Shown here one piece after another: positions 1 through 64,000 of a stretch of DNA of 64,000 nt. The stretch lies in the NCBI GenBank assembly GCA_000091205.1, contig AP006492.2; one strand, given 5' to 3'. A program made the position numbers and the translations under genes. The notes beneath the pieces are model-generated. The model made no database searches, had not been told where the DNA came from, and worked only from the letters and a program-made list of their open reading frames with translations. Source of the DNA: Cyanidioschyzon merolae (taxonomy: Eukaryota). Numbering within the stretch: position 1 is the first letter of the stretch; each line of letters starts with the position of its first letter.

Positions 1-302
1 TGCTCTGACAGCAGGTTGGCTCGGCGAGTGTCGCGGTGCAGAGGGGGAGACGTCGGGCACCAGCGTCTAGTGCAAGTTCACTGGTACAGAACGCAAAGGT
101 AACGGTGCTTGCTGGAAGCGGTTTGTGCAAACCTCTGTTTGAAATAGGTAGAGCGGTACTCTGATCTGTGCGCTGATCTTGCGGTGCACTGACGAGAGAA
201 AGCTGTGCAAGCGACTCGAGCGTCAACGATTGAGTTTGTGCAGTGCCTGCTGTGTACCGCAGTGAGCTGTGATAAGCCAAGCGGACTGCAGACTCGGAAG
301 TT

Positions 303-809
303 ATGCAGCCGGATAAAGAAGTTCGGGGCACCGAGGCCGTCGATGCGGCCAGCTCCTCGCCATCGCGTGATAATCGCTCCAAGGAGCAGATGATCGAAGA
401 CGCCTTGAACTGCCCGTGTGTAGAGTCACTGAAGGAGGGATCGTGTGGTGGGGCTTTTATCGCTGCGTATCGGTGTTTTTTGGAAAGCGAAGCCGAGCCA
501 CGAGGTTCCGATTGTTATGAGGTGTTCCAGCGGATGCAGGACTGCATGCTCGCACACCCGGACGAGTATCACTTTGACGATCGCGAAGAGGAGGAGGCCG
601 AGTTGGAGCGACGTTCGTCGTCCGTCGAAAACGGCAGGTCGGTTGTGGTGAATCCAGAGCCGCTGCCGGCACCAGCTAGTGCCCCACCTTCAACTGGACG
701 AGATCCCAGTGAATCATTGGAGGGTGCGCGCACTCGAGCTGTTGTTGCGGCAGCGAGCTCCACCGAGGACGGGCAAAGCAAACCCGAGCAGGGCGCTCGT
801 TCGAGATGA
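303..809 (+). CDS. Mia40/CHCHD4-like mitochondrial IMS oxidoreductase
   Basis: ATG at 303. Protein carries the CPC redox motif followed by twin Cx9C ('NCPCVESLKEGSCGGAFIAAYRCFLESEAEPRGSDCYEVFQRMQDCMLAHPDEY'), colinear with Mia40 core 'CPC...GPCG..F..AF.CF....KG.DC...F..MQ.C....P..Y'. Acidic low-complexity C-terminus. Confidence 0.7.
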   Translation: MQPDKEVRGTEAVDAASSSPSRDNRSKEQMIEDALNCPCVESLKEGSCGGAFIAAYRCFLESEAEPRGSDCYEVFQRMQDCMLAHPDEYHFDDREEEEAELERRSSSVENGRSVVVNPEPLPAPASAPPSTGRDPSESLEGARTRAVVAAASSTEDGQSKPEQGARSR

Positions 810-1908
810 GCTTTCTTGAGTGCTTGCTGGCAAGCGCATCGAGTGCGTCGACAGCGGCGGTGCTCTGGTTCCAGAATCCACGTGCCGGTGCCTGGACGAG
901 TGCAGGTCTGAACGGCACTTCTGCGCATCGAGCGCTTCGTTTGCGGGTCTGGAATGCGTCGAAGAGGAAGTTTTTATGATAACGGAGCGTTTACTGGGGA
1001 CAGCGCTCCGCTGCATAGAGTTTTTTGAGGACGCATTCGAGACGATCTTGTTGCTCGAATGGTGCTCCTGCGCGGAACTGCATGTGCGTTTCCTTGCGTG
1101 TCGTCGGGGTCGAATCTCGGGTGAGCACTATGGTGCCCCCTCCCGAGTCGTCGTCTGGAAGCTACGGCTGCCAAGCGCTCGGTTCTTTGAATCTTTGTCT
1201 GCTGTATTCGCGTGCTGCAACGAACGAGCAGCGAGAAGCTTGATTTTTCGTTCGAAGAGCGGTCTGCACTCGCCATGGTGCCCATGTATGCAATCTCGCG
1301 CGAGGCTGCTGCACATGGCGCGCAGAGCGCTTCGTTGGCGTGGATACCGACTTGAGTTGTTGCACGCGACGAATGAGTCCGGCGCATGGGGGCACCCAGC
1401 ATGCAACTGGCGTCAGGCGGGCATCCCGCTGTGCCCCGATGTTCGTGCTAGGTACCAGAGCATTGGAGCGAAGGCTTTTCTCTGGTCAGCATGGTCTATG
1501 CGACGGAACGTCGACGGCTGTGTTCTGTACCTCATACGGTGGCGGAAGGTGTGCGCCCATACTCGGGGTTTTCTACATACGGGAGTATCGTTGGCTTCAA
1601 CGGCACGATGACATATGCTTCGGGATATGGTCCTGGAAGAAGCTGGAAACGGGACTATATGCCCACAACAACTGCTATGAGTGCAAGTCAAGATCTCAGG
1701 GCGTGCCCCCATTGGAGCAGCATCACTTGCCAGCTACGATTTGATCACGCCTGCGGGATGCAGCGAATGGCTGAAGCGCAGTTTCTCATGCTAGAGCATT
1801 CGCTTGTAAACAGATGTGTCGAATGCCTGCTTTTACGGGCTTCTGTCATGGAGAAAAGGTTCTCAAATCGTCATTCGGACGATGACGCAGCGTCAAGAAG
1901 CCCGCCCG

Positions 1909-3182
1909 TTAGCAGTTGCGCGCAGAGCCGAAGCGCATCCTAGACTCTTTAGCATCAAATTCTGGAAGACCAGCATTGTTCACCAGCACGCTCGGAAAGT
2001 TGTTCCCGATGTATAGATACGGTGCTCCATTCTTGATGGATTGCTGAACCGACCCAAACCAATGCCTTGCTCCGGACGGAAATCCGCTGGTCTCTCTCCT
2101 CGCCACTGAAATCTTTTTTTCAAGGAAAGTCTTCAGCGTTTCTGCACAATGCGCTGACCAGGGACGAAACGATCGCCTCGAGCATTCTCACAATACAAAG
2201 CCGCTGGACGCTCAGGAAGCATGAAACATTTCGGGATGTTGTTCGAGGCGGTCAAGTCTCTGTGCAGTACGTGCTTGTACGCATAATCGAGGATGCAATC
2301 ACAGCATAGCGAGCCACTCGATTTCAATTGCCCTCGCCGGCTGACGTTTGTTCCGCTTACCGCACACCATCTCGTGTATTCGTCAAGGTTTTACGCTCCT
2401 GTTCTCGGCCAGTGTCAGCGTGCACCCCTGCTCTTTACCCGTGCATGTCAACATGAACGCATCAATAGGAAGCATCGGGATTGAATCGTGCTTTCGTTGG
2501 ATACTCTCGTCAATGGAGCGGGAATGCAATTATTTGGAAGCTGCAGCACGACCAGCGCCGCAGAATACCGCCAAGGGTGCCAAGCATTGGTCATTTTCAT
2601 CTCATAGCGATTGAACAAGTACGCGAAAGCACGCTTCTTTCATCCGCACAACCGAATGCGCTTTTATGCACTCGCACCAAAGATGTTCCGCATGAGCCAT
2701 TCGGACATGCGTGGCCTCTCTTAAGCTTACGTTCAAGACATTCGCGTGTTTCAGACACGTTGCTCAAAGCGTCGACATTTGGCCATAAATCCGCCATTCC
2801 ACGTGCTCGTATGCGTGCTGGCATCCATCGTGCCTGACTCTCGATGGTGCCGTACCCTGGAAAGTCATGTCTTATTGCATCTTCTGTCCAGATCATCAGT
2901 TTTCGCACGTAGGTTTCTGTCGATAAATCCCCGAGGAATGTGAGAAGCTGGCATCCCTGCGTCCAGAACACCTATAAATCGTTGCCTGGTTAGCTCTGCC
3001 CAGGCGAGCGAAGCTTGGCGTGCCTTTCTCGTGGAAGACGCTGCGTCAACTTTCATGATGTCCTGCACGCTGCTTTTTGGTAGATTTTGCCCGTCGCTTT
3101 GTCTAGGTAGCGATGCCCTGAAACCCGATGCAGACTGGTCATAGCGCTCTGGCAGGTTGTCATTCCTGGCCTTACACTTCAT
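1909..3182 (-). pseudogene. Decayed protein-kinase-like fragment (several frames)
   Basis: Minus-strand ORF pieces contain 'LDYAYKHVLHRDLTASNNI' (kinase catalytic-loop HRDLxxxN-like) and a downstream 'ARHWFGSV' (subdomain IX-like), split across frames in a lower-GC, otherwise ORF-poor stretch. Confidence 0.2.
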
Positions 3183-4424
3183 TGTTCAGCTGCATCTTCT
3201 TCTGTTTGGATTGCTTGCTTTTACTCCTTCTCCTCTACTTGATGTGCTTCCATAGTTGTGATTGTTATACTTCGCACCCGTTTCCTCTCGGAACTTAGAC
3301 GTACAGGGTAGACGGTTGCACTGGAACCCGTCTTTTTCATCTATGAGCGGATCTAGCGTTCCTCAGGTTCCATGTCGTTAACTCCGCCATGGCGAGCACG
3401 CCCACGGACTCTCGCGCACCTGTACGCTCGCTCTGGTGCACGAGCACACAACCAATGGTTCAGCCCAGAGCGGACAACGGTAGATAACGACGTGTCGAAG
3501 CGCCTATTTGGCCCAGATGCGAACGGCCCGTGTACTGATCCGCCCGCGTAAAACTGGCGTTTGAGAACAGAGAAGACGTCTTTGACTCCACCGAACCAGG
3601 ACAGCTGGACTGGAACAAAGAGCAGTTCGACGTACCGATAAGCTGCAAAGTCCCGGGCTGCTTTTGAGCAGCGCAAGGCGGCGGCGTCGAAGAGCAGGGC
3701 ACAAGTACATGGTAAGGAGAATTCATGGGATGCCTCGACGAAGAATGAAGTGATGAATGATGACGTCCGTTTTGCGATTCGTAGGCGGTCACACAATCGC
3801 ATTCCCTCCAGGGATGATGTTGTTATCAAGAGGCTCGCTTGTGTCTTTTCTACGAACGGCGGTCTGCCGCTCTCTGAGTACTAACGTACGAATCTGCCAT
3901 TCCTCCCGAATGCCGTTTCATCGAGTGAGACGAATGCCCGTGCTTCCTTTCATTTGCATTCGCGTTTCACGACAAAGTCAATGGTGCGTTGTTCAGCGCG
4001 CGATGCTATTCGATAGAATCGCGCATTTTTCTTTATCCATCCGTTTCTCTTGATTGCCGATTATATATGAAAGTCACAGAAGCTTCGTCCCCAATAGGTT
4101 CTTCAGTATGGTTTCTTATAAACCGCATTTAGTGGAATGGATGAACCTTTAGACAGAGTTTGACAAGTTCTTTCTAAGGCGGACGATGTTCAGGATAAGA
4201 ACTACGCACAGAGTGGTGTATCCACTTGCCCACAGTGGCATAACGAACTTGCAAAAGTAAATCCGTTTCCTCCAAGCCAGCGCCGACTGCGCAGTATCCT
4301 TCCGCATCATTTCCGCGTCTACTAGATACATGCTATCTTTGGAACCGTTCAATGAAAACAAACAAACAAACAAAGCGAAGAAGGATGCACAGATACAGAC
4401 GTCCCAGAATGCACTGACCTGGGT

Positions 4425-5381
4425 TTGATCTCCTTGCGCGCACCCTGGTCACGACGCCTGGCGGTATGCCGCTGGTGCTTCAGCTGCTTTCTGGTGTCGC
4501 AGCGGACCGACGGATGCGTCGGTGACACCACCCGAACGATGAACGTATGGTTGCTTGGCAGAGGAGAGCTTCGACGCCGTCACGATGACGTGCTCCAGCT
4601 GGAAAGAGCTTTCCTGACGGACCGCACTGGCCTGCACTTTGTGAACGCGCGAAGCTCCGAGGACCTTCTTGCTCTTGCGGAATCCAGACGTGCGGAACAG
4701 CAGTGGCCAGTGCTTGACGCTGAATGGATATCACCGGTGGGCACCGATACCTGTGACGACCTGGTCTGGCAGAACCTTGAAAGCACGCTGGATGGCCGAC
4801 CGGATACGTTCTATTCGACGGCAGGCTTTGAGGCCGGCAACACGCTCAGTGGCACTGGTGAGCTTGCCCCAGGCGAGGCGTTCCTAGCGTATCGCTTTTG
4901 GCGCCCAGTTCGAGTGTACGCGGTTCAGCTGCGTGCATTCCAAGCGGACTTTCACCCTGGTCGGCCGGTCTATCCGTTTCAGGTGGCACGAGTGGGTGTA
5001 GGCTGTAGTCTACAGGCCGGTATGTCGCTGAGCTACGGTGCAGACGCGTCGGCGCCGGGCACCTCTTGCAACTATCGGTGTTTCTGCACCACTGAACAAC
5101 AGACCTTGGTTTTCGACGACCCGATGGTGGGTGTCTACCTTGTCATTTGCCTGAAAGGTTTTCCACAACAACAGCTAACTGATCGTCTGCACTACGCTGC
5201 TGTGTCGGGGATTCGAGTTTTCGGAGAACCTATCTCATCTCCAGCGCTGGAGAACGAGCTTTCGTGCCTTATATCCAGAGGATTCATACTAGATGGTCGA
5301 GATGCAGCTAGGTGGCTGGATCTACGCAGCGCGCAAGAGCACGCGGCACCGATGCATATTCCAGAAGACGAAGTCATTTGA
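4425..5381 (+). CDS. Hypothetical protein with galactose-binding/DOC (APC10)-like C-terminal region
   Basis: 318-aa ORF. Its C-terminal part ('...VYLVICLKGFPQQQLTDRLHYAAVSGIRVFGEP') resembles the end of DOC/APC10 discoidin-like domains ('...THIRQIKIYGP'). The true start is uncertain. Confidence 0.35.
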   Translation: MISLRAPWSRRLAVCRWCFSCFLVSQRTDGCVGDTTRTMNVWLLGRGELRRRHDDVLQLERAFLTDRTGLHFVNARSSEDLLALAESRRAEQQWPVLDAEWISPVGTDTCDDLVWQNLESTLDGRPDTFYSTAGFEAGNTLSGTGELAPGEAFLAYRFWRPVRVYAVQLRAFQADFHPGRPVYPFQVARVGVGCSLQAGMSLSYGADASAPGTSCNYRCFCTTEQQTLVFDDPMVGVYLVICLKGFPQQQLTDRLHYAAVSGIRVFGEPISSPALENELSCLISRGFILDGRDAARWLDLRSAQEHAAPMHIPEDEVI

Positions 5382-6277
5382 GCGAGATGCCGCTCACGTG
5401 CAGTACATTATTGTTCTGGGTGGCTGGCTCTGAGCATCTGTACGGTAGGCTTGCGGGATATTGTCGAAAGAAAGAGGGCGATCACTGTTTCGATGCGTAC
5501 GGTTTCGGCGCTGCGGCTTCGTTTGGGATCCACGCCAACGCACCCGCAGCCGATGCCCAGGTGACTCTTGCGAATGAGCGACCCGCGAGTTTCCGCAGAG
5601 TGATGATGCGTTCTGCGAACTGCGAACGATGTTGTGCAAGCGAGCCACTCTGGAGGTTTTATCTTGTATTGGTTGTTGTCGCGGTCTGGAGCATGTGGCC
5701 AGTACCAGATCGTCACGCCTTGTCTGCATCGAGATGCGCATTCCAGGCATACGACGCGGTATGAAACCGCGCGGAGCCGTTGCAATGCATCGCAGATGGG
5801 ATGTTTTGTATATTCTGGTAACGACGCTGAGGGATGCTGCTGTTGCTGCTGCGTTTGCATGTGAGGGCTACTAACGCCGTCGCCTCCGTGCCCTGGCAGG
5901 AGTCCCGGCAGCGCACCTTCATGTATTTGTGCCCAGATACTTAGGCAAGATGACCAGAGCAGATTGGATCAAAAGCTCACTCGGATAAAATGCCAAGTGC
6001 ATTGCTCATGGGACAGCCCGCACTTGGCGTATGCCGGCGCATACGCTTCGCGCTCGTGCAGCACCGAGGTTGGCACATGCTCTCTTTCGAATAATCCTTG
6101 CGATCGGTCGCGCTGTTGACGTTGCGAAGTTCTCTATGAACAGCATCCTTGGGGTTCACTCGAGCGTTCAAACAGCTTCCTTGGCCCGAAATGCTCGCCA
6201 TCTGGACTCAAGCACCAGGATAAAGATGAAAGTTCCATTGCTCCGAAGTGCTCAGCGGCTCGAAACCAGAATCTGTA

Positions 6278-6907
6278 TCATCTAGCGGTTCCTCGGTACC
6301 GTTCCCGAAACATGCTTTTTACGCGCCATACACGCCAACCAAGGGTGCTGAACAGCACCATCATTTCGACCAAGGTCATGACTCGGAGCCGACGCATGCT
6401 CTGTCGCAGTTTGCCCTTCGTTCGTAGGTCTTCGTGTAACGCGTGTTGCGCACGATACTTCAGGTCCTCCAGGGTTTGCGCCAGCGTTAAAACAGAGCGC
6501 TCAAACCGTTTCAGCTGACCTTTTTTCAACAACGCCTCTAGCTCTGGGAAGTGCGGGGCGCTGATTCCGAACCGTACGCTCGCTGCGGGTGGCTCCGCAA
6601 CCCAGCAGAAACAGTAGTCCCCATCGTCAGGCGCCTGGAAAACAAGCTCTGCAGCAGGCCCTTTGGCAGTTTCTAACCGTTTCCGTCCGTCAAGGGTACT
6701 GACCCATGCACGTACTCGCGTTCGTTCCCACTGAAGCGGATAGAACGCCGCCCTTACCCTTTGACCAGTATAGAGACTCTCAAGGACACACGTCTCGGTT
6801 GTGGAGCTGGAGCTCTTCGGATCGAATATAAGCGCGAGCCCCTCGAAAGCCAATAGAAATAGGATAAACAAACAACTTGATGCAATCTTCTTCGACCTCG
6901 CCGTCAT
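6278..6907 (-). CDS. p24/TMED (emp24/GOLD domain) cargo receptor
   Basis: Probable ATG at 6907 ('MTARSKKIASSCLFILFLLAFEGLA' signal peptide). GOLD-like beta region, coiled coil, then a C-terminal TM plus short tail ('MTLVEMMVLFSTLGWRVWRVKSMF'), the typical TMED architecture. The ORF-track extension up to 7015 is upstream sequence, not coding. Confidence 0.7.
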   Translation of the reverse strand: MTARSKKIASSCLFILFLLAFEGLALIFDPKSSSSTTETCVLESLYTGQRVRAAFYPLQWERTRVRAWVSTLDGRKRLETAKGPAAELVFQAPDDGDYCFCWVAEPPAASVRFGISAPHFPELEALLKKGQLKRFERSVLTLAQTLEDLKYRAQHALHEDLRTKGKLRQSMRRLRVMTLVEMMVLFSTLGWRVWRVKSMFRERYRGTAR

Positions 6908-6979
6908 ATTGTAGCTGCGGAGGCGCGCTTTTCTGTTTCGATCCGTGTTGGTAACGCGTGTGCGTATGCGTGTGTGTTT

Positions 6980-9490
6980 GCACGTGCACGCCCGACACCG
7001 CCAAACGTCTTTCAAAAGAAAAACGGTGTCACCGGCGGTGTAGAGGCGGCGAAACCCGCCTTAGACTAGACGTCATTAACTAACTTGCAGACGCCTCCCC
7101 GTCTTTTTCGACCGGCCACCCACTACTGCTTCCCATTTCTTCTCATATAGTTCCACTTTCAGTGACTGTCCAACAAAGAGCTCTCTTGTCTGCTCTGGAG
7201 GTCTTGTCTCCAGCACCGCTCATTTCCTTATATTGATGGCAGCATTAAAGTCGCGGTTCACAAACTCCATACGTTTCTTGCCATCACTGGTTGCACTTAC
7301 TAATGCAAAGAGTCCACGAACTTTCGCCCTCCTTTCCATTAGCTCCTCCGTCAGCGGTCCGTACTTTGCTATGTCCTTAGGGCTCCGCTGGCACATTTTC
7401 ATCTCGACCCTCTGAAGTTTACAACCCAGCTCATGGTGTGTATAAGATGTTCGGAACTCGTCTGCAGGTATTGTAACAAAACGCCGTGCACACTCCTTGT
7501 ACGTTCTCGTCGTTGGAGCTGGCGGAGTCCCTTTTTGGGTCATCCAGTGCACCGCTCTGTGCGCTACGACGAGCCTTTGAGTCTTGTCCTCTTTCGAGGC
7601 GCTCAACTCATGGAAAAAGTTCGCGAATGCACGCTGCTTTCCACAATACAGATTCATACACAGACGAGCTCACATGGGCTTTGTATACTCCTCCCACAGC
7701 GCCTCCCAATGAGCAACACGAACTTCCATGAATTTCCGAAAAGCTGTAAAGTCCGCTCCTCGGCTCGTCACCTCGCTCATAGCTTCCAGGTGCTCTTTCA
7801 TTCCTGAATTCCACGTCTCAGTTTTCTTCCTCGCATTCATGGTTCCCGATTCCCGGTAATATCTCGCATTCGAGAGCTTGAACACACGCATGTCTTTCTG
7901 ACGTAATTTGCCGTCAGTACCGTCTTCCGCACGCTTGGGTGCAGCAAGGGCTAGGATGTTCGTGCTCCCAGGGTCAAGGCCAACGACCAAGTCGTTCTCC
8001 TGCACCTCCTGCGTCGCAGGAACTGTCTCCTTGTTTTCTCCATGCTTCGTCACGGGCGAAGCCGAAGGCATGATAGGATGATCCGCATTCAAGCGCCGAC
8101 ACTGTAAGCATATGGATACCCCATCGATATGGATGATCCCTGTGAATGCTTTTTTCGTGCTCGTATTGAGACGTTTGAAATAGAAGATAGTCTTCCAATG
8201 AGTCTCCCGGTTATCGCCGGTGAACTCTATCTGCCTTACATCGAATTCCAGACTGATCTCCATCATGATGCCGTAAAGGACTCTGGAGTCGATCGTCACG
8301 AAGCATGACTTGACGTTGCACAACTGAAAGACGTTGAAGCACTTGCCCTGAAGCGCAGTCTTCCGTTTCACCGACTCTTCACGTTTTCCCCGCTCAGCTC
8401 CATCTACGCCTTGCGTTCGAATTCTCGGTTCAGGAGCACGATATAGCGCAGGATGAGGGGATAACATCTTTTTTCATATCTGATACCCTCTCTGCTCGAT
8501 CGACCTGCCCCAAGACTGCACGATGCTCTTTAATAGCCGGACGGATTACAGAAGCTTCGTTTCTGCTTCGGCGTGACGTCTTCTCGTCGAAAAATTCGAT
8601 CTGCTGTTCGTGCTGGCGATAAGTCCTGATTTCATTGATGCTAGCCCACATCCCCTGGCGAGAGAGGTCGGGGTTCAGCGCAAACATAGTGCGTATCATG
8701 AAACGTTCGAAGTTCACGATCATATGGTTCTTCAGGTCCGTGAGGTACTTAATTGCCCCGCAGGTGTATATATTCGAGTCACGCTCGTGTCGAGTGCCGT
8801 CGAAGCGGAATTTGGAGCGATTTGCATGGAGGGCATGCGGTCGCTCAGTTTCCGTCGACGTTTCCTCTGTGCCAAGCCTCAGGTGACGAATAAAGGCCTG
8901 GTCGAAAAATTCTTCCGGAACCTGGACTGTTTTCATGTGCGTCACGTCCCGAAACATCTCCTTCACCAAATGCACTAGCCATGACGAAGCCTTTATAAAA
9001 CTCATAGAGTACGACTCGACGCAGTTTCTAATGGCGTCTCGTAACTTTTCCTCGTACGGATCCTTGATATGTCGACGAAGACAGGCTTTCGCCACCATCT
9101 CGTCGTACTGTCATCTTGCTCGCAGCCTTTGTCGTAGGGCCCCCTGCCTCAGCTTTTTCGTCTTTTCCAGTTCCTTTTTGCTCTGGCTGCCGGCGACTAC
9201 AGCCCTCAAAGATCCTCCACTTTCATTTCCATAACTCTTCTTTTTTTATGTTTTTGAGCAAAAACACACTTTGAACGCTTCTGCTATAAACCGCGAATAG
9301 TCACTTGAATCCACTCCCATGAGGGTCAAAGCACAATTGAACTGAAAAACTCTACCTTGCTACGACTTGAAAGCAAATACAACTTGCACGTTAGAACTAC
9401 AGATCAACGAATAGTCAGGATTGCGTTCCCTTTCAACGGCGATACGCGCGTCGTGTCTCATGGATGCCAGAGCTCTCGGGTGCGCGTATC
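6980..9490 (-). mobile_element. Fanzor/TnpB-like element, copy A (~2.5 kb)
   Basis: Alignable with copies B, C and D from the right end (~85 nt past the protein stop; homology with B ends about 6980) to the left end (about 9485). Carries the TnpB/Fanzor-like ORF listed below. Confidence 0.6.
7063..9098 (-). pseudogene. Fanzor1/TnpB-like RuvC nuclease ORF, copy A (~630 aa, interrupted)
   Basis: ATG at 9098, with an in-frame TGA four codons upstream. RuvC-I 'NDLVVGLDPGSTNILALA'. Cys/His cluster 'KECARRF...HHELGCKLQRVEMKMC'. RuvC-III 'KKRMEFVNRDFNAAINIRK'. Defects: one frameshift near 8430-8467; in-frame TGA at 7670-7672 aligned to Trp (TGG) in copy B; TGA at 7220-7222 directly after 'NIRK'; TAATGA near the conserved C-terminal extension. 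The shared stop TAA at 7063-7065 matches copy B. Confidence 0.6.
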
Positions 9491-10203
9491 GGCCACGCTA
9501 TGTAGAACAAAGAACAGAGACTCACTACTAACTCGCAACGAGATAACAATTTCTTTTCCCCACTATGATAAATGTTAAAAGTGGGCAACGGTTTCCGCAC
9601 TGTCGAACGTTTACCTTCTCGGCGGAAGGTCCCACGAGCCAGACGAGTCTGCCGGGCTAGTGCTTCGTGCACAAGCGAGCGACGAGTTCAGTGGCGAGAC
9701 CTGAGCAGCTCGTCCGCAACGTAGTTTATTCTGGGACTAGGATCGGGTAGCCTGCGTCTGGGCGTCACTCTTGTTGCAGTGGCCTCCTAGTATATCAATT
9801 CGGATTGCCGCCTGTACTAGGTCCGTCTGCGCTGCTTGCAGGCTCCCAGAATGATTATGAATCCCAGATCCCCATCAGGTGAAGCTTTCCTCGATCCGAC
9901 GCCCTCTGTGGTTTGGCAACGCCGTTCTGCCTCCCTGCAGCATCTGCCCAGAGGTTTAGGCGCCATCGCCGATGCTCAAAGCAGGCAATCGGCACACGAT
10001 AGAACATACGAAACGACCAGTACATCCGAGAGAAAGTATAAGTAATGGAACTAGAAGACAGGGCACAGCATAATAAGTGTCTTCCCGTTTGCCTGTGACG
10101 ATCCCGCAATCTGGGATCCATGGACCATAGAGACAATGTACAACCATGAAAAATACGGCCCAAGAGGCAGCCAGCGCATCCTTTTTGACCGTTATGTACA
10201 TAA

Positions 10204-11427
10204 ATGTGTATTAACGACCAACTGCCCGTCACGACACCGCCGTCACGAATTTTTCAAACGCCCACACCGGGTGCCAGCCCAACGTGCGCGCGCCGGCATA
10301 CGTGTGCCGCGGCACTTTGCGGCTTTCGCGTGAATGTCAACAGCGTGAGCGTGCAGAGCCTCCGCATGCGGCCAACGGAGAAAACCTTCCACTTTCGGCG
10401 CAGATCAGAGTCTCCCGCTGGGGGTGCTGCGAAGCTGCCCGCACGCTCGGACTCTGAGCAACGATCTTGCGGTGTCCAGAACGAAAACAGAGCCGTTGTA
10501 GTGGCGGGCGAGGCAGCGGCGACAAGCGTTTGCGCGGAGCCCTGCGCTGGTGACAAATCGTCTGTCGGTATCCAAAAGCGGCACGGTGAACAACAGTCAA
10601 CGGGTGTGGTGCGTGGACTCGAGGCAGTAGTCTCTGCGAACGGGTTGCTCTGTGAGCGTATTCCGCGCGACATAGCCCAGGAGGTGCGGCTGCTCCGTCT
10701 GTGCGAGTGGTTCGCGCTTGCCTCTCTTGACGGTTTCCGCCAGCGCCTCGTCGCCTCCCAGGACCTTTACCAGAAAACTGCAGGTCTTGAATGCGTATCT
10801 GAGAACGAGCTGTGCTGTTGTATTGCGCTCTTTGAGGGTGCGGTATCCACGTTCTTGAAAGACATAGAGGAGCGTTTTGTCACACCAAATCGCTTACTCA
10901 CCAGCGCGCCTCCAGATACTCCAGAATCTGAGGAGCGTCCACGTTTAGAGGAGCTGACCTTCGCCGATGTGAACAGGTTGTTGCAAAGACCAATGCGACC
11001 GAACAAACACAACCAGCGAATGCGCAAATCCCTCAGCGCCCTTACTGCACTTGAAGCTCTGTATGACCGTGAAATTGCTGGCTGGGAGGACGTTCAGAAT
11101 TTCCTGCACGATGAGAATCAAGAGGCTATGGAGTCGGATGAAGCATGCGCCCTTTCGCCCGTTGACTCGACGCAAACCGACCAGGCGCTGCATGATATAC
11201 GCGACCACCAAAAGCGTTTAGAGGAAAATATTCTACTCCATCTAGACCAGCTGGAGCGACATCTGCAGCGCCTGTTCCTCAGGTACCAAGCAGCTGATGA
11301 GTTCTGTCTCAGCACCGCGCGTCGTATTAACTCAGATGCATTCGCCGGCCTCGTCGACATCGGAGAGACCCGAAAACTGCTCGCGAATGCGCCATCAGCC
11401 GTCTGGCTAGAGCAAGCGGAAGCCTGA
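10204..11427 (+). CDS. Hypothetical protein (no recognisable domain)
   Basis: 407-aa ORF; acidic, coiled-coil-like C-terminal half. The probable real start is an internal Met; no family assigned. Confidence 0.3.
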   Translation: MCINDQLPVTTPPSRIFQTPTPGASPTCARRHTCAAALCGFRVNVNSVSVQSLRMRPTEKTFHFRRRSESPAGGAAKLPARSDSEQRSCGVQNENRAVVVAGEAAATSVCAEPCAGDKSSVGIQKRHGEQQSTGVVRGLEAVVSANGLLCERIPRDIAQEVRLLRLCEWFALASLDGFRQRLVASQDLYQKTAGLECVSENELCCCIALFEGAVSTFLKDIEERFVTPNRLLTSAPPDTPESEERPRLEELTFADVNRLLQRPMRPNKHNQRMRKSLSALTALEALYDREIAGWEDVQNFLHDENQEAMESDEACALSPVDSTQTDQALHDIRDHQKRLEENILLHLDQLERHLQRLFLRYQAADEFCLSTARRINSDAFAGLVDIGETRKLLANAPSAVWLEQAEA

Positions 11428-12628
11428 GCAAGGCATTTTACACGCGCCACATGATCAACACCAGTGTCGACATACGCTCCCGGTTTCACGCTCACGGTCT
11501 GTGGTGTGTTACCCACAAAAGTGGGCGGTGTTTCACGGGAACGATGAGCAAGCTACCGCCACTGATGAGCCTCAATCTCCACGTGCGTGTCACCAGGTTT
11601 AGTCGATGCCACTGCGCCGCGTCTACTGATATCACTGGCATTGCCCGCCGAGCGCCAAATGCTTGAAAGTAAAATGAGCTCAAGTGAGAATACGATGCCC
11701 TGGACCAATGAATGAGCGGGATTCGAATTGTTTTTCGTTGCGTCATAGACGGAATGGCAGAATTTAGCGAGTCGTCGAACCCGCGGCTCGCCAGCAGCGT
11801 CCGTGTTCATCATGAATGTACGCAGTCACGAGCTCGTTGCTCGCAAGCGATGTTCGCGCCACATTGGAACTGGAGACTCACGGACAATATGCTTCGGTTC
11901 GAGCCCACACTTCTATGCACGGAGCATGCCGGCAGTGTTTGTAGCTTCGATCCTACCTCTGTAAAAGGCTATCACTATGGTTTCCACCACGTTCCCGCTT
12001 TCACCTGCCAGGGAACGGAAACGACGACGACGCACCGGGGAACGCTGTCGCCTCCGAGCGTTGCCGCCACGCTCCAGACAGCATTGCAGAGAGTGCTTAC
12101 CCATCTCTCTCCTAGACAACGGTGTTGACTGATGAACCAGCCCCGAAACTCGTTTTTGTCCTGGATCCTGTGGACTCGGCTGCCGAATTGTGCTCGGATA
12201 GGTTAAACATCAAGTATCAGTGACGTCTGAAGCTCGACCTTGGCTCGAGCGTTTACCTTCTTTTGCACGGTACGTGCGGCACGTTGCTTCTCCCAAAGTG
12301 CATTCGTGCACGTGTCCTGCACAGCGTACTGGAGTCCGTTATTAGAAGAACGCTCTCAGGGAAACTCCTGCTCCATAGTCGCTTACAACCACCGGCTTAC
12401 GCGAAGAAGACGCCATGAAGGCAACGTATTTCTGACAGCTATAGTCGTTCACGTACGTGGTACAGTCCAATATAGTCAAATAAAGTTCAATACAGTATCG
12501 TACAGCCAAATTTAGTACAATAAAGAAAAAACATTCTAAACCCGTCTAATGCAGTACAGTCCAATGCCCTTTGGCGACGCGCGACTACAATCCATGCAAC
12601 CGCCATCGTATCGTATCGTATCTCAGTC

Positions 12629-13990
12629 ATGGAGCCGCAGACGGTTCAGGAGCTCGAGCTCTCCTACGGTGCTCGGGAGTTAATCCACAAGACAGCGGAA
12701 TTTGTCCGTAAGCACGCGGGTACGGATGTGGAGCAGCGGCTGCTGGCCCGCGAACCGAGCAAGTTTGCGTTTTTACAAGAGCAGCACCCCTGGCACAACG
12801 AATACCTCCGCGCCCTACTGGGCGAGGCTGCTGACGTTGTGACACCGCCCCAAGCAGACGCTTGTGCTGCGAAAGCGACTGGAAATGGCGATGTCATCAC
12901 TACAGTCACATCGGACGCAATCTCGTTTGAGCAATACCTTCCGTACAAAGATTTTTTCCCGGCGTTGCGATCAGCAAACCTGGTGCTCGCTCTGGGCGGT
13001 ACTCTTGAGGAGTGGCGAACGCGTCGACGCGAGCTGCTGTGTGCCCCTACAGCGTCAGAGCTGCAAGTGATGCGGCTGGTTGCGTCACACATGGCCCTGC
13101 GAGTGTTTTGCTCGGCCTTGCCGCCGCAACAGCGCGAGACCGAGGCTCCGGCGTCTGCGAGCCCTATCGCTGACGACTTGCGATGCTGCAGCGATATCTG
13201 TTCGGGGGAGAAGCGTGGACTCAGCTCGGAACTACAGCGGGAGCTTCTCAGTTTGCTGGAGAAACAACCACGTTTGCTCGCGTTCCTACTGCCCCAACAT
13301 GTTTATCATCCAATATTCCACCGGTTCCTCGAAGCGAGCGCAGATCTGCTGCACACGGCAGTCAATGGCGCTGCATTTGAATCGATGCTTGGAAAGCTTG
13401 AATCTTTCAAGGACGACGAATGGGCTGTGTTCGCTGCGGCACGACAATGGGTACCACGTGACCGGTATGCAGCGCCAGATTCTGGTGAGCAACTCACGTT
13501 TCATGAGCGTGTATCACGGGCTTTCGCACTTGGAGCAGTGAGGCGGCCTAGAAAGCTAGGAACCCTAGCGATAAGTGAGCGTATTCCCGAGCTTCAGCGC
13601 TTGTCGCAAGGCGTACCGCCGGTTGCAGCCAGGACGTCATACCCGAAATCGATACCAGCGCCAGGGAAGCGAAAGCCCAATATGGCCTCTGGACCTGCTG
13701 CTACTGGACAGCCGCCGTTCAAACGGAGCATGGTGACGCCACGAACATCGACAACGAGCCGCGTGGATGCTCGCGCATCCGCTACGTCGGTTCCCCAGCG
13801 ACCACACCATAGAGCGGAGACACAGGCCATTTCTGATCCCCGTGCCGCACCGTTGAGGCCGGAGCACCCGCGGACTCAGCAAACTCGTGGGTGGCAAAAC
13901 CAGTCGCCACGCGAAATGCAACGAGGTGGTAGTGCACAGCGGCGCCCGATGAACCCGTCGCCACCGTTTAACGGTCATCACACACGATAG
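12629..13990 (+). CDS. SURP-module splicing factor (SF3a120/Prp21- or SWAP-like)
   Basis: ATG at 12629. Two SURP-like motifs: 'ARELIHKTAEFVRKHAGTDVEQRLLAREPSKFAFLQEQHPWHNEYL' and 'LLAFLLPQHVYHPIFHRFL'. Pro/Arg/Ser-rich low-complexity tail. Confidence 0.55.
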   Translation: MEPQTVQELELSYGARELIHKTAEFVRKHAGTDVEQRLLAREPSKFAFLQEQHPWHNEYLRALLGEAADVVTPPQADACAAKATGNGDVITTVTSDAISFEQYLPYKDFFPALRSANLVLALGGTLEEWRTRRRELLCAPTASELQVMRLVASHMALRVFCSALPPQQRETEAPASASPIADDLRCCSDICSGEKRGLSSELQRELLSLLEKQPRLLAFLLPQHVYHPIFHRFLEASADLLHTAVNGAAFESMLGKLESFKDDEWAVFAAARQWVPRDRYAAPDSGEQLTFHERVSRAFALGAVRRPRKLGTLAISERIPELQRLSQGVPPVAARTSYPKSIPAPGKRKPNMASGPAATGQPPFKRSMVTPRTSTTSRVDARASATSVPQRPHHRAETQAISDPRAAPLRPEHPRTQQTRGWQNQSPREMQRGGSAQRRPMNPSPPFNGHHTR

Positions 13991-14971
13991 CTCGTGAAAA
14001 GCATAAGACAGTCAATCCGAATGGTATGCTTGTATCTGCAGTCATGAAGATAGGCCGCACGTTGTGTGGCCGCTCAAGGCGGGTACCCGCGCACTTGGTA
14101 TTTCGATGATTTTTCGGCATTGCTGGCTCGCCAAGATCACGAAATCCATACAAGCGAAAGGTTTCGCGGGTATCGCATCAACGCAAAGGCATCCAAGCTT
14201 TCGGCACAATCGGTTTACGGTGCTTTACGCTCCAAATGCGTTGCACTGCGGGTCGCATGCAAACACGACCAACGATGCACGATCGCAGACGTCTCAAATC
14301 CTTGCACAGGACGCTGTCGACAACCTGGGGCAGTGCTCCTAATTAGGCTTTCGAATTTCAGCTAGAAAAAGCTTCAGTCAACAAGTTTGGCATCGTATGC
14401 CTTTGCCAGTCAGGCCAAAGATACGGGTCCATTGAACGGGCTCGGGTTCAGCATTTTACCCGATATATAGGGTGCATCTGCGCGTTTCCTCGGATCCCAG
14501 CGCGACGACGAACCACAGCTGCTGATCCTCGTACGTGATGAGACGCAGACGCTGTCAATCGTTCCACAAAAAGCTCGCCACAACAACGCGCGCCTCCGCT
14601 GCATTTCAATGAGGTCCATGGTATACGCTGGGAAGAGCCTGTCCGCGAATGGACCCCGGCATCGTCGAGCAACGCTAGTCGATACCCGTCGACGCGTCAC
14701 CAGGTGCTTGTGTCATAGTGCGAGGTCCGTGGCGATGGCACATTCAGCGTCGCACGAGGCATTCTAGATAGAGTCGGCATGTAAGATCTTTGCTAAAGGG
14801 TACCAATCATCATTGCAGCTTGGAGGTAGTCTGGCCTGAAGCTAGTGTAGCATCGTCATCCATGGAGAGGCACGGCAGTCGCTCACCTGGTTGCTGACCG
14901 CCCTCGCGCTTCCAGGGGATGCTGTTTCAGTACATCCACCTGACTGCACGAAGAAATCGTCGCGTTGGGTG

Positions 14972-15664
14972 TTAGATCGGCGAGCCTGTGTCCGTCTCAC
15001 ATACGAACTTCATGGAGACGAGTTCCTCGATCCCGGCTTCGACGATGTCGCCGTGCAAGAGGGGCCCCACACCAGCTGGCGTGCCGGTTAGGATGATGTC
15101 GCCCTCCTCGAGGGTCATCCACCGCGAGGCGTAGTGCACGAGACTAGCGATATCGTGGACCATGTCGACAGTGCAACCACGCTGGCGAAGCTGCCCGTTA
15201 ACTTTCAGCCACAGCCACAGCCGTTGTGGATCATGCACCTCCTCACGTCGAATAAAGCGAGACATGGGCAGGAACGAGTCAGCGCTTTTCGCTAGTGTCC
15301 AGGGTAGTCCTTTGGCTTTCGCCTCGCGTTGCCAGCGTCGCGCTGTCACGTCTATGCAAACGAGGTACCCCGCAATGAACGAAAACGCTGCATCTCTAGG
15401 CACACGTTTGCACCTACGCGCTATGACAAGTCCTAGCTCAACCTCGTGCTCTGGCTCAGAGCCAATTGGCAGGAGGATCGGTCTCCCTTCGCGCAAATAG
15501 CACGTCGTAGGTTTCATGAAGAAAAACGGTTCCTGGGAAACACTAGGCACTTCATGACCCATTTCTTTAGCGTGCTCCACATAGTTTCGACCCACAGCAA
15601 GACATTTCTTGGAGATTTTCGATACCAGTGCGTCACCGAGTGCTCTCCTCGCTCGGGAGGCCAT
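14972..15664 (-). CDS. FAHD1-like fumarylacetoacetate-hydrolase-family protein (acylpyruvase/oxaloacetate decarboxylase type)
   Basis: ATG at 15664 ('MASRARRALGDALVSKISKKCLAVGRNYVEHAKEMG...'). Conserved FAH-fold blocks 'VGRNY..HAKEMG', 'EPFFFMKPTT', 'HEVELGLVI', 'GLPWTLAKSADSF', 'MTLEEGDIILTGTPAGVGPL'. The track ORF extends upstream to 15955 through a non-ATG start. Confidence 0.75.
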   Translation of the reverse strand: MASRARRALGDALVSKISKKCLAVGRNYVEHAKEMGHEVPSVSQEPFFFMKPTTCYLREGRPILLPIGSEPEHEVELGLVIARRCKRVPRDAAFSFIAGYLVCIDVTARRWQREAKAKGLPWTLAKSADSFLPMSRFIRREEVHDPQRLWLWLKVNGQLRQRGCTVDMVHDIASLVHYASRWMTLEEGDIILTGTPAGVGPLLHGDIVEAGIEELVSMKFVCETDTGSPI

Positions 15665-15995
15665 GAGCACCTGCCAAGCCTGGGCACTGTTCTCGCAGCG
15701 CTCAAGTGCGGCAGCGGCAACGGTATTGGCGCCAATGCAATGCAGCGCGCCTTGGCGGATATGCATTGAGTCATGAGCAGTCTCTTGTGGTAGAGGCACG
15801 TTGGTTGGGTATACACTGAAGTCTATACCGTCAGTCAGAAGGACAGCTGGTACGCGGTGCTGGCAAGCGAGTTGTGTGACGAGCATCGAGCACAAAAGCA
15901 CGCTGTCGGGGGGCTTGTTGGGAGTAGCGTGTCTTGACGTTCTGGACGCTTTCATCGACCTACGCTGACGGGCTGGTGACCCTCGGGTCTGGAAA

Positions 15996-17387
15996 ATGAC
16001 CCGCCGTTTGCGGACAAGTCGTAATTCCAGGGAGCAAAAGCCTCAGGCGAGCAGATCGCAGGCCGCACGGCACGGCGAGTCGACGACAAGTGACGCGTTG
16101 GCGTGCCTAGGTCCAGACGCGGACGATGCGTTCTTCGCTGCGCGCTCGCGGGGCGCTGGAACCCCAGCGAGTGCGCTGAACCCACCGAGCGACTGCGGCG
16201 AGCCCGAGCACCACGCCGAGGACCTGGATGCTGAGAATAGAGCACCAAGCGGGGACAGATTGCCTCCGGAAGGAGGACCAGGAGCCATGCAGAGCACCGG
16301 CGAACATGGGGTTTGTGCTGCACATTCACCAGAAACGCCTGCGGTGACCGCACCGACGTCTGCTGGCTCTTGGGATGCACTGGACGAGGACCAGCAACGG
16401 CACCTTGTATCAACAGTAACGCGCTTCCTACTTGTCCGTGAACAATCGCGCATACCCGTGTTGAAGCGGGACATAACAAGCCTCGTGGCTGAAACCCTTG
16501 GGGTGCCGGCTGGTCCTCGAGGTCGATTTCCAACCTGGCTCACGACACTGCGGAACGCTGCTCTGGAACGCGCCGCACAAATGCTTCTTTTTGATTTGGG
16601 CTTTCGGGTTCTTCAGGTGGGTCGTCTTCCGCTTGGCGAGCATGCGAGGGGTCGCACGCGACAGGCTGCTCGTGGTTTAACGCTGACCGTAGCCCCCTAT
16701 CACTTCTATCAGGAGAGATGTCTGGTCGAGGGAGCACCACCGTCGCTCGACGAAGCGCCGCCTGGAAACGATGGAATGCCCAGTGATCTACTCCTGCTCG
16801 TTTCGGACTTGCCCCCAAAGCTGCGCCCACAGCCGAGGAGCATTGCTTTTTCGGGATTGCTCATGGTGCTTGCATGTCTCTTTGGTCTTTCCGACACCGG
16901 AATGATACAAGAGAAAGAGCTTTTCAATAGTTTTGCGCGAATCGGCTTAATGACCGTCCACAACAATTCCCAAGCTACCCGTGAGGCAGCGCTTCCAGCG
17001 CATACGCACAACGGAGACTATGTGCCTGAAACGAACCCATTGCGAGGTGTGCCGGCGAATGACGCCGACCCCGATGCCACTGGAGCTGTCTCCGGCGACA
17101 ACGTCTGGTTCCATGGGTACCAGCGAAAAGCTGACATCCACAAACTCTTAACGCTCTATCTCCCAAAAATGCTCTATTTGCAACGCTTTCGATTGAATAT
17201 CGCGGATTCGGAATGGACATACGCTGCAGGTCCTCGCCTCAGAGCCGAGCTTCCACCGGAAAGTTTGTTCGAGCTCCTGTGCGAGTTCTTTGGCGAGGAT
17301 GCGGACGAAGGCGCTGCAACGAATCTACGGCGCCGTCTCCTACCAGATCAGCCCGTGATGCTGAATGCATCACGTGCCGAATCGTAG
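15996..17387 (+). CDS. MAGE-homology-domain protein (Nse3-like, SMC5/6 complex)
   Basis: ATG at 15996. Central segment 'QQRHLVSTVTRFLLVREQSRIPVLKRDITSLVAETLG...LLFDLGFRVLQV' matches the MAGE homology domain pattern ('V..LV.FLL.K.....PI.R.DI....'). Low-complexity N-terminus. Confidence 0.5.
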   Translation: MTRRLRTSRNSREQKPQASRSQAARHGESTTSDALACLGPDADDAFFAARSRGAGTPASALNPPSDCGEPEHHAEDLDAENRAPSGDRLPPEGGPGAMQSTGEHGVCAAHSPETPAVTAPTSAGSWDALDEDQQRHLVSTVTRFLLVREQSRIPVLKRDITSLVAETLGVPAGPRGRFPTWLTTLRNAALERAAQMLLFDLGFRVLQVGRLPLGEHARGRTRQAARGLTLTVAPYHFYQERCLVEGAPPSLDEAPPGNDGMPSDLLLLVSDLPPKLRPQPRSIAFSGLLMVLACLFGLSDTGMIQEKELFNSFARIGLMTVHNNSQATREAALPAHTHNGDYVPETNPLRGVPANDADPDATGAVSGDNVWFHGYQRKADIHKLLTLYLPKMLYLQRFRLNIADSEWTYAAGPRLRAELPPESLFELLCEFFGEDADEGAATNLRRRLLPDQPVMLNASRAES

Positions 17388-17488
17388 AAGGTGAATGGAT
17401 TCGGCAGCAGGTGCGCATCTGTGCCGAGTCTGCTTCGACGAATCGCTGCTTTTCTAGAGCTGTCAGTGCCCAGATGATCTGTTCGAGT

Positions 17489-18697
17489 CTAGGTCGCGTA
17501 GAGTACTTCAGCAGGCGAGTAATCGTCAAAAGCTCGCGGTGAGCGCCGATGCTCCAGTCGCAAGTGCTGGTGCACGTCCGGCCATACCTGCACACAATTT
17601 GGTCCATACGCTTCAGCAACAGCATGAACAGCTGTGTAGTACACCTGGTCAGTACGTACGAAGCACTTTTCACGGTTCAGGTGCGGTTTGCAAACGCGAT
17701 CAACGGGAGCGGCAGCACCTAGCCATGGCCTCCGGAGCGACGTCTGAGAGGCTTCGCTCCAGTTCAGAGCCGGTTCAATAACGTCGTAACGCCACCAGCA
17801 AGGCACTCGAACACTGCACAGGTTAATCGGTAGTTGTCTTTCAATGTCATCCAGCACATGCAGTACCGGGCTTTCCGGATTAGAGCGCAGCGCATTTTCG
17901 CTCGGAACGATGTACTCGTCCACATCTGCGAAAAGAATCCATTTGAATATGCCGCGATTCCGCCACAAACAATCGTTCATGGCTGCAATCTGAACATGAT
18001 TCCAGTGCACGCCCTTTGGTGGACGAAATGGCCACGCTATGATCGATACATTCGCAGGCACATCGGCGAGTCGCTCCGTCAATTCATCCCTAAGCTCCAT
18101 TATTCTGGAACCACAGGCATCCGGCTCATTGAGATAGATGAAAAAATTCCGAATGCCGACCCTTGTATGGTGTATGATCCACGACAGGAGGAGGCTCTGC
18201 GAAACGGAGCGTTCTACGTTGTTCGGCCGACGGTTCTCCTGAGACTCAGGGCGCAACCGCAGCATCGTCCAGGCAGCGAGATGTAACTGCTCGTTTGGAG
18301 CAGTTCCTTCGAAAGCATCGGCGTCTGGTTTGCACTGCAGAATGAGCACTTCGTTTTGCGGGTCTAGGCGTGGCGGGAGAACGCCACCGGGCGCACACCA
18401 CGTCGCTGCTGCTTGCTCTACAGTGCGCCGGTCCAGGGGCCCGCGAGCGCTCAAGACCAGCGTTTCAAGACCGTCACGTGACCGGAACCTGTCAAGGACG
18501 CGTAGCTTCGCGTAGGAGGTGATTCCTGTAGTCTCCTGGGTAAAACGGCATGCTTCTAGTATGGAAAGCGTGCGCTCGAGAGCATCGCCCGACCTGGAGT
18601 GAAGTAATACCAGGAGCGTCAGCAGCAGGACGCAACCGGACAGCAGTCTTCTCGGGAAACCTGTTCCAGACGCACCTCCGACACCAACAACAAACAT
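17489..18697 (-). CDS. Type II membrane glycosyltransferase, GT92 (DUF23)-like
   Basis: ATG at 18697 ('MFVVGVGGASGTGFPRRLLSGCVLLLTLLVLLHS' signal anchor). Luminal domain with a DxD-type motif in 'WILFADVDEYIVP', GT92-like. Its start codon lies inside sequence homologous to the Fanzor right end of copies A and C. Confidence 0.45.
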   Translation of the reverse strand: MFVVGVGGASGTGFPRRLLSGCVLLLTLLVLLHSRSGDALERTLSILEACRFTQETTGITSYAKLRVLDRFRSRDGLETLVLSARGPLDRRTVEQAAATWCAPGGVLPPRLDPQNEVLILQCKPDADAFEGTAPNEQLHLAAWTMLRLRPESQENRRPNNVERSVSQSLLLSWIIHHTRVGIRNFFIYLNEPDACGSRIMELRDELTERLADVPANVSIIAWPFRPPKGVHWNHVQIAAMNDCLWRNRGIFKWILFADVDEYIVPSENALRSNPESPVLHVLDDIERQLPINLCSVRVPCWWRYDVIEPALNWSEASQTSLRRPWLGAAAPVDRVCKPHLNREKCFVRTDQVYYTAVHAVAEAYGPNCVQVWPDVHQHLRLEHRRSPRAFDDYSPAEVLYAT

Positions 18698-21286
18698 CTC
18701 CCAAAAGAAAAACGTTGTGACCGCCAGTGGTGTACAGTAGTGGCGAGTGCTCCGCCTTAGACTAGACGTCGCCAACTGACGAGCTGATGCCTTCCAGTCT
18801 TTTTCGACCGGCCACCTACAACGGCTTCCAATTTTTTCTCATATAATCCCACTTTGAGTGGTTGTCCCTTAAAATTCTCTCTTGACAGCTGTGGAGGTTT
18901 TTTCTCCATCACCGCGCATCTCCTGATATTGATGGCGGTGTTAAAATCTCGGTTCACAAACTCCATACGTTTCTCGCCATTGTTGGTACTCACCAATGCA
19001 AGCAATCCTCGAACTTTCGCCATCCTTTCCATCTGCTCCTCCGTCAGCGGTCCGTATTTTCTTATCCTCAGGGCTCCTCATGCACATTCCTACCTCCACT
19101 CTCTGAAGTAGACACCCCAGCTCATGGTGTGTATACGACGTTCGAAACTCACCTACAGGTATTGTTACAAAGCGCCTTGCGCACTCCTTATACGCACTCG
19201 TCGTTGGAGCTGGCGTAGTTCCTTTTTGGGTCTTCCAGCGCCCTGCTCCGTATGCTACTACGAGCCTCTGACTTTTTTTATCCTCCTTCAAGGCGCTCAT
19301 CTGATTGAAAACGTTCGCAAATGCCCGCTGCCTCTCTCCGTATAGACTCATACGCAGACGAGCCCACCGGGGCATGGTATACTCCTTCCACAGTGCGTCC
19401 CAATGGGCAACGCGAACTTCCATGAATTTCCGAAAAGCAGTAAAGTCCGCTCCTCAGCTCGTGATCTCCCTCATAGCTTCGAGGTGATCCTTCATTCCTG
19501 CATTCCACCTCTCATTTGTCTTCCTTGCATTCATTATATCCGATTCTAGACAGTATCTCGCTCTCGAGAACCTCAAAAGACGCATGTCTTTCTGAGGTAA
19601 GTTGCCGTCAGTACCATCATCCGCACGCTTGGGAGCAGCGATGGTTATGATATTCGTATTCCCAGGGTCCGCGCCGACGACAAAGTCGTTATCTTGCACC
19701 TCCTGCGTCGCAAGATCCGCCTCCTTCTTTTCTGCATTCTTCGCCGCGCCAACGAAAGTCGTTATCCTGCACCTCCTGTGCCGCAGGATCCGCCTCCTTC
19801 TCACATTCATGGTTCGTCACGGGCGCAGCCGAGGGCGGGACTGGACGATCTCTCTTCAACCGCCGATAGTGTATACACAAGGCTACTCCATCGGTATCGA
19901 TCATCCCAGTGAGTACCTTTTGTTTGCTCACCCTCAGACGTTTGAAATCGAAGATATTCTTCCAGAACGTCTCCCGGTTTTCACCGTAGAATTCCTCCCT
20001 GCTAACATCGAACTCCGGACTGATCTCCTTCATGATGCCATGAAGGACTGCGGAGTCGATACTCACAAAATGTGACTTGATGGTGCACATCGGAACGATG
20101 TAGAAGCGCTTACCCATCAGGAAAGCCTTCCGTCTGTCCCAGTCTTCAGTTTTCCCCACTCAGCTTCATTTCTGCCTTGCGTTCGAGTTCTCGGTCCAGA
20201 AACACGAAATAACATAGGATGAGGCGATAGTATCTTCCCTTATCTTTTTCAACGCTGATATCTTGTCTGTTGGATTCGGCAGCCCCATGACTGCACGGTG
20301 CTCTTGTATATCCGCACGGATGACGGAGACCTTATTCGTGCTCTGGTTTGACGCCTTCTTGTCGACAAATTCGACGTCATCTTCACGCTTGCGATCGTTC
20401 GTGATGCCATTGATAATCGCTGATATTCCTTTGGGACAGATGCCCGGGTAGAGTGCAAACAAGGCGCGTATCATGTAACGTTCGAGGTTCACTGTCAAAT
20501 TGTTCTTCAGGTTCGCGGTATACTTTATCGCCCCGTATATGTAAATACCCCGGTCACCGCTTTATCGATTACTCTCGAGGCGGAATTCCGCCAAGTTTTC
20601 GTGGAGGGCATGCACTGGCTCATTTTCCCCCGCGCTTACTCTGTACCAAGCATCAGCTGACGAATAAACGTCGCATCGAAAACGCCGTCCGGGAACCTCG
20701 ACCGTTTCCATGTGCGTCACTTCGCGATACATCTCCCTCGCCAAATGCATCAGTCCTGACGAGGCCTTGACAATACTCTTGGAGTACGAGTCGATACGTT
20801 TTTCGATAGCGTTTCGCTAGTGTTCCCTGTAAGGATCCTTGATATGTTTAAGAAGAAAGGTTTTCACCAGCATCTCGTTGTACGGTTGTAGTTCTTGCGG
20901 CCATCGACTTGGGATATCCCCTTTTTGCGTTTTCTTCTTATGCTGTTCTTCTGAACTCGGTACTGTTTTTTTCTTTTCTGGCAGCCAGCGACACTGGGGC
21001 GTCAGGATCGCCGACTTGCTTTTTCATAACATCCTTTTTTTGTTTTTTTTTGAAAAGAACGCTCCATCAACGCCTCTGATATAGACCGCTAAATATCACT
21101 TGGATAAACTAAATTGAGCGTTGAAACATAATTGACCTGAAAAGTGTACTCTGTTATGACTTTAACGAATATACAACTTGTAATTGAGAGCAACACGCTC
21201 AAGATCGCGATCGCGTTTCCCTTCACCAACGACATGCGCGTGGTGTCTCATACCTGCCAGATATGGAGGTGCGCGTATCGACCGCT
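18672..21286 (-). mobile_element. Fanzor/TnpB-like element, copy B
   Basis: Right end about 18672, left end at 21286, where LINE sequence starts. Over roughly 18890-21040 it is about 98-99% identical to copy C (offset +10177). Its left end differs from the left ends of A, C and D. Confidence 0.6.
18757..20871 (-). pseudogene. Fanzor1/TnpB-like nuclease ORF, copy B (multiple frame breaks)
   Basis: Fragments align colinearly to copy A: N-terminus 'MLVKTFLLKHIKDPYREH*' (in-frame TAG), RuvC-I '[18 protein letters not shown]', Cys/His cluster, RuvC-III 'MEFVNRDFNTAINIRR', then a 60-aa extension ending '...VVGGRSKKTGRHQLVSWRRLV*'. Contains an internal ~57-bp tandem duplication ('QEVQDNDF' twice) and several in-frame stops. 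Confidence 0.6.
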
Positions 21287-22570
21287 ATAATCCCTTGGCA
21301 CACGGACTCGAACTCCAAATACCCTCGACAGAAGGTATAGCAGCAGGCTGCCGGGTACGTATATGGGCCAAAGGGCCCGCCATGCGCACCTCTTTGAGTC
21401 GGATTTTCATGCAGACCCCTACGCACCTCAAGAACACTTGGACGAAATTGACGCAGATTGGGCTGAAGCGCCTATTAGACGAACATACGCTCCCCAATCG
21501 TTCCCCAGGAATGTACAAGGCTCCCGCCGCCTCAAGCGAACGGTCCAAACAACAATATGGGAACGTAGACACGGAACCAGTCGCGCCAGTAACGCCGGCT
21601 TGATCCTATACCGGAGCTACAACCTAGCATACACATGCAAGTACTGGTGGGAGGCGCTGGAATTCCCGGGACTTGCTCGAGGTACCCAGTGGCTCGCCAA
21701 AATCCGCGTTGGTGGCTTCTGGCTAGCGGCACCGGCTCTAAGCCGTATAGGGACACTGGAATCGCACTGGGAGTCACACTGTCCCTGCTATCGAGACGAT
21801 AACCCCGAGACGCTGACATATTTAGGCTTACAGTGCCCGCGCTGGAAGCAGGAGCGCAGCGAGCTCCTTGAAGGACAGCAGCAGCTGGGCATCACCATGA
21901 TATCCGAGGGCCGGACACTCACTTTGAGAGCAGCACTGGCAACTGATGGTCCGCTAACAGATCCTCAGCGCTCATTAGTGGCGAACAAACTCACATGCTA
22001 CCTTCCAAGCGGAAGGTCCAGCGGATCGGATGCGCACACGGGCCCAGTGCTCTCTGCGCCTACCTTCTGTATGGGTGTCAAACACAAACCCGCATTGCCA
22101 ACCGACGACAACGCATTCCATGCATGATCACGAAAGAGAGAGGCGGCTCCCACGATATATCCTAACAGTCAAGTTTCTCCAGCGTGTCGAGCAGCGAAGA
22201 CAAGCCTGCATCCGCAGACTGTCCGAGCACACACTGACGACGAGACCCGATTCTACGTCGGGTGAAGCGCACCTTGAGCCGACGCCCTCTGGGGTATAGA
22301 AAAGCCGTTCTGTCTCCATGATGCATCTGTACCAAAGGTAAAGACGCTATTGCGGACAATTAGGACAGGTTCTGGGCACACGATAGGACGTATGAGATGA
22401 CCAGAATATCCGAGATGAAGGATAGGTAATTTGACGTGGAGGTACGGGGGTTGATGGATACCCCACCGCGCACTGTAAAAAAATAACGCAAAAAGTAAGA
22501 AAAGAAAAATGCGCACAATCGGAGAACGCTGGCCCAAGTAAACGCGTTGTCCGTGAAAAAGGACTCATCG
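21287..22570 (+). mobile_element. Non-LTR retrotransposon (LINE) 3' fragment: C-terminal RT/zf-RVT region plus 3' UTR
   Basis: About 93% aa identity to the 3' part of the longer minus-strand LINE at 31400-35100 (ORF 21363..22127 versus 31844..32614). Starts abruptly at the copy-B left end. Its 3' UTR extends further than in the inverted copy; the exact 3' end (before 22700) was not resolved. Confidence 0.6.
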
Positions 22571-22755
22571 ATGCCGGCAGGCGTGCAGGCAATCAGGCAG
22601 GCGGCAATCTCAGCCACAGAATGCGACGGCGCGAGCGCACGTCCTTCCCGGGGCAATAAGCGGCGCCTTTCGTCCTATACGAGCGTGCTGCTGTAATTTC
22701 TGCTTTGAACCATTTTACAAGCGAGCAAGTACGAGGACACTGTTTCACGGAAACA

Positions 22756-24189
22756 ATGATAGCGTTCGTTATTAATTCTGCAACGAAGGCCGCAGTTAGC
22801 CCATTAAAAGGACAAATTTGCCGTGGTCTTCCGAAAAACCCGAGCTTTGCGGCGTCTACCTGGCTAGGGCAGGCTGCGCTCTCGACGCGGCCGCGAAGTT
22901 CGCAAGGGCGTGGGCGCTCCGGTGTTCGCGAAAGCGCAGCTACGCGCGCACGCGCTCCTGTTTGTGTTCAAACAAGTGACGTTGCTATGCGGGTCCGTTC
23001 TATTCGTGATTTGCAGGACGCTGAAATCCGCGGAAAAAGAGTGTTTGTTCGTTCTGATTTGAACGTGCCCCTTGATGGAAAGCGAATCACAGACGACACG
23101 CGGATTCGGGCGTCCGTCCCGACGATCAAGTACCTCGCAGACAAAGGAGCAAAGGTGATCGTCGTTTCGCACCTCGGGCGACCCAAGGGCGGCTTTGAGG
23201 ACAAATATTCCTTGGCGCCAGTGGCGGAACGTCTCTCGGAACTCTTGGGAAAGAAGGTTCGCATGGCAAAGGATTGTATCGGGGACGCAGTGGCGACCGA
23301 AGTAGCGGCTATGTCCCCTGGAGATGTTGTTCTTCTGGAGAACGTCCGTTTTTACCCTGAGGAAGAAAAGAACGACCCCGATTTTGCGCGCAAGCTAGCG
23401 GCGAATGCGGACCTCTACGTGAATGATGCGTTCGGAACGGCGCACCGGGCGCACGCGTCCACAGAGGGCGTTACCGCTTTTCTCAAACCCGCAGTGGCGG
23501 GATTCCTCCTCGAAAAAGAGCTGGATTATTTGTCGAACGCAATTGAGAGCCCGAAGCGTCCATTTGCCGCTATCGTTGGAGGCTCCAAGGTCAGCACGAA
23601 AATCGCTGTTTTGGAGAAACTTCTTCAAAAATGCGATACAATCATCATCGGAGGAGGCATGGTATTTACGTTTCTCCGCGCGCGCGGTCTGAAGACTGGT
23701 AGCTCGCTTGTTGAGGAAGACAAAATTGAGTTGGCACGAGTCATCGAGGAAGAAGCGCGCAAGCGGGGAATCGAGCTCCTCCTACCCCTCGATGTTGTCG
23801 TCGCCGATAAGTTCGCCAATGATGCGAATACAAAGGTCGTACCAGTGGAGGAGATTCCGGACGGATGGATGGGTCTTGATAACGGGCCAGAGACGACAAG
23901 AATGATCCAGGAGAAGCTTCGCACGATGAAGACTGTTCTTTGGAACGGGCCCCTGGGCGTTTTCGAGATGCCGAACTTTGCCAAGGGCACCTTTGCCATT
24001 GCGGAGACTCTCGCGGAGATCACTCAGAACGGCTGCATCACGATTGTGGGAGGTGGCGATTCTGTTGCCGCTATGGAGCAATCAGGTAAGGCGGACAAGG
24101 TATCGCATATCTCAACCGGTGGTGGCGCTGCGTTGGAGTTAATCGAGGGGCGGGTATTGCCAGGTGTAGCGGCGCTCCAGAGGGCGTGA
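22756..24189 (+). CDS. PGK: Phosphoglycerate kinase, plastid/cyanobacterial type, with N-terminal targeting-like presequence
   Basis: Full-length PGK. '[35 protein letters not shown]' and '[39 protein letters not shown]' follow the short-loop chloroplast/cyanobacterial form ('[37 protein letters not shown]'), not the longer cytosolic insert. About 78 aa Ser/Ala/Arg-rich presequence from the ATG at 22756. TGA stop at 24187. Confidence 0.9.
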
Positions 24190-27100
24190 TTGGTCTTTGT
24201 TTGGGACGATCTCGCTCGATGCGGGGAATCATGTCGAGTCACGAGAGTTTCCAGCAGAGCACGTCTGGTTGCACCGGAATCTCAGGATTGTCTCGAGCAC
24301 AGCGACAGGATTTTCTGCATCATTTGGATGTTGGTTCGTTTGGCGCATAAACGACTTGATGAGCAAATGCACCGTCACACCAGTATCCAAGTTAGTGTCT
24401 GACCAATCAGCAGGGACAGGAGCAAACGGGCGCGTCGTTCGTCAACCGCGTGCATCACCGGCTCTCCTCAACCGAAAACATGCATAAGCCGCAAATGCAC
24501 TATAGAATGTCTTACTGCACATTGGAATACCGTGGTTGTTCCCAAATTGCCCAGCGGAATCGTACACTTTGTCCATAAACGGTGCTCTGGCCTCGCTGGA
24601 TTGCTGAAACGTACCATATCAGTGTCTTGCGCTTGGTTGTAATCCCGTACCCTCCTTCATAATCGCTGATTTCTTTCATCGAAAGTCTTCAGAATTTGCC
24701 CACAATGCCCTCATGGAATACGAAACGATTTTCCCGAAACATCGCTCAATAGAAAGTTCTTGGACGCTCCACGAGCACAAAACGCTTCCGCATGTTAATC
24801 GCGGCGTTGAACTCAAGGAACACGAAGTGCTCGTGCGCACCGTTGCGGGTGGAATCTCATCATGGTACACTCTACGTTTTCGATTGTCTCACCATTTGAC
24901 GATAGCTCAGCATACTGCACACCATCCGATACATCCGGTTCTGTGCCACGCTGTTTTCATCGAACACTTTCAGCGCACAAGTGTGCTATTGATGTGTTTT
25001 TGCCATCCTGACATATCGATGGGATTCGTATCGAATCGATTCCAGCACTTTTTCTCGTTAGCGTCGAGGAGGCAGGGTTGCTGCATTTGGGCACCGCAGC
25101 TCGTTCGGCGTCCTAGACTAGCACGAAACGACGCTACTTTCCAACCCAATGAACAAGTAAGAAAGTGCGCGTTACATTCTGCCACATAACCTGGTTCATC
25201 TCCGACTCCAGCGCTCACTCATTTCCTCCCGCAAAAAGCCTTCGCTTGAACCATTTGGATGCTCGTGTTCTTTCTGATTGAGGCGTACAAAGCACAACGT
25301 CCTGCTCGATGTGGTACTCATTGCATCGAGCTGGGTCCCGAAGCTGCCACCTCACGTGTTCGTATGGCGCCTGGTATCCATCATATTCGACTGTCGAAGA
25401 CGTCGAGCCGTGGGAAAGTAAGGATGTATTGAAAGCCTGTCTCGAGCATCATTTCCGTTGTCTCAAGAAAAACTGGATCGGAACTGTTCCGGAGAATTGT
25501 GGACAGCTGGCAGCCGTGTGTCCGAAACGCCTACGAGCATTTGCTTGTTGAGGGACGTTACAGCGAAATATGCTTGGGGGGCATCCCTCGAGTAAGAGGG
25601 AACGCGATCCCTGCCAGTGCCCCGCTTCTCATGTTTGAGAGGATTCCCGCGATTGATACGTTTTCAGACGGAGACCTTGCCAAGGATTTCAGACCGATTT
25701 TTCCATTCCAACTCTTTGCGCTCTTTGTGTGTCCTCGCCTCTTTTTGAAACAATTATCCCCATCTTAGGCTGGTGGGTTCTTCCGCTCCTCCGTTACTTG
25801 GTGGAGTATCATGTATGTAGTCGCGATGCTCCATATTCGTTTTCGCGTGATTTAGAGGTACAGGCTCTACGATGCCATTAAAGCTGACGTTTTCTGCCTA
25901 CGTTGCTATTAGTTCTTCGATAAAGTTTGGCTATCTGTTGCGCTGCGAGCTCGCTGATGGACAGAGAGGTGCCCTTCGGTTCGCTCCCGCGCAACAGAAG
26001 AGGAGCAACGCAGCAGTTCACTACTTGTGACATCACAGAACGACTAGTCGAAGGACGAATGTGCGCGCTTCAGCGTCGCAGATGCGAACGATTCTTTTAT
26101 GTATCTGTGTGCGTAAGCATTGCATCGGACAACAAGGAGGACGCCTCTGACTGGAATCAGCCCGGGGCAAATGGATGGCATGATGCGCAGCTCAACACAC
26201 GTTTCAGCTGCATTCTTGTTGAAGGCTTTTGAGCAACAAAGTGCGAATTCGTCTGACAGCAGGACAGAAAATTTTGTGGAAAAGAAGCCGCGAAGACTGC
26301 TTCATTGAAGAATGAGATAACGAATGATTACGATCGGTCAGCGTTTTGCAGACGAACGCACTATAGGATTGCCGCTAGAGCTGGTGTTGTCTGAATGCTC
26401 GCCCACGTTTTCTTTACGAACAGCGGTCTGCTTATCTTTTTGGCATCAATGTACATTTCTACCATTTTTCTTGAATACAAACGTATCCTTTGCGATGCAC
26501 ACATGGCCCTGATGTGATGAAGATTCGCGTTTTGTTAAAAACGCGATAGTATGTTGTCCAACGCGCGACGGTCCCGCATAGAGGCTTTGGTTTTCCTTAG
26601 TTCTTCCGCGTCGCTTTACTGCCGGTCCCATCATCGATACGGAAACATCAAATTCCGGAGATTTTTGGTATATTTTTCATTGAATTCGCATGGAGCGGAA
26701 CATATTGACGAAGAGGAAGTGGTGCAGATAGTGTTTTATGAATTATGTTTTGGTTGAATGCGGTTCGGGATATTGACCACGAGAAGGCCTGTCCATCCAG
26801 ATGCTGACTACATAGTAACTGACTCGCTCTTGTAAGGTCGTTTGTTGGCGGGCTAGTTGTGACTACATTGGGTCTTTCTGCATCCTCTATCGCGTTTATG
26901 ATACACATTCCTTCTGTTCAATTTCTGCGACAGAAACAAACGAAAACAAAAAAGCCTCACAGACTTGGATATTCCAGAAATCAGTGCTCCGAGCATCGGG
27001 CATCGACGAACAGAGGCATTGCGGCGTGCATCAGTCGTGGTTACTGCACACAAGCCCTCAGGTTCCAGTTGGATTATTTTGTCTGATGCGCAGAAGCAGC

Positions 27101-27371
27101 TGGTTTCAGCTGTATCCTGGAAACAAGTACTTCTGTCGTAGAAGACTTCCACAGAAAGAAGGAGCGAGAAGTGCTAGCCGCCTGGATCCGTCAGTGCTCC
27201 AAACAGTGTCGCCCATCACGTCGTGCGTTGTCCACAAAAACTCCGCCCATTCCTCGTTTACGAAGCCATTGGGCGCTTCCCGCAAAACGAAGGGATTTTT
27301 CTCAATGCCGCGACCAATGAAAAAGCGTTTTTCAATTGGGTAGCTTTTTACAAGAGTTACGGAGATCTCGT

Positions 27372-28820
27372 TCAACAATCCGACCTCGGATTCTGCGCTT
27401 CTCTGACAGGCAGTTGTAAACGAGCGCTACTCCACTCGTACCGCAAAACCTGGTCGTATGTTTGGTGAAGAGCGGCCTCGCGTATCCATCGGTAGGTTTC
27501 AGCACAACCTGTGCCGCAGGCCAGATCCAAAAGCTGTTTAACCTGCTCCACACTGTACGCCCGACAATCAAGCCCCTTAGTGCTGCCGTCATCCAGAGCC
27601 ATATTTCGATAATCCACCCAAAGTAGCTGCACACCGTGCTCCAAACTGGAGCCAGCGTGCGGATCTCGAAAATCAACGATCCGCTGTGGAACGGGTTGGA
27701 ATGACTCGCCAGCAAGCACTGCGACTGTGACCTCCGGTACGACAGCTCCAAAGGCTGCCTGCCAAATGCGGGCCTGCTGCAGCTCCCAGTTGGAGGGATC
27801 CGCCGCCGCGACAAAGCGTCGGGCTCCGGAGCCTAGCTCCTCGGTCGGGAGTGCAACTGCGCTGCACGCGACAATAAGATCACGAAGCGGTACAGCGGCA
27901 TGTAGCAGCGCTAGGCTCACAGCGTTCACGGCAACGGCAAATTCGCTGCCATCGCTCTGGAGTACTTGGACGAATATGTCGACCTGAGCATGCGATGGCA
28001 TGTACCGAGAGGACCCTGCGCTATTGGCATCGCTTCCTACCAGTATAGCGGGTTCGAACACCTCGCGAATATGCTCTGCTGCTTCGCGGGACTTTTGGCG
28101 GAATTTGCTGCTCGCGACAATGCCTGGCAACCGGAAAGACCGCTCCGTCTGCGCTTCGTGTGGAGCCGCCTCTGTGCGACCTATTCGGAGAGCTCCATTC
28201 TTTTCATCGTGACTATCCATTGTACTGGTTCGCATGATGGCTGTGCCCGCATACCTGTTCTGTTGTCGACGCCTGTAGGCACGCAGGGTTCGCACCGAGC
28301 TCGCTGCCCCAGCGAAGGACGCTGTGCTGTACTCGCAGTGCACCCGGCCGTGTGCTGTTGCTGGTGGTAGCAGCTTGAGAGCAGTTGCGGGCGATTCGTT
28401 GCCTGGAGCGTTACTGATAGCTGAATCAGAGTGATCCGACTCCACCGTGTCAATGTTGAGAGCCGTCTCCATATCGGAGTCGATGCTGGAGTCGTCCGAT
28501 TCGGCGAAAACTGCACCTGCAACCGCTTGGGCTGGCCTAGCGGCGTGTGTCTCCGGGACGACTGGCGCTTGATACTCGGAAACCGCAGTGCGAAGTGCGT
28601 CATTGATCAGTGCTCGGGTGCTTGGTATACTCAAAGCTCCTTTTTTTGTTTCATAGGGGCCGTAGACAGCTACAAGCACCCGGGTTTGTCCTTGTTCTAC
28701 GAGAACACTCCCGTCGGCGCCCGGAACCACCCCAAGCTGTGCAGAAATGCTCCTTACTTCATCTGGTTTCCGTCCGTCAACACGCAGTCCATCAAGACTC
28801 AGTAGATCTTGGGGTTTCAT
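27372..28820 (-). CDS. Exosome RNase PH-like subunit (Rrp41/Rrp46 family) with a large low-complexity insertion
   Basis: ATG at 28820. N-terminal 'LRVDGRKPDEVRSISAQLGVVPGADGSVLVEQGQTRVLVAVYGPYE' and later 'HAQVDIFVQVLQSDGSEFAVAVNAVSLALLHAAVPLRDLIVACSAV' are the two RNase PH domain halves, separated by a ~190-aa Ser/Ala-rich insert. Confidence 0.6.
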   Translation of the reverse strand: MKPQDLLSLDGLRVDGRKPDEVRSISAQLGVVPGADGSVLVEQGQTRVLVAVYGPYETKKGALSIPSTRALINDALRTAVSEYQAPVVPETHAARPAQAVAGAVFAESDDSSIDSDMETALNIDTVESDHSDSAISNAPGNESPATALKLLPPATAHGRVHCEYSTASFAGAASSVRTLRAYRRRQQNRYAGTAIMRTSTMDSHDEKNGALRIGRTEAAPHEAQTERSFRLPGIVASSKFRQKSREAAEHIREVFEPAILVGSDANSAGSSRYMPSHAQVDIFVQVLQSDGSEFAVAVNAVSLALLHAAVPLRDLIVACSAVALPTEELGSGARRFVAAADPSNWELQQARIWQAAFGAVVPEVTVAVLAGESFQPVPQRIVDFRDPHAGSSLEHGVQLLWVDYRNMALDDGSTKGLDCRAYSVEQVKQLLDLACGTGCAETYRWIREAALHQTYDQVLRYEWSSARLQLPVREAQNPRSDC

Positions 28821-28849
28821 AGCGTCTTACGCAGAGCTCGAAACGCTCC

Positions 28850-31400
28850 TCCGCGGCACCCCACGCAACGCGCCAACAACGCCGTTCTGAACTCGAACGA
28901 CGTCGAACGTGTACTGTATTGGCGACCAGTGCTCTAGACAAGAAGTCTCCAACTGATGTGCAGAGACCTCTCAGTTTTCTTGGACCGGCCACCTACTACG
29001 GCTTCCAACCTTTTCTCATATAATTCCACTTTGAGCGGTTGTCCCTTAAAATTCTCTCTTGTCAGCTGTGGAGGTTTTTTCTCCATCACCGCGCATCTCC
29101 TGATATTGATGGCGGTGTTAAAATCTCGGTTCACAAACTCCATACGTTTCTCGCCATTGTTGGTACTCACCAATGCAAGCAATCCTCGAACTTTCGCCAT
29201 CCTTTCCATCTGCTCCTCCGTCAGCGGTCCGTATTTTTTTATCCTCAGGGCTCCTCATGCACATTCCTACCTCCACTCTCTGAAGTAGACACCCCAGCTC
29301 ATGGTGTGTATACGACGTTCGAAACTCACCTACAGGTATTGTTACAAAGCGCCTTGCGCACTCCTTATACGCACTCGTCGTTGGAGCTGGCGTAGTTCCT
29401 TTTTGGGTCTTCCAGCGCCCTGCTCCGTATGCTACTACGAGCCTCTGACTTTTTTTATCCTCCTTCAAGGCGCTCATCTGATTGAAAACGTTCGCAAATG
29501 CCCGCTGCCTCTCTCCGTATAGACTCATACGCAGACGAGCCCACCGGGGCATGGTATACTCCTTCCACAGTGCGTCCCAATGGGCAACGCGAACTTCCAT
29601 GAATTTCCGAAAAGCAGTAAAGTCCGCTCCTCAGCTCGTGATCTCCCTCATAGCTTCGAGGTGATCCTTCATTCCTGCATTCCACCTCTCATTTGTCTTC
29701 CTTGCATTCATTATATCCGATTCTAGACAGTATCTCGCTCTCGAGAACCTCAAAAGACGCATGTCTTTCTGAGGTAAGTTGCCGTCAGTACCATCATCCG
29801 CACGCTTGGGAGCAGCGATGGTTATGATATTCGTATTCCCAGGGACCGCGCCGACGACAAAGTCGTTATCTTGCACTTTCGGGGTCACAGGACCCGCCTC
29901 CTTCTTTTCTGCATTCTTCGCCGCGCCAACGAAAGTCGTTATCCTGCACCTCCTGTGCCGCAGGATCCGCCTCCTTCTCACATTCATGGTTCGTCACGGG
30001 CGCAGCCGAGGGCGGGACTGGACGATCTCTCTTCAACCGCCGATAGTGTATACACAAGGCTACTCCATCGGTATCGATCATCCCAGTGAGTACCTTTTGT
30101 TTGCTCACCCTCAGACGTTTGAAATCGAAGATATTCTTCCAGAACGTCTCCCGGTTTTCACCGTAGAATTCCTCCCTGCTAACATCGAACTCCGGACTGA
30201 TCTCCTTCATGATGCCATGAAGGACTGCGGAGTCGATACTCACAAAATGTGACTTGATGGTGCACATCGGAACGATGTAGAAGCGCTTACCCATCAGGAA
30301 AGCCTTCCGTCTGTCCCAGTCTTCAGTTTTCCCCACTCAGCTTCATTTCTGCCTTGCGTTCGAGTTCTCGGTCCAGAAACACGAAATAACATAGGATGAG
30401 GCGATAGTATCTTCCCTTATCTTTTTCAACGCTGATATCTTGTCTGTTGGATTCGGCAGCCCCATGACTGCACGGTGCTCTTGTATATCCGCACGGATGA
30501 CGGAGACCTTATTCGTGCTCTGGTTTGACGCCTTCTTGTCGACAAATTCGACGTCATCTTCACGCTTGCGATCGTTCGTGATGCCATTGATAATCGCTGA
30601 TATTCCTTTGGGACAGATGCCCGGGTAGAGTGCAAACAAGGCGCGTATCATGTAACGTTCGAGGTTCACTGTCAAATTGTTCTTCAGGTTCGCGGTATAC
30701 TTTATCGCCCCGTATATGTAAATACCCCGGTCACCGCTTTATCGATTACTCTCGAGGCGGAATTCCGCCAAGTTTTCGTGGAGGGCATGCACTGGCTCAT
30801 TTTCCCCCGCGCTTACTCTGTACCAAGCATCAGCTGACGAATAAACGTCGCATCGAAAACGCCGTCCGGGAACCTCGACCGTTTCCATGTGCGTCACTTC
30901 GCGATACATCTCCCTCGCCAAATGCATCAGTCCTGACGAGGCCTTGACAATACTCTTGGAGTACGAGTCGATACGTTTTTCGATAGCGTTTCGCTAGTGT
31001 TCCCTGTAAGGATCCTTGATATGTTTAAGAAGAAAGGTTTTCACCAGCATCTCGTTGTACGGTTGTAGTTCTTGCGGCCATCGACTTGGAATATCCCCTT
31101 TTTGCGTTTTCTTCTTATGCTGTTCTTCTGAACTCGGTACTGTTTTTTTTCTTTTCTGGCAGCCAGCGACACTGGGGCGTCAGGATCGCCGACTTGCTTT
31201 TTCATAACTTCCTTTTTAAGTTTTTATAAATCAGCCCTCCGTGAACGCTTCTGTTATATACTGAGAAAAACAATCGAATATTTTCACTTGAGGGTTGAAA
31301 CACAATCGAACTGAAAACTATACATGCCTATGAAGTTAACAAAAATACAACTTTGACATTAGAGCTACATGCTAGATATCAAGATCACGTTTCCCTTTAA
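28850..31400 (-). mobile_element. Fanzor/TnpB-like element, copy C
   Basis: Near-identical to copy B over about 29067-31217. Its left end is about 55 nt shorter than in A and B and abuts the 3' UTR of the minus-strand LINE at about 31400. The right end lies about 30 bp upstream of the exosome-subunit ATG. Confidence 0.6.
28934..31048 (-). pseudogene. Fanzor1/TnpB-like nuclease ORF, copy C (frame breaks; RuvC-I Asp replaced)
   Basis: Same fragment set as copy B. RuvC-I reads '[15 protein letters not shown]' (Asp to Val). RuvC-III 'NRDFNTAINI' is retained. C-terminal extension '...RSKKTERSLHISWRLLV*'. Confidence 0.6.
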
Positions 31401-34400
31401 CGGCGGCATGTTTTTCATTAACAACGCGTTTACTTGGGCCAGCGTTCTCCGATTGTGCGCATTTTTCTTTTCTTACTTTTTGCGTTATTTTTTTACAGTG
31501 CGCGGTGGGGTATCCATCAACCCCCGTACCTCCACGTCACATTACCTATACTTCATCTCGGATATTCTGGTCATCTCATACGTCCTATCGTGTGCCCAGA
31601 ACCTGTCCTAATTGTCCGCAATAGCGTCTTTACCTTTGGTACAGATGCATCATGGAGACAGAACGGCTTTTCTATACCACAAAGGGCGTCGGCTCAAGGT
31701 GCGCTTCACCCGACGTAGAATCGGGTCTCGTTGTCAGTGTGTGCTCGGACAGTCTGCGGATGCAGGCTTGTCTTCGCTGCTCGACACGCTGGAGAAACTT
31801 GACTGTTAGGATATATCGTGGGAGCCGCCTCTCTCTTTCGAGATCATGCATGGAATGCGTTGTCGTCGGTTGGCAATGCGGGTTTGTGTTTGACACCCAT
31901 ACAGAAGGTAGGCGCAGAGAGCACTGGGCCCGTGTGCGCATCCGATCCGCTGGACCTTCCGCCTAGAAGGTAGCACGTGAGTTTGTTCGCCACTAATGAG
32001 CGCTGAGGCTCCGTTAGCGGACCATCAGTTGCCAGTGCTGCTCTCAAAGTGAGTGTCCGGCCCTCGGCTATCACGGTGATGCTCAGCTGCTGCTGTCCTG
32101 CAAGGAGCTCGCTGCGCTCCTGCTTCGAGCGCGGGCACTGTAAGCCTAAATATGTCAGCGTCTCCGGGTTATCGTTTCCGCAGCAGGAACAGTGTGACTC
32201 CCAGTGCGATTCCAGTGTCCCTATACGGCTTAGAGCCCGTGCTGGTAGCCAGAAGCCACCAACGCGGATTTTCGCGAGCCACTGGGTACCTCGAGCAAGC
32301 CCCGGAAATTCCAGCACCTCCCACCAGTACTTGCATGTGTATGCTAGGTTGTAGTTCCGGTATAGAGTCAAGCCGGCGTTACTGGCGCGACTGGTTCCGT
32401 GTCTACGTTCCCATATTGTTGTTTGGACCGTTCGCTTGAGGCGGCGGGAGCCTTGTACATTCCTGGGGATCGATTGGGGAGCGTGTTGTCTCCTAAGAGG
32501 CGCTTCAGCCCAATCTGCGTCGATTTCATCCAAGTGTTCTTGCGGTGCGTTCGGGTCTGCATGAAAATCCGACTCAAAGAGGTGCGCGTGGCGGGCCCTT
32601 TGGCCCGTATACATGCCCGGCAGCCTGCTGCTATCGCTTCTATTGAGAGTATTTGGAGTTCAAGTCCGAGTGCCAGCGCGGTGGTTGCCCTGCTCTGCAT
32701 TGAGCATCCAACAACAACGAGTCTCATTGCCCCGTTGGCGGCTGTCTGCGGACGCGAGGCATTTGTGTGCTTCATGCCGCACCACTCAGCACCCCAGGTC
32801 GCAGGCTGGGTGATACACATCCTTAGTGCCCTCGTACGAATTGCTATGCGGATAGAGGGGTCGGATGGGAATGAGCGTGCGATCGCTGTACCTCTATGCA
32901 TCTTGGCGATCATCTCGTCGACGTGTGCCTTTTCGTCGAGCGTCGGCGTGAGACCGACCCCCAGGTAGCGATATTTTTCCACGATCGGGATTTCCGGATT
33001 CTGCAACCGCCACGAGCGATTGCGAATGCTCTGCGAGTCTCCATGGATGACCATGACGCCGCACTTCGATGCTCCTATGCTCATCTCCCAGCGATCGGCC
33101 CAGTCGCTGACTTGTTGCATGCTAGCCGCAAGCGTTTCAGGGGCGGGTGCCAACAGCACGACATCGTCCGCAACTAGACGGCCTGCGAGGCGGTTCCTAT
33201 GTGAGGGCTCCTCATCGGGCATCTCCACAGTCTATCCACGGCACCTCAAGCCCGTATTGTCTGCAGTTGTTCAGCAGATCGTTGATGAAGATGTTGAAAA
33301 GGAGCGGGGATGCGCGCTCGCCCTGCCGCAGTCCACGGCGGATTCTTCTGGAAGGGGTTCTTGAGCTGTCGCCCAGTCGGATGCGCATCCATGAGTCTGC
33401 ATAGAGCGCACGGAAGAACGCTAAGCACTTTCCGGAGACTCCGGCGCGTTCCATCTTCAGAAATGGAGCCTCGTGCGGGACCGTGTCAAAGGCCTTTTGA
33501 AAGTCAATGAAGCATACGTAAGTTGGTTGTTGGCCGCTAATGGAGCGACGTTGCACCACTTCAGTTAGGGTCAGGACATGGCTCATGCACTCCTCGTGGC
33601 TCCGGAATCCAGCCTGTTCTGGGGCGAAGAACTTGCGTTCCTGGAGGCCTCTCTGGATCCGGTTCGTGGGAATGGCGCAAAGTAGCTTCATGATTGACGG
33701 GATGAGGCGCATAGAGCGGTAGTTGTTCATGTCTGTGTGGGAGTCCTTTTTGAGGATCGGTACGACCTCAGCAGTCCTCCATACATCCGGGATGTACGCC
33801 TCTTCGAACATGCGTTGGATGAGCTCCACAAGGCGTTTGCCTAAGCTTGTGTCAGATTCATCTGGTATTGATGGTGTCCCTGTTGTCCCGTCTTTTGGGG
33901 TCACCAGTTTCATCCACTCCGCAGGGATACCGTCGATGCCAGGTGTTTTGCGGTTGCATGACCTTAAGAGGGTCCGGACAGATTCAGGCCAGAAGATTGG
34001 GTCGTTCCATTCCGGTACCGATTCGAGGCGCGGTAGTTCTGCGGCATACTGGTGCCAATAGATTGGGTCTTGGCAGTGCCCAGTTGCTTCTTCATGCAGC
34101 TCTGTGCCGTGGTCCGTCCAGGCCTCATTCACTGAGGCACGCTCCGTCCTCAGCGCTTCCTCATAAACGATTGGTGTGAGCCCCAGGCACTTTTTTGGTG
34201 GGTCCAGTCTCGGTCGAATGTAGCGCCAGGTCTCATCTTCGTTGGTGCTCTCTAGCATAGATTTCGCCAGGGAGGCGATTTCGCGGTTTCGATCCTCTCG
34301 TTTGTCTTCTCTGGAAAGTTTCTTCTTTCTTTTGATAGCTTCTTCATGTTGCGCCTGTAGCGCCGTTAGGACTGCCTTCGCTTCCTTGTCTCCGGCGTTG

Positions 34401-35100
34401 ACGCGTATGGCGGTGTGGTTGACGATCTGATAGAGTCGGTGGCGCTCGTCAATCCGGGTATTGGTACGTCGTTTCAGGCACTGAGGTTTGCAACTGTTGC
34501 GTTCTGGTGCAAGCAGTCCCAGCTCTCCGGCAATCTTCTGATTCCCATCTACAAACTCGCGTGCCAATTGGTCTAAAGATTTGTATGCACGGCTTTTCGG
34601 ATCTTCAGCGCTGTGAGTAGGTGACTTGGTTTGGCGACGGCTTTCTTGAGTTCCTGCTGGGGTGCTCTTTCGGGGACGACTTGTGATGGGCTCGCTGGAG
34701 CCCCCGCCTGTGGGCTCGTTCGGGAGTTCTTCTTTCTATTCTTCTGTTTTTCTCTTGCTGGTTTGCTTCTTCATCGGGCTCTTTCCTGAGCTACATTCTC
34801 TGGTTACTTTGCATCTAGGTGGATCATGAGGTTTCTGTGTCTCCTTCTCCGTGTCTGGTTGGGTCTCTTTTCCTTTTGTACAGTCCTCGACTTGTATCAG
34901 TTCTTCATTACTGTACTGGTAATTCGATATCTCGTAGTTCAATACCGAGGCGATCCCACAAATATTCCATGATGCGAAACCTATCGAGTCGTAGCGCATA
35001 AGGGAATAGGAGTAACGCTGCGGTACTCGAGAGATACGTTGTCGATTGAGATGCACCCTCCACGGAGTGTGTGAGAGCACATGCCACCAGCGCCTCCTAC
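31400..35100 (-). mobile_element. Non-LTR retrotransposon (LINE), longer copy, lacking most of the endonuclease domain
   Basis: Minus-strand ORFs 33212..34567 and 32368..33228 carry reverse-transcriptase motifs. ORF 31844..32614 carries a zf-RVT-like 'HWESHCSCCGNDNPETLTYLGLQCP'. Near 34970 there is an APE-like remnant ('FASWNICGIAS') with no following endonuclease domain. Its 3' UTR (about 31400-31843) is the inverted repeat of 22128-22570. Confidence 0.6.
31844..34567 (-). pseudogene. LINE ORF2-like reverse transcriptase (frameshifted into three pieces)
   Basis: RT blocks: 'YRSMRLIPSIMKLL', 'PEQAGFRSHEECMSHVL', 'CFIDFQKAFDTVPHE', 'GLRQGERASPLLFNIFINDL' and a YxDD-like region; C-terminal zf-RVT. 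Reading-frame breaks at 33212-33228 and 32368-32614. Confidence 0.55.
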
Positions 35101-36379
35101 ATTCCAGTCGTTCACTGAGTGTCTGCCGCAGCGCTAGCGTAGAATCAGATGTACGCTAGTCAAGGTCGATTCAAATGCGACCTTTATATTGCCCGACGCT
35201 TTAACCTCCCCTCAACAATTGGGAACAGTCTGCAAACCACCCTTTCAGCGGCTACGTATCCGCTCCCCAAACACATAGGCGGGCAAGCCGCTTATTCCAG
35301 CTTCGACCGCAAACATACTGCCAGCCGTCTTCCAAAGTATCCGCCGAAATTGTTCCCAAAGTTGAGGTAGGTACCCAAGGTAGGAGATAAAACTGAGCCC
35401 GAGTCCGAGGATCGATCCAAGATTTGCGCCCGAACCTGCAGCGTTGATTCGGGAGGGGCGGATGACTAATCAGGATTTTCGTCAACATTTTCTGGTGCTA
35501 CTGCCGCCGCCCCTCCGTTCGTTGCGCGGTCAAGGTCCCTGGCGTGGGCTTCCTTCGCCGTCGCCCAAGCACCCCGCGTTAACCCACTTTCAGAGCTTCT
35601 CCGGAAAAACTAGACCTTTAAGGCGGGCGTGGTGTGTGGGTCTTTAAGATAGTTGTTCTTTAATAAATAGTTTGCGACTAGTTTGTTTTGTTGTTTTTTT
35701 TTTGTTTTTTTCCGCACGACGATTTCTCTTTTTTGGTTACGAAGAACGTTCCATACACCACCGCCGTGCGATCATGGCGGCGTTTCATTGGTTGCGGATT
35801 GAACCGCCTCCGCGTCGTTGCACCATTCGATTCGAAACGTAGGGCATACGCGACGCCTGTTCCCGTCGGATGGGGACGTGTCGCCGGGCCGGTGCGGGTA
35901 CCGCCCCGGGGATGTCGGCACCCAGACCCCGCGAACGGGGACGCAGGAGCAGTTCCCTCGAGCGGCCCCGCGAAATCAACAGACGACCATCGATGCGTAA
36001 TACGTGGCGTAAATCAGGTATGCAACCGATCGAAAGGATACCAAGTTACGACGGCGACGGTTTATTCACTGACGCCTTCTCCAGACCTTGGCGTTTTCCT
36101 GCTTCAATCCAGTTTAGACAGGGCGTTAGAGTTTTCACGGAGGGAACCTCGTCTATTCGGACCAGTCTGCTCTCTTTTTGGAGGGACAGGTCAAGATCCA
36201 GCGTTTTCCTGGCGTGTTGTGTTTGGGAGTGCGGAGCGCTTTCTGCTTGTGCAGTGGACGAAAGCGGCTTTTGGTTGTCTCGTCACTTTGGACGCTACTG
36301 GAGAATAGAAGTCACTCGCTGTCTTCTACAGCTAGGAAACGCACTTATGTGATTTTATATTTCACTTAATAGGCAAATA

Positions 36380-39300
36380 ATGCGACCGAATATGCAACGA
36401 TTATGGAATATTTTTGCTCTCGGGCTTGTGCTGTTCCTTCTTGCGAGACTTTCGCAGACGCTTTTAATAACAACCGTGAGGGACGGTGAAGCTGAGGCTA
36501 TAAAACGTTCCGCTGCTCGCCATGAGCTATGGGATGATTGTTCTCCGTTCAGGCGCATAGAGGGTTCTTGGGCGCGGAGATGGCGAAGTGTCGTTTTCCA
36601 TAGGGAAACTTGCGCTCGCTTCCGTGTGACGGACAGAGAACTGGTGAGCGTCGACGGGGAATCTGACAGCTGCGGCATTTCAGGAGTATGCGTTAGCCCA
36701 TCCACCGAACTCGAACGATGGTCTCAACTACCGGGGAAGAGAGTAGCGGGACACGGGGAAGTGTTGCGTTTCTCGAACGTTCCAACGCACTGGAAAAGAA
36801 TGGACTGTGTCCACGGCTCGCTGAAAGGCAACAGCATTCCCGTTAACGTAGAAAACGGGAAATATTGTATTTTACCCGATGGACAGGGGTTCAACGTGTT
36901 ATCGCCTGCCGCGGAAATCGAGCGGAGTGAAAGTCCTGCGGAAACAGCCGCGGACGAACTGGGATCTCATGAAGGTACTTATTCATGCCAGCCTGCCAGG
37001 CAGGTTGTGGAACCATGCTCTCCCGAAAGAAGGAGACTGGTAAAGGAAGCTTCGGGAGTAAGCAAGACTCTAGGCAGCTGCTTTTCGACCTGGCGGTCCT
37101 GGCGGTCCTGGTGGTCCTGGCAGTTCAGGTACCCCTGGTAGTTCGGATGGTGCCGGGGGTCCCGGAGGCGGTGGCCCCGGAGGCGGTGGCCCCGGAGGCG
37201 GTGGCCCTGGTGGCGGTGGCCCTGGTGGCGGTGGCCCTGGTGGCGGTGGCCCTGGTGGCGGTGGCCCTGGTGGCGGAGGTCCCGCTTCAGCTTCCGCTTC
37301 AGCTTCCGCTTCAGCTTCCGCTTCAGCAAGTGCATCGTACTCGCTGAGCTACTACGACTCGAGGAGCGCCTCAGCCTCAGCCTCAGCCTCAGCCTCAGCC
37401 TCAGCCTCCGCGTCGGCGTCGGCTAGCGCATCGTACTCGCTGAGCTACTATGACTCGAAGAGCGCTTCAGCCTCGGCGTCAGAGTCAGCCTCAGGCTCAG
37501 CCTCGGCAAGTGCCTCTTACTCGCTGAGCTACTATGACTCGAAGAGCGCATCAGTGTCGGCATCAGCCTCGGCGTCAGCCTCTGCGTCATCTTCGGCAAG
37601 TGCGTCGTACTCGCTGAGCTTTTATGATTCAAAGAGTGCTTCAGCCTCAGCATCATCTTCGGCAAGTGCGTCGTACTCGCTGAGCTACTATGACTCGAAG
37701 AGCGCTTCAGCCTCGGCGTCAGCCTCAGCATCATCTTCAGCGAGTGCGTCGTACTCGCTGAGCTACTATGACTCAAAGAGCGCTTCGGCCTCAGCATCAT
37801 ATTCGGCAAGTGCCTCGTATTCGCTGAGCTACTATGACTCGAAGAGCGCTTCGGCCTCAGCATCATCTTCGGCGTCGTCATCAGCCTCGGCGTCCGCAAG
37901 TGCATCCTACTCGCTGAGCTACTATGACTCGAAGAGCGCATCAGTGTCGGCATCAGCCTCCGCGTCTGCTTCAGCATCATATTCGGCAAGTGCCTTGTAC
38001 TCGCTGAGCTTTTATGATTCGAAGAGCGCTTCGGCGTCTGCGTCAGCTTCGGCGTCGTCATCAGCCTCGGCGTCCGCAAGTGCATCGTACTCGCTGAGCT
38101 ACTATGACTCGAAGAGCGCATCAGTGTCGGCGTCAGCCTCCGCGTCTGCTTCAGCATCATATTCGGCAAGTGCCTCGTACTCGCTGAGCTTTTATGATTC
38201 GAAGAGCGCTTCGGCGTCTGCGTCAGCTTCGGCAAGTGCGTCGTACTCGCTGAGCTACTATGACTCGAAGAGCGCTTCGGCCTCAGCATCATCTTCGGCA
38301 AGTGCGTCGTACTCGCTGAGCTACTATGACTCGAAGAGCGCTTCAGCCTCGGCGTCAGCCTCAGCATCATCTTCAGCGAGTGCGTCATACTCGCTGAGCT
38401 ACTATGACTCAAAGAGCGCTTCAGCCTCGGCGTCAGCCTCAGCATCATCTTCGGCAAGTGCGTCGTACTCGCTGAGCTACTATGACTCGAAGAGCGCTTC
38501 AGTGTCGGCGTCTGCTTCGGCGTCGTCATCAGCCTCGGCGTCCGCAAGTGCATCCTACTCGCTGAGCTACTATGACTCGAAGAGCGCATCAGTGTCGGCG
38601 TCAGCCTCCGCGTCTGCTTCAGCATCATCTTCGGCAAGTGCCTCGTACTCGCTGAGCTTTTATGATTCGAAGAGCGCTTCAGTGTCGGCGTCTGCTTCGG
38701 CGTCGTCGTCAGCCTCGGCGTCAGCAAGTGCATCGTATTCGCTGAGCTACTATGACTCTAAGAGTGCTTCAGCCTCGGCGTCAGCCTCAGCATCGTCTTC
38801 AGCAAGTGCGTCGTACTCGCTGAGCTACTATGACTCGAAGAGCGCTTCAGCCTCGGCGTCAGCCTCTGCATCATATTCGGCAAGTGCCTCTTACTCGCTG
38901 AGCTACTATGACTCGAAGAGCGCTTCAGGCTCGGCGTCAGCCTCAGCATCATCTTCGGCGAGTGCGTCGTACTCGCTGAGCTACTATGACTCGAAGAGCG
39001 CTTCAGGCTCGGCGTCAGCCTCAGCATCATCTTCAGCGAGTGCGTCGTACTCGCTGAGCTACTATGACTCAAAGAGCGCTTCGGCGTCAGCATCATCTTC
39101 GGCAAGTGCGTCGTATTCGCTGAGCTACTATGACTCGAAGAGCGCTTCGGCGTCTGCGTCAGCTTCGGCGTCGTCATCAGCCTCGGCGTCCGCAAGTGCA
39201 TCGTACTCGCTGAGCTACTATGACTCAAAGAGCGCATCAGTGTCGGCGTCAGCCTCCGCGTCTGCTTCAGCATCATATTCGGCAAGTGCCTCGTACTCGC

Positions 39301-42300
39301 TGAGCTTTTATGATTCGAAGAGCGCTTCGGCGTCTGCGTCAGCTTCGGCGAGTGCGTCGTACTCGCTGAGCTACTATGACTCGAAGAGCTCTTCAGCCTC
39401 GGCGTCATCTTCGGCGAGTGCGTCGTACTCGCTGAGCTACTATGACTCGAAGAGCGCTTCAGCCTCGGCGTCAGCCTCAGCATCATCTTCAGCGAGTGCG
39501 TCATACTCGCTGAGCTACTATGACTCAAAGAGCGCTTCGGCCTCAGCATCATATTCGGCAAGTGCCTCGTATTCGCTGAGCTACTATGACTCGAAGAGCG
39601 CTTCGGCCTCGGCGTCAGCCTCTGCATCATCTTCAGCGAGTGCGTCGTACTCGCTGAGCTACTATGACTCAAAGAGCGCTTCGGCCTCAGCATCATATTC
39701 GGCAAGTGCCTCGTATTCGCTGAGCTACTATGACTCGAAGAGCGCTTCAGTGTCGGCGTCTGCTTCGGCGTCGTCGTCAGCCTCGGCGTCAGCAAGTGCA
39801 TCGTACTCGCTGAGCTACTATGACTCGAAGAGCGCATCAGTGTCGGCGTCAGCCTCCGCGTCTGCTTCAGCATCATCTTCGGCAAGTGCCTCGTACTCGC
39901 TGAGCTTTTATGATTCGAAGAGCGCTTCAGTGTCGGCGTCCGCTTCGGCGTCGTCGTCAGCCTCGGCGTCAGCTAGTGCATCGTATTCGCTGAGCTACTA
40001 TGACTCGAAGAGCGCTTCAGCCTCGGCGTCAGCCTCCGCGTCTGTTTCAGCATCATCTTCAGCAAGTGCCTCTTACTCGCTGAGCTTTTATGATTCGAAG
40101 AGCGCTTCAGTGTCGGCGTCATCTTCAGCAAGTGCCTCGTACTCGCTGAGCTACTATGACTCGAAGAGCGCTTCGGCGTCAGCATCATCTTCGGCAAGTG
40201 CGTCGTATTCGCTGAGCTACTATGACTCGGTGAGCGCTTCGGCCTCTGCATCATATTCGGCAAGTGCCTCTTACTCGCTGAGCTACTATGACTCGAAGAG
40301 CGCGTCAGCCTCGGCGTCAGCATCATCTTCAGCCTCAGCAAGTGCATCGTACTCGCTAAGCTACTATGATTCGAAGAGTGCTTCAGCCTCAGCATCATCT
40401 TCGGCAAGTGCATCGTACTCGCTGAGCTACTATGTCTCGAAGAGCGCATCAGTGTCGGCGTCAGCCTCCGCGTCTGCTTCAGCCTCGGCGTCAGCAAGTG
40501 CGTCGTACTCGCTGAGCTTTTATGATTCGAAGAGCGCTTCAGTGTCGGCGTCAGCTTCGGCAAGTGCGTCGTATTCGCTGAGCTACTATGACTCGAAGAG
40601 CGCTTCGGCCTCAGCATCATCTTCGGCGTCGTCATCAGCCTCGGCGTCCGCAAGTGCATCGTACTCGCTGAGCTACTATGACTCGAAGAGCGCATCAGTG
40701 TCGGCGTCAGCCTCCGCGTCTGCTTCAGCATCATATTCGGCAAGTGCCTTGTACTCGCTGAGCTTTTATGATTCGAAGAGCGCTTCGGCGTCTGCGTCAG
40801 CTTCGGCGTCGTCATCAGCCTCGGCGTCCGCAAGTGCATCGTACTCGCTGAGCTACTATGACTCGAAGAGCGCATCAGTGTCGGCGTCAGCCTCCGCGTC
40901 TGCTTCAGCATCATCTTCAGCAAGTGCCTCGTACTCGCTGAGCTTTTATGATTCGAAGAGCGCTTCGGCGTCTGCGTCAGCTTCGGCGTCGTCATCATCC
41001 TCGGCGTCCGCAAGTGCATCGTACTCGCTGAGCTACTATGACTCGAAGAGCGCATCAGTGTCGGCATCAGCCTCCGCGTCTGCTTCAGCCTCGGCGTCAG
41101 CAAGTGCCTCTTACTCGCTGAGCTTTTATGATTCGAAGAGCGCTTCAGTGTCGGCGTCATCTTCAGCAAGTGCGTCGTACTCGCTGAGCTACTATGACTC
41201 GAAGAGCGCTTCGGCTTCAGCATCATCTTCGGCAAGTGCGTCGTACTCGCTGAGCTACTATGACTCGAAGAGCGCGTCAGCCTCTGCGTCTGCCTCGGTG
41301 GCAGCATCATCTTCAGCCTCAGCAAGTGCCTCGTATTCGCTGAGCTACTATGACTCGAAGAGCGCTTCGGCCTCTGCGTCTGCCTCGGTGACAGCGTCTG
41401 CCTCAGGCTCAGCGTCGGCAAGTGCGTCGTATTCGCTGAGCTACTATGACTCGAAGAGCGCATCGGCGTCAGCATCATCTTCGGCAAGTGCGTCGTACTC
41501 GCTGAGCTACTATGACTCGCAGAGCGCGTCAGCCTCTGCGTCTGCCTCGGTGGCAGCATCATCTTCAGCCTCAGCAAGTGCCTCGTATTCGCTGAGCTAC
41601 TATGACTCGAAGAGCGCTTCGGCCTCTGCGTCTGCCTCGGTGTCAGCGTCTGCCTCAGGCTCAGCGTCGGCAAGTGCGTCGTATTCGCTGAGCTACTATG
41701 ACTCGAAGAGCGCATCGGCGTCAGCATCATCTTCGGCAAGTGCGTCGTACTCGCTGAGCTACTATGACTCGAAGAGCGCTTCGGCCTCAGCATCATCTTC
41801 AGCAAGTGCGTCGTACTCGCTGAGCTACTATGACTCGAAGAGCGCTTCGGCTTCAGCTTCATCTTCAGCAAGTGCGTCGTACTCGCTGAGCTACTATGAC
41901 TCGAAGAGCGCGTCAGCCTCTGCGTCTGCCTCGGTGGCAGCATCATCTTCAGCCTCAGCAAGTGCCTCGTATTCGCTGAGCTACTATGACTCGAAGAGCG
42001 CTTCGGCCTCTGCGTCTGCCTCGGTGTCAGCGTCTGCCTCAGGCTCAGCGTCGGCAAGTGCGTCGTATTCGCTGAGCTACTATGACTCGAAGAGCGCATC
42101 GGCGTCAGCATCATCTTCGGCAAGTGCGTCGTATTCGCTGAGCTACTATGACTCGCAGAGCGCGTCAGCCTCTGCGTCTGCCTCGGTGGCAGCATCATCT
42201 TCAGCCTCAGCAAGTGCCTCGTATTCGCTGAGCTACTATGACTCGAAGAGCGCTTCGGCCTCTGCGTCTGCCTCGGTGTCAGCGTCTGCCTCAGGCTCAG

Positions 42301-43082
42301 CGTCGGCAAGTGCGTCGTACTCGCTGAGCTACTATGACTCGAAGAGCGCTTCGGCCTCTTCGTCTGCCTCGGTCACATCTAGCCAATATGCAAGTGCGTC
42401 TGTGAGCGCGTCTGTTTCTTTCTCCAGTTCTTTGAGTGCATCTGCTTCTTCTAGTGTGTCTGTTTCGAGTACTACAACTGGCAATCCTGTACGTTTGATA
42501 CTGAAAGAGGATTTTTTTACGGGTGTTGCCTCTGAGTCTGCGTTGGCTGACGCGCTTCGCCATGCCCTGGAGGTACTCTTCGGTATTACTCCACTGAGTT
42601 TTATTGTGAATAGTATGCGTGAGATCACTAAGTCAAGTATTCTTGAGTCGAACTTCAGGTTGGACGCAGACGAGTTTGTGAGTTGCATTAGCAGTGCGCA
42701 ATCTCTGATACTTTATAATACGACGAGCGTCTGGGATGCCGATGGTTCAACGGCTTCGCAGATCGCATCGGGACTTCGCGAAGCGTTGAAAAATGGCACA
42801 CTCAGCGCCGAACTATCCAAGTTTTACGGCTCTCCAGTCTGTGTAGCGCCGAATGGAACAGTAACTATAGCCGGATTGGTCACTTCGAGCTCGAGTCCGC
42901 TCCCTGTCTGGGTGATCGTTATCATAGTGGTGCTTGGAACTCTATTACTGTCTAGTTGCTGTGCGCTTCTTGTATTCGCGGTGCGTCGTCGGAAACGACG
43001 ACATGCCGCGGAGAGCGAAGCGCAAGAGGATCAGACAGACGCTGAAACGGCCGACACCGGAATAGATGACTTCGGTTTGTAG
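36380..43082 (+). CDS. Giant secreted/transmembrane Ser/Ala-rich mucin-like protein (~2200 aa; one frame change at ~37040-37075, possibly a 34-nt intron)
   Basis: ATG at 36380 with a signal peptide ('[27 protein letters not shown]') and a ~220-aa N-terminal domain. The frame changes at about 37040; a candidate GT...AG intron at 37040-37073 would join the frames. Then follow (GGGGP)n, about 65 tandem repeats of roughly '[24 protein letters not shown]', a ~170-aa non-repetitive juxtamembrane domain, a TM ('[29 protein letters not shown]') and a basic/acidic cytoplasmic tail ending at 43082. Confidence 0.7.
37083..37290 (+). repeat. (GGC GGT GGC CCY GGW)n, encoding a Gly-Gly-Gly-Gly-Pro repeat
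   Basis: Direct 15-nt repeats read from the sequence ('ggaggcggtggcccc' / 'ggtggcggtggccct'), inside the mucin-like gene. Confidence 0.8.
37316..42370 (+). repeat. About 5 kb coding minisatellite: ~65 tandem units of 66-96 nt encoding SA-rich / '[10 protein letters not shown]' repeats
   Basis: The unit 'tactcgctgagctactatgactcgaagagcgcttc(a/g)gc...' recurs throughout. Unit length varies by the number of GCN/TCN (Ala/Ser) codons. Sub-variants ('SASVSASA', '[11 protein letters not shown]', 'SGSASAS') occur in blocks, suggesting higher-order repeat structure. Confidence 0.9.
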
Positions 43083-44853
43083 TATTTATTTACCTATTCG
43101 TAAATTGTACATTGACTGACGTAATCTCAACGTACTCTGCCTGCGAGCCAGAGCTCAATATAACATAAGAATTATCTCCAGTTGAGAGCATTCCCTTCAG
43201 AATCCAAGATTCTTTGTGCGCGCGGGTTTGGACGACGTCGATTGCCACGGTCACAGAGTACTTGACCCGTGTCCGACAACAATGAGACTTTGAATTGCTC
43301 GTTCTGTTGTCGCTTTTCGATCCGTTTTCCAATTTCTACCTATACGGTTTACGCAACGCATGCACCACCATATTTGATTCCAGATTCGTTGGTAGAAAGA
43401 GGTTCCTCCGGGGTCGGTTTGGTGCGTCACTTTCGAATCTTTCCCACCGAAATCCGTTGAGTCTGCAGAATCAAGATTATCGCGGATCTTCGGACGTCGG
43501 TCTATAAAGCTAACCTCACAATTATCCAATTCCTCAACACAAGGGTACATAATTCTGGTCTCCTTACATGTTGTCTGCAAATCAGACGCATTCTTCAAGT
43601 TTTTGATTTTTATGCAGAAAGAACTCCTTATTGCAAAAATCCGTGCAGGTTGGTTGACAAAGAATAGGACTTCCATGTCGTATATTAGCGCAATATTCAC
43701 CAGCTCATTCCGAAAGCTTGTTTAACCTTTTATGATACAAAACAGATCTCGTTCGAAGAACGATACCTTTTCGCCGAGGGGCAACATGCGAAACGGCATT
43801 CCACAGAAGCATCATTATTCTCGCGGGATTGGCTTCCAGAGGCTCTCGTCTTTTCATTCTGCTCGGCGAAGAATACTGGAATCGGACTCGAGTACTCACA
43901 GCGACGGCCACGTGTGGGGCGTTTATTGCCGATTTGCACGAAAGGAATATGGGCAGATTGAAATTCCTGTACATTTTCTCAAACTTGAATTGCCTTCCGG
44001 TACTTGTTTGATCACAGAAAAGACCCCGATCGAAGGCTTCTATCCGAAGAAAATAAAAAAACAGAGGAAAGTCCTGCTAGATAACCAAAGCTCTTCTTCG
44101 TGTGTCAACCGCGATTGAGCACGTCATGCGGGGCCTTGAAGAACAGATTCATGGAAGTGAATGCACGTTTCTATCCCTGAAGTCGTCCTCGTTACGAGCT
44201 AGTGCTCGATGGTGATAGCGCTGTCGCTGAAATTGCCGTGCGGGTTGGTGCTCGTTTCGTAGGCTTCGTATATTTGTGGATCGCCGAGTTCCGGCGAAAC
44301 GTGAAGAATAAAGATGACCGAAGCATAAATCGTAAATATTATATATACTTCTTGTTCATCAAACAAGCCACAGCACGCTCATGTGCACCAGCTACGCCTT
44401 GGGATGTATCCCGTCGGAGTACCAAAGATACTCTGCAGCATCTCGGAAAAAGGTGCACTCCGCTCCCACCAAGGGGCGCCATTCCCTGACAGAACGCCTT
44501 CAAGCACAGTTTCATTGGGTGGGCGCCCTAGCTTGCGATACGTTGCGCTCAGCGCTACTCTGGGACAGAGATAACGGACAGGTACCCTGGATTTTACTTG
44601 CTCCGACTCCATATGCAGGAGCCTATGGAAATCGAAAGACTCGCGTACTCAAAAACGACAATGAAGGGGAAGAAAGCGAAGCGGTTGCAGAACGAGCCTC
44701 AAAGCGTGGTATTGATAGAGGTGAAAAGCGGATCGAAGTTTAGCATGCTCGCTAGAACCAGATGAACTTGTTTTCTAGCATAGATGGGGCCATGCTAGAA
44801 TGATTAGAATTCGGACGTCAAGTCACCGTCCGTTTGAGTGAGCCGCTCGGCAG

Positions 44854-45987
44854 ATGTATGATACCCCCCGGGATCAACACATGCGAGCCACGGGCGCTCT
44901 GCACGTGACGCTGCGACGCTTGGGTTGCATGGCCCTCGGGCGTTCTCCTCTCGGCCTCCTGGGCTGGTGCGATGTGTGCGCGCTGGACGAGCCTGTCCAT
45001 TCGAAACGCGCCTCGAGCTCACGAGTGTCGACCCAATGCCCAGCCTATCGCCACGCTCACCGCTTGAAGCGCGTTCTGACGCTTCCGGGCGCGTTCGTGC
45101 ACCAGCTGCTGGAGACAGCGGCAGCCGCGGTGACGACACAAAACCCGGCTGCGGAGCCTGCGCTAACGCAGACACGCAGCACCCTCGAGCCGTTCTGGCA
45201 CCTGCTGAAACGCAACCTGCGCGCCGCAGCATGGAATGACGAGCAGCTCCTGGCGTTTATCGACGACGTGCTGGTGATCTACACATGCCAAGCAGCGATG
45301 GCACGTCATTGGCGCACGCAGCTGGCAGAGGTCATCGGCATCGCAGCGGATCGCGTGTCCACTGATGCGGCGATTGCGTGCTGGTGCCGATGCGTGCGCG
45401 ACGACGTGCCGCGTTGCCGGCTCTGTGGGCACGATCACTTGACACGATGCTGGCTGCCGGCGCTCGTTGCCTTGATTTGGGTGATTCCACCACGAGGGCG
45501 CTCGCGTTGGCTTCAAAAGTGTCTATGTGCGCGTCTCCTGGAGAGCTGGGTATCGCGTCGTACTGAATTGCAGGTTGAGGCACAGGAGTCTGCAGTTGCC
45601 CGCATCGATGATGGTGCGTCCGAGGCGGATGCAGGGCACGCGTCGGTTATGCTGCTTGCACGCGTCGCTGGCGCGCTGTGCCTGCCACGCTATGAGGCCG
45701 GCCGCACGTCGGGACGCGCTTCCGATGCGAGTGATCTAGAGTGGATGGTGGATGCGATGCACTTGCTCCTGCTGGATTGGAATGTCGTTCCCGACATTGC
45801 CGCGGCGATACATTCGATGCGTCGGCATGTCTTGCAACAGCTTCGCACGGTGCTTGCTGCTTGGACGCAGGTTGCGCGTACGGTGCCGGAGCCGCGGGGT
45901 TACCGGCTGCGTACGCAGCTGCACCTGCTTCGTCGGCAGCTCTGCGATGAGCCCGTGGATGTGTTTGGGAGCGGTACGGTTCCGTGA
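44854..45987 (+). CDS. Hypothetical protein
   Basis: 377-aa ORF with reasonable composition and no recognisable motif; start uncertain. Confidence 0.3.
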   Translation: MYDTPRDQHMRATGALHVTLRRLGCMALGRSPLGLLGWCDVCALDEPVHSKRASSSRVSTQCPAYRHAHRLKRVLTLPGAFVHQLLETAAAAVTTQNPAAEPALTQTRSTLEPFWHLLKRNLRAAAWNDEQLLAFIDDVLVIYTCQAAMARHWRTQLAEVIGIAADRVSTDAAIACWCRCVRDDVPRCRLCGHDHLTRCWLPALVALIWVIPPRGRSRWLQKCLCARLLESWVSRRTELQVEAQESAVARIDDGASEADAGHASVMLLARVAGALCLPRYEAGRTSGRASDASDLEWMVDAMHLLLLDWNVVPDIAAAIHSMRRHVLQQLRTVLAAWTQVARTVPEPRGYRLRTQLHLLRRQLCDEPVDVFGSGTVP

Positions 45988-46001
45988 TAGTTCCCGATTC
46001 T

Positions 46002-46646
46002 CTAGCCGAGTACTGTGAACGCCACGAAAACGAACACGGTGACGACGGCGATGACGATGAGACTCAGCGAAATTCCCAGGATAGCACTGATAAAGAGCCA
46101 AAGGACGCGCAGGACGGCGAGAGCGACGAGCACCACGCCTGCCCAGAGGATCAGTTGCTCCCAGAACGTCCGCGACGGGTCGCTTGTGTAAACGCCCTTG
46201 GCAGGCTGCGCAGGCGCGTCGCGCAGGACGCGTCGGAGTGCCGGCGATATAAAGGGCCGCTCATCTGACTCTGGGAGCAGCACACTGTCGAGGTAGTCAT
46301 CGTCCAAGGGCGGTGGGTCCGCGGGGGCACCACGCGCCCGCGCGACGGCGCTCCTAAGCAGGTTGGGCACGTTGCCGGGGGAGAGACGCTCGAGGCTTCG
46401 CCTCAGTCGGCCGAGCAACCAGCGCTGTAGCGCATTCAGCCGCAGCGGCCGCTCATCAGGTCGTACACGCACTGTCTGGGTCGGCTGGTCGCCACTGGAC
46501 GGTGACGCTGGCGACGGCTCTGATACAGCACAGCGTGCCGGTGTGCGGCTAGTTCTTGACGCCGAATGCTTCACCCGCCGCACCCGTAACAACGCGCTTC
46601 CAGACGCAAACTCGACGAAAGCATACCTCTGCAAACCGCGTGGCAT
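46002..46646 (-). CDS. Hypothetical tail-anchored membrane protein
   Basis: 214-aa ORF ending in a long hydrophobic segment ('LILWAGVVLVALAVLRVLWLFISAILGISLSLIVIAVVTVFVFVAFTVLG'). No family assigned. Confidence 0.3.
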   Translation of the reverse strand: MPRGLQRYAFVEFASGSALLRVRRVKHSASRTSRTPARCAVSEPSPASPSSGDQPTQTVRVRPDERPLRLNALQRWLLGRLRRSLERLSPGNVPNLLRSAVARARGAPADPPPLDDDYLDSVLLPESDERPFISPALRRVLRDAPAQPAKGVYTSDPSRTFWEQLILWAGVVLVALAVLRVLWLFISAILGISLSLIVIAVVTVFVFVAFTVLG

Positions 46647-47143
46647 GGGACATAGGCGTCTTGCAGGTTATTGGAGCACAGCCTCAGTACACGTTTATGC
46701 AACAGAAGCGCGTCGAGCGCAGAGCGTATCGGTGCAACCGACGCCGCCCAGAGCTCGCTGTACCTGCCGCGCGCGAACCTGTGCTGCGTCAACTGCCCTG
46801 CTGCTGTCGTGTGTTGTAACATACGCTCTGCAACCGGCACAAGATCATGAGGTCGCAAGCCCACGACCCTCGGTCGATAGAGTTCACGCGCTTTCGTCGG
46901 TGCGCATCGCTTCAGATGCGTCCTGTGTTGCAGGCGACACGAAAGCGCCTCGTATTACAGACTTGTCGAGAAAGGCGCACCTGAGACACGCTTGTAACCG
47001 TCATACATGTACAAAAGGCGCATCCGCTGGCGATCCTACGCCACGCTGCTCTGCGGATCGCCGTCTGCGATGCATAGACCAGCGGCAGTGTCGCTCGAAA
47101 TCTCGCCTGCCGCATGCTCAATGCGTACGCGATGAATCCCGTC

Positions 47144-48274
47144 CTAGTGCTTCTCCTCGGTAAGACTCGGATGCGGTACGAGGCCACTGAGATAATTCGG
47201 CCAGCGCTTCAGGTTATTCGGATCGCAGTACCAGGTCTTGGTTCGGCGCAGGCCCTCTTCCCAGGACACCTGCGGCCTCCAGCCCAGCGCATGCAGCTTC
47301 GACGAGTCGATCCTGTAGCGCATATCGTTGAGGGTGCGATCTTTGACAAACTCGATGTGGCGGTTCGCCTCGGCAGACAGGCCGAAGAGATCGATAATGT
47401 CGTGCACAACGTCAATGTTGCGTTTCTCGATCTCAGAGCCTACATTGTAGACCTCATCGGTCTCGCCACAATGCAGGATGGTGTCAAAGGCGCTCGCCGC
47501 GTCCTCGACGTACAAAAAGTTGCGTGCATGCTCACCAGAGCCGTGTACAAAGCAGGGCCGGCGTTGCGCCAGCAGACAGATACTCTTGGGAATGAGCTTG
47601 TCGGGGAACTGGTGCGGCCCGTACACGTTGTTGCCGCGTGTGATGATCACCGGCAATCCGAACGACTTGACGTAGCCGCGGCAAATGAATTCGGCGGCGG
47701 CCTTGCTACATGCGTACGGGTTCGTGGGTGCCAGGATCGATGACTCTGTCTCCATGTTGCTCTCGCCGCCGTACACTTCATCGGTGCTGACGTGAATGAA
47801 GCGCCGCACTTTGCCGTACTGGCGTGCGCACTCCAGGAGGACGTGCGTTCCCAGCACGTTGTTCTCCGTAAACAGGATCGAGGACGTGAACGAGTTGTCG
47901 ACGTGCGTGCACGCCGCAAAGTGGAGCACTGTATCGATGCACTCCTCCTGGAGCACGTAGAGCACCAGGTCATGCGAGCGGATATCGCCGCGAATAAACT
48001 TGAAGTTTGGTCGGTTTGCCACCTGCGCGAGGTTGCTCAGCGACGAGCAGTAGTCGAGCTTGTCCAGTACCGTCACGCGGTAATGGGGATATCGACTCAC
48101 GAGCCGTTCGACAACGTGCGAGGCAATAAAGCCGGCACCGCCAGTCACAAGGATATTCCGCGGCACGAAGCGCAGACGGTCGCCGTAGACGACCCGCGCG
48201 TCCGAGTTCCCGTCGGGCTGTCCACCGGTTACCGACTTGGCACCGTTCGAAAGCGCCGTGCTCTGCGAGGACAT
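47144..48274 (-). CDS. UDP-glucose 4,6-dehydratase (RHM N-domain type; first step of UDP-L-rhamnose synthesis)
   Basis: ATG at 48274. NAD-binding 'ILVTGGAGFIASHV', 'VLDKLDYCSSLSNL', 'HFAACTHVDNSF', 'FIHVSTDEVYG', 'YACSKAAAEF', 'ITRGNNVYGPHQFPDKLIPK'. These are colinear with the plant RHM dehydratase domain and the bacterial RmlB fold. Confidence 0.85.
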   Translation of the reverse strand: MSSQSTALSNGAKSVTGGQPDGNSDARVVYGDRLRFVPRNILVTGGAGFIASHVVERLVSRYPHYRVTVLDKLDYCSSLSNLAQVANRPNFKFIRGDIRSHDLVLYVLQEECIDTVLHFAACTHVDNSFTSSILFTENNVLGTHVLLECARQYGKVRRFIHVSTDEVYGGESNMETESSILAPTNPYACSKAAAEFICRGYVKSFGLPVIITRGNNVYGPHQFPDKLIPKSICLLAQRRPCFVHGSGEHARNFLYVEDAASAFDTILHCGETDEVYNVGSEIEKRNIDVVHDIIDLFGLSAEANRHIEFVKDRTLNDMRYRIDSSKLHALGWRPQVSWEEGLRRTKTWYCDPNNLKRWPNYLSGLVPHPSLTEEKH

Positions 48275-49485
48275 TTATCTTGCCAACGTGCGCCTTTCGA
48301 CTCGGACGCACACAACCACACGCACCGGCTACTTCCGAGCTCTGCCTGCACAGACGGTAAACGCCACGATCGTAGCGCGCGTTTCTGTTTCAACAGGATC
48401 CATCTCTAGCGAGACACGTGTCCCAGGTATGCGACCGATGATGGCGGCAGCAGCGTCGCCACCGCGCACGCATCGCTGATGCGACGGGCGGCGATTGCGC
48501 GCGCACTCTGTGGATCGCGCGCTTCCATCATGGTGTAGGGCAGAAGGATCAACACAGAGGCTGGCGGCATGAATCCAAGGAGATATGTGTGCATCATTCG
48601 CGCTGTGGGCAGCAGCGCGATAGCGACCGACAGTGATGTTGCTGGCAGGTACGGAGTGTGGGCGCTTTCGGGGATCTGTTGAAACTCGCCTTGCCACTAG
48701 GACTTGTTTGTGTGTTCGTTCCTGTGTTCGCGCACGTGAATCCGCTCCACTATGCAATTCATGAGCGCTGTCTCGAGCGTGTCGGCCTTGACGGACTCTG
48801 CTTATGTGGCAGCATCGACAGCACGTTCCCGTCGCTCAGACATCCCAGCCAGAGCGTGGCGAGAACGCTGTGTTCCCATGCTGCAGCGTGCGCGCGTGCA
48901 CATATTCGCGCAGTGCTCACCAGCATTCACACGTTTTTACGTATGGAAGCATGCACGAATGCAGTAATGCACGTATGCACGTATCGAGTCCCTAGGATCC
49001 CTGTAATCCTGACCGCTGCTAGCAGGCAGTCGTCCAGCCAATGCCTGCAGGCCCCTGGATGCTGCATTCGAAGGCACACATGAACGCCAGGAACAAATGC
49101 CTGCGCCACTTTGATGTACTCTCTTCAGAAGCTTGCGTCATTTACACGGATCACTATTAGAAGGGCGCTGCAGTTGGATCATCCCGGTATCCGATTTCGC
49201 CTGTAGCGGATGCCACAGCGGAGCTAGCCTATCGGAGCAAGTCTTTCCAGAACGCCTCGCAGTCAGCCTTGAGGTCCGCGTCGAAAGGTGCCTTACACGG
49301 CAGTAAGTGCCCTGGTGCCAATGACGCTTCCGTTCCTTTCGCCCAGTACAGGATCGTGCTAGCGCGCCTGCAGTCGCAGTCGCTTCCCTGCACGCAAAGC
49401 GAGTCGTCCCTGGGAGCGCACGCCATCGACCCGTCACTCGGTGCGTAACCGTTTTGCCGCAAAGTACGCCACCTGCGGTGCTATA

Positions 49486-50400
49486 TTAGGGCGCCACCAG
49501 CGGCTTGACACCCTTCGCCTGCATGCGCCGAAAGACCTCCTCCATGGCGGCGTGGACCTCGCGGATCTGGGCACCGGGATTGTCCCGCAGCAGTTTGCGG
49601 ACGTCGAGCTCGCAGTTGGAGCGGCCGGCCTTGAGGATTTTTGCCTGCTCCTCGAGCGTAAAGTTCTTCCATTGGAACTTTGGATCGATGTATTTTCTGT
49701 AAAGCTCCAGGACCTCGTTATGCGAGATGCTACCCGGATTGGTAAAGTTGTACACGCCCGTAAGGCCGCGCTCGCTCATATCCAGTGCCACTGGCAGCAG
49801 CTCCGTCAAAACCGTCATGCTGTTGGGGATATTCACAACCTTTTCGTAGCGTGCGATTTTCGTGACAAAGCTGCGCGGCGACAGGTCGTCGCTCACGGGC
49901 ATGCGCAGTCGCAGGATGAGCACATTGTCAAAAGCGCTGCGCAGCAGCTCCTCCACCATGGCCTTGGTGCGACTGTAGTAGCTACCGAAAAAGTTCGGCG
50001 GATCGTCCTCCGTGAAGGGCCTGCCGCCCTCAGCCGTAGGCCGGTGCTCGCCGTCGTCGTAGTGGTATAGACAGCCGGTAGCAAAGTTGGTGAGGTGGAT
50101 CCCGCGCGACGCGCAGCAGTCCGCCAGGTTCAGCACGCCCAGTACGTTACTGCGGACGGTCTCGCGCCGGTGGTCCTCGCACCAGTCGACGTTCGGACGC
50201 CCAGTGACCCCAGCACAGTTCAGGACCCGCTGTGGGCGCAGCGCGTCCAGTTCGCGCTCACAGGCCTCGCGCTGCTCGAGACGGAAGCTCGCAAACGCGT
50301 ACCGCTCACCGCGCTGCTCAAGTAGCTCTGCAACCATGTTGGCGATCCAACCGGTGCGTCCGACTATCAGAAAACGAACTTGAGCGATCTCGTCTGGCAT
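49486..50400 (-). CDS. UDP-4-keto-6-deoxy-glucose 3,5-epimerase/4-reductase (NRS/ER, UER1-like)
   Basis: ATG at 50400 ('MPDEIAQVRFLIVGRTGW'). 'NCAGVTGRPNVDWCEDHRRETVRSNV', 'NFATGCLYHYD', 'YSRTKAMVEELL', 'VVNIPNSMTVLTELLP', 'GVYNFTNPGSISHNEVLELYRKYIDPKFQWKNFTLEEQAKIL' match plant NRS/ER nearly block for block. The track ORF is extended upstream from a TTG. Confidence 0.85.
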   Translation of the reverse strand: MPDEIAQVRFLIVGRTGWIANMVAELLEQRGERYAFASFRLEQREACERELDALRPQRVLNCAGVTGRPNVDWCEDHRRETVRSNVLGVLNLADCCASRGIHLTNFATGCLYHYDDGEHRPTAEGGRPFTEDDPPNFFGSYYSRTKAMVEELLRSAFDNVLILRLRMPVSDDLSPRSFVTKIARYEKVVNIPNSMTVLTELLPVALDMSERGLTGVYNFTNPGSISHNEVLELYRKYIDPKFQWKNFTLEEQAKILKAGRSNCELDVRKLLRDNPGAQIREVHAAMEEVFRRMQAKGVKPLVAP

Positions 50401-51065
50401 ACTTGAAGCGACCTGTTGGCACTCGTGTCCACGCTGCGGGAAGTTCTGGATATCACTTGAGTGCACCCTCCTACTTGCAGGCGAAACAGTACTGCCCCAG
50501 GTTTCCCGCGCATGGCGTGTCTCGGGTATTTGATCGGGGCGCGCCCCAGGCGTTTCGTCGGGCAATCGTGCGGGGCGCTGGAGCCGCTACGCTGCTTGAT
50601 GAGAGCGTCTCGACTCCTGCATGCTGAGATATTGTGTGCTCGAGGAGCCGTTGTCTTTCAGGATAGCGAGAAACGGGATACGCATTGCACGAGCGTTCTT
50701 TACTGTACGGTAGCAGTGCATGCTAGACGAGTCATCGGTATGCGGTACAGCGGTTCGCAAAGTATTCGACGTGAACTTGTCTATGATCGCACCAGAGCAG
50801 CGCTCGACGCATGATCCATTCGCTGGTACGCAACGCTGTGGCAACCAGGGGCGCGTTCTTGGCAAAGCACCATAGCGCCACGGAGTGGGTGTCAGGTGAT
50901 GCCGACGCTATCACCATGCGAACGGCTCCGCGACGGGTAACCACAGGCGCTGTCATTCTCTTTGAATCGGCAAGTGCGATACGTCGCGTTGCACATGGAT
51001 TGCGCTCGCTGTTATGAGTACCGCCTAGGCGTCGGCGGTGACCTGGTGCCGCGCTGCGCCCTGAT

Positions 51066-52646
51066 TCAATCCGCCAGCATCCGTCTCGCCGAGATCTCGA
51101 TCTGCGACGCGTGCTGCGGAGGCTGCGTCGAATCGAGCGCTTCCCAGGTAAGCTCATCGATCGAGGAGTCATCGAGCGGCGTGGATTTCCCGCCTTCCAG
51201 ATCCGACGATGTATTCGCCTGTTTGGCGAATGCCGCTGGCGCTTGTCCAGCACGCTGCATCGCCAGCGCCGAACGCTTCCACTCGTAGAAGCCGACCAGG
51301 CCCTGTCCGAGGCAGAACAGCATCGTGAAGCATATCGACACGGTAAGCACCGCGAGCGCGTGGAAGCTGTTATCGTCCCGTGTCTTTGCGATCCAGTCCG
51401 GGGAGAAGATGACGAACCAATAGTAGAAATCGGGGATAGAGCAGTACTGCGACGCGCCAATCTGCGGCGAGCAGATCGCCTGTGCAACCTGCAGCGCCAG
51501 CGCCAGGCACGCTACCAGCACGAGGCCTATCCAGCAGGAGCCCTGGAGGGCGAAACGCGCACGCGGCGGTAGCGCTGCATGGGATGCGCTGGCGGCACCT
51601 ACACCGATGATCGCCAGCACCAGAGTCAGGCACGTCACCAGGATGCCGTTCCATGTCGGGCTGCGAGCGGCGACGACGAGCCCCACCACGGCAGCTACCG
51701 CCAGGAACGCAGTCGATACGAGGTACCCGGTGTGCATTTGGCAGAGTTTGCGCTCCAGGGTGCGTCGCTCAACGATGATCCAGAGCACGCCAGCCAAGGT
51801 CCAGTAACCGAAGTAGACGACAGTGGAGACGAAGGTCGGCGCATCCACGTATCCGAAGAGCTCGTGCAGCAGGTTGAAGAACTCGTTCCCGTCGTCCGCG
51901 CAGCAGGCCTCGGTGGACCAGAGCGCGGCATTCCACCACGGCCGCTGCGTGGATGGAATCGACTCGTCCTCGTTGCCGTTGCGCGTGAATGACCCGAACA
52001 GGTTCGCTTTCTGGAGGTCCAGGAAGGCCGTCGACAGGAAGCCCGCAGCGAATGCGATCAGCAGCAGCGACGAGAGCGCGAAGAAGAGGCGCAGATCGAA
52101 GGCGAGCGCCCCGCGGTAGATTGCCCAGGCAACGACCAGCGCAACGGCCACGCCGACGGCTGCGGCGATGGGAATCGAGCTCCACGAGACACCGCCCGTG
52201 ATTCCGAACAGGAATACGATGAGCTCGACGCCCTCACGCAGCACGGACGTGAAGACGAGCAGCGCAACGCCCCATCGGCCGCGCCTCGACAGAGCCCGCG
52301 CTATCCCGCCCTCGAGGTCGCGGCGCATGTGCGCGGCCGTGCTGAGCATCCAGAAGATCATCCACGTGATGAGCACTACCGCCACCAGTCGGACAATGGC
52401 CTCGAAGAGCAGCTCAGTGAGACCCGTATACAGCTTCTGGCCGCGCGTCCAGAAAACGATGCCGAATGCGATTCCAATGACGATGAGCACACCGACGCCG
52501 GCTGCAACGCCCAGCCAGACGTCTCTGAGGTAGCGCTCATTCTTGGTACGCCGCAGGTATGCCAGACAGATCGAGACCACGATGCAGGCCTCGAGGATCT
52601 CGCGAAACGTAATGATAAAGCCTGCCAGTGAGAAGAGCTGTACCAT
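51066..52646 (-). CDS. FTR1: FTR1-family high-affinity iron permease
   Basis: ATG at 52646. Polytopic membrane protein with two RExxE motifs in TM helices ('TFREILEACIVVS', 'LREGVELIVFLFG') and a hydrophilic C-terminal tail. Confidence 0.7.
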   Translation of the reverse strand: MVQLFSLAGFIITFREILEACIVVSICLAYLRRTKNERYLRDVWLGVAAGVGVLIVIGIAFGIVFWTRGQKLYTGLTELLFEAIVRLVAVVLITWMIFWMLSTAAHMRRDLEGGIARALSRRGRWGVALLVFTSVLREGVELIVFLFGITGGVSWSSIPIAAAVGVAVALVVAWAIYRGALAFDLRLFFALSSLLLIAFAAGFLSTAFLDLQKANLFGSFTRNGNEDESIPSTQRPWWNAALWSTEACCADDGNEFFNLLHELFGYVDAPTFVSTVVYFGYWTLAGVLWIIVERRTLERKLCQMHTGYLVSTAFLAVAAVVGLVVAARSPTWNGILVTCLTLVLAIIGVGAASASHAALPPRARFALQGSCWIGLVLVACLALALQVAQAICSPQIGASQYCSIPDFYYWFVIFSPDWIAKTRDDNSFHALAVLTVSICFTMLFCLGQGLVGFYEWKRSALAMQRAGQAPAAFAKQANTSSDLEGGKSTPLDDSSIDELTWEALDSTQPPQHASQIEISARRMLAD

Positions 52647-52907
52647 GATAAAGCAAGGACTAGCGCGGTCGGGGATGGTATGCAAAAGCCCGTGAGAGTA
52701 CTTTAAGAACACCGAGTGCGTTCTTTTGCAGAAAACGACCTAAACGTGAGTCTCTACGCCTACGTGCCTCTGCAACGGGGCAAGAATGAGCGGGAGAACA
52801 AGTTGGCGGATTCCCACGACGCTACGACTACCGCTACTGCTGCTGCTGCTCGTGCTGCTTCCTCCGATATTGATGGCGCACGCGCATGCTGCACGCCAGC
52901 CGCCAAT

Positions 52908-52956
52908 CGGCACGGGATCGGCACGGGATCGGCACGGGATCGGCACGGGATCGGTA
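52908..52956 (+). repeat. 11-nt tandem repeat (CGGCACGGGAT)x4
   Basis: Read directly from the sequence: 'cggcacgggatcggcacgggatcggcacgggatcggcacgggatcggtacg'. Confidence 0.9.
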
Positions 52957-54059
52957 CGCGGCGTGAATGCCGGCCTGCTGGCAGCGAGTTTCAGATGAAT
53001 AGCTGCGCACTCATTGATGGATGCGCTGCTTGATACGACAGAGACATGCCAGGCAGGTGGTTTCGTAGTACACCAGGTGCGTTCGATGGCGACGGAACGC
53101 CAGCGTCATGCACGGTGCGATTCCTGTGGTGGACGATCCTGCCAAGCCGTGCAGGGCAATATTCCGACAAAGCGATTCCACAGGGGTCAATGTGCTCGCT
53201 GATGCTTTTATGCGACATCGCTGGTAACAGCACATTGATTTCGTGGTTGTTGGCTGTACTGCTCATACAATAGCGTATCGAACAGAGCGTAACGGTGAAC
53301 GAGACCGGTTCACGTGGTGCAATTGGATTTCCTTTCGGGGTGCTTTCGGGATGCGTGCATACGGAAGCAACGCACCGGACACGTGTACTATGTGCGTGCG
53401 CTGGCAATCACTCGCGCTTCTCTGTGATGCGCATGGATGCGAGAGGCACCGGACACGCACACGCTACGTCTACGAGAGCCTCGGGGGCAGCATGTCGCTG
53501 TGATACACACCAGGGACTTGGACGGAGCGCTCTGGTATCGGGAATCTGCAGTCGCTTGACCGCTGCGCTATGCTCGCCGTCAGGTGTCATGCACGGCTCG
53601 TCATACATCTTCGCCAAGTCATGCGCTGCAACGTGCGGGCATCAGTGCAACGGCACACAGGGGGCCCGAGACGCGCCCCATGAGTGACCTGCGCCCTTCG
53701 TGGGTTGCAGTCACCAGAGGCGGCGCCGCGCCGGCGCCTCCCAGCTCGATGCCCGGAGCGGCATTCAGAGCGCCTGACCTCGTTCGTGCGCGGCGTGTGT
53801 CGCCTCTCGTAGTACTTCTGAACGTTTCGTATCGGTGCAAGCTGCTGCACCGTCTAGCGTGTACTGCATTGTCGGTGGAGTAGCTTTTATTATCAGTTTC
53901 GGTCTTGGTGCCACTGCCGCCGTTTTAGTGCGGCGTCCATGACCGGACAACCCGTGAGCAATACACTGGCTTTCGCGTTGCTGACTGTCGAGCCTTGCTG
54001 CTCGGAGCGAGTGTGACTTTGGTGTGCGGGACGGCCGTGTTTCGAGCTTGGAACACCAG

Positions 54060-55064
54060 ATGGACGAACTTCCAGAGCAGGTACTCGTGGAGTTCCGCGC
54101 AGGTCGCGCGTACCTGGACAGTGGTTTGGTGCACTCGGACGGCCGCAAGGGCTGCGTCCGTGTCGTGCGAGCCGCGGACGGCCTCGTGCACTTCCAGTGG
54201 CTCGACCGCGCAACCCGTGCAATCGAGGAGGACCTGATCGTGTTACCCCGGCGACGCGACAGGGGTATTCCTTCTAGAAGTCGACCCTGCAGGCCATGCA
54301 AGACTATGCACTGGCGGCGCGTGCACGCCTGCCGGACTGGTAGAATGTTCGTCTTGGGCTTTGCGTCGTCGGATCTACAGCTGTTCTTTTGGCTGCAAGA
54401 GCCTCGCTGCGACGCGGACGTGCGGCTGGCACAGCGGCTGCGCAACGCGCTCGAGTGCCGTCCCCTGGACGACCCCGCTGGCTTGGATCACGCAGATGAG
54501 GTGCGGCTCAGCGACGCAGAGTCCCGACCTGGGCCAGGCCTCAGCTCGCAGGTACCTGACGGCGCGACGCGTCCGTCGTCCGCCGCGCTTGGGCAGTCGC
54601 TCGTAGACGCGCTGCAGCGTCTGGGGGCCAGCGCTGCTTCCGATGCTGTGCATGCTGCGGATGACGCAAGTCGTCAGCCGCAGGCGCGCGCCGATGATAC
54701 GCCTGACCTCGGGGCGCTTCTGCGCTGGGGCCCCGCGCTGGAGCGGCTTCTCCGCGAGCCGGGCCTCGGACCTGCATCCGCTGCCCTGTGCCGCGAGTAC
54801 CTGCCATCCAGCATCGACCTGGAGAGCGTGCTGCAATCTGCCGCGTTTCGGCAGCAGCTGGAGGCGCTTTCGACTGCGCTGAGACGCAGCCGCGGCGATG
54901 CTGGTCCCCTGTTCGCAGCGTTTGGCATCGAGCCACCACCAGCGGGCGACTGGCGGCACGATCTGGAGGCGCTGCTAGAGGCGCTGCGCCTTCGCGCTGA
55001 GGAGTCTGCGCGCAGTCGTTCTGAGGGCCCAGCGCCAGAATCACGGCATGGTTGTGGTAGATAA
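54060..55064 (+). CDS. Proteasomal ubiquitin receptor Rpn13/ADRM1 (Pru domain + DEUBAD)
   Basis: ATG at 54060 ('MDELPEQVLVEFRAGRAYLDSGLVHSDGRKGCVRVVRAADGLVHFQWLDRATRAIEEDLIVLP...GRMFVLGFASSDLQLFFWLQEP'), matching the Pru domain ('YLVEFRAGKM...D.RKGLVY...DDGL.HFCW.DR.TG..EDDLI.FP...TGRVYVLKF.....LFFWMQEP'). C-terminal helical 'LCREYLPSSIDLESVLQSAAFRQQLEALSTAL' resembles the DEUBAD. Confidence 0.65.
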   Translation: MDELPEQVLVEFRAGRAYLDSGLVHSDGRKGCVRVVRAADGLVHFQWLDRATRAIEEDLIVLPRRRDRGIPSRSRPCRPCKTMHWRRVHACRTGRMFVLGFASSDLQLFFWLQEPRCDADVRLAQRLRNALECRPLDDPAGLDHADEVRLSDAESRPGPGLSSQVPDGATRPSSAALGQSLVDALQRLGASAASDAVHAADDASRQPQARADDTPDLGALLRWGPALERLLREPGLGPASAALCREYLPSSIDLESVLQSAAFRQQLEALSTALRRSRGDAGPLFAAFGIEPPPAGDWRHDLEALLEALRLRAEESARSRSEGPAPESRHGCGR

Positions 55065-56220
55065 ACTCGAGTGGGCGAGCTCGGGTTACCTGGAATAGAA
55101 ACTCAAGTTTTATGCAGAGTAAACTGTATAGATACAAGCAGTTGCCTATAATAATGCGGATATCCCATAGACTCGCATCTGGAGCATCGTGCTATCCTCT
55201 ATAAAACTGCTGAAAGAGGATAGACTCTTCTGCGCTGACTCGTGGAGGCACGCATCAATCGACTGATCGTTGCGAGACTGTACAGCCTGCACTTGTGTGA
55301 GTGCTCACAGATCAGTATCGGCGAGCGTGCGGTTTGCGACTGTCCTTGTCGGGACAGGCGGCCGCTACGGGTTGTGTGCCTTGCGCGGACGCCCTCGGAT
55401 GCGACGCTCTGTGCTGGCGGTGAGCGCAACAGTGTGCAGCACTTGCACTTGCGCAGGCGGGCTGCACAACGAGCAGCTGCCACTGAACAGCACGAGTCGC
55501 GTATCGGCTAGCGAATGCGTCACGCTGGACCTGGCAGACTTGGGTGGCGCTGCAGCCTCGGATTCGTGATCAGGGTGTGGGCGCTTTATTCACATAGAAT
55601 ATGCTCCGTTTGGGCGGTGAATGCCGACGCTGCTCGTATCCGCTGGTAGAAGTGCATGCACGATGCGTGTGCAGTGTGCAGGGTATCTACCGCTGCATCT
55701 ATGTGCGCAGCAGGATTCAGAAGGCAGAACGTTCCGCAGATTCTATGAGGCACCTTGTTGCTGGAATGACAGAATGGTGTACGCGACATTGCCCAATGAT
55801 GCAGCATTCCATTGGATTTGGCGGCAGTTGGCTAGGCAGCCTCTAGCAGCGCCACACGTCACTGTATCCACACACACGCGCGATGCGTGCTCCCATGACG
55901 CTACTGCGGCATGTGAATTGCGTTTCGCGGAGATGCAAGGCAGCCCTTATAAAGGCTCGCTGCGATCGACGCACCTGTAACCGAAGCATCCACGGCGACG
56001 GCGTTGATGTTGACTGCGGCAGCAACGATTGCGTTCCGCACATGCGAACAGATGCGAATCAGCGCTAGACACTGATCTGTGCTTTACACAGCCGTTGCCC
56101 ATCCGCATACGAACACGCACGCGCCTATGCCTGCGCATGCATCTATCTATGGATACACCCCGTAGACTACGGGTACGGGCGCTGAACTTGGAAACATCAC
56201 CCAAGTGCATGGATCGCTGT

Positions 56221-56262
56221 ATGCATGCATGCATGCGTGCGTGCGTGCGTGCATGCATGCGC
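56221..56262 (+). repeat. (GCATGC/GCGTGC)n hexamer repeat
   Basis: Sequence 'atgcatgcatgcatgcgtgcgtgcgtgcgtgcatgcatgcgc'. Confidence 0.9.
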
Positions 56263-56352
56263 TGCGTGCAGCGCGTCGCCAACGCGTGCTGCGCTACGCC
56301 CGCAGATCGACAACAGGCACAGAATAGGACACTGCCGTGAAGCGTGTGCAGC

Positions 56353-56412
56353 GGTGCCGGTGCCGGTGCCGGTGCCGGTGCCGGTGCCAGTGCCAGTGCC
56401 GATACCGATACC
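56353..56412 (+). repeat. (GGTGCC)n hexanucleotide microsatellite (~10 units, decaying to GTGCCA/GATACC)
   Basis: Sequence 'ggtgccggtgccggtgccggtgccggtgccggtgccagtgccagtgccgataccgataccg'. Confidence 0.9.
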
Positions 56413-58441
56413 GTGCTGAGGCCTCTGGTATGGCAGCGCCAACGAGCTGCTCGGCCGGCAAGGGTTGGGAAACGAGTGCGTCCTGTTGCCTCGGGGTACT
56501 GCCCGTGGACGTGGCCTTTGTGCAACTGCATGCTTTCTCTGTAGTTGGCGAGAGGCTCGCTTCGGGTGCCGAACGAACGCCGCTGTCGCAGGTGCTGCCT
56601 CGGCGCTGGACACCGCTGCACCCGGCGAGCCTGCAAGATCGCAAACGAGCGTGGGTGCTCGGGCAAGTCCTGCAGAGACACCGGAGCTCGAGTGCTCTGC
56701 AAGGGTCCCGTGTTGGGCGCCCGCAGGCTGCGATTGTGCAGCTGCGAGCGTCGCTTGACCGCAGCGCACTGGCAGGTATGTCCTTGGCTCAAGCGGGCTT
56801 CCTCGTGATAGGCGCACGTGAGCCGGTCCTCCTGGACGTGGGCCCACTGCACCAGGTTGACGTCACTATGTTGCTGACGGGTGTAGCGACGGTTGGCGGT
56901 GTTCTCGTAGGACTCTTGATCGCGTTCATTATCTCTCGGCAGTGATGTCGCTGCACTGCGGCTGCACTGCTGGCGCTGCCCGCTGCGGTCTGTGCGATCC
57001 GCGCAGCATACGTTTGAACGGCAGAGGGCTTAGAACATTCGTTTGGCGTCTATTGCCGTGCATCACGCTTTGTATGCGTTTGCGTATGGATTCTGGGCGC
57101 ACTCGGCGCCTGCGCATCTCTGGAATTGATAGGATTTAGAATGCTTTCCACTAGACGGGAAATGCCGACTGCGGGATTGTTGCATCATTCGAATACGTAT
57201 GCCGCACGGCCGCACGCATTGCAGGTGACGCTCAACGGGGAACACGGCTGCCGCCTCCAGGTGCCGGCACCCATGGCGTGTCGGCCCTGGCCGCAGACGC
57301 CATCCAGCTCCGGAGTGAGGGCATCGTCGATGTCAATGCCGGGTCCGGGCGGAGTCTATGTGCGTTACCCTTGAGCGCACGGCGCTGTAACGGAATCAGA
57401 TTGCGCGTACTGGACAGCATAGCCGGAGGTGGCGCGGTCATATCGAATCAGCCAAGAACGTGGGTGCACGAGCAGGTGGCGGTGTGCTAGAAGCGGAGCG
57501 ATGCCGAGTCGTCTATAGGTGCAGTGGTTTGGATGGCGGGCCGATGGACGCGAAGCCACGGAGCCACCTGGTATCGCAGTGCGAATCGGCCCCGACGTGC
57601 GCGGACACCTAGATGGCGCTGGCATGGACGGCACTCCCGTGCATTCTCCGAGCGCATCAGCTGCTACAGCATGGCTAGAAGCGATTGCTCATCCGAATGC
57701 GGAGGAGCGCGCGCGATGCATCTTGCGGATGGTGCTGTATCCGAGACACCAATGCACGGACACCGCCCCTTTATGACGAAAAACGCGTTCGGTGGCGTTG
57801 CACACCAGTCGTGGCGCACTGAGCCCTGCTGATGAGCATACAGTAGCGTCCATTCTCAGCGAGCGACTGTAGCGTCACGCTTGCACCCTGCTGTGGCCCC
57901 CCATACGGGCGACAGCTGCCAGTCAGTAAAGTCCACGCATCCAGTCGCCGAGAGATTCGAGTTCACAAACTAATCTATGACGCAAGCCTCTTCACCTCAG
58001 TCGAGACTGTGCGCTCTATTGCATGCGCTGAGCACGCTCCCAGTGCCGACGTGCTCGACAGTGCGCCACTTTGCTGCCTACAAGTCCTAGGGGATGCGTT
58101 TTCCAGGCCTGCATCTAGTGCATGTCTTTGGAAGAACAACACGTATGCGTTCCCAGCGGTTACACGCACAACCAGGCGTCACAAACAAGGATCGTTCAAG
58201 GCACGCATGTCACAAATACACTTGGAGCATGCACACATGCGCATCCCCAGCGGATTCGATCACATGGAGGCGTCAAGGGTATCGATGCACGCATCGGGGT
58301 GCGTGCCCGTGACACACATGGGCGCGCACGATGCGTGCGCCACGGTTAATTTCCCGCTGGCAACGCCGCTGCGCACTCGAGGCGCTCCTTCGAGGGCACG
58401 CTGCTGAGCTGTGTCGCCTGCATATTCCCATAACGTCGTTT

Positions 58442-60139
58442 TCAGTGCCATCCCTTGTTGTCGCCTACGCTGGACGTGTACTTGATCCAGCGCATGGCCT
58501 CATGGTCGTCGGCGGTGAGCGCGATGTGTCCATAGACCCAGGCGCGGAAGTACCAGAAGCACCAGAAGACAACGATCCAGACGATACCGGCGAGCGGCAG
58601 CTGCAGCACCGACGGTAGCGCCGGCAGATCGAGTACCGCGTGCGCAAAAAGCAGCTCCGCGAACAACAGCGACGGCAGGTAGTGGTAGATAAACGTACTT
58701 CGCTGGATCGGCATGTACGGGAGAATGCCGAGCGCATAGCCAAGCAGAAGGAATGTTGCCAGCCGCAGGTAGCGCTCCCATGCGTCCGTGCTCGTTCCAC
58801 GCTTTTTCCGCTGGCGAATCAGGCGCAGCAAGAACGGCATCGCCGCCACTGTACCAAGCACCGCTGCCAAGCACATCCAGAACAGCAGCGGATTCCCGAT
58901 CAGATAGATCTGCATGGCGTGATGCGGGCGCAGCGGTCGCCCGTCAGCATCCAACGTACCCTCCTGCCAGCGATTCCAGTAGAGGAGGCCACGGCCTACG
59001 TAGGGCCATGTGTGCCAGCGCGCTTGCCACTGGTGCTCATCGAGGATTCGCGCGTTCGCCAGCAGCATCTCCTTGTTGAGCTGCCAGACGAGCTTGAGGA
59101 AAGGCGGCTTTCGGGCCTGCGGGTCGTAGCCGTCGCGACCAATGAGGGTCCGCTGGAACTCGGCGCTCATAAAGTCACCGCCTGGTCCATTATAGATCAG
59201 AATCCGAAAGTGCGGGTACCAGAGCGCCACGTACAAGAGCAGGGCTGTTGCGGCGACGATCGCGCAGGTGCTCCACTCGAGCGGCTCGGCGGCGAGCGCA
59301 GCGCCGGCAACCGACTCGAGGCCGAAGAGGCCGGGCACCACGAGCGTGGTCCACTTCACTGAGAGCGCTGCACCGCTCGCGAGGCCGGCGCGCACAGCAG
59401 CCCAGCGTCGAGCGCGGCTCGCTGGAGGCGTGCGCCACAGCCGCACGAACGCATCGATGCATAGCGCAGCGTAGAAGATGAGCTGCGAGTCCGTGAGGAT
59501 ATGGCGCGCCTCGATCAGGTTCAGCATGTCGAAGAGCAGAAACACGCCCACACTAGTGGCTGCGATCCGCGACATACCCATCCCGCGGGCGATGCGGAAG
59601 CCTAGCGGAGGCAGGAGCGCCCCGAAGACGCCAGCGCACGCGCGCATCGCATAGTACCGGCTGTCTGGTGGGTAGACCTTGTCGACGTACCAGTCGCGAT
59701 TCGGGACGTCACCAGCGAGTTTCGCGACTGCGGCCAGCGTGAGCTTCGCCAGAGGCGGGTGGATATCAAAGAAGTAGGTGCGGTTGAGGTAGTGGTGTGC
59801 GAACGACGCAAAGTGAACCTCATCGAAGACGCATTCGGGTGGCCAGCGGATCCGGTAGAGGCGCGTCCACAGTCCAAGCAGCACGAGCGCACCCGTGAGC
59901 CAGGCGTCCGGGTTCGCGCGTACGTGCGCAGTCGAGCGCAGCACTAGTCGTTCGAGTGGTGATGCCTGTTGTTTCTGCGGGTCAGCGCCCGGGTGCTCAT
60001 GCTGTGGTGTGTCCTCTTTGGTGCGGCCCTGATGCATGACGTCCAAGTCTGCCGCCTGCACACGCTCAGTTGACGGCGACGAGGCGGGTAGCGAAGCGGC
60101 GGTGGCGTCCGCGGCTCTTCGCTTGACAGCAGGCGCCAT
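58442..60139 (-). CDS. Protein O-mannosyltransferase-like (GT39 / PMT family) without MIR domains
   Basis: ATG at 60139. N-terminal loop motif 'VFDEVHFASFAHHYLNRTYFFDIHPPLAKL' is the PMT hallmark ('VFDEVHFG.F...Y....YFFDVHPPLGKL'). Multi-TM body of ~565 aa, shorter than fungal/animal PMTs because no MIR repeat region is present. Confidence 0.6.
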   Translation of the reverse strand: MAPAVKRRAADATAASLPASSPSTERVQAADLDVMHQGRTKEDTPQHEHPGADPQKQQASPLERLVLRSTAHVRANPDAWLTGALVLLGLWTRLYRIRWPPECVFDEVHFASFAHHYLNRTYFFDIHPPLAKLTLAAVAKLAGDVPNRDWYVDKVYPPDSRYYAMRACAGVFGALLPPLGFRIARGMGMSRIAATSVGVFLLFDMLNLIEARHILTDSQLIFYAALCIDAFVRLWRTPPASRARRWAAVRAGLASGAALSVKWTTLVVPGLFGLESVAGAALAAEPLEWSTCAIVAATALLLYVALWYPHFRILIYNGPGGDFMSAEFQRTLIGRDGYDPQARKPPFLKLVWQLNKEMLLANARILDEHQWQARWHTWPYVGRGLLYWNRWQEGTLDADGRPLRPHHAMQIYLIGNPLLFWMCLAAVLGTVAAMPFLLRLIRQRKKRGTSTDAWERYLRLATFLLLGYALGILPYMPIQRSTFIYHYLPSLLFAELLFAHAVLDLPALPSVLQLPLAGIVWIVVFWCFWYFRAWVYGHIALTADDHEAMRWIKYTSSVGDNKGWH

Positions 60140-60576
60140 TTTAGGTCCGTGGGAGTACGGCCGGCGCAGGAATCACCAAAGTGTCCCGCCTCGGGGGTCA
60201 CCAGGGGCAGCGGTTAGGCGTGTACAGTCGTCTGCGGACAGGCCGCTGTCAAAGGCAGGCGCTCGACGCTGCTGCTGCTGCTGCTCCGCGCTTGACTGAA
60301 GAACGTAAACTACTTGCCGAGTAGCTAGCTCTTTGAACGTTTGACGTGCTTTACAGTGCGTACGCTCCGACGGCGATCCCGCGCGTCCAGGGACAGGAGG
60401 TAATAGCTGTCTGGACCTGAATGCACTTCGAGTGCCGGGATCACGGACGAAGATGACCAGCTCGTTCTCGGCGGGTACGCACCGGCTCGTACACCAGCAA
60501 CTGCAGCGTTTCCCAAAATCCGGTCGTGTGCCTGGGCGTCGCTCCTGTTGCAACTGGTGCAGTGCTTTGGAACCGC

Positions 60577-60612
60577 TCGGCTACTGTTCGGCTACTGTTC
60601 GGCTACTGTTCG
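60577..60612 (+). repeat. 11-nt tandem repeat (CGGCTACTGTT)x3
   Basis: Sequence 'cggctactgttcggctactgttcggctactgttcgg', about 40 nt beyond the copy-D right end. Confidence 0.85.
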
Positions 60613-60649
60613 GAAACGTCTGGTGCTCACCGACGACGAGTCCGAGCTT

Positions 60650-63185
60650 CCAGGCCACCACCGCCTTTTACACTCGAACGACGCCGGCAGTGTACAGTAC
60701 TGGCGAGAAGCCCGCCCTAGCGAGAAGTCTCCCATTGCTATGCCGACGCCCCCCGTCTTTTTGGACCGGCCACCTACTCCTGCGTCCAATCTTGTCTCAT
60801 ATACTTCGACTTTGAGAGGTTGTCAAACAAAGTTCTCTCATGTCGACTCTGGAGGTACTTTCTCCAGCACCGCACTTCTTCTGAAATAGATGGCGGCATC
60901 AAAGGCACGATTTACATACCCCATCCGTTTCTTGCCCTCATTCGTTGTACTTGCCAATGCAAGTAGTTCAGGAACTCTCGCCCTTCTTTCCATTTGCAGT
61001 TCCGTCAGCGGTCCGTACTTTGCTAATTCCCCAGGGCTGCGCTGACACTTTTCCATCTCCACCCTCTGAAGTATACAGCCCAGCGCATGGTGTGTACACG
61101 ATGTTCGGAACTCTTCTACAGGGATTGTAAGAAAACGCCGTGCACACAAATTGTATGTCCTCGTCGACGAAGCTGGCGTAGTCCGCTTTTTTTGGAGCCC
61201 AGCTCCATGCCCCATAGGCTACCATGAGCCACTGACTCTCATTCTCCTGGAGGCGTTCAACGCATTGAAAAAGTTCGCGAATGAACGCTGCCTACCACAG
61301 TAAGGACTCATAGGTAGACTAGCCCACCGGGGCTTTTTTACTTCTTCTACAGTGAGTCGCAGTGGACAAAACGAACCTCCATGAATTCTCGAAAAGCCTG
61401 AGAGTCCGCTCGTCGGCTCGTCACCTCGCTAATTACTTTCAGATGCTCTTTCACTCCTGCATTTAAAGTATCAATTTTCTCCCTCGGATTCATGATTCCC
61501 GCTTCTCGGTAGTACCTCGATCTCGAGAACCTGAAAAAGACGCATGTCTTTCTGACGTAAGCTACATTCAGTAAAATCTTCCGAACGCTTGGGTACAGCG
61601 ATGGTAATGACGTCAGTATTCCAGGAGTAAAGGCCGACGACGAAGTCGTTCTCGTGTAGATGATACGTCCCGTGGCCTTTCGTCTTGTTTTCGTGCTTCG
61701 GCAAGGGCGGTAACGGAGACGGGATCGGACGAAGTGCCTGCAACCGCTGAAAGTGAACCAATATGTATACCCCATCGTCATCGATGGCCCCCGTGAATAC
61801 CTTCTTTTGGCCGGTATCGGACGCTTGCAATCGAAGTTATACTTCCAGTAGGTGTCCCGGTCTTCGCCAGTGACCTCTTTGTTGCTTCTATCGGGCACTG
61901 GATAAATCTCTTTCTTGAAGGCGTAAAGAAATCTAGAGTCGATATTCACAAAATGTGACTTGAACTCGCATAACCGGACGAAAAATAAACCGCAACAGGA
62001 AAAGGTCTTCAGTGTCATTTCTCCAGAAATTCATTATATCCATACTCAGCTCCATTTCGGCATTGCGTTCGAGTTCTAGGTTCCAAAGCATGTAGTAGGA
62101 CATAAAGAGGGGGTAACAAATCTCTTCGTCATTACTCATATCTGAAAATATTTCTCATGGGTTGACAAGCCCCAAGACCGAACGATGCGTTGAACTAGTG
62201 GCGCGGATAACAGAAGCGTCATTCGTTAACCAGCATGATGTGACCTTGTCGACGGATATGGTCTCCTGTTCATGCTGGCGATCGTTCCTGATAACATCGA
62301 TGATTGCCCGCATCCCTTCGCGAAGAAGGCCCGCGTAGAGCGCAAAGGGGGCGCCATTCATGGAAAAGACGACGGTTAAGATTTTTTGGTTCCTCGCGTT
62401 CGTGAGGAAACCAATTGCCCTGTATTCGTACATATCTGCGTCACCCCTGTGTCCAGCACCGTTGTCGCGGAATTTCTCGTAAATTTTGAGGTAGGCATCC
62501 GCCCGCTCTCTTCTCATTGATGCTTCCCTTTTCGGAGAAATCATGTGGTTGATAGAATTCTCTTTGAAAAACTATTCCGGAAATACCACTTTTGCGATGT
62601 GCGTTACGTCGCGATGCTGCTCGATCTGCAAATGCGTCACTCCTAAACAAGAGCTACAAACATTCCTGGAGTGCGAATCCACGCGGTTCCTGAAACCATC
62701 TCGGAACATTCAGTTGTACGGATCATTGATAAGTTGGAGACGACAGGATCACAAAACCATATAGTCGTACAGATGTCACTATTGCAGCCTTCGTCGTAGC
62801 GCCTCCCCATTTTGCTTCCTCTTCTTTTCCTAGTCCTCAGCAATAGCTACTATGTCTCGTTTGTTCCAAAACTAGGCAACCCAGGACATCCACAACCCAC
62901 AACCTCAAATTACAAAACTCTGACATTTTTTAAGTGAACAACATATCGGACGCTTCTGCCTTGAACGCGAACATCAGTACAATACACATACAGGAAGTTA
63001 GAAACGCCATTGAATCCAAAGCAATACTTTGATACAATTCGATCGCAAATGCAGGCGGCCCCGAAAGAGCAGTCGCTCCAGAACAGGTCAATACCGCGTT
63101 TCTCATGATCGGCAACACGAACGTAGAGTGAAGTAGCGGAGAGAGTTCGCAATGCGTTAGTAGGGCGCACGATATAGAAAGTACA
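60650..63185 (-). mobile_element. Fanzor/TnpB-like element, copy D (most degenerate)
   Basis: Right end carries the same post-stop hairpin block ('ggcgggcttctcgccagtactgtacac...'). Left end homology with A ('gaacgcttctgc', '...tctcatg.at') stops about 63185. Confidence 0.5.
60745..62760 (-). pseudogene. Fanzor1/TnpB-like nuclease ORF, copy D (catalytic motifs lost)
   Basis: Colinear with copy A from 'MVL*..LINDPYN*' (ATG at 62758-62760) to the C-terminal extension 'LKVEVYETRLDAGVGGRSKKTGG'. RuvC-I reads 'FVVGLYSWNTDVITIA' (Asp lost). RuvC-III reads 'NRAFDAAIYFRR' (Asp lost). Multiple stops and frame breaks. Confidence 0.5.
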
Positions 63186-63973
63186 AAAAAATAATATACA
63201 CAAACGGGATAGCAAGTACTAATGCCACCTACTGTAGACAGTAAAAGGAAGAAGTCCTTGCGTATAATCAAGCAGTGACATTTAGGCGGAGGGTCGGCAA
63301 GCAGCGAGACTGTACCAACCTCTGATAAGAGAGACAATACAGTAGCGAGTGATAAGACGCACCTTAGCATCTCCTCGGCAAAAGAAGAGATCCTGAACCA
63401 GGAGCGGGTATATTACGCTAAAGAGTCACCTAGATTGCGGTAGAGGAATGGTATAGCGCTTTACGCTATCGCAGGCAAAAGGTCTGCAAGAACAGCTTGA
63501 AGGCTCCCGAGAAAAAAATTGTCCTTGAACCTATGTTGCATGAAGCAAACCATTTCCAACGCGATCCGTGGTACGCCAGAGCTGCTCTCTTTCCAAAATG
63601 CATCCGCAGCAGCGACGGATACGCCACTGCGAATGCACATGGCAGGAACGCGACGCAGGATAGAAAATCTGAACCGATCAGCACAGCCGAGATAAAGTAA
63701 AAGCGAGGAAGGGAGAGAGACTGGTCAGCGGGATGGACGATTTCCCGAAAACAGTATCGATCCAGCAATTTCGCCGGTCTTACTAACGGGCAAGTCCGCC
63801 AGACCTAAAAAAGCATAGCGCCGGAGGTAATTCCCTAATGGCTCTGGTATGCTAGATGAAAAACATGACATATGCATAGGAGCTCATACAGTAACGCCGA
63901 AGGAAAATCCCTAATGAGTCTGGATTGATAGACGTCAAAAACAGAGACGCTTTCGCGATGGGATCATCGCTGT

Positions 63974-64000
63974 AATGGGGGGAATGGGGGGAATGGGGGG
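63974..64000 (+). repeat. (AATGGGGGG)n array running off the window end
   Basis: Sequence 'aatggggggaatggggggaatgggggg', three units visible before the window ends. Confidence 0.7.

What the first reader, a model, noticed from the sequence alone, without database searches (positions are those of the whole stretch)
6980..9490. Eukaryotic Fanzor/TnpB-like (OMEGA-family) RNA-guided-nuclease element family, four copies in 64 kb
Four minus-strand ~2.5 kb elements sit at about 6980-9490, 18672-21286, 28850-31400 and 60650-63185. Each encodes a colinear ~630-aa protein with the TnpB/Cas12/Fanzor RuvC signature: RuvC-I 'VVGLDPGSTNI' or '[11 protein letters not shown]', a Cys/His cluster ('KECARRF...HHELGC...C'), and a near-canonical RuvC-III 'NRDFNAAINI' or 'NRDFNTAINI'. 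Where the canonical RuvC-II glutamate would sit I see 'QRLVVAHRAVHW' / 'QRLVVAYGAGRW', with no Glu. The context is unambiguously eukaryotic (Rpn13, exosome subunit, Mia40, SURP factor, LINE RT), and the length is in the Fanzor1 range rather than bacterial TnpB or short Fanzor2. All four copies are interrupted: A by nonsense codons, B and C by frame breaks, D by loss of catalytic residues. So this is a sizeable, probably recently active but now decaying family in an organism I cannot name from the sequence.
Basis: partly seen in the sequence, partly recalled or inferred. Interest (0 to 1): 0.9.

Follow-up and report, generated by a model that had tools for sequence, protein, structure and literature searches.

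The report
Decayed Fanzor1 transposon copies, red alga

Summary
Four minus-strand ~2.5 kb repeats lie at 7004-9502, 18693-21290, 28878-31410 and 60660-63176. Two older remnants lie at 2136-2864 and 24749-24856.

The Fanzor1 reading also holds. A 115-sequence family profile hits only solved Fanzor1 structures in the PDB (E 3e-21 to 1e-8). An AlphaFold model of an intact 676-aa homologue (pLDDT 92.5) matches Fanzor1 cryo-EM structures over its full length (TM 0.55-0.73). The missing RuvC-II glutamate is the known Fanzor rearrangement: the alternative Glu sits in 'DEFRTS', about 40 residues downstream.

The host is Cyanidioschyzon merolae 10D. Bao and Jurka (2013) described this family there as CMe-1A: about 150 copies, about 80% identical to consensus, no TIRs, TSDs undetermined, class unknown. 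The finding is therefore already known.

All four copies are pseudogenes, each with several frameshifts and stops. Copy C has also lost the RuvC-I Asp, and copy D has lost both Asp motifs. 'Recently active' is not supported.

New details from 71 related metagenome loci:
- a sharp 3' end closed by an 8-11 bp hairpin;
- no CxxC zinc finger;
- only 5' truncations;
- recurrent joins of the 5' end to LINE/SINE-like sequences.

These features hint at a copy-out mode of spread, which remains unproven.

The parts
7004..9502 (-). Copy A, Fanzor1 unit (5' leader, ORF from about 9232 to the stop at 7076-7078, 3' tail). Pseudogene with at least 2 frameshifts and at least 4 stops; the catalytic motifs are still readable.
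7955..7987 (-). Copy A RuvC-I motif VVGLDPGSTNI (the DPG signature of Fanzors).
   Evidence: aligned to the DPG of PpFz/SpuFz
7544..7579 (-). Copy A QRLVVAHRAVHW, the position of the canonical RuvC-II strand. It has no Glu, as in all Fanzors.
7421..7468 (-). Copy A PADEFRTSYTHHELGC. It holds the alternative catalytic Glu (Ealt) followed by a degenerate, Cys-poor remnant of the zinc-finger position.
7229..7258 (-). Copy A RuvC-III motif NRDFNAAINI.
7006..7025 (-). Copy A 3'-terminal hairpin (CGTTTTTC-TTTT-GAAAGACG), ending 2 nt before the unit's 3' boundary. It is the candidate last stem of the omega-RNA scaffold or a DNA end signal.
6986..7003 (-). G/T-rich, A-poor tail after the 3' boundary of copy A (TGGCGGTGTCGGGCGTGC). 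Similar GGTG-containing tails follow most copies.
9503..10153 (+). About 650-bp repeat joined head-to-head to copy A. It probably corresponds to TE-N2_CMe of Bao and Jurka. It shares a 170-nt stretch and the ...ATGAAAAA 3' end with the LINE.
18693..21290 (-). Copy B, a pseudogene (frames -3, -1, -2, with stops). RuvC-I at 19649-19681, Ealt at 19112-19159, RuvC-III at 18925-18954.
21296..22560 (+). 5'-truncated LINE fragment (end of ORF2 with a CCHC-like motif, plus the 3' UTR) joined head-to-head to copy B. The same junction occurs in metagenome locus L006.
28878..31410 (-). Copy C, 96% identical to B. Pseudogene with the RuvC-I Asp lost ([11 protein letters not shown], 29826-29858). The first ~54 nt of the unit are missing.
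31411..35100 (-). LINE (reverse-transcriptase ORFs 31844-34567) whose exact 3' end (...AATGAAAAA) abuts the 5' side of copy C, tail-to-head. Its 5' limit was not determined.
60660..63176 (-). Copy D, the most decayed. DPG is replaced by YSW (61609-61641) and RD by RA (60883-60912), with many frameshifts and stops and the terminal hairpin lost.
63177..63863 (+). TE-N2-like repeat joined head-to-head to copy D, ending ...GATGAAAAA.
2136..2864 (-). Old remnant of a second Fanzor1 subfamily (P0036-like C-terminus: NNIPKCFMLPERPAALY...).
24749..24856 (-). Old remnant holding a RuvC-III motif (FLEFNAAINMRK). The surrounding 24579-24926 is 66% identical to 2019-2371.

Best explanation
The four repeats are degenerate copies of the Fanzor1-encoding repeat family of Cyanidioschyzon merolae, published as element CMe-1A with protein CMe-1.

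Each unit is about 2.5 kb. It holds a ~260-nt leader, one intronless ORF of roughly 650-750 aa, and ~70 nt of 3' sequence closed by a terminal hairpin. The ORF has a basic N-terminus, helical REC/WED parts, and a split RuvC domain with DPG, the alternative Glu in DEFRTS, and RDxNAAxNI.

When intact, the protein would bind an omega-RNA transcribed from the 3' end of its own gene. The scaffold of that RNA would end at the unit boundary and the guide would run into the flank. The complex would cut DNA that carries a short TAM next to a sequence matching the guide, which helps the element persist or spread.

Shown here: the repeat family, its borders, homology to Fanzor1, the Fanzor1 fold of an intact relative, the catalytic signature, the terminal hairpin, and the pseudogene state of all copies in the window.

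Inferred, not shown: the omega-RNA, the TAM, nuclease activity, and how the unit moves. In this window nothing can still make a working nuclease.
For: Repeat family.

Host: a window ORF is the exact C. merolae 10D protein BAM80401.1.

Published description: CMe-1A has about 150 copies, about 80% identical to consensus, about 3 kb long, without TIRs.

Homology:
- The window copies match the family HMMs at E 1e-42 to 1e-124.
- The 115-sequence profile hits only Fanzor1 chains in the PDB: 9cf0 at 3.4e-21, 8gkh at 5.8e-16, 9cer at 1.3e-8. The DPG, DEFRTS and NRDxNAA columns are aligned.

Fold: the AF2 model of P0036 (40% identical to copy A, 96% coverage) has pLDDT 92.5 and pTM 0.90. Its top 7 Foldseek hits are Fanzor1 structures (E 2e-17 to 1e-14, TM 0.55-0.73), followed by Cas12 proteins.

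Signature: DPG plus Ealt are the published Fanzor hallmarks.

Past selection on the protein: conservation by codon position is 0.93/0.94/0.81 in the RuvC region.

3' element:
- Homology among about 50 copies stops sharply after ...GGCGTT.
- An 8-11 bp terminal hairpin is present in 9 of 12 sequence variants, z -2.1 to -4.5.
- Codon periodicity vanishes in the last ~200 nt while conservation stays at 0.86.
Against: - No RNA data, so the omega-RNA is only inferred.
- RNAalifold found no consensus structure over the last 230 nt.
- Whole-tail folding z-scores are modest.
- Rfam has no match.
- No conserved TAM-like motif is visible 5' of the unit.
- The first 20 nt of the 3' flank are not random. 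They are A-poor, and GGTG occurs in 22 of 41 flanks against 3 of 41 controls. That is odd for a free guide region.
- The zinc finger found in the solved Fanzor1 proteins is missing.
- The local Pfam and NCBIfam copies give no significant hit for single sequences.
Confidence: 0.93

Rival explanations
1. The Fanzor unit is not a passenger of a cut-and-paste DNA transposon. It spreads as an RNA copied by LINE reverse transcriptase, by target-primed reverse transcription with template switching or twin priming. This would leave 5'-truncated copies and chimeras with LINE/SINE RNAs.
For: - Among about 90 copies, 15 (about 8 independent events) lack the 5' part but keep the exact 3' end. None keeps the 5' end and lacks the 3' end.
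- The exact 3' end of the LINE, or of a LINE-tailed ~650-bp repeat, is joined to the unit's 5' end. LINE portions are of different lengths in window copy C and in L017, L020, L023, L026, L034, L056 and L059.
- Head-to-head joins with the same repeats occur in A, D, B and L006.
- There are no TIRs and no TSDs.
- Variable simple-repeat-like G/T tails follow the 3' end.
Against: - The unit has no A-run, and its 3' end does not convincingly resemble the LINE tail (...ATGAAAAA).
- No TSDs flank the composites A, B and D.
- The commonest upstream class (U1, 13 loci) and class U5 show no LINE similarity.
- The B and L006 junctions are identical, so that composite was inherited rather than re-made.
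- A 2026 review states there is no evidence of retrotransposons carrying Fanzor and sees no selective logic for it.
- 5' truncation also occurs in rolling-circle elements.
Confidence: 0.15
2. The unit is a non-autonomous single-strand or rolling-circle DNA element, mobilised by an HUH enzyme that recognises the 3' hairpin. It would be Helitron2-like, as for the Chlamydomonas Fanzor1 elements, or IS200/IS605-like.
For: - A strong terminal 3' hairpin is kept through changes of stem sequence.
- There are no TIRs and no TSDs.
- 5' parts are heterogeneous while the 3' end is constant.
- Fanzor1 elements of Chlamydomonas are Helitron2 non-autonomous elements, and TnpB's native home is the hairpin-ended IS200/IS605.
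Against: - A 5' hairpin, which defines Helitron2, is not supported: only 3 of 8 copies fold one and z-scores are near 0.
- I saw no convincing asymmetric terminal inverted repeat.
- The ends are not TC...CTRR.
- The authors who defined Helitron2 in the same paper left CMe-1A unclassified.
- No Rep/helicase or Y1 transposase was seen in the window or in the loci examined, though this was not searched systematically.
Confidence: 0.3
3. The C-terminal 'D.NAA.NI' string is a coincidence and the ORF belongs to an unrelated family. Pfam files the homologues only as DUF8286.
For: - The precomputed Pfam label of the homologues is DUF8286.
- No single-sequence Pfam or NCBIfam hit was found.
- The shallow 14-sequence profile found nothing in the PDB.
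Against: - The deep profile and the structure model both point only to Fanzor1, over the full length and with all three catalytic motifs aligned.
- 10 of 43 family members touch the Cas12f1-like TNB model.
- The family was named Fanzor1 in 2013.
Confidence: 0.01

Closest known systems
Fanzor1 element CMe-1A / protein CMe-1 of Cyanidioschyzon merolae (Bao and Jurka 2013, Mob DNA 4:12)
   Same: Same organism and same kind of protein. It is multi-copy, about 80% identical between copies, has no TIRs and no detectable TSDs, and carries a ~635-bp repeat (TE-N2_CMe) on the 5' side. Copies A and D have this repeat.
   Different: I could not align to the Repbase consensus, so identity with CMe-1A rests on the description rather than a sequence comparison. 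Copies B and C carry LINE sequence instead of the TE-N2-like head. Remnants at 2136-2864 and 24749-24856 belong to a second, unreported-looking subfamily close to P0036.
Solved Fanzor1 nucleases SpuFz1 (8GKH), PpFz1 (9CF0) and GtFz1 (9CER)
   Same: Full-length fold match (TM 0.55-0.73). The profile hit covers the WED/REC/RuvC regions. It has the DPG RuvC-I motif, the alternative Glu in D-E-[FY]-x-T-S, and RuvC-III N-R-D.
   Different: Only 11-16% identity. The CxxC...CxxC zinc finger between Ealt and RuvC-III is absent in the window copies and in 45 of 53 parsed family members. The omega-RNA and TAM are unknown here.
Chlamydomonas reinhardtii Fanzor1 elements CRe-1/2/3 (Helitron2 non-autonomous; CrFNuc)
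   Same: An algal Fanzor1 in a multi-copy non-autonomous element with a 3' hairpin and a non-coding RNA mapped to the 3' end.
   Different: The CRe genes have 5-10 exons, whereas this unit is intronless. The CRe ends match verified Helitrons and have a 5' hairpin and ATIRs, which were not found here.
Bacterial TnpB of IS200/IS605 and IS607 (OMEGA systems)
   Same: RuvC-based, guided by an RNA from the 3' end of its own gene. IS200/IS605 likewise lacks TIRs and TSDs and has hairpin ends.
   Different: TnpB is about 400 aa, has the canonical RuvC-II Glu and D-hydrophobic-G at RuvC-I, and sits next to a TnpA gene. No transposase gene accompanies the unit here.

Membership tests
Fanzor1 | Significant sequence/profile similarity to established Fanzor1 proteins | tested here: met
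   The A6 profile against the PDB hits only Fanzor1 chains, E 3.4e-21, 5.8e-16 and 1.3e-8. The window copies match the same profile at E 1e-42 to 1e-63.
Fanzor1 | Fanzor1 three-dimensional architecture (extended REC/WED plus split RuvC) | tested here: met
   Tested on the intact homologue P0036, not on a window copy. The AF2 model has pLDDT 92.5. The Foldseek top 7 are SpuFz, PpFz and GtFz, TM 0.55-0.73 over about 670 columns.
Fanzor1 | RuvC-I motif D-P-G | tested here: met
   Copy A has LDPGS and copy B has ADPGN. It is near-invariant in the family. It is lost in C (AVPGN) and in D (LYSWN).
Fanzor1 | Canonical RuvC-II Glu replaced, with the alternative Glu about 40-45 residues downstream just before the zinc-finger position | tested here: met
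   QRLVVAHRAVHW and VxAYGxAKF lack Glu. The E of DEFRTS is at least 90% conserved and lies about 39 aa downstream in copy A.
Fanzor1 | RuvC-III R-D-x-N-A-A-x-N | tested here: met
   NRDFNAAINI in A and NRDFNTAINI in B and C. Lost in D (NRAFDAAIYF).
Fanzor1 | C4 zinc finger (CxxC...CxxC) between Ealt and RuvC-III (motif of Bao and Jurka; regular expression of Yoon et al.) | tested here: not met
   The window copies read THHELGC...GLFALVS. 45 of 53 parsed family members have neither CxxC pair. The literature says 'many', not all, Fanzors have it, so this marks a variant rather than an exclusion.
Fanzor1 | omega-RNA encoded at the 3' end of the gene, with its guide extending beyond the element end | not testable with these tools
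   Only indirect signs are available: a sharp 3' boundary, a terminal hairpin, and loss of codon periodicity with retained conservation. There are no RNA data, and RNAalifold gave no consensus.
Fanzor1 | RNA-guided, TAM-dependent DNA cleavage | not testable with these tools
   Needs biochemistry. All window copies are pseudogenes.
Fanzor1 | Residence in a eukaryotic nuclear genome as a multi-copy mobile element | tested here: met
   The host is C. merolae 10D. There are 6 copies or remnants in 64 kb and 71 related loci in metagenomes.
Fanzor2 / IS607-like | Short TnpB-like protein (~400-500 aa) with an adjacent serine recombinase | tested here: not met
   The protein is about 650-750 aa, no recombinase ORF lies in the unit, and the PDB and fold hits are Fanzor1.
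Helitron2 non-autonomous element | Hairpins at both ends plus short asymmetric terminal inverted repeats | tested here: inconclusive
   The 3' hairpin is present. A 5' hairpin folds in only 3 of 8 copies, with z near 0. No clear ATIR was seen by eye, and no systematic search was done.
LINE-dependent retroposon | 5' truncation with constant 3' end, TSDs, and a 3' tail shared with or recognised by the LINE | tested here: inconclusive
   The 5'-only truncation criterion is met, 15 against 0. TSDs were not found. The 3' tail is unlike the LINE's A-run end.

The most novel reading that the evidence does not exclude
In Cyanidiales the Fanzor1 gene may travel as a self-contained 2.5-kb unit that is copied out from its 3' hairpin end rather than cut and pasted. 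The most provocative version is reverse transcription by the resident LINE, with template switching onto LINE/SINE RNAs.

This would account for the exclusively 5'-truncated copies, the repeated exact joins between LINE/SINE 3' ends and the unit's 5' end, the head-to-head chimeras, the simple-repeat-like 3' tails, and the lack of TIRs and TSDs.

It would be the first Fanzor propagated by a retrotransposon, which a 2026 review explicitly says has not been seen.
Probability: 0.15. Interest if true: 0.65.

Novelty: already known. Interest (0 to 1): 0.22.

Why it matters
Fanzors are the eukaryotic RNA-guided DNA nucleases related to Cas12 and are of interest as compact genome editors. This window adds nothing new on that front. 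The family was reported in this very genome in 2013, and every copy here is dead.

The modest added value has four parts:
- The family, which Pfam still labels DUF8286, is tied to solved Fanzor1 structures by profile and fold.
- This large clade, with about 2000 representatives at 50% identity, mostly lacks the zinc finger.
- Intact relatives exist in other samples (P0036, P0056, P0058) and could be tested.
- The unclassified CMe-1A element has a defined hairpin-capped 3' end, 5'-only truncations and recurrent LINE/SINE joins. These narrow the possible transposition mechanisms.

Tried and rejected
- Single-sequence scans: Pfam and NCBIfam scans of a stitched copy-A protein and of homologues gave nothing significant.
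- Shallow profile: a 14-sequence profile found no Fanzor in the PDB. Only the 115-sequence profile did.
- First AF2 run: with 19 close sequences it was useless, pLDDT 40.
- RNA families: Rfam at gathering thresholds found no family in the window.
- Consensus RNA structure: RNAalifold on 39 aligned 3' ends predicted no pairs. Whole 105-114-nt tails fold only slightly better than shuffles.
- 5' hairpin: not better than chance.
- TSDs: a search of at least 6 nt around the composites A, B and D found nothing adjacent. A 10-mer shared between A's 3' tail and 10231-10240 lies 77 nt beyond the TE-N2-like repeat's end at 10153, and it is part of the recurrent GGTGTCGG tail motif, so it is not a TSD.
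- TIRs: none seen when comparing ends by eye. A repeat finder failed on strand syntax and was not repeated.
- LINE insertion into copy C: I looked for the missing first ~54 nt of copy C upstream of the LINE, to test a simple LINE insertion into a complete element, and did not find them.
- Introns as the cause of the frame breaks: rejected. C. merolae genes here are intronless, the breaks differ between copies, and intact relatives read straight through.
Full report

Yes. A blastn of the window against itself finds four related minus-strand segments: A 6986-9501, B 18672-21288, C 28872-31410 and D 60654-62830. A is 71-80% identical to B and C, D is 66-75% identical to the others, and B and C are 96% identical.

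- VVGLDPGSTNI at 7955-7987 and [11 protein letters not shown] at 19649-19681.
- QRLVVAHRAVHW at 7544-7579.
- DEFRTSYTHHELGC within 7421-7468.
- NRDFNAAINI at 7229-7258 and NRDFNTAINI at 18925-18954.

A profile search of the six-frame translation adds two older remnants on the same strand, at 2136-2864 and 24749-24856.

**2. What is the protein?**

Single-sequence searches were uninformative. The local Pfam and NCBIfam copies gave nothing.

The large protein database returned 55 close clusters, nearly all from JGI metagenomes. Their only precomputed label is PF26935/DUF8286. One of them, P0036, is an intact 676-aa relative that is 40% identical to a stitched copy A over 96% of its length.

An exhaustive profile search found 2042 representatives at E<=1e-3, most of them 600-650 aa. 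A 115-sequence alignment of these (A6) was then searched against all PDB sequences. It hit only three things, all Fanzor1:
- Parasitella parasitica Fz1, 9cf0, E 3.4e-21.
- Spizellomyces punctatus Fz1, 8gkh, E 5.8e-16.
- Guillardia theta Fz1, 9cer, E 1.3e-8.

In those alignments the family's DPG, DEFRTS and NRDxNAAxN columns sit on the corresponding Fanzor1 motifs. Ten of 43 family members also touch Pfam's Cas12f1-like TNB model.

With the same alignment, AlphaFold2 modelled P0036 at mean pLDDT 92.5 and pTM 0.90. An earlier run with a shallow alignment had failed. Foldseek against the PDB put seven Fanzor1 cryo-EM chains first (E 2e-17 to 1e-14, TM 0.55-0.73, about 670 aligned columns), followed by Cas12 proteins.

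The window copies match the very HMM that finds Fanzor1, at E 1e-42 to 1e-63.

**3. The 'missing' RuvC-II glutamate**

This is not a lesion. Jiang et al. 2023 and Yoon et al. 2023 showed two things:
- All Fanzors have an inert residue at the canonical position and use an alternative Glu about 45 residues downstream, six residues before the zinc finger.
- Fanzors have D-P-G at RuvC-I.

Copy A has DPG, and its DEFRTS Glu lies about 39 residues after QRLVVAHRAVHW. That Glu is at least 90% conserved in the family.

What is unusual is the zinc finger. The CxxC...CxxC pairs are absent from the window copies (THHELGC ... GLFALVS). They are also absent from 45 of 53 family members that could be parsed.

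**4. Host and prior knowledge**

The window ORF 47144-48274 is, residue for residue, dTDP-glucose 4,6-dehydratase BAM80401.1 of Cyanidioschyzon merolae 10D.

Bao and Jurka (2013) list one Fanzor1 family in this alga. [quoted passage not shown] TSDs were undetermined and there were no TIRs. The 5' 635 bp are 95% identical to another repeat, TE-N2_CMe, and the class is unknown.

This fits what is in the window, so the finding is already known. I could not compare with the Repbase consensus itself.

**5. State of the copies**

tblastn shows that A, B and C each need three reading frames. In detail:
- The C-terminal half of A is in one frame but has stops at ...YTKPM*ARL... and ...NIRK*AVL....
- B and C share their lesions.
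- C has additionally lost the RuvC-I Asp.
- D has lost DPG and RD and has about eight stops in the first 470 codons.

No NCBI-annotated C. merolae protein appeared among the homologues. 'Recently active' is not supported for this genome.

Conservation by codon position across 36 full copies is 0.93/0.94/0.81 in the RuvC region. The protein was therefore under purifying selection while the family diversified. Intact relatives exist elsewhere (P0036, P0056, P0058).

**6. Anatomy of the unit, from 71 related metagenome loci**

3' end:
- Homology among about 50 copies stops abruptly after ...GGCGTT, about 60 nt past the stop codon.
- The last 25 nt form an 8-11 bp hairpin in 9 of 12 sequence variants, z -2.1 to -4.5.
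- There are two different stem versions, CGTCGTTCGA/TCGAACGGCG and AACGTTTTTC/GAAAGGCGTT.
- Codon periodicity disappears over the last ~200 nt although conservation stays at 0.86.

This is what one expects if the 3' end doubles as an omega-RNA scaffold or as a DNA end signal. However, RNAalifold gave no consensus, Rfam gave nothing, and there are no RNA data.

3' flank:
- The first 20 flanking nucleotides are A-poor (13% against 21%).
- They contain GGTG in 22 of 41 independent flanks, against 3 of 41 controls.

5' end:
- The unit starts at a sharp boundary about 260 nt before the ATG.

**7. What lies upstream**

The sequence 5' of that boundary is itself repetitive and falls into classes:
- A ~650-bp repeat on the opposite strand that ends ...ATGAAAAA like the LINE. 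It is probably TE-N2_CMe. Window copies A and D have it.
- The exact 3' end of a LINE, or of that repeat, joined tail-to-head with LINE portions of different length. Window copy C and seven loci have it.
- An antisense internal LINE fragment with an identical junction in window copy B and in L006.
- Two further classes without LINE similarity.

Among about 90 copies, 15 (about eight independent events) lack the 5' part but keep the exact 3' end. None shows the reverse pattern.

No TSDs flank A, B or D, and a 5' hairpin is not supported.

**8. How it most likely works**

The supported core is a Fanzor1 gene with a 3' non-coding element, once producing an omega-RNA-guided RuvC nuclease. This rests on homology, fold and published biochemistry of relatives.

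The mode of spread is open. I rate the options as follows:
- A hairpin-dependent single-strand or rolling-circle mechanism, about 0.3.
- LINE-mediated retroposition, about 0.15.
- Undetermined, the remainder.

A 2026 review states that no retrotransposon is known to carry a Fanzor, so the second option would be new if true. The evidence here (5'-only truncation, LINE/SINE chimeras) is suggestive only. It is countered by the lack of TSDs and of a LINE-like tail.

**9. Verdict**

Novelty is nil for the main claim, because the same family in the same organism was published in 2013. Interest is low. There is a small residual interest in the zinc-finger-less clade and in the unresolved transposition mechanism.

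Noticed in passing
window 2136-2864 and 24749-24856 (minus strand); also 2019-2371 vs 24579-24926: Two further, much older Fanzor1 remnants. Their C-terminal peptide resembles the intact metagenomic protein P0036 rather than copies A-D, so a second subfamily is present. All six copies and remnants in the window are on the minus strand (chance about 1 in 32).
   Followed up: partly
window 19669-19728 / 19744-19801 and 29921-29978; loci L006 etc. (unit positions ~1475-1780): A ~75-nt (25-aa) tandem repeat (ATQEVEDNDLVVDxxKDEDEKEA) lies just upstream of the RuvC-I motif. Its copy number varies from about 1 to 6 between family members. Breakpoints of truncated or inverted copies cluster just before it (unit positions 1341-1451).
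   Followed up: partly
window 31411-~35100 (minus) and 21296-22560 (plus); 9875-10047: A LINE with reverse-transcriptase ORFs and a CCHC-like ORF2 end. Its 3' end reads ...GTTGTTAATGAAAAA. A 1265-bp 5'-truncated copy sits in the opposite orientation next to copy B, and a 170-nt LINE-3'UTR-like stretch lies inside the repeat next to copy A.
   Followed up: partly
metagenome loci L046 (1786-4304), L047/L048/L064 (20-1719), L061/L073 (1517-1928): Head-to-head inverted pairs of 5'-truncated Fanzor units occur, both arms truncated at nearly the same position (1383 and 1341 in L046). Solo 3' fragments of ~400 nt also occur just upstream of full units.
   Followed up: no
window 10225-10260: About 75-110 nt beyond the end (10153) of the repeat attached to copy A, the minus strand reads TTTGAAAAATTCGTGACGGCGGTGTCG. 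This resembles the 3' hairpin half plus the G/T tail of copy A (TTTGAAAGACGTTTGGCGGTGTCGG). It could be chance, a solo end, or a target-like site.
   Followed up: no
window 37283-42372; ORF 37554-43082 (+): A ~5-kb imperfect tandem array encodes an 1842-aa Ser/Ala-rich protein (units like [22 protein letters not shown]). It has a non-repetitive C-terminal domain and a predicted transmembrane stretch, and looks like a surface or mucin-like protein.
   Followed up: no
window 47144-48274 (minus): The dTDP-glucose 4,6-dehydratase sequence is shared exactly by at least three C. merolae accessions (BAM80401, BAM80649, BAM81944). The gene, and perhaps the region, is therefore duplicated in the genome.
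   Followed up: no
protein family level (A6; P0056-P0204): The family that Pfam calls DUF8286 has about 2000 representatives at 50% identity and is Fanzor1 by profile and fold. Most members lack the CxxC...CxxC zinc finger, so regular-expression surveys that require it would miss them.
   Followed up: partly

What the first reader, a model, noticed from the sequence alone, without database searches (positions are those of the whole stretch)
6980..7250. Conserved right-end module: synonymous-rich C-terminal extension plus ~85-nt post-stop segment with compensatory hairpin (candidate omega-RNA scaffold)
Downstream of RuvC-III, copies A, B, C and D stay alignable for ~180 nt of coding sequence. 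Copies A and B differ there by at least seven third-position synonymous changes (cta/tta, aag/aaa, gca/gcc, gta/gtt, gtg/gta, acg/act, ggg/gga). This implies past protein-level selection on a ~60-aa extension ending '...VVGGRSKKTG..LV*'. Beyond the shared stop, ~85 nt of non-coding sequence is still homologous. It begins with a hairpin whose stem is kept by compensatory change: A 'ggcgggtttcgccgcc', B 'ggcggagcactcgcc', D 'ggcgggcttctcgcc'. It also contains a conserved 'cgtttttcttttg' (A and B) or 'cgtcgttcgag' (C and D) block. Homology then stops abruptly at the element boundary. In TnpB/Fanzor systems the guide RNA is encoded at and beyond the 3' end of the nuclease gene and reads into flanking DNA, and this is exactly that position.
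Basis: partly seen in the sequence, partly recalled or inferred. Interest (0 to 1): 0.8.

Follow-up and report, generated by a model that had tools for sequence, protein, structure and literature searches.

The report
Fanzor1 transposon right end, probable guide-RNA scaffold
The flagged stretch is the 3' tail and right end of a decayed copy of a eukaryotic Fanzor1 (TnpB-like) transposon, and its about 70 non-coding bases fold into the same two-hairpin layout as known Fanzor guide-RNA scaffolds, which makes it a new member of a known kind of system, not a new kind.

Summary
The element lies on the minus strand. Four pseudogenised copies (A-D) sit in the window, and more than 505 relatives sit in a few JGI metagenomes.

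A profile of 67 homologues hits solved Fanzor1 structures (PpFz1 E=4e-19, SpuFz1 E=8e-12). A confident model of a homologue superposes on SpuFz1 (TM 0.65-0.72).

After the shared stop codon come four parts:
- Hairpin 1: a nearly invariant GGCG/CGCC base with a variable top.
- A conserved linker, CCACUACUGUACAC.
- Hairpin 2, which is long.
- An end at GGUG(U). Similarity between copies then drops to background.

Hairpin 2 exists in two sequence classes with shifted pairing registers.

The base of hairpin 1 and the linker are more conserved than four-fold synonymous sites. Hairpin 2 changes sequence but keeps pairing, and its fold is strand-specific.

The layout matches the experimentally defined 75-nt SpuFz1 omega-RNA scaffold, which also lies entirely downstream of the stop codon.

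Copies A, B and D show only G-C to G-U changes in hairpin 1, not true compensatory pairs. Plain-alignment covariation tests were negative.

No transcript evidence is available. Verdict: a probable, now-fossil omega-RNA scaffold, and a new member of a known kind.

The parts
7223..7264 (-). Copy A: RuvC-III motif FVNRDFNAAINIRK of the Fanzor1 pseudogene
   Evidence: Translation. Aligns to NRDxNAAxN of PpFz1 and SpuFz1 in the profile search. Coordinates.
7064..7222 (-). Copy A: C-terminal extension coding region. In A it is interrupted by TGA at 7222-7220 and TAA TGA at 7078-7073.
   Evidence: pN/pS 0.33-0.62 over about 60 copies. The first roughly 20 residues are homologous to the Fanzor1 C-terminus.
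7061..7063 (-). Copy A: stop codon shared by the family (TAA/TAG)
7045..7060 (-). Copy A: hairpin 1 (ggcgggtttcgccgcc), candidate SL1
   Evidence: Fold. The GGCG/CGCC base has pairwise distance 0.07-0.10, against 0.25 at four-fold sites.
7042..7044 (-). Copy A: remnant of the conserved linker CCACUACUGUACAC. Copy A has a 5-nt deletion here.
   Evidence: Covariance-model alignment. Linker distance 0.15.
6995..7041 (-). Copy A: hairpin 2, class 1. The outer stem is ACACCGCCGG/UUGGCGGUGU and the inner stem is CGUUUUUC/GAAAGACG. Candidate SL2, ending at the right end GGUGU.
   Evidence: whole 69-nt module -33.4 kcal/mol, z -4.5, 0 of 200 shuffles as stable..
6979..6994 (-). Copy A: flank just beyond the right end, where a guide would be read. 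Its first 11-12 nt are shared with copy B and locus L012.
   Evidence: Inference from SpuFz1 (14-15 nt guide).
18681..18759 (-). Copy B: stop 18759-18757, hairpin 1 18756-18742, linker 18741-18734, hairpin 2 (class 1) 18733-18681. This is the best preserved right end in the window.
28871..28936 (-). Copy C: stop 28936-28934, hairpin 1 with its 5' arm partly deleted 28933-28921, linker 28920-28913, hairpin 2 (class 2) 28912-28871
60655..60719 (-). Copy D: stop 60719-60717, hairpin 1 60716-60702, linker 60701-60694, hairpin 2 (class 2, apical part degraded) 60693-60655
   Evidence: (z -0.55).
7265..10100 (-). Copy A: the rest of the element. It holds the Fanzor1 pseudogene body (RuvC-I VVGLDPGSTN, RuvC-II DEFRTS) and an about 950-nt 5' module without a long ORF. 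The left boundary is approximate (10050-10127).

Best explanation
The region is the 3' end of a Fanzor1 gene plus the right end of its roughly 3.1-kb transposon.

[quoted passage not shown] The proposed layout is:
- SL1 starts at the stop codon and has a GGCG/CGCC base.
- A conserved single-stranded linker, CCACUACUGUACAC, follows.
- A long SL2 closes with pairs that are the last bases of the element.
- A transcript reading on into the flank would therefore carry about 15-20 nt of flanking sequence as its guide.

In an active copy, the Fanzor1 protein would bind SL1 and the linker through its RuvC and TNB surfaces. It would then use the flank-derived guide to cut matching DNA next to a transposon-adjacent motif (TAM).

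Shown here: the family assignment, the anatomy, the conservation pattern, the strand-specific folding and the sharp boundary.
Inferred: transcription, protein binding, guide use and the TAM.

The four copies in this window are pseudogenes. Three of their right ends are damaged: A has a linker deletion, C has lost an SL1 arm, and D has a degraded SL2 tip. They are fossils of the system.
For: Protein
- Profile A6 matches PpFz1 9cf0 (E=4.3e-19), SpuFz1 8gkh (8.1e-12) and GtFz1 9cer (0.007).
- The AlphaFold model of homologue P0114 (pLDDT 90.6) has SpuFz1, PpFz1 and GtFz1 as its top seven Foldseek hits (E down to 2.8e-17, TM 0.55-0.72).
- D398, E569 and D636 (P0114 numbering) are invariant or nearly invariant in A6.

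RNA module
- The same HP1-linker-HP2 anatomy is seen in 61 unique right ends.
- Pairwise distances: HP1 base 0.07-0.10 and linker 0.15, against 0.25 at four-fold sites. HP2 arms are 0.38-0.39 and the flank 0.68-0.70.
- HP2 region, sense strand: mean MFE -17.4 kcal/mol (z -1.6). Antisense: -11.9 (z -0.6). Flank control: -11.8 (z +0.1). The sense strand is more stable in 55 of 61 copies.
- The commonest pair is a G-U wobble at one HP1 position and one HP2 position.
- On the covariance-model alignment of 65 distinct rows, 12 of 16 pairs have a two-sided change, against 6.3 +/- 1.4 in shuffles (0 of 500 reach it).
- Cognate 5' and 3' halves of HP2 pair at -16.4 kcal/mol, against -11.3 for dissimilar non-cognate halves (0 of 2000 permutations reach it).
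- Unrelated hairpins occupy the same site in L055, L001, L005 and L019.

Comparison with known systems
- Its sequence, taken from the paper's supplement, folds into SL1-linker-long SL2 ending at the scaffold's 3' end. The present module does the same.
- Fz1 omega-RNAs share a 7-bp SL1. The region beyond SL1 is described as unconstrained (PMC11423790).
Against: - No RNA data of any kind are available.
- RNAalifold on plain MAFFT alignments finds only invariant pairs and no covariation.
- Within the majority class, pair statistics are no better than shuffles.
- The positive covariation result comes from an alignment fitted to the structure, and from related sequences.
- The inner pairs of HP1 are unpaired in about half of the copies.
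- There is no sequence similarity to the SpuFz1 scaffold and no Rfam family.
- A single-stranded DNA hairpin on the same strand, serving as a transposition signal, would give similar strand asymmetry.
- All window copies are dead.
Confidence: 0.75

Rival explanations
1. The hairpins are DNA-level transposon-end signals only. They would serve as a transposase or Rep binding site, or as a subterminal hairpin acting as an end or termination signal, as in IS200/IS605 or Helitron 3' ends. No guide-RNA role is involved.
For: - HP2 sits 7-9 nt from the element end.
- The element carries no transposase and must be mobilised in trans, so its ends must be recognised.
- Left-end flanks often end in ..YTGA and right-end flanks often begin with T.
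- A hairpin in one transferred DNA strand would also tolerate G-T on that strand only (inference).
Against: - In characterised Fanzor1 elements the right end and the omega-RNA scaffold are the same DNA (PMC10432273; PMC10711439). This rival therefore does not exclude the RNA role.
- The most conserved parts are the HP1 base and the linker, 35-60 nt inside the end. That is where Fz1 proteins contact SL1.
- No terminal inverted repeats or significant left-end/right-end similarity were found.
- No canonical Helitron TC...CTRR ends are visible at the boundaries listed.
Confidence: 0.12
2. The structured segment is a 3' UTR element of the Fanzor mRNA, acting in 3'-end formation or stability. It would not be a separate guide RNA.
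For: - The structure is on the sense strand and begins at the stop codon.
- A U-rich loop and tract are present in class 1 of HP2.
Against: - A UTR element has no reason to end exactly at the last base of the transposon. Here the closing pairs of HP2 coincide with the homology boundary.
- The layout matches validated Fz1 scaffolds.
Confidence: 0.08
3. Right-end similarity is only shared ancestry from recent copying. No selection acts on structure or sequence.
For: - Within the majority class the stems are almost invariant, and covariation statistics equal the shuffles.
- B and C are 100% identical over 2 kb.
Against: - Copies differ by 25% at four-fold sites but by only 7-15% in the HP1 base and linker.
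- The HP2 arms differ by 38-39% yet remain complementary within each copy.
- Different sequences form a hairpin at the same site.
Confidence: 0.04

Closest known systems
Spizellomyces punctatus Fanzor1 (SpuFz1) and its omega-RNA (PDB 8GKH; Saito et al. 2023, PMC10432273)
   Same: - A single-ORF element of about 2-3 kb present in many copies.
[quoted passage not shown]
- The predicted layout is SL1, a short linker, then a long SL2 closing at the scaffold/guide junction.
- Protein fold match, TM 0.65-0.72.
   Different: - No sequence similarity between the RNAs.
- About 14-15% protein identity.
- SpuFz1 elements have clear 30-nt inverted repeats and ORF-less 'ghost' copies. Neither was found here.
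- This family has an about 950-nt 5' module without a long ORF, a roughly 30-residue longer C-terminal tail and internal 23-residue repeats.
Parasitella parasitica Fanzor1 (PpFz1, PDB 9CF0; Xu et al. 2024, PMC11423790)
   Same: - Best sequence-profile match (E=4.3e-19). It includes DEFRTS, NRDxNAAxN and the RPPxFxR C-terminus.
- Its omega-RNA has only SL1 and SL2.
   Different: The PpFz1 SL2 has four base pairs. Here SL2 is long, up to 19 bp. PpFz1 also carries an extra cyclophilin-binding insertion.
Insect-virus Fanzor1 reRNAs (SfAV; Yoon et al. 2023, PMC10711439)
   Same: Non-autonomous elements that encode only the Fanzor. The reRNA includes the transposon end and reads about 15 nt beyond it.
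   Different: Those elements have clear TIRs and TSDs and a predicted three-stem RNA. Here there are two stems and no recognisable TIR or TSD.
Bacterial TnpB reRNA/omega-RNA (ISDra2, IS200/IS605; ISXfa1, IS607)
   Same: The guide RNA is encoded at the 3' end of the nuclease gene and reads across the right end into the flank.
   Different: - The bacterial scaffolds overlap the ORF extensively.
- The IS607 TnpB (ISXfa1) reRNA studied needs a pseudoknot, and Yoon et al. suggest the same for TnpBs and Fanzor2s generally. None is evident here.
- A TnpA transposase is associated with them, and they are prokaryotic.

Membership tests
Fanzor1 (eukaryotic TnpB-like RNA-guided nuclease) | RuvC-I with the DPG signature, RuvC-II Glu in DEFRTS and RuvC-III NRDxNAAxN | tested here: met
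   Copy A keeps VVGLDPGSTN, ADEFRTS and NRDFNAAINI. D398, P399, G400, E569 and D636 (P0114 numbering) are invariant or nearly invariant in 67 homologues.
Fanzor1 (eukaryotic TnpB-like RNA-guided nuclease) | Significant sequence-profile similarity to experimentally characterised Fanzor1 proteins | tested here: met
   PpFz1 E=4.3e-19, SpuFz1 8.1e-12, GtFz1 0.007. A single sequence and a shallow profile gave nothing. Pfam gives only a sub-threshold Cas12f1-like TNB hit.
Fanzor1 (eukaryotic TnpB-like RNA-guided nuclease) | Fanzor1 fold (WED, REC, RuvC and TNB domains) | tested here: met
   The model of homologue P0114 (about 42% identical to copy A) has pLDDT 90.6. Its top seven PDB matches are all Fanzor1 chains, followed by Cas12f. 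Applying this to the window copies is an inference from homology.
Fanzor1 (eukaryotic TnpB-like RNA-guided nuclease) | Encoded in a eukaryotic (or eukaryotic-virus) genome within a mobile element | tested here: met
   Neighbouring genes include emp24/GOLD, an RNase PH exosome subunit, GT92, a Surp module protein, PGK and PMT. There are four copies in 64 kb and more than 505 in metagenomes. The organism was not identified.
Fanzor1 (eukaryotic TnpB-like RNA-guided nuclease) | Intact ORF and RNA-guided DNA cleavage | tested here: not met
   All four window copies have frameshifts and in-frame stops. Near-intact frames exist elsewhere, for example L010 with 778 codons. Activity cannot be tested with these tools.
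Fanzor1 omega-RNA scaffold | Conserved non-coding segment on the sense strand between the 3' end of the nuclease ORF and the transposon right end, followed by variable flank | tested here: met
Fanzor1 omega-RNA scaffold | SL1 of about 7 bp followed by further stem-loop(s) up to the guide junction | tested here: met
   Predicted HP1 has 5-9 bp. HP2 closes at the last base of the element. The fold layout is the same as for the SpuFz1 scaffold sequence. This is prediction only.
Fanzor1 omega-RNA scaffold | Base pairs supported by covariation | tested here: inconclusive
   Negative on plain alignments. Positive on the model-fitted alignment (12 of 16 pairs, 0 of 500 shuffles) and in the cognate versus non-cognate arm test (0 of 2000).
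Fanzor1 omega-RNA scaffold | Transcribed as a small RNA that reads 14-20 nt into the flank and co-purifies with the protein | not testable with these tools
   No expression data are available.
Rfam families | Match to a curated covariance model | tested here: not met
   No hit at gathering score in the whole window. The only hit in 6900-7300 is a chance-level one at E=2.2.
IS200/IS605 or IS607 TnpB element | Associated TnpA (Y1 or serine recombinase) and a prokaryotic context | tested here: not met
   No further long ORF within the element. No NCBIfam hit on the Fanzor ORF pieces of copy A. The context is eukaryotic. TnpA was not searched for directly.
Tc1/mariner-type (DDE_3) Fanzor1 carrier | DDE_3 transposase inside the element, with TIRs | tested here: not met
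   Distant relatives have DDE_3 directly upstream of the Fanzor gene. The window family does not. DDE_3 remnants lie elsewhere in the window. No TIRs were found.

The most novel reading that the evidence does not exclude
The right-end RNA module may be maintained independently of its own ORF. Under this reading, the many ORF-dead copies still supply guide RNAs in trans to a few intact nucleases. The two long-lived hairpin 2 classes, with shifted pairing registers, would then be interchangeable or recombining scaffold variants.

A side possibility concerns copy B. The only plausible start codon of the downstream GT92 glycosyltransferase (ATG 18697-18695, minus strand) lies inside the right end of copy B. 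The element may therefore have been co-opted as that gene's 5' end.
Probability: 0.15. Interest if true: 0.55.

Novelty: new member of a known kind. Interest (0 to 1): 0.4.

Why it matters
- It adds a large and so far uncharacterised Fanzor1 subfamily, with a compact candidate omega-RNA scaffold of about 62-79 nt lying entirely downstream of the ORF. The subfamily has more than 505 copies in a few metagenomes. The wider protein family has 6,517 cluster representatives at E<=1e-3.
- It shows that proteins carrying Pfam DUF8286 (PF26935) are Fanzor1 nucleases, which is a useful annotation link.
- It gives a natural experiment on scaffold evolution. The SL1 base and linker are constrained, while SL2 is free to change sequence and even pairing register. 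This agrees with the conclusions drawn from the Fanzor1 cryo-EM structures.
- If a consensus protein and RNA were reconstructed, they could be tested as a compact editor.
- For this window itself, the finding annotates four dead transposon copies.

Tried and rejected
- **Phage DNA search.** A search of the element against phage records found no match.
- **Pfam and NCBIfam.** Scans of the ORF pieces and of 28 homologues gave only a sub-threshold Cas12f1-like TNB hit.
- **Shallow PDB searches.** phmmer and a shallow profile against PDB found nothing. Only the diverse 67-sequence profile worked.
- **First AlphaFold run.** The run with the shallow alignment was unusable (pLDDT 44).
- **Source contig.** An exact look-up of a host protein to identify the source contig found nothing on record. 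The cluster look-up gave no accessions or organism names.
- **RNAalifold.** On sequence alignments it predicted only the invariant base of hairpin 1, or partial stems without covariation. The cause is the 3-nt register shift between the two hairpin 2 classes, worked out by hand from the alignment.
- **Terminal repeats.** Searches for terminal inverted or direct repeats between the left and right ends scored within the shuffle range. The TSD idea, that 'GCGTTGAT' occurs at both ends, was rejected. The two copies of the motif do not match each other within individual elements, by inspection of the sequences.
- **5' module as decayed transposase.** The idea that the about 950-nt 5' module is a decayed DDE_3 transposase got no tblastn support.
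- **ORF-less right ends.** A search with the covariance model found none in the window. It found two extra hits in the loci, both probably neighbouring elements.
- **Distant relatives.** Their right ends show post-stop hairpins but no alignable shared motif. Giant-virus contigs gave only five remote hits.
- **A hairpin inside the last codons.** The candidate AGACG..CGTCT was considered and dropped, because its variants do not compensate consistently (inspection of the sequences).
Full report
**What is at the coordinates**

The feature lies on the minus strand. Window 7264-7223 encodes FVNRDFNAAINIRK, a RuvC-III motif. It is followed by 159 nt of former coding sequence (7222-7064), a stop codon shared with the other copies (7063-7061) and non-coding sequence.

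A self-comparison finds four same-orientation copies:
- A: 6986 to about 10100
- B: 18672-21288
- C: 28935-31369
- D: 60741-62830

All four are pseudogenes, with frameshifts and in-frame stops. In copy A, TGA replaces the Cys codon right after RuvC-III, and TAA TGA at 7078-7073 replaces Trp-Arg.

The neighbouring genes are eukaryotic: emp24/GOLD, an RNase PH exosome subunit, GT92, a Surp-module protein, PGK, FTR1, PMT and a GDP-mannose dehydratase-like epimerase. The long ORFs are uninterrupted and G+C is 55%. The organism could not be identified.

**Check of the observation**

- The four copies align through 57 codons after RuvC-III to the shared stop.
- With about 60 unique copies, pN/pS is 0.21 in the RuvC-III core. 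Along the extension it is 0.50, 0.33 and 0.62. Past protein-level selection is therefore real, and weakest in the last 15 codons.
- The first roughly 20 residues of the 'extension' (RCAVLExRPPExTRxNF) are not an add-on. They align to the C-termini of PpFz1 and SpuFz1.
- Beyond the stop, A and B stay alignable for 76 and 88 nt.

**More copies**

A protein search found 173 relatives, nearly all in JGI metagenomes. One metagenome scan found more than 505 encoding sites, and 79 loci were fetched. After removing duplicates, these gave 61-65 unique right ends, differing by about 25% at four-fold synonymous sites.

**Anatomy of the right end**

Directly after the stop come four parts:
1. **Hairpin 1 (HP1).** It has a nearly invariant GGCG...CGCC base and a hypervariable inner part and loop.
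2. **A conserved linker,** CCACUACUGUACAC.
3. **Hairpin 2 (HP2),** which is long.
4. **The tail,** ..GUUGGUG(U).

After the tail, column identity falls from about 0.8 to the background of about 0.4. Pairwise distance rises to 0.68-0.70.

HP2 exists in two classes:
- Class 1: ACGUUUUUC-UUUU-GAAAGACGU (copies A and B).
- Class 2: CGUCGUUCGA-CUU-UCGAACGGCG (copies C and D, and the majority of loci).

The two classes are alignable by sequence, but their pairing registers differ by 3 nt. A few copies carry unrelated hairpins at the same place. L055 has a 13-bp G+C-rich one, and L001, L005 and L019 have others.

In well-preserved copies HP2 extends to 19 consecutive pairs, including several G-U pairs. 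It runs from ACAC... to ...GGUG. Such a module (L026-type, 68 nt) folds at -38.3 kcal/mol, z = -6.5.

**Is it structure or just ancestry?**

Negative results:
- RNAalifold on plain alignments returns only invariant pairs.
- Within class 2, the pair statistics equal the shuffle control.
- Among A, B and D, HP1 differs by a one-sided G-C to G-U change, a mismatch and loop changes.

Positive results:
- **Conservation contrast.** The HP1 base (distance 0.07-0.10) and the linker (0.15) are more conserved than four-fold sites (0.25). The HP2 arms are less conserved (0.38-0.39) yet stay paired.
- **Strand asymmetry.** The HP2 region is more stable than dinucleotide shuffles on the sense strand (mean z -1.6). 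This is not so on the antisense strand (-0.6) or in flank controls (+0.1). The sense strand is more stable in 55 of 61 copies.
- **Model-fitted covariation.** I built a covariance model and used it to realign 65 distinct rows. On that alignment, 12 of 16 pairs show a two-sided change, against 6.3 +/- 1.4 in shuffles (0 of 500). Two positions have a G-U wobble as their commonest pair. That alignment leans towards the structure.
- **Cognate-arm test.** Without any alignment, the two halves of HP2 from the same copy pair better (-16.4 kcal/mol) than halves from dissimilar copies (-11.3). None of 2000 permutations reached the cognate mean.

Together these results support a selected, sense-strand hairpin. 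They cannot by themselves separate RNA from a single-stranded DNA hairpin on the same strand.

**What the gene is**

Pfam, NCBIfam and single-sequence PDB searches were uninformative.

A second protein search, using an alignment as query, reached diverse 600-700-residue relatives. A 67-sequence profile built from them (A6) matches solved Fanzor1 chains:
- Parasitella PpFz1, E=4.3e-19
- Spizellomyces SpuFz1, E=8.1e-12
- Guillardia GtFz1, E=0.007

With the same alignment, AlphaFold gave a confident model of homologue P0114 (pLDDT 90.6, pTM 0.87). Its top seven PDB matches are all Fanzor1 structures (E down to 2.8e-17, TM 0.55-0.72), followed at a distance by Cas12f.

The catalytic D, E and D residues are conserved and are still present in copy A. 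The precomputed Pfam label on many family members, PF26935, is DUF8286. Proteins carrying that domain of unknown function are therefore Fanzor1 nucleases.

The family is large. There are 6,517 cluster representatives at E<=1e-3 and 880 at E<=1e-30.

**Comparison with known omega-RNAs**

- Fanzor1 cryo-EM structures show a common SL1 of seven base pairs contacting the RuvC and TNB domains. SpuFz1 and PpFz1 have a single further stem-loop before the guide. The authors conclude that the region beyond SL1 is little constrained (PMC11423790).
- In insect-virus Fanzor1 elements the reRNA includes the transposon end and extends about 15 nt beyond it (PMC10711439).

The published SpuFz1 scaffold sequence folds into SL1, a short linker and a long SL2 that closes at the last scaffold nucleotide. 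The module described here has exactly that layout. Position, strand, length (62-79 nt), layout and pattern of constraint all agree. There is no sequence similarity and no Rfam family.

**Most likely mechanism**

In active copies, a sense transcript covering the stop codon to some 15-20 nt past GGUG(U) would fold into SL1-linker-SL2. It would bind the Fanzor1 protein through SL1 and the linker, and present the flank-derived 3' end as a guide for TAM-dependent DNA cleavage.

Family membership, anatomy, conservation, strand-specific folding and the boundary are shown here. Transcription, binding, guide length and the TAM are inferred.

Left-end flanks frequently read ..YTGA before a T-rich start (6 of 11 independent left ends end in GA). 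This is a candidate TAM or target motif, but the exact left end is not resolved.

No terminal inverted repeats, TSD or internal transposase were found. Distant relatives carry a DDE_3 transposase directly upstream of the Fanzor gene. Only unlinked DDE_3 remnants occur in this window.

**State of the window copies**

- A has a 5-nt deletion in the linker.
- C has lost most of the 5' arm of HP1.
- D has a degraded HP2 tip (fold z -0.55).
- B has the best right end, but a broken ORF.

The copies are fossils.

**Rivals**

- A purely DNA-level end signal is not excluded. In Fanzor1 elements, however, the end and the scaffold are the same DNA. The strongest constraint also lies where the protein contacts SL1, not at the tip.
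- A 3' UTR element would not be expected to end exactly at the last base of the transposon.
- Pure recent copying is contradicted by the conservation contrast and by arm-by-arm complementarity.

**Verdict**

The thing is a new member of a known kind. It is moderately interesting to specialists and ordinary in principle.

Noticed in passing
window 18900-21000 vs 29080-31180 (minus strand): Copies B and C are 100% identical over about 2 kb of interior, including all frameshifts. They diverge at both ends: 70-80% identity at the 5' end, 56-91% over the last 200 nt, and different hairpin 2 classes. This points to gene conversion between copies 10 kb apart, or to assembly collapse.
   Followed up: partly
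window 18697-18695 (minus strand), inside hairpin 2 of copy B: The only plausible ATG for the downstream GT92 glycosyltransferase ORF (17489-18775, signal-anchor MFVVGVGG..RRLLSGCVLLL) lies within the right end of copy B. Copies A, B and C all sit 90 nt or less upstream of a same-strand host gene.
   Followed up: no
window 6995-6984; also B 18681-18671 and L012 3683-3694: Beyond the GGUG(U) terminus, copy A and locus L012 share TCGGGCGTGCAC, and B has the similar TCGGAGGTGCG. This holds even though L012 has the other hairpin 2 class. It is unexplained. It could be a longer ancestral end or a preferred target.
   Followed up: partly
window 3515-4290 (minus) and 26461-26823 (minus): Remnants of a DDE_3 (Tc1/mariner-like) transposase (tblastn E=1e-25 and 1e-8). 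They are related to the DDE_3 genes that sit directly upstream of Fanzor1 in distant relatives (L080, L090, L093). Here they are not linked to the Fanzor elements.
   Followed up: partly
window 9100-10100 (minus strand); pieces at 22258-22430 and 31540-31713: An about 950-nt module without a long ORF lies upstream of the Fanzor ORF. Its identity between copies (about 66-75% by blastn) is similar to that of the element as a whole (about 70%). A 175-nt piece of it also occurs on its own near copies B and C, once in reverse orientation. Its function is unknown.
   Followed up: partly
Fanzor protein, just upstream of RuvC-I (e.g. L002, L007, P0005): A variable number of tandem repeats of about 23 residues (..[19 protein letters not shown]..) duplicate the segment before the DPG strand.
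   Followed up: no
left ends of 11 independent copies (e.g. L028 about 480, L076 about 1060, window about 10100): The flank before the T-rich left end often reads G-Y-T-G-A(-T), and 6 of 11 end in GA. This may be a TAM or target motif. The exact left boundary is not resolved.
   Followed up: partly
window 33212-34567 (minus strand): An ORF with a reverse transcriptase domain (RVT_1, E=1e-18), indicating a retroelement.
   Followed up: no
L080 4840-4885; L090 and L093 just after the stop: Distant family members also have a short hairpin spanning or directly following the stop codon. In L080 it is GGGUGGU-UGAAUAA-ACCACC, followed by UGUAUACC. This hints that an SL1 placed at the stop is general in this clade.
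   Followed up: partly
P0114 and many homologues: Pfam PF26935 (DUF8286) is found on proteins that are Fanzor1 nucleases by profile and by fold. No paper in the searched library mentions that DUF.
   Followed up: partly

Follow-up and report, generated by a model that had tools for sequence, protein, structure and literature searches.

Old, non-autonomous copies of the Fanzor1 family CMe-1A are, with a probability that we put at about 0.6, concentrated in short promoter-side gaps of the Cyanidioschyzon merolae genome, mostly between head-to-head genes, and the shared orientation of these elements and the genes downstream of them would be mainly geometry added to this location bias. The window analysed, a stretch of 64 kb, holds four copies of one element (A to D), all on the minus strand. 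A preliminary description of this DNA had placed each of them directly 5' of a same-strand host gene, and this holds: the four genes are confirmed by Pfam and all lie on the minus strand (Table 1).

Table 1. Copies of CMe-1A, their right-end hairpins and neighbouring features in the 64-kb window
Feature	Position	Strand	Remarks
Copy A, full length	7004..10146	-	includes 5' 'TE-N2' module (9497-10146); consensus 24-3169 = window 10123-7006; 84% identity to CMe-1A consensus; one frameshift and in-frame stops
Copy B	18693..21288	-	consensus 649-3162 = window 21285-18702; first ~648 nt of CMe-1A consensus missing; ORF frameshifted
Copy C	28877..31410	-	consensus 703-3137 = window 31405-28909; diverged at both ends; body matches copy B
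Copy D, most decayed	60657..62838	-	consensus 984-3145 = window 62838-60682; 76% identity to consensus; degenerate hairpin
Right-end hairpin, copy A	7006..7025	-	CGTTTTTC-TTTT-GAAAGACG
Right-end hairpin, copy B	18693..18716	-	AACGTTTTTC-TTTT-GGGAGATGTT; GT92 ATG in 3' arm
Right-end hairpin, copy C	28877..28905	-	CGTTCG...GAACG type
GT92 start codon	18695..18697	-	within 3' arm of copy B hairpin (GGGAGATGTT)
G/T-rich junction, copy B	18678..18692	-	TGTTGTTGGTGTCGG, encoding FVVGVG; resembles junctions of copy A and locus L076
EMP24/TMED (TMED/p24) host gene	6278-6907	-	Pfam; ATG 6907, 96-98 nt from copy A right end
GT92 glycosyltransferase host gene	17489-18697	-	Pfam; type II signal anchor after 17-residue tail
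RNase_PH (exosome subunit) host gene	27372-28820	-	Pfam; ATG 28820, 56 nt from copy C right end
PMT host gene	58442-60139	-	Pfam; ATG 60139, ~517 nt from copy D right end
Host gene head-to-head with TMED	10204..11427	+	ATG ~58 nt from copy A left end
LINE-like retroelement fragment, 5'-truncated	21296..22560	+	adjoins copy B left end
PGK	22756-24189	+	beyond LINE-like fragment; head-to-head with GT92
Longer copy of LINE-like element (RVT_1 ORF)	31411..35300 (outer limit approximate)	-	3' end adjoins copy C left end

The CMe-1A Family and Its Copies in the Window

CMe-1A was described in C. merolae by Bao & Jurka 2013 (PMC3627910) as a Fanzor1 family of ~150 copies with ~80% identity to their consensus, lacking TIRs and detectable TSDs, and its 5' ~635 bp are common to TE-N2_CMe (PMC3627910). 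The window copies share 76-87% identity with the published 3169-bp consensus (83-87% for B and C). Copy A spans the whole of it, the alignment running end to end, and its conceptual translation is 70% identical to the CMe-1 protein over 581 residues (E=0). As in the published family, a TIR search at both ends of each window copy found no inverted repeat joining the ends; TSDs were not seen in these copies either, which is a weak test in view of their age. All four are pseudogenes, and judged by these alignments they are decayed, old CMe-1A copies. The 5' 'TE-N2' part, as our data suggest, would be a retroposon of its own that became joined to the Fanzor unit. Copies B and C match at 100% over their central ~2.1 kb but at 70-80% at either end, a pattern that points to gene conversion. 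The pair was considered as a recent transposition pair that would fix the element ends, and was rejected as such, only the central 2.1 kb being identical.

The protein carries the motifs GADPGNTN (D), EFRTSYTHH (TS) and NRDFNAAINI (RD), as read from the translations. The published Fanzor1/TnpB motif is D-X(125-275)-[TS][TS]-X-X-[C4 zinc finger]-X(5-50)-RD (Bao & Jurka, PMC3627910), whereas the zinc finger of the window-family protein is of the HH..C..C type. With the intact 752-residue protein P0001, Pfam returned only PF07282, below threshold (E=0.23) and at the RD motif, and nothing matched with the Fanzor fragments. No match was found among PDB sequences with phmmer (single-sequence) or profile searches, and a profile search of a large protein collection brought up close family fragments and nothing else. 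An AlphaFold2 model built for P0001 on a 56-sequence alignment has a mean pLDDT of 45, too poor for a fold search.

The family itself is thus already known; its location bias appears to be the part that is unreported, no mention of such a bias having been found in the literature searched. PMC3627910 gives no account of copy position relative to genes, nor of a right-end hairpin, compensating variants or a host start codon within an element end.

Anatomy of the Right End

The right end consists of a hairpin on the sense strand, followed by ~6 G/T-rich bases, and is defined here as the end of the terminal hairpin. In an alignment of 41 fetched loci with the four window copies, similarity holds up to the hairpin and is then lost, and the published CMe-1A consensus terminates in the hairpin 3' arm. 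The sole young pair, L024/L055, shares 99.2% identity over the last 500 nt and diverges right after ...GAACGGCGTT. This boundary may be off by as much as ~15 nt, and bases resembling GGTG recur at the junction with variable spacing. Pairing is kept across sequence versions of the hairpin (CGA/TCG vs CTA/TAG, TTTTTC/GAAAGA type), and L071 carries a perfect 12-bp stem of wholly different sequence. Many T-G wobbles are present, with pairing on the sense strand only.

By this definition, the right ends of copies A to D lie at ~7004-7006, 18693, ~28877 and ~60657. The ends of A and C had been put at ~6980 and ~28850, ~70 and ~30 bp from the respective ATGs, an overshoot of ~25 nt that arose from the likeness of the G/T-rich junctions between copies; the corrected distances are 96-98 and 56 nt. 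For copy D, the estimate of ~500 bp agrees with the 517 nt measured.

Upstream of the boundary, a tail of ~190 nt is conserved, with CTATATGAG nearly invariant in 41 tails. Its conservation at the nucleotide level extends to synonymous positions, and one intact Fanzor protein ends upstream of CTATATGAG. RNAalifold predicted almost no structure from the 41-tail alignment; a hand-built six-helix model is 81% paired, with covariation not above that of shuffles, and an Rfam search with the tail gave no match.

Location of the Copies Relative to Host Genes

A further 41 distinct right-end flanks were obtained from metagenome contigs, apparently of the same organism. The 80 loci considered represent the best-preserved C-terminal coding regions, not a random draw, from ~300 relatives found. 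Flanks were de-duplicated at the DNA level and then at the protein level, leaving no two homologous first-gene proteins, and genes on the contigs were called with our own ORF calls and a codon-usage score. The co-orientation of element and downstream gene, not significant in the four window copies alone (four of four, p ~0.06), extends to this wider set: the first gene after the right end is co-oriented at 35 of 44 independent flanks and opposite at nine (binomial p=1.1e-4), against a null of 0.38-0.43 from unoccupied intergenic DNA, and its ATG follows the right end at a median of 64 nt. Cruder, ORF-only rules applied to 45 flanks gave 34 vs 11 (p=8e-4) and 37 vs 8. The flanking genes are ordinary host genes, among them those for HSP70, an ATP synthase alpha/beta-family subunit, phosphoglucomutase, a carboxyl transferase and a release factor, and strong Pfam domains were found in 14 of the 19 downstream ORFs tested. 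At ~10 further loci, the ATG lies at most 22 nt from the right end, and the leader is likely to be within the element.

With regard to the left side, a tally from 3-kb flanks was mostly uninformative because other transposons or repeats often occupy it; six longer contigs were added, and the left context could be read at 11 loci only. In nine of these, the element sits between head-to-head genes, the left gene pointing away from it (wA, wB, L099, L100, L073, L026, L082, L103 and L104), and a tandem left gene is seen only at L102 and possibly at L008.

We propose that, in this compact and intron-poor red-algal genome, copies would gather in short promoter-side gaps, mostly head-to-head, less by surviving random insertion than by inserting where promoter DNA is open or single-stranded. 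In a head-to-head gap, whichever way the element is oriented, its right end faces a same-strand gene at the 5' side, and the ATG is tens of bases away because such gaps measure only tens to hundreds of bases. A position 'same strand, directly 5'' of a gene would therefore be mainly geometry plus location bias. The preference for 5' UTR or promoter DNA suggested earlier thus survives as a location bias, right ends predominantly facing a gene 5' end, while its same-strand component is largely geometric. We infer insertion preference rather than selection, two processes that sequence alone cannot separate, integration would be single-stranded and hairpin-dependent, and host genes would be transcribed from or through the element end.

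The syntenic GT92 locus in a related species is free of both Fanzor and LINE sequence, and ~445 nt separate PGK from the called GT92 ORF there. The same-organism TMED and GT92 contigs, all genomic, carry the element or break inside it, and none of them provided an empty site at nucleotide resolution. Exact-protein searches aimed at empty alleles or transcripts found no record of RNase PH or PMT. The N-terminus of RNase PH, MKPQDLLSLDGLR, is identical in the related species.

The GT92 Start Codon

In copy B, the boundary between element and host gene falls within a coding sequence. The GT92 ATG corresponds to the last 3 nt of the CMe-1A consensus, which read GCG in the consensus itself, ACG in the copy A subfamily and ATG in copy B. 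No other ATG precedes, in the open frame, the protein sequence conserved with an orthologue; similarity to this orthologue begins at residue 39, and another in-frame Met is not met with until about residue 143. With its sole usable ATG inside the hairpin, GT92 must have its 5' leader in element sequence, and transcription would start there as well.

The first codons, MFVVGVGG, had been taken for a stretch homologous to the A and C right ends. This is true of the ATG and the next two bases, which belong to the hairpin, while the later codons fall in the G/T-rich junction motif. The junction encoding FVVGVG could be element terminus or target motif, and the element-derived coding sequence may amount to anywhere from 5 to ~20 nt. 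As a sequence of events, copy B probably inserted at or within the first GT92 codons, a C-to-T change in the hairpin 3' arm (ACG to ATG) then creating the start codon in current use.

The Right End as a Possible Promoter or Leader

Among the alternatives, the one that fares best holds that the last ~200 nt, the putative omega-RNA region, form an outward-reading unit that provides the promoter and 5' leader of the downstream gene, and that selection tolerates or favours co-oriented insertions next to the ATG. We consider it unlikely. A leader made of element sequence, as at GT92 and presumably at the ~10 loci with an ATG within 22 nt, is what it expects. On the same side, essential genes (HSP70, the ATP synthase alpha/beta-family subunit and RNase PH) have no more native upstream DNA left than some tens of bases to a few hundred. 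The conservation of the tail at synonymous positions and the near-invariance of CTATATGAG also suit an outward-reading unit, but the coding region is conserved no less than the tail, and tail identity to the consensus is 0.872 in gene-adjacent copies vs 0.876 in the rest (Mann-Whitney p=0.79). The comparison of gene-adjacent with other copies hence gives no signal of host-driven tail conservation, and we found nothing to show that the right end is retained as a promoter. Also in favour of this reading, other transposons accumulate at the left end and not between right end and ATG. Against it, the left end of copy A is equally near (~58 nt) the ATG of its own neighbour, and head-to-head geometry already accounts for the co-orientation. 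RNA polymerase III terminates at T runs such as T5 and T4. The T5 and T4 runs of one hairpin type would halt this polymerase before the flank is reached. Of the two roles suggested earlier for the element end, that of 5' UTR is borne out at GT92, and that of promoter finds no counterpart in tail conservation.

A stronger version, in which the right end is an outward-reading omega-RNA unit doubling as promoter and 5' leader, with dozens of housekeeping genes expressed as omega-RNA-mRNA chimeras, is in our opinion distinctly improbable. If it were true, each chimera would carry as its 'guide' the leader of the host gene itself or, in the case of GT92, the first codons, and an RNA-guided nuclease transposon would be tied directly to host gene expression. 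It could also account for ~150 copies of a transposase-less family in a genome with almost no other repeats.

RNA-Guided Homing and Chance as Improbable Readings

We see very little room for guide-directed homing, in which the omega-RNA guide of a parent copy would match its own right flank and send Fanzor to similar sequences in 5' leaders, so that new copies would gain right flanks like the parent's, the targets lying in leaders by happenstance. The right flanks are indeed non-random, with A nearly absent at +1 to +6 and GGTG ~7-fold enriched, but their information content is at background by ~+7 to +13. Copies A and B have GGTGTCGG in common in the flank, and the flanks of L024 and L055 differ while both are G/T-rich; guide-length similarity is rejected on pairwise comparison, where matches barely exceed the control (9.4 vs 8.5 of 20). 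A G/T-rich flank as a general 5' UTR feature can also be discarded, GGTG being neither enriched nor strand-biased upstream of 18 other genes (5 per kb, CACC equal), and homing to it would not explain the proximity to ATGs. The left flank of the Fanzor core, where several different repeat modules adjoin it, yielded no conserved motif. The idea that guides read into host leaders follows automatically if the system is OMEGA-type, because the guide is then whatever flanks the right end, and it does not speak for any special function; what the flanks share, at ~6 G/T-rich bases, falls short of guide length.

Chance or ascertainment, under which the window pattern would be luck and the wider tally skewed by broken contigs, redundant loci or spurious ORFs, draws on the modest probability of the four-of-four pattern, frequent contig breaks within the repeat and home-made gene calls, and is scarcely credible given double de-duplication to non-homologous first-gene proteins, agreement of three gene-calling rules (37 vs 8, 34 vs 11, 35 vs 9), strong Pfam domains in most downstream ORFs tested and the inability of contig breakage to favour either orientation of the neighbouring gene.

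Comparison with Related Mobile Elements

Subterminal hairpins at both ends recall IS200/IS605 elements: the right one is present in almost all CMe-1A copies, and at the left end a GCGCTC-GGT-GAGCGC core was recognised by eye in most. In contrast to IS200/IS605, no Y1 TnpA was found in the copies, where the Fanzor ORF is the sole ORF, or among the 152 family proteins retrieved, which are all Fanzor fragments and include no other transposase. OMEGA systems (TnpB, SpuFz1; Saito et al. 2023, PMC10432273) offer a further parallel in the TnpB-like protein with D...TS...RD motifs and in a conserved region that overlaps and follows the ORF 3' end and reaches the right end, by analogy with which the flank directly after the CMe-1A right end would be the putative guide. 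The omega-RNA is itself putative here and the whole-tail covariation is not significant. CMe-1A differs in having neither TnpA nor another transposase, and no TAM could be recognised for it; the SpuFz1 element is bounded by TIRs (PMC10432273), whereas CMe-1A has none.

Non-autonomous Helitron/Helitron2 elements of Chlamydomonas that carry Fanzor1 also lack TIRs, and resemble CMe-1A in their 5' regions, which are variable or chimeric, and in a hairpin near the 3' terminus (Bao & Jurka 2013). The termini of CMe-1A are unlike those of Helitrons (5' TC, 3' CTRR): a 5' TC terminus could not be recognised, ...GGCGTT stands at the 3' end in place of CTRR, and the right end ...CGAACGGCGTT has its hairpin reaching the very terminus, whereas that of Helitrons lies 10-30 nt inside. 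Helitrons are often found near gene 5' ends, and we know of no Rep/Hel partner for CMe-1A. Promoter-proximal insertion bias, or 5' UTRs and start codons derived from transposons, is familiar from Tf1 in fission yeast, P elements and MITEs. CMe-1A is likewise enriched in promoter-side intergenic DNA of a compact genome, and here too a host gene begins within transposon sequence; it differs in belonging to the RNA-guided-nuclease (Fanzor) class, and in that the part abutting the gene is, by analogy, the end expected to encode the guide RNA.

Significance

What is known of Fanzor elements mostly concerns their value as a source of genome-editing enzymes, and little of it their biology in the host. 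In ~80% of the copies sampled here, the putative guide-RNA end abuts a gene at its 5' side, for the most part within promoter gaps between head-to-head genes, and one essential-looking gene, GT92, now begins inside the element. C. merolae has a small genome with few other repeats and efficient homologous recombination. It opens a system in which Fanzor integration sites, the effects of element ends on host transcription and natural guide targets may be approached. For annotators, start codons and 5' UTRs in C. merolae can fall within transposon ends.

Identity of the element and its copies

Both strands of the window (GC about 55%) carry long unbroken ORFs, and the gaps between genes are very short. 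One element of ~2.2-3.1 kb is present in it four times, always on the minus strand (copies A to D), and the ORFs of all four carry frameshifts or stop codons. This family is already known as CMe-1A, the Fanzor1 family of Cyanidioschyzon merolae, described as ~150 copies, each ~80% identical to a ~3-kb consensus, without TIRs and with TSDs undetermined in the original description (Bao & Jurka 2013, PMC3627910). The identification follows from mapping onto the consensus, taken with the CMe-1 protein from the additional files of that paper, and from the 70% identity over 581 residues between CMe-1 and the conceptual product of copy A. It also makes the source C. merolae itself or a very close relative. 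The element translation carries GxDPGxTN, EFRTSYTHH and NRDFNAAINI. As an independent test of TnpB/Fanzor membership, Pfam PF07282 gave a weak score (E=0.23); PDB sequence searches with the element protein found no match, and its AlphaFold2 model (pLDDT 45) was unusable.

Features of the window (coordinates in nt)
Feature	Coordinates	Strand	Remarks
Copy A	10123-7006	-	consensus 24-3169, 84% identity
Copy B		-	consensus 649-3162
Copy C		-	consensus 703-3137
Copy D		-	consensus 984-3145, 76% identity
EMP24/TMED gene	6278-6907	-	3' of copy A
GT92 gene	17489-18697	-	3' of copy B
RNase_PH gene	27372-28820	-	3' of copy C
PMT gene	58442-60139	-	3' of copy D
Identical bodies, B and C	18890-21020; 29065-31198	-	
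~75-nt tandem unit	19669-19801; 29846-29978		
LINE-like copy at B	21296-22560	+	
LINE-like copy at C	31411-32675	-	on to ~35300
TE-N2	9497-10146; 22257-22444; 31527-31699		
Small left-end hairpin	~9470-9500; 21260-21290		examples
Head-to-head gap of 40 nt	15955-15996		between ATGs
Repeat-rich ORF	37100-43100	+	1842 aa
GGPGG-type repeats	37118-37297		15-nt repeats

Pairwise identity among the window copies is 65-81%, except for B and C, which lie 10 kb apart. Their bodies are 100% identical over ~2.1 kb, shared frameshifts included, and merely 70-80% identical at both element ends. A recent transposition that would define the ends was rejected for this pair on account of the diverged ends; the pattern suggests that gene conversion acted recently across this tract, between two copies that are themselves old. 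Fanzor copies also contain a ~75-nt unit encoding 15 protein letters, repeated in tandem ~1 to 5 times in variable number (also in proteins P0001 and P0009). Elsewhere in the window, the very long repeat-rich ORF holds dozens of units spaced 66, 78 and 90 nt, preceded by the GGPGG-type repeats, and its opposite strand is likewise open in long ORFs.

On the left side, a GCGCTC-GGT-GAGCGC hairpin opens the shared left-end core in most copies, and at least four different repeat modules, varying by copy, lie upstream of this core. A LINE-like element that includes an ORF for reverse transcriptase adjoins the core of B and of C, in two copies that are 95% identical and oppositely oriented, and the same junction recurs in locus L004. 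The 5' part of the published consensus, TE-N2, is also found in three other loci (L026, L068, L078) and stands beside the core in both orientations. Its outer end has a T-run alongside in ~15 places, that is, an A-tail on the opposite strand, and consensus ~86-270 is similar, in antisense, to the LINE 3' end. TE-N2 resembles a retroposon in its own right. The published 3169-bp consensus is probably a composite, and the left end of Fanzor seems to attract retroelements.

Placement relative to host genes

The preliminary description had the right ends directly 5' of same-strand host genes. Pfam recognises the host genes following all four window copies, and the overall observation holds, with the ends of A and C each displaced by ~25 nt. 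Further copies came from a metagenome contig scan with the C-terminal 277 residues of the Fanzor protein, which gave 298 relatives, 80 of them kept as loci (~51 distinct genomic places). Many metagenome contigs, ~98.7% identical to the window, carry the TMED protein unchanged, and all contigs with TMED carry copy A. Since several of the 80 loci share samples with these contigs, they were treated as further copies, apparently from the same organism.

The first downstream gene was called for each distinct right end under three gene-calling rules. ORFs of at least 100 aa gave 37 on the same strand vs 8 opposite, ATG-started ORFs of at least 120 aa gave 34 vs 11 (p=8e-4), and scoring by codon usage, with long ORFs as the training set, gave 35 vs 9 among 44 flanks (p=1.1e-4). 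The observation holds beyond the window. The first-gene proteins of the 44 flanks include no homologous pair, and strong Pfam domains were found in 14 of 19 downstream ORFs tested; among these genes are HSP70, an ATP synthase alpha/beta-family subunit, phosphoglucomutase, a carboxyl transferase, a release factor and a bicarbonate transporter. Right end and ATG lie a median of 64 nt apart (<=60 nt in 17/35, <=130 nt in 25/35). From unoccupied intergenic DNA of the available contigs, the expected co-oriented fraction is 0.38-0.43, since genes are far apart when tail-to-tail and close together when head-to-head (down to 40 nt), which makes a null of 0.5 conservative. One such gap separates the ATGs of an FAA-hydrolase-like gene (-) and a 463-residue gene (+); promoters in this genome must therefore be tiny or overlap neighbouring genes.

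In a head-to-head gap, either element orientation puts the 5' end of a co-oriented gene at the right end. Among loci with a readable left side, the left gene is directed away from the element in nine: copy A (left end ~10146, ATG 10204), copy B (PGK, via a LINE fragment), L099, L100, L073, L026, L082, L103 and L104; a tandem arrangement is seen in L102 and possibly L008. Copy A lies ~58 nt from its left neighbour and 96-98 nt from its right one. If, as these readable loci suggest, ~80% of the co-oriented cases lie in head-to-head gaps, the nine opposite ones roughly match the contribution expected from tandem and tail-to-tail gaps without orientation bias. The real signal is thus that copies are strongly over-represented in the promoter gaps between head-to-head genes; the right end brings no strand rule of its own. 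In L100 (7280-10972; also L070 and L075), two tandem Fanzor copies occupy a single head-to-head gap upstream of a Kri1 gene.

The right end

Tail sequences from 41 distinct loci, together with those of the four window copies, align well as far as ...CTGTACAC; next comes a hairpin, and beyond it they diverge. The published consensus ends inside the hairpin 3' arm, ...TTTTGAAAGGCG (PMC3627910), and the sole young pair, L024 and L055 (99.2% identity across the last 500 nt), diverges immediately past ...TAGAACGGCGTT. Pairing is kept in each of several hairpin versions, namely GTCGTTCGA-CTT-TCGAACGGC, the same with CTA/TAG, AACGTTTTTC-TTTT-GAAAGACGTT and, in L071, an unrelated perfect 12-bp stem. 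Many T-G wobbles pair on the sense strand only, which would fit a structure in sense-strand RNA or single-stranded DNA and is indicative only, since the hairpin finder favours such pairs. For the remaining tail sequence, a helix model built by hand shows 81% pairing, with covariation not above shuffles; RNAalifold found almost no structure in the tails, and Rfam no tail match.

CTATATGAG is nearly invariant across the tails of the 41 loci, third codon positions included (alignment A5, columns 41-50; L004:3811-3850). The intact 752-residue P0001 ends just upstream of it, after ...RENFIG, and the consensus ORF runs ~130 nt further; invariance and stop position together point to nucleotide-level constraint, from RNA or promoter. 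Directly after the hairpin come ~6 G/T-rich bases nearly devoid of A, with GGTG ~7-fold enriched and the signal lost by +7 to +13; they may be the element tip or a target motif.

A start codon in the terminal hairpin

The junction of copy B (minus strand, 18716 down to 18678) reads AACGTTTTTC TTTT GGGAGATGTT, then TGTTGTTGGTGTCGG. As first proposed, a host start codon lies within right-end sequence: the GT92 ATG (18697-18695) sits inside the hairpin 3' arm, corresponds to the final three bases of the published consensus and differs from the copy A subfamily (GAAAGACG) by one C-to-T change. The GT92 frame is open from 18775, with this sole ATG until residue ~143; resemblance to the orthologue P0058 (60% identity) sets in at residue 39, and a signal-anchor segment, RRLLSGCVLLLTLLVLLHS, follows a 17-residue tail. 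As far as sequence can show, this ATG is the functional start.

A related species offers a comparison at locus L087 (GCA_041825655.1, JBBELT010000625.1), syntenic with window 12.6-28.8 kb in the order RNase_PH, PGK, GT92, 467-residue gene, FAA_hydrolase, Surp, where blastn and tblastn detected no Fanzor or LINE sequence. There, ~445 nt separate PGK from the called GT92 ORF, whose start precedes an internal Met by ~70 codons; this Met gives the better alignment with the window protein. Both species have the same RNase PH N-terminus, which indicates that ATG 28820 is older than copy C. The GT92 N-terminal tail is unconserved, which fits an insertion of copy B at or within the first codons of GT92.

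Function and meaning

On this evidence, the GT92 leader and transcription start must lie inside the element, and the same is probably true of ~10 loci with an ATG within 22 nt. A possible guide-RNA transcription unit at the right end serving as host promoter has no positive support: gene-adjacent copies and the others have tails about equally close to the consensus (identity 0.872 vs 0.876, p=0.79), giving no sign of host-imposed constraint, and the tail is not better conserved than the coding region. Guide-directed homing is not supported, as the flanks have just a short motif in common and GGTG shows no enrichment upstream of other genes.

In the literature searched, we found no report of genome-wide promoter-side, mostly head-to-head placement or of a start codon born in a terminal hairpin. 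A guide-RNA unit acting as host promoter would, if true, be the more exciting reading. The placement of CMe-1A and its hairpin start codon fit behaviours already known for transposons, namely a position close to promoters and the supply of leaders and start codons to genes.

Follow-up and report, generated by a model that had tools for sequence, protein, structure and literature searches.

Ectopic gene conversion and concerted evolution are known for dispersed repeats, such as the yeast Ty elements, and for duplicated genes. Meers and colleagues are said to have described, in 2023, nuclease-assisted transposon retention by TnpB in IS200/IS605 elements, a form of homing by repair. In Cyanidioschyzon merolae, the CMe-1A family consists of ~3-kb units without terminal inverted repeats, which carry a TnpB/Fanzor-type ORF with RuvC-I, RuvC-II, and RuvC-III motifs; the copies are ~70–80% alike, their 5′ part is common to another repeat, and their genome-wide number is ~150–253, corresponding to the '253-copy novel interspersed repeat' of the genome paper (PMC3627910; PMC1955436). 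According to these papers, the family is transcribed and includes some intact copies (PMC3627910; PMC1955436), and the published copies are uniformly old, each being ~80% identical to the consensus (PMC3627910). The MCi-2 Fanzor1 elements of Mucor circinelloides exhibit 99% identity over the Fanzor-coding part with differing 5′ ends, the cause of which was left open (Bao & Jurka 2013, PMC3627910).

The window analyzed here is a stretch of 64,000 nucleotides of the 16.5-Mb genome of C. merolae strain 10D, and the comparison of copies was made among the four that lie inside it. All four are degenerate and belong to the CMe-1A/Fanzor1 repeat known from earlier work (Bao & Jurka 2013; Nozaki 2007):

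Copy A, 6986–10110, minus strand: CMe-1A, 73% identical to B, not homogenised with B or C
Copy B, 18672–21288, minus strand: CMe-1A element with a degenerate Fanzor1 gene, collinear with copy A (18672–21288 / 6986–9501)
Copy C, 28909–31410, minus strand: CMe-1A element whose 5′ side is cut off by a LINE, aligning with B 18730–21236 and abutting the LINE 3′ end at 31411
Copy D, 60654–63769, minus strand: CMe-1A, 66% identical to A, B, and C, not homogenised

Copies B and C lie in direct orientation on the same strand, 10,177 bp (~10 kb) apart. We consider it likely that the central 2.15 kb of these dead copies has been kept near-identical through repeated, non-reciprocal interlocus gene conversion, in tracts both short and long, and that at least part of the latest transfer in 10D ran from B to C. 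The two would be old, independently inserted copies from different CMe-1A sub-lineages. The 3′ terminus of B (18692–18758) groups with copy A (70% identity) and that of C with copy D (69%), whereas the B and C termini are only 49% identical. When each of the pairs A–B, A–C, A–D, B–D, and C–D was tested for conversion, no excess of identical runs was found; the longest identical run of copy A (26 bp) and those of copy D against A, B, and C (21–25 bp) were within chance.

The gene of copy B lies on the minus strand, from the ATG at 21029 to the stop at 18759–18757. It contains five in-frame stops and two frame changes, and the same ones are found in C at +10177, as expected from the original prediction, which held the frameshifts to be common to both copies. 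The intact relative P0168 matched B in three frames with five in-frame stops in a tblastn search. The ORFs of B and C are broken, as are those of A and D; all four copies are relics, not working nuclease genes. The three RuvC motifs can be read in copy B as GADPG (Asp codon 19669–19667), GEFRTS (Glu codon 19150–19148), and NRDFNTAINI (Asp codon 18948–18946), in motif columns that are invariant in relatives and aligned with solved structures. All 46 relatives have the RuvC-I Asp, and its column falls on the DPG of the solved Fanzor1 structures.

A search with the stitched B protein yielded 262 homologues, and the profile of these yielded 1428 relatives. The profile of 46 full-length relatives matched Parasitella Fanzor1 9cf0 (E = 1.1e-19), SpuFz1 8gkh (5e-11), and GtFz1 9cer (2.5e-5), indicating a sequence relationship to characterised Fanzor1 proteins; this broader profile was needed, as that of the 16 closest homologues gave no match in the PDB. 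Pfam returned no match for any ORF piece or for the stitched proteins, and a single weak PF07282 match for 10 full-length relatives. AlphaFold2 on a shallow alignment gave a pLDDT of 31. The Rfam and tRNA scans of the whole window found nothing, including no known RNA family (guide or omega RNA) at the 3′ end, and the four independent copies in the window are too few for a guide-RNA covariation analysis.

The alignment of B with C spans 18730–21236 / 28909–31410 and is divided into the following parts (L numbers denote contigs from related strains, described below):

18886–21030, minus strand: homogenised core in B, 11/2146 columns differing from C
29063–31208, minus strand: homogenised core in C, 11 differences from 10D-B and 23–32 from seven orthologous C copies in relatives
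18730–18885, minus strand: locus-specific 3′ end of B (last ~43 codons and 3′ terminus), 29/156 columns differing from C and 2/156 from the B orthologue L008
28909–29062, minus strand: locus-specific 3′ end of C, matching orthologous C copies save for the patch at 28995–29008
28995–29008, minus strand: B-type micro-tract inside the C-specific end (B coordinates 18818–18831), 4 diagnostic sites
21031–21236, minus strand: locus-specific 5′ upstream region of B, 62/206 columns differing from C, B type in L002 and L019
31209–31410, minus strand: locus-specific 5′ upstream region of C, 0/202 differences from the orthologous C copies L001, L013, L014, and L015

In the core, B and C differ by 0.5%, at an offset of 10177 that becomes 10178 past a 1-nt T-run indel at 20966, whereas the ends differ by 19–30% (Fisher p = 3e-68). 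The near base-for-base match that the original prediction had placed at ~18890–21040 and 29067–31217, with an offset of 10177, was thus reproduced by the alignment, and uniform divergence across the elements was not seen. The longest identical runs in the core were 1196, 606, and 175 bp; the first compares with a maximum of 321 when the same differences were permuted 20,000 times (p ≤ 5e-5). These results indicate an abrupt change of divergence, beyond chance, within collinear homologous copies, which is a mark of gene conversion. The identity block ends 2–11 nt upstream of the ATG (21029–21027), and what had been called the right end is the 5′ upstream region, since the gene is on the minus strand.

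Both the ends and the flanks had been expected to be ~70–80% similar. The ends are indeed diverged to that extent (70–81% identical), but the DNA past them is unrelated, with ~40% identity in a forced alignment and no BLAST match, and the flanking genes differ (GT92 for B, RNase PH for C). The exception is a 1265-bp LINE fragment that adjoins both copies in opposite orientation (21296–22560 vs 32675–31411, 95.4% identity):

21296–22560, plus strand: 5′-truncated LINE fragment X beside B, 95.4% identical to the reverse complement of 31411–32675
31411–35500 (outer end approximate), minus strand: longer LINE copy (X′ and RT ORFs) abutting C, with RVT_1 matches

Fragment X encodes the ORF2 C-terminal Cys/His region. 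The RVT_1 matches of the longer copy lie in 33212–34567 and 32368–33228, with non-LTR RT motifs in the frame translation, and LINE copies with an intact RT number three genome-wide. A segmental duplication was rejected, since no similarity extends beyond 18730/28909 and 21236/31410 and the adjoining LINE fragments are mutually inverted; the unique flanking DNA is not duplicated, as had been argued previously against a plain segmental duplication. Recent transposition from one master copy was also rejected, since the identity does not reach the termini and the 3′ termini resemble A in the case of B and D in the case of C.

The relatives are metagenome contigs that carry the same two loci and are 0.29–0.60% from 10D in single-copy DNA; metagenome samples may mix strains, and short-read contigs across the repeat can be chimeric. 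Two probable chimeras are contig L002, whose ends meet after exactly one B-to-C period, and L001 in its left part. All four junctions were reproduced by independent contigs from relatives, and both insertions predate all sampled strains. In the core, 10D-C differed from the orthologous C contigs (L001, L013–L016) at 23–32 of 2075–2149 sites, and 10D-B from its orthologue L008 at 33 of 1318. Paralogues within 10D (0.5%) are therefore closer than orthologues between strains (1.1–2.5%).

In addition, at 20091 and 20518 both B and C have states that are private to 10D. At 18818–18831 and 20118–20149, 10D-C has the same allele as B and its orthologue L008, whereas the other allele is found in four C-left contigs at the former (L001, L002, L013, L015) and in seven C-locus contigs at the latter (L001, L013, L014, L015, L017, L018, L020). 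At the micro-tract, the state of 10D-C is also that of the B orthologue L007, and C-type sites flank it at 18805 and 18832. B does not carry the C alleles at these two positions, and the transfer was therefore non-reciprocal, its polarity being read from one deep B orthologue. Only one such orthologue is available per side, L008 on the left and L019 on the right, and the two disagree at 20118–20149.

In two relatives, B and C are 4–5% apart where 10D shows 0–1 differences: B and C from the same sample differed at 14/334 columns in ERZ27247228 (0/334 in 10D) and at 11/207 columns in ERZ27247235 (1/204 in 10D). A 9-site haplotype at 18929–18985 was found, across different strains, at each of the two loci; the B-specific sites that enclose it in L008 are only 176 bp from each other, a spacing too short for a k=141 chimera. 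Contigs L016 (18832–21039) and L019 (19008–21056) break at the block edges of 10D. Among the 10 contigs shown, out of 13 with the exact 102-aa core ORF, every flank was B-type or C-type, with no third type. The 102-aa ORF was matched in exact-protein look-ups, whereas the 160-aa and both 118-aa core ORFs gave no match, and a 30-mer spanning the repeat junction, used in a single scan of metagenome DNA, gave no contig beyond one already found.

These observations demonstrate that the copies have a block structure whose edges recur in other strains, that B and C evolve in concert, that both carry variants private to 10D, that 10D-C contains B-type alleles, and that the tracts are mosaic and patchy. 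They agree with the original prediction of interlocus conversion between neighbouring copies, as does the lesser homogenisation of B and C in two relatives. A single conversion event was rejected: the block edges are the same in other strains and the variants are mosaic, and the exchange was therefore repeated.

Three features inside the core bear on a denser cluster of differences and on the RuvC-I motif:

19700–19716 (C: 29877–29893), minus strand: dense 7-site patch private to 10D-B, in the last tandem-repeat unit, from the B vs C alignment
19680–19825, minus strand: two units of the family's ~24–25-aa variable-number repeat, 73-bp period, out of frame, from offset comparison
29844–29846, minus strand: RuvC-I codon GTC (Val) in C vs GAC (Asp) in B at 19667–19669, SNP 19668/29845

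A dense patch had been placed at 19690–19760 / 29867–29940; it is present, with seven differences, over the shorter interval given above. Only 10D-B reads C,C,T,C,G,A,T at the seven sites, whereas C and all nine other covering contigs, including the B-locus contigs L008 and L019, have the other state at at least five of the seven; the exceptions are 19704 (T in three contigs, N in one) and 19716 (T in one contig). The patch changes ..EADLATQEV.. to ..EAGPVTPKV... The 10D-B state is private and probably derived, the simplest reading, because the C state is seen in all other sequences, including the B-locus orthologues L008 (left flank) and L019 (right flank). The proposal that the patch is a heteroduplex tract left unconverted is thus not favoured. 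Copy A and the neighbouring repeat unit were rejected as donors, each matching only 5/7 sites. The patch had also been held to flip RuvC-I from GADPG to GAVPG, but this difference arises because of the single SNP at 19668 (codon 19669–19667), 32 nt outside the patch; the A allele at this SNP is not private to 10D-C, being also present in L016 and L019.

The repeat units at 19680–19752 and 19753–19825 in B match at 54 of 73 positions. Tandem Repeats Finder did not report this 73-bp repeat, which was confirmed instead by direct offset comparison. The units are absent in copies A and D and number 1–6 in relatives, and the unit in L016 and L019 is 75 bp and in frame. The common internal tandem duplication described earlier does exist, but its period is 73 bp rather than ~57 bp and it is part of a family-wide variable repeat.

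The core could instead have been written over both B and C by another CMe-1A copy, or all three could exchange, which would still be gene conversion but with no neighbour effect. The ~150–253 copies in the genome, the clustered variants at 18974–18985, 19700–19716, 20136–20149, and 20818–20822, which resemble imports from diverged copies, and a 10D-B patch whose source is neither C nor clearly A would fit such a donor. We nevertheless regard it as unlikely: the contigs with the 102-aa ORF reveal no third flank type, the age of the published copies means that no young sub-family has been reported, and the B-type alleles found in 10D-C agree with those of the B orthologue L008. Reversing the logic, B and C might have been inserted recently from one master, once identical, with their ends later overwritten from diverged family members. 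That C. merolae recombines readily and that the ends resemble other sub-lineages would agree with this history, which is very unlikely, since no fewer than two independent conversions would be required, all from ~70%-identical donors and all extending exactly to the element terminus. Moreover, both ends remain constant and typical of their locus in every strain (0/202 and 2/156 between orthologues) whereas the core varies and swaps, and both insertions are older than all sampled strains.

Copying driven by the element itself, through Fanzor1-guided cleavage and homing-type repair or with reverse-transcribed B RNA as the repair template, appears very unlikely, even though intact CMe-1A copies and transcription of the family have been reported, LINE copies lie beside both elements, and the block begins almost at the ATG. 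B and C are themselves dead, a cDNA would contain the 3′ end, which is precisely the unshared part, and the patchy bidirectional mosaics fit ordinary heteroduplex repair; in addition, TnpB/Fanzor-type guide RNAs are generally known to target the DNA flanking the element, not its interior. An assembly artefact, or selection holding the sequence constant, has a negligible probability. Near-identical 2-kb repeats are classic collapse sites and an earlier C. merolae assembly contained misassemblies, but 10D was later finished telomere to telomere with BAC-based gap closure, and collapse is contradicted by the 11 differences, the unique flanks, and the four junctions seen independently in relatives. 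Purifying selection is excluded by the five stops, the two frameshifts, the identity at all codon positions, and the 1.1–2.5% orthologue divergence, and no known RNA family or tRNA is present.

In the preferred explanation, gene conversion between B and C, a double-strand break within one relic would be repaired from the nearby paralogue. Homologous repair would be the default in a haploid cell that has no classical end joining (PMC6635534), and homologous recombination and gene conversion are efficient in C. merolae in the laboratory (PMC3764038). Since a crossover would cause PGK and RNase PH to be lost or duplicated, only non-crossover products would persist. Because the copies are pseudogenes, the process would be a by-product of repair without a function. 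Ordinary family members share perfect matches of ~25 bp only; the first exchange between ~70–75%-alike copies would therefore have been very inefficient, and the onset is not accounted for. The right edge lies 2–11 nt from the ATG in all strains, an odd coincidence for a random tract end, and no drop in family-level similarity was found at this edge.

These results suggest that in C. merolae, whose very compact genome is haploid and deficient in end joining, ectopic recombination homogenises transposon relics that lie near each other, and that it is ongoing among natural strains. Pairwise identity would then be no guide to copy age in the CMe-1A family, short-read assemblies of the B and C loci would be error-prone, and gene-targeting constructs near such repeats may recombine ectopically. 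It is conceivable, though quite unlikely, that the direct repeats B and C also cross over in some natural strains, popping out or tandemly amplifying the 10.2-kb PGK and RNase PH unit, an outcome that the self-closing contig L002 would fit, with breaks perhaps made by intact Fanzor1 nucleases of the CMe-1A family; if so, recombination in this haploid alga, which lacks end joining, would be seeded by nucleases at dead transposon copies. The element is already described and the process is a textbook one, and the case is one of clean but ordinary gene conversion that opens no new question.

Compared with the described CMe-1A family (Fanzor1-1_CMe), the organism, the ~3-kb units, the TnpB/Fanzor-type ORF, and the ~70–80% likeness of the copies are the same, whereas a pair with a 99.5%-identical core and 70–80% ends is not mentioned in PMC3627910 or PMC1955436. 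In MCi-2, 11 copies share a core and the 5′ regions are unrelated sequences of 1–3 kb, whereas B and C are two neighbours whose ends are homologous but diverged. The TnpB/IS200-IS605 systems likewise have a TnpB-family nuclease gene in a mobile element and copying by homologous repair of a break. There, a guide RNA from the element itself directs the break to the emptied donor site, and the element is restored in full, whereas B and C are dead copies with an internal tract and nothing ties the breaks to Fanzor. Conversion among yeast Ty elements and duplicated genes resembles the present case in its sharp tract edges, non-homologous flanks, paralogues closer than orthologues, patchy mosaic, non-reciprocal transfer, and preference for nearby copies on one chromosome. 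Unlike the yeast cases, the partners here were probably ~70–75% alike beforehand, the host alga is haploid and has no classical end joining, and the block edges persist across strains.

The window carries four CMe-1A (Fanzor1) copies, all on the minus strand. Copies A and D were delimited by comparison within the window, and B and C are aligned with each other in direct orientation.

6986-10110, minus strand: CMe-1A copy A
18730-21236, minus strand: copy B
28909-31410, minus strand: copy C
60654-63769, minus strand: CMe-1A copy D

Self-comparison of the window matched 18758-21223 to 28935-31397 with 96.6% identity on the same strand, and a more sensitive comparison widened the match to 18730-21236 / 28909-31410, in agreement with the coordinates and the offset of the original prediction. 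In the global alignment, the divergence was not uniform: 29 of 156 columns differed at the left end (18730-18885) and 62 of 206 at the right end (21031-21236), whereas only 11 of 2146 differed in the core (18886-21030; core versus ends, Fisher's test p=3e-68). Seven of the 11 core differences clustered at 19700-19716, and the others were found at 19061, 19668, 20913, and, as a one-base indel in a T-run, 20966. The longest identical run was 1196 bp; when the 102 differences were permuted 20,000 times, no run exceeded 321. No excess identical run was found in any other pair among A–D, and ordinary family members have perfect matches of about 25 bp in common. No similarity between B and C was found outside 18730/28909 and 21236/31410, which contradicts the earlier statement that the flanks are 70-80% similar; the left neighbours are unlike, with a GT92 glycosyltransferase beside B and RNase PH beside C. 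The B gene lies on the minus strand (ATG 21029-21027, stop 18759-18757), and therefore the "right end", diverged as had been described, is in fact the upstream region. In all strains the block ends on the right at a distance of 2-11 nt from the ATG, and the family-level similarity is unchanged there.

For the identity of the element, the ORF pieces and their stitched versions gave no Pfam match, and the three-frame translation contained the motifs VVGADPG, GEFRTS, and NRDFNTAINI. The stitched C-terminal half retrieved 262 homologues, all unnamed and metagenomic; a profile of 16 of these retrieved 1428 relatives, many of 600-740 aa, and a profile of 46 full-length relatives matched three solved Fanzor1 structures, with all three RuvC motifs aligned.

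Parasitella Fanzor1 structure 9cf0, E=1.1e-19
Spizellomyces Fanzor1 structure 8gkh, E=5e-11
Guillardia Fanzor1 structure 9cer, E=2.5e-5

Bao and Jurka (2013) list a single C. merolae Fanzor1 family, CMe-1A, the roughly 150 copies of which each show some 80% identity to a consensus of about 3 kb, in which inverted repeats or target duplications were not found and of which the 5' 635 bp are common to another repeat; they also list one Fanzor protein in the white spot syndrome virus genome (PMC3627910). In the finished-genome paper, the same element appears as a 3.2-kb interspersed repeat present in 253 copies, with a truncated ORF similar to WSV486 from the white spot syndrome virus of shrimp (PMC1955436). 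Two further relics (1926-4416 and 24487-26986, the latter placed between B and C) are 57% alike in DNA and have many stops and weak tblastn matches, at 2864-2163 and 25417-24761, to the Fanzor1 relative P0168; they represent a second, more distant Fanzor-like family.

At matching positions, the reading frames of B and C are each broken by five in-frame stop codons and two frame changes, which bears out the frameshifts predicted to be common to both, and the two copies are therefore dead. A 4-change cluster at 20817-20822 (TAG.G versus ATC.T, plus strand), seen in four contigs of close relatives (L001, L014, L017, and L018), overlaps the stop codon 20817-20819 and, judged from sequence, may remove it in some strains.

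Other features of the window are as follows.

PGK gene: BAM80396.1, exact match
RNase PH-like gene: BAM80397.1, exact match
21296-22560, plus strand: LINE fragment at B, 1265 bp, 5'-truncated
31411-32675, on to about 35500, minus strand: LINE at C, 3' portion of a longer, RT-ORF-bearing copy
22255-22440, 9870-10060, 63550-63700, and 31540-31741: sites of a module of about 190 bp
58442-60139, minus strand: PMT-like mannosyltransferase, BAM80406.1, exact match

The three window proteins match C. merolae 10D proteins of the 839,707-bp chromosome exactly, which identifies the DNA as red algal rather than bacterial. Near-identical paralogues of the mannosyltransferase (BAM80644, BAM81152, and BAM82295) lie on other C. 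merolae chromosomes and are part of the duplicated gene sets known from this genome. An 1842-aa ORF (37554-43082, plus strand) encloses a very large tandem-repeat array (37283-42380), the units of which are about 75-83% alike at many different offsets. B and C each have the non-LTR (LINE-type) retrotransposon next to the 5' end, oppositely oriented at the two copies, and its two parts form 95.4% inverted repeats around PGK, RNase PH, and C. The module belongs to the 3' end of the LINE; it shows about 70% similarity to the extreme 5' ends of copies A and D and is antisense to the Fanzor ORF. On this similarity, the CMe-1A 5' module, known in the literature as TE-N2_CMe, may derive from a LINE tail, in which case CMe-1A, having no inverted repeats or target duplications, might be moved by LINE machinery.

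The same loci were recovered by exact-protein look-ups on short-read contigs from hot-spring metagenomes, which diverge from 10D by 0.29-0.60% in single-copy DNA.

B locus, left flank: L007, L008, L009, L021
B locus, right flank: L019 and the end of L002
C locus, whole element: L001, L013, L015
C locus, left flank: L003, L016
C locus, right flank: L014, L017, L018, L020

The ends proved locus-specific and stable: 10D-C differed from its orthologues at 0 of 202 right-end sites, and 10D-B from the B orthologue L008 at 2 of 156 left-end sites. In the core, by contrast, the site table showed the 10D paralogues to be more alike than orthologues, with 11/2146 between B and C, 23-32 of about 2100 between 10D-C and the orthologous contigs L001 and L013-L016, and 33/1318 between 10D-B and L008. 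B and C from a single sample differed at 14/334 columns (ERZ27247228) and 11/207 columns (ERZ27247235), compared to 0/334 and 1/204 in 10D over the same spans. The states at 20091 and 20518 are private to 10D and present in both copies. At 20118-20149, 10D-C has the allele of 10D-B and L008, whereas seven C-locus contigs (L001, L013, L014, L015, L017, L018, and L020) have the other; at 18818-18831, within the "diverged" left end, the other allele was seen in all four C-left contigs reaching the sites (L001, L002, L013, and L015). Since B lacks the C alleles at both places, the transfer was non-reciprocal. A nine-site haplotype (18929-18985) is shared by the two loci across different strains; the L008 copy of it lies between B-specific sites 176 bp apart, a spacing that makes an accidental join by k=141 assembly impossible. 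Ten of the 13 recorded contigs with an exact match to a core ORF were compared, and all their flanks are B- or C-type, with no sign among them of a third copy carrying this core. L016 (18832-21039) and L019 (19008-21056) start and stop at the edges of the block, a pattern typical of a repeat whose limits are shared by those strains.

The 10,169-bp contig L002 (ERZ27247235) contains the LINE-3' part, PGK, RNase PH, C-left, core, B-right, and the LINE-5' part, and ends 10 bp before its own start, one closed B-to-C period. It is most likely a graph cycle arising from collapse of the repeat; a tandem duplication would give the same picture, as would an excised circle. In L001 (1-1713, compared with 21296-22560 and 31411-33117), the LINE to the left of PGK is mosaic, resembling the C-side part up to about 21620 and the B-side fragment thereafter, and reaches 445 bp further than in 10D, reflecting either a chimeric contig or recombination/inversion between the inverted LINE copies.

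The internal tandem duplication noted previously (QEVQDNDF twice) is present, but its length is not about 57 bp: there are two units with a 73-bp period (19680-19825). The repeat is variable in number, with about 24-25 residues per unit, just N-terminal to the RuvC-I strand, and has 1-6 units in relatives and one in copies A and D. It is acidic (..KDEDEKEADPATQEVEDNDFVV..) and directly precedes the RuvC-I strand in the family's Fanzor1 proteins (homologues P0046-P0070). L016 and L019 have an in-frame unit of 75 bp, and 10D a frame-shifting one of 73 bp; together with the cluster at 20817-20822, this suggests that the disabling lesions differ between strains.

The dense patch at 19700-19716 falls in the last of these units, where B reads EADLATQEV and C reads EAGPVTPKV. 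It had been read as a heteroduplex tract left unconverted, which is disfavoured, since the 10D-B state is private and all other sequences, including both B-locus contigs reaching the patch, carry the C state at at least five of seven sites. The patch is most simply explained by a change that arose later in B, perhaps through micro-import from a different member of the family, although the donor candidates, copy A and the neighbouring unit, match at only 5/7 sites each. The patch exists as predicted but does not flip the RuvC-I Asp: the Asp/Val difference stems from another single-nucleotide substitution, at 19668, the second position of codon 19669-19667, and the Val allele also occurs in L016 and L019, indicating an older variant unrelated to the patch. 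Because the gene has five stops, neither change has functional meaning.

The near-identity of B and C is thus real, and interlocus gene conversion, as originally proposed, is well supported, now with population evidence: paralogues closer than orthologues, 10D-private variants in both copies, and non-reciprocal transfer. B and C are separate old insertions, and the identities of the 3' termini (A-B 70%, C-D 69%, B-C 49%) place them in different sub-lineages; they were probably about 70-75% alike before the first exchange. Their middles have traded sequence repeatedly through non-reciprocal homologous recombination, the latest exchange having occurred in the 10D lineage, at least partly from B to C. 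If it were as old as the split from the nearest relatives (about 0.4%), an estimated five or so differences would be expected in the 1196-bp run, and none was observed. The mosaic of short tracts is compatible with patchy repair of heteroduplex DNA or with several events. Had the direct repeats crossed over, PGK and RNase PH would have been lost or doubled, which may be why only conversion products are seen.

C. merolae is haploid, and a break that arises before replication can therefore be repaired only from paralogues. The organism is without classical end joining (PMC6635534) and carries out homologous recombination and gene conversion with ease (PMC3764038), which the conversion mechanism fits. 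Both the element family and the process are already known, and B and C represent a further instance.

Follow-up and report, generated by a model that had tools for sequence, protein, structure and literature searches.

The window analysed here is a 64,000 nt stretch of the Cyanidioschyzon merolae 10D genome, and all coordinates below are positions within it. It contains two housekeeping genes enclosed by a pair of inverted LINE copies, each of which adjoins a copy of a Fanzor1 element. The features referred to in the text are as follows:

6986-9501, minus strand: Fanzor1 copy A, with RuvC-like motifs DPGSTN, DEFRTS and NRDFNAAINI
9502-10182, plus strand: short 'N2-like' retroelement, head-to-head at the left end of copy A
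18672-21289, minus strand: Fanzor1 (CMe-1A family) copy B, gene decayed, left (5') end intact at about 21289
18886-20972: gene-conversion tract in copy B, with 29063-31149 in copy C as its partner (2087 nt, 10 mismatches, 99.5%)
21290-21295: 6-nt filler (ATCCCT) between the left terminus of Fanzor B and the truncated 5' end of LINE P
21296-22560, plus strand: LINE copy P, a 5'-truncated 3' fragment of 1265 nt, left arm of the inverted repeat
22756-24189, plus strand: phosphoglycerate kinase (PGK) gene with an N-terminal extension (BAM80396.1)
27372-28820, minus strand: RNase PH-domain (exosome-type) gene (BAM80397.1)
28872-31410, minus strand: Fanzor1 copy C, lacking the terminal ~52 nt of its left end
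31411-35685, minus strand: LINE copy M, full length (4275 nt), frameshifted, annotated as 'retroelement, alive'
60654-62830, minus strand: Fanzor1 copy D, left end degenerate
63451-63699, plus strand: weak N2-like remnant (65% identity) on the left-end side of copy D, oriented as at copy A

The left arm of the inverted repeat (21296-22560, plus) is copy P and the right arm (31411-32675, minus) is the 3' 1265 nt of copy M. The two arms, each of 1265 nt, align without gaps at 95.4% identity (58 differences), which is far beyond chance, and they are separated by 8850 nt containing the PGK gene, the RNase PH gene and Fanzor copy C. A preliminary description of this DNA, which had reported inverted LINE repeats of ~1.3 kb and ~95% identity around PGK, an exosome subunit and a Fanzor copy, is borne out on each of these points, the LINE assignment by the RVT_1 match on the minus copy together with its annotation; its arms were drawn a little too long, the true ones being 9-10 nt shorter at each end. 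The junctions in the reference assembly recur in metagenome contigs, that between copy C and the LINE in L001, that between copy B and the LINE in L002, and that between the LINE and the PGK flank in L003, L013 and L014, and they are therefore not artefacts of the reference assembly.

Copy P consists of a C-terminal ORF remnant, the 3' UTR and a natural GAAAAA end; the PGK start codon follows 195 nt after that end. P and M stop at the identical LINE position (..GCGTTGTnnnTGAAAAA). The terminus ..TTGTnnATGAAAAA(n) is common to both of them, to L017 and to two copies in L027, and the LINE-type tails beside Fanzor copy A (a related tail) and in L019 have the same 3' terminus. Because independent copies end at the same position this is the natural 3' terminus, and the 3' UTR of the minus copy is not cut short, as had been proposed; it ends where P, L017 and the L027 copies end. 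The 5' end of M (AACTAGTCGCAAAC...) is common to M and L016 and represents the full-length 5' end. M carries a reverse transcriptase of non-LTR type (RVT_1 at 33212-34567, minus, 1.2e-18, continuing on 32368-33228, minus), and the family combines an A-rich, fixed 3' terminus with variable 5' truncation, P being truncated at -1265. Such 5' truncation is usual for LINEs. All 26 class I elements of C. merolae are of the non-LTR type (Nozaki 2007, PMC1955436).

We found no Pfam nuclease match, and no APE or REL endonuclease domain, in M, L016, P0054, P0061 or the C-terminal ORF. Upstream of the reverse transcriptase in M, L016, P0052, P0054 and P0061 there is a vestigial 'FASWNICG' motif followed by a K/E-rich linker. 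An Exo_endo_phos domain is present in distant homologues, and an endonuclease-bearing master copy of the family may exist outside the sampled set. Neither P (flanks ..CGCTATAATCCCT and GGACTCATCG..) nor M shows a target-site duplication. When the C-terminal ORFs of P and M and a second 10D retroelement protein (P0049) were looked up by exact match, no record came back, and a metagenome scan with a 21-mer from the LINE 3' end identified four contigs only. P is 95% similar both to L016 and to M. The best explanation is a young non-LTR retrotransposon family of which P and M are separate insertions in opposite orientations; the inverted repeat would then be simply the outcome of two LINE insertions, and not by itself a signal of rearrangement.

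The Fanzor1 copies in the window all lie in short intergenic gaps beside gene starts, the right end of copy C being ~55 nt upstream of the RNase PH ATG. Searches of Pfam, NCBIfam, PHROGs and PDB with single Fanzor sequences gave nothing significant. A profile of 47 family relatives matches the Fanzor1 structures 9cf0 (3e-17), 8gkh (3.2e-10) and 9cer (4e-5), and the RuvC D/E/D residues are conserved in copy A, L020 and L021 (GxDPGxTN, DEFRTS, NRDFNAAxNI). An AlphaFold model of a family member (P0338, rather than the decayed window copies) reached a pLDDT of 85.4 with a deeper family alignment, a shallow one having given an unusable model (pLDDT 35); its top seven Foldseek matches are all to SpuFz, PpFz and GtFz (E 4e-17 to 1e-15), with TM scores of 0.53-0.62 normalised to the query and 0.55-0.72 normalised to the target. 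Copies B, C and D are probably inactive because frameshifts break their genes. The right-end region of the element, in which a Fanzor1 would encode its omega RNA with the guide in the flank, is conserved, contains many inverted repeats and has a sharp terminus. A 794-aa ORF beside the Fanzor fragment of L022 was considered as a further Fanzor and rejected.

The CMe-1A Fanzor1 family and the element TE-N2_CMe were described from C. merolae by Bao and Jurka (2013, PMC3627910), and the CMe-1A unit is the '253-copy 3.2 kb interspersed repeat' of Nozaki et al. (2007, PMC1955436). The published unit is about 3-3.2 kb long, its 5' 635 bp being the separate element TE-N2_CMe; it is present in 150-253 copies and is without terminal inverted repeats, target-site duplications or a transposase (PMC3627910; PMC1955436). 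Copy A and its N2-like piece together span 6986-10182, or 3.2 kb. The 3' part of the N2-like element at copy A is 73-76% similar to the LINE 3' UTR and ends in ATGAAAAA. Its 5' ~370 nt are without similarity to the 5' region of the LINE, and we reject the idea that it is an internally deleted LINE. It is probably the TE-N2_CMe of Bao and Jurka. Solo N2 or LINE-tail fragments also occur away from Fanzor copies (L017, L027).

LINE-type sequence abuts the Fanzor left end in all nine copies in which that end is readable (A, B, C, L016, L018, L019, L021, L022 and L027), which come mostly from hot-spring Cyanidiales metagenomes. The junction falls at the same few nucleotides in seven of the nine; in L021 it is less sharply placed, and in copy C it is at -52. 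What lies at the boundary differs among copies. The N2-like element is head-to-head with the left end in A, L018, L021, L022 and L027, a full-length LINE 5' end meets the left-end terminus in L016, and the 5'-truncated LINE P does so in copy B. L019 has a reverse-oriented A-tail of LINE or N2 type exactly at the terminus, and in copy C the natural A-tailed 3' end of the reverse LINE M is joined directly, 52 nt inside the left end. The junctions of B, L016 and L019 and the N2 joint are within about 3 nt of one left-end position. The N2 joint of five copies is a single ancestral junction and is counted as one event. Independent events are few, at most about 4-5, and because the copies without N2 (B, C, L016 and L019) form one clade these junctions may not be fully independent. 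With copy number and genome size taken from PMC1955436, a randomly placed end in a 16.5 Mb genome with 253 left ends would come to lie 5 nt or less from one of them with a probability of about 2e-4.

Two junctions in the window had been described as lacking a clean insertion since both partners were truncated. At copy B this applies to LINE P alone, at its 5' end; the left boundary of Fanzor B is the same as in A, L016, L018, L019, L021, L022 and L027. The LINE does adjoin copy B as stated, and begins 6 nt after it rather than exactly where it stops. At copy C the junction sequence was quoted correctly and the left end is indeed truncated, its last ~52 nt being absent by comparison with other copies. 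We looked for the missing 52 nt at the 5' end of M, where they would be expected after a clean insertion, and found them neither there nor elsewhere in the window.

Recombination between repeats is evident at one pair of sequences. Outside the 2087 nt gene-conversion tract shared by copies B and C, identity drops to 55-90% towards the right end and to 69-84% towards the left end. Near-identity is confined to this central 2.1 kb, the two ends being old and diverged, and B and C are rejected as recent transposition copies. Ectopic recombination thus acts here, as seen in the Fanzor B/C tract and not between the LINE arms, which have no recently homogenised tract. Contig L002 has the reference-type junction and linkage and combines a C-type right end with a B-type left end. 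Its length (10,169 nt) is close to the B-C spacing (10,177 nt), and its switch of copy type lies inside the near-identical B/C tract. It is rejected as a proven structural variant (Fanzor C, then a complete left end and a plus-strand LINE), as it fits an assembly loop, though it might still be a product of unequal crossover.

The gene order GT92 (minus), PGK (plus), RNase PH (minus) is found in Cyanidiococcus, the sister genus (L012), and in a metagenome relative (L011), with the same orientations as in the window and with no Fanzor or LINE between the genes; L012 also has a MAGE-domain gene (plus) upstream of GT92. Given the match to Cyanidiococcus, the reference has not undergone inversion, and the 8.8 kb segment retains its ancestral arrangement. 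Synteny with Cyanidiococcus ends exactly after the RNase PH gene, the later Cyanidiococcus genes being without counterpart in the window, and a deletion or rearrangement accompanying the insertion of LINE M is therefore plausible. Recombination between the 1.27 kb arms could in principle flip the 8.8 kb segment. One contig, L001, joins an M-type LINE to a P-type remainder and PGK, as predicted for the inverted isomer: over the first ~210 nt of the arm it is 100% identical to M and 89% to P, and it has a further 445 nt of upstream LINE. The switch of copy type lies inside a 102-nt run of perfect P/M identity, which a short-read assembler could join, so that L001 is indistinguishable from a misassembly and the two are equally possible.

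The reading that we favour, and regard as probable, is that two separate insertions of a young LINE took place at the left boundaries of older Fanzor1 elements, that they entered, as we infer, at DNA ends, and that the inverted repeat arose as a by-product. The Fanzor body of copy B is 80% identical to that of L016, as against 95% for the adjoining LINE, and LINE parts that are more alike than the Fanzor bodies they touch argue for later, separate arrivals of the LINE. Judged from their sequences, the junctions look like retrotransposition products and not like deletion scars. The left-end terminus of Fanzor elements would then be a recurrent attachment point for LINE-type cDNA. Since no endonuclease domain was found in the LINE, we infer priming from, or joining of cDNA to, a DNA end; such an end would arise at the Fanzor left boundary and either prime reverse transcription or receive the cDNA. 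One putative break could yield both junction layouts: priming from the 3'-OH on the Fanzor side would give a tail-to-head retroelement (copy C, L019), and priming from the flank side, with the 5' end of the cDNA joined to the Fanzor terminus, would give the head-to-head arrangement (copy B, L016 and the N2-type copies).

Several observations run counter to this account. The sample is small, at nine Fanzor left ends, and the direction could be the reverse, Fanzor DNA having been attached to LINE ends that already existed or were just forming. The known L1 insertions that are independent of the endonuclease are frequently truncated at the 3' side, and the 3' ends here are intact. To account for the 52 nt lost from copy C and for the break in synteny past M, some deletion or rearrangement alongside the insertion is needed.

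The preliminary description had instead suggested deletion or ectopic recombination at the junctions and a segment that could invert. Taken further, this view has the junctions as scars of such events between dispersed repeats and the segment from PGK to RNase PH as invertible and existing, at present or formerly, in both orientations. That copy C lacks 52 nt found nowhere else in the window, that no target-site duplications are seen and that the Cyanidiococcus genes downstream of RNase PH have no counterpart are all consistent with this, as are the 2.1 kb B/C tract and the linkage in L001, and for copy C a deletion or rearrangement is plausible. Three of the four partner ends are nonetheless natural or typical (the LINE 3' end in both copies, the Fanzor B left end and the ordinary 5' truncation of P), the same type of junction recurs at unrelated loci, the reference has the ancestral gene order, the P and M arms show no recently homogenised tract, L001 switches within identical sequence and L002 is of reference type. 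We regard scars of this kind as an unlikely origin for the junctions. Chance clustering, in which insertions into a compact genome survive only in or beside repeats without any targeting, fits the density of genes, the position of the four window Fanzor copies in short gaps beside gene starts, and the solo N2 and LINE-tail fragments elsewhere (L017, L027). It predicts junctions scattered along the Fanzor body (2.6 kb) and in the flanking sequence, whereas four (B, L016, L019 and the N2 joint) are within about 3 nt of each other and the fifth is 52 nt away, and we consider it very improbable.

Another possibility is that the Fanzor unit travels as antisense cargo with a retroposon that depends on the LINE. 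The LINE reverse transcriptase would copy a transcript that extends from the right end of Fanzor across the left end and finishes in the 3' tail of an N2 or LINE, and the joints between left end and LINE would be internal to one mobile unit, possibly formed by template switching as in U6-L1 chimeras. The joint between Fanzor and N2 is conserved in five copies with both halves similarly diverged (70-75%), the published 3-3.2 kb unit includes TE-N2_CMe as its 5' 635 bp and is without terminal inverted repeats, target-site duplications or transposase (PMC3627910; PMC1955436), and L016 consists of a Fanzor and a full-length LINE. L022 is reduced to N2, the left end and ~960 nt of Fanzor, which in the retroposon sense would be a 5' truncation. 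Set against these are the far younger age of the LINE than of the adjoining Fanzor in B and L016 (95% versus 80%), the lack of a common tail in B and C, the opposite orientation of the retroelement in L019 and C, and a right-end terminus that is sharp and conserved rather than ragged; the tails of the old Fanzor+N2 composites are too decayed for target-site duplications to be judged. We think a composite of this sort improbable, and prefer separate LINE insertions at Fanzor left ends.

The inverted repeat alone is ordinary, being two copies of a known retroelement that face each other around two housekeeping genes. The pattern of interest is that LINE-type sequence repeatedly meets Fanzor at one boundary position, and that the LINE is apparently without an endonuclease. 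We raise, tentatively and as something we doubt more than we credit, a coupling of the life cycle of the Fanzor1 family (253 copies, transposase-less, about 5% of the genome) to an endonuclease-less LINE. The nuclease or transposition chemistry of Fanzor may break the left end and provide an entry point for the LINE and its N2 dependant, or the Fanzor unit may be copied as antisense cargo of a LINE-tailed RNA. If this is true, an OMEGA-type RNA-guided nuclease element and a retrotransposon would be functional partners; according to a 2026 review there is so far no evidence of retrotransposons encoding a Fanzor (PMC13565253). The joint between Fanzor end and retroelement offers a testable handle on how a transposase-less element spread to 253 copies in a tiny genome, and on what the Fanzor nuclease does for its element in eukaryotes. 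C. merolae is genetically tractable by homologous recombination. The B/C conversion tract shows that these repeats recombine, which is relevant to genome stability around essential genes.

Among the closest known systems is CMe-1A with TE-N2_CMe, from the same organism, which likewise is a multi-copy unit of ~3 kb with a decayed TnpB-like ORF, no terminal inverted repeats, no recognisable target-site duplications and a separate ~0.6 kb element on the 5' side of the Fanzor gene. The papers of Bao and Jurka and of Nozaki assigned the element to no class and drew no link from the LINE family to TE-N2 or to the left end. In the present copies the 5' partner ends in a LINE-like 3' tail, a true LINE replaces that partner in B, C and L016, and a reverse tail of LINE or N2 type does so in L019. 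Inverted copies of dispersed repeats such as L1 and IS elements mediate inversions, and the arrangement of arms here (1.27 kb, 95%, 8.85 kb apart, inverted) is of that kind, although the reference is in the ancestral orientation and the second isomer is only a candidate. The LINE Tx1L reportedly occupies a fixed site of the DNA transposon Tx1D in Xenopus, as described by Garrett, Knutzon and Carroll in 1989. Target-specific LINEs such as Tx1L and R2 insert in one orientation using a sequence-specific endonuclease. As in those systems, a non-LTR retrotransposon recurs at a single defined position within another mobile element, and composite units result; here, unlike there, the retroelement can face either way, being head-to-head in B, L016 and the N2 copies and tail-to-head in L019 and C, and we detected no endonuclease domain. 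LINE-1 is also said, by Sen et al. in 2007, to insert at pre-existing DNA breaks independently of its endonuclease, and the absence of target-site duplications, the loss of target sequence (52 nt or more at copy C) and insertion at DNA ends, putative here, rather than at an endonuclease consensus site are shared features. Such L1 insertions are uncommon by-products of an element that has an endonuclease, and in many cases the 3' end is missing from them, whereas here the whole family appears to be without the domain, its 3' ends are complete, and the putative breaks would be tied to one transposon boundary.

The inverted repeat claimed in the preliminary description is real, with arms at 21296-22560 and 31411-32675 that are 1265 nt each, 8850 nt apart and 95.4% identical (58 differences, ungapped). 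The element names given there are also correct, both for the LINE with its RVT_1 domain and for Fanzor, the latter by family profile and structure match. As claimed, such an inverted repeat is ordinary; the noteworthy part is a recurrent joint between Fanzor left ends (the 5′ side of the gene) and LINE-type sequence, together with a LINE that appears to lack an endonuclease. The features are as follows.

Features of the window
6986-9501, minus strand: Fanzor copy A
18672-21289, minus strand: Fanzor copy B
22756-24189, plus strand: PGK (exact protein match BAM80396.1), between the arms
27372-28820, minus strand: RNase_PH gene (exact protein match BAM80397.1, RNase PH-like), between the arms
about 28872-31410, minus strand: Fanzor copy C, between the arms
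31411-35685, minus strand: LINE M, full length, 4275 nt
58442-60139: protein mannosyltransferase gene (exact protein match BAM80406.1)
60654-62830, minus strand: Fanzor copy D

The minus arm is the 3′ end of LINE M, which is annotated as 'retroelement, alive' and whose 5′ terminus, AACTAGTCRCAAAY, is common to a metagenome copy in contig L016 with which it was compared. The plus arm, LINE P, is a 5′-truncated 3′ fragment. P and M stop at the identical LINE nucleotide (..GCGTTGTnnnTGAAAAA), and the same 3′ terminus with 5-9 A residues is present in an independent LINE of contig L017, two fragments in contig L027, a related tail beside Fanzor copy A, and contig L019. The 3′ UTR of M is therefore not cut short, as had been supposed, because all of these copies share one terminus. 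No target-site duplications were found at P and M. An APE domain was not detected upstream of the reverse transcriptase in M, L016 or the proteins P0052, P0054 and P0061, and neither was a C-terminal REL domain in the same set. In every copy examined, a short 'FASWNICG' motif and, after it, a K/E-rich linker are all that lies upstream of the reverse transcriptase (window 34567-35100, minus strand; L016 2650-3640), and in all sampled copies of the LINE family this motif occupies the place where an APE endonuclease would start. Exo_endo_phos domains are present in more distant LINE homologues, and this LINE family appears to lack an endonuclease, judging from its sequence.

Single Fanzor sequences have no match in Pfam, NCBIfam, PHROGs or PDB. 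RuvC-type motifs are conserved in the family, a profile of 47 family relatives matches Fanzor1 proteins of known structure from Parasitella (3e-17), Spizellomyces (3e-10) and Guillardia (4e-5), and an AlphaFold model of one family member (pLDDT 85) has Fanzor1 structures of these same three organisms as its best seven Foldseek matches. Alignment of nine Fanzor left ends gives a common boundary (..GGTGCGCGTATCGRSCRCGCTAT), which copy B attains at about 21289; 6 nt of filler separate this point from P. Copy C ends 52 nt before the common boundary, exactly at the A-tail of M. Both partners had been thought to be truncated at each junction; this holds for the 5′ end of P and the left end of C, whereas the left end of B and the 3′ end of M are natural, as their shared termini indicate.

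At the right (3′) end of Fanzor, the final ~130 nt are conserved across diverged copies (18672-18800, 28872-29000, 6986-7110, 60654-60780) and hold several short inverted repeats (e.g. GACGTCT..AGACG and GGCGG..CGCC). This is the expected site for an omega RNA scaffold, and the segment is a candidate for one. In six copies whose right end can be read (A, B, C, and those in contigs L018, L019 and L021), this end lies upstream of a co-oriented host gene; the ATG is roughly 450 nt away in L021 but only about 50-120 nt away in the other five (window ~6905-6990, ~18700-18780 and 28820-28880; L018 ~10070-10160; L019 ~10260-10380; L021 ~9980-10430). The host gene beyond the right end of copy D is also co-oriented, about 515 nt off, and L027 is an exception in that its downstream gene is on the opposite strand. 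The placement suggests either that insertion is targeted to 5′ leaders or that this position is selected for.

LINE-type sequence recurs at the left ends, as follows.

Left-end neighbours of the Fanzor copies
A, L018, L021, L022, L027: N2-like element, about 0.6 kb, head-to-head
L016: 5′ end of a full-length LINE, head-to-head
B: 5′-truncated LINE P, head-to-head
L019: reverse-oriented LINE/N2-type element whose A-tail lies exactly at the terminus
C: LINE M, reverse-oriented, 52 nt inside the left end
D: left end decayed; weak N2-like remnant on the left-end side

The 3′ part of the N2-like element resembles the LINE 3′ UTR (73-76%). This short, non-autonomous element with its LINE-related 3′ tail (window 9502-10182; L017 7633-8131; L027 4611-4918, 14278-14862 and 19515-19637) occurs in solo copies as well as joined head-to-head with Fanzor left ends. 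The association of Fanzor with LINE is not a search artefact, because L016 was retrieved via the LINE and the other contigs via the Fanzor protein; the chance of a random end falling within 5 nt of a left end is about 2e-4 (253 left ends, 16.5 Mb). In a distance tree built from the 1.1 kb next to the left end, the four copies without N2 (B, C, L016 and L019) form a derived clade among N2-bearing copies. The LINE parts are 92-95% alike, compared with about 80% for the adjoining Fanzor bodies, and this difference favours LINE sequence having come later, in separate arrivals, to pre-existing Fanzor ends.

The anatomy and recurrence of these junctions are direct observations; from there we infer a break at the left boundary, its cause, and the direction of the event. 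The preliminary description saw the junctions as scars of deletion or recombination, but natural ends and a recurrent joint favour reading them as products of retrotransposition at a preferred Fanzor boundary. A DNA end at this boundary would prime LINE cDNA, or the cDNA would be joined there, and a single break could account for both of the orientations seen. Two alternatives remain, one in which Fanzor is antisense cargo of a LINE-tailed RNA, and the other in which excised Fanzor DNA was end-joined to LINE cDNA. Priming from, or joining to, a DNA end at the left boundary is preferred because no endonuclease was detected and there are no target-site duplications at P and M.

It had also been proposed that the segment between the arms could invert. 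The sister genus Cyanidiococcus (contig L012) has a MAGE-domain gene (+), GT92 (-), PGK (+) and RNase PH (-) in the same order and orientation as the window with no Fanzor or LINE between them, and GT92-PGK-RNase PH are arranged likewise in an uncultured relative (contig L011), which indicates that the reference segment is in the ancestral orientation and that the Fanzor and LINE repeats are lineage-specific insertions. The gap between PGK and RNase PH is ~3.2 kb in the window, without an annotated gene, compared with only about 0.7 kb in Cyanidiococcus; two parts of it (24579-24926 and ~26307-26431) are weakly similar (65-68%) to 2019-2371 and 3740-3867, a dispersed match to the window start. 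Synteny with Cyanidiococcus yangmingshanensis stops directly after RNase PH (window 28820 onward, L012 13570 onward); nothing in the 28 kb that remain of the window corresponds to the three genes that follow in Cyanidiococcus (GTPase, HEAT-repeat protein, peptidase A22B). Because synteny ends at this point, one of the lineages has likely been rearranged at or near the cluster of Fanzor C and LINE M, and the 52 nt missing from C agree with this.

Among metagenome contigs from closely related strains (98.7-99.6% identical), the reference junction of B with P is present in L002, that of P with PGK in L003, L013 and L014, and that of C with M in L001. The other side of L001 has M-type LINE (445 nt of upstream LINE and the arm's first ~210 nt, with 100% identity to M against 89% to P) joined to a P-type remainder and PGK, which is the linkage expected after inversion. 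The switch between copies lies within 21502-21603, a 102-nt run where P and M are identical, and a short-read misjoin is thus just as likely as a real crossover; invertibility of the PGK-RNase PH segment is unproven.

PGK and RNase PH lie between Fanzor copies B and C, which form direct repeats with a spacing of 10.2 kb. The two copies have 10 mismatches in 2087 nt (99.5% identity; 18886-20972 and 29063-31149) and match without interruption over stretches of 1196 and 606 nt, whereas outside this tract the right-end sides are only 55-90% identical and the left-end sides 69-84%. The tract is clear sequence evidence of recent ectopic gene conversion between two old copies, and a recent transposition is rejected because both ends are diverged. 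Its sequence is also in the C copy of the L001 strain. Seven of the 10 mismatches cluster at a 67-nt unit that is tandemly duplicated (73-nt spacing) within both copies (19682-19821 and 29859-29998). Contig L002 (ERZ27247235 k141_406791; 10,169 nt) begins at window 22241 and finishes at 22230, and so amounts to a circle whose size is the B-C repeat spacing; the Fanzor in it is a hybrid, C-type at the right end and B-type at the left. An assembly loop is the probable explanation, with a real unequal-crossover product or an excised circle the lesser possibilities.

The C. merolae genome has a high gene density and is nearly intron-free. Just past LINE M, on its 5′ side, a very large array of imperfect tandem repeats (37283-42372; units about 75-82% mutually identical) sits within an 1842-aa open frame (37554-43082, plus strand). 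Near-identical paralogues of the mannosyltransferase gene (BAM80644, BAM81152 and BAM82295, in the same 90%-identity cluster) are found on other C. merolae chromosomes. The window is probably near a chromosome end, because protein mannosyltransferase is among the genes listed for shared subtelomeric blocks (PMC1955436).

Only 26 class I elements, all of the non-LTR type, and eight class II elements are reported for C. merolae, as well as a 3.2 kb interspersed repeat with a WSV486-like ORF in 253 copies, about 5% of the genome (PMC1955436). Bao and Jurka identified this repeat as the Fanzor1 family CMe-1A, of about 3 kb, without terminal inverted repeats, with target-site duplications not determinable and of unknown class, and noted that its 5′ 635 bp equal a separate element, TE-N2_CMe (PMC3627910). 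Fanzor and the N2-like element together correspond to this 3.2 kb unit, and the N2-like element, matched by the published description rather than by the Repbase consensus, is probably TE-N2_CMe.
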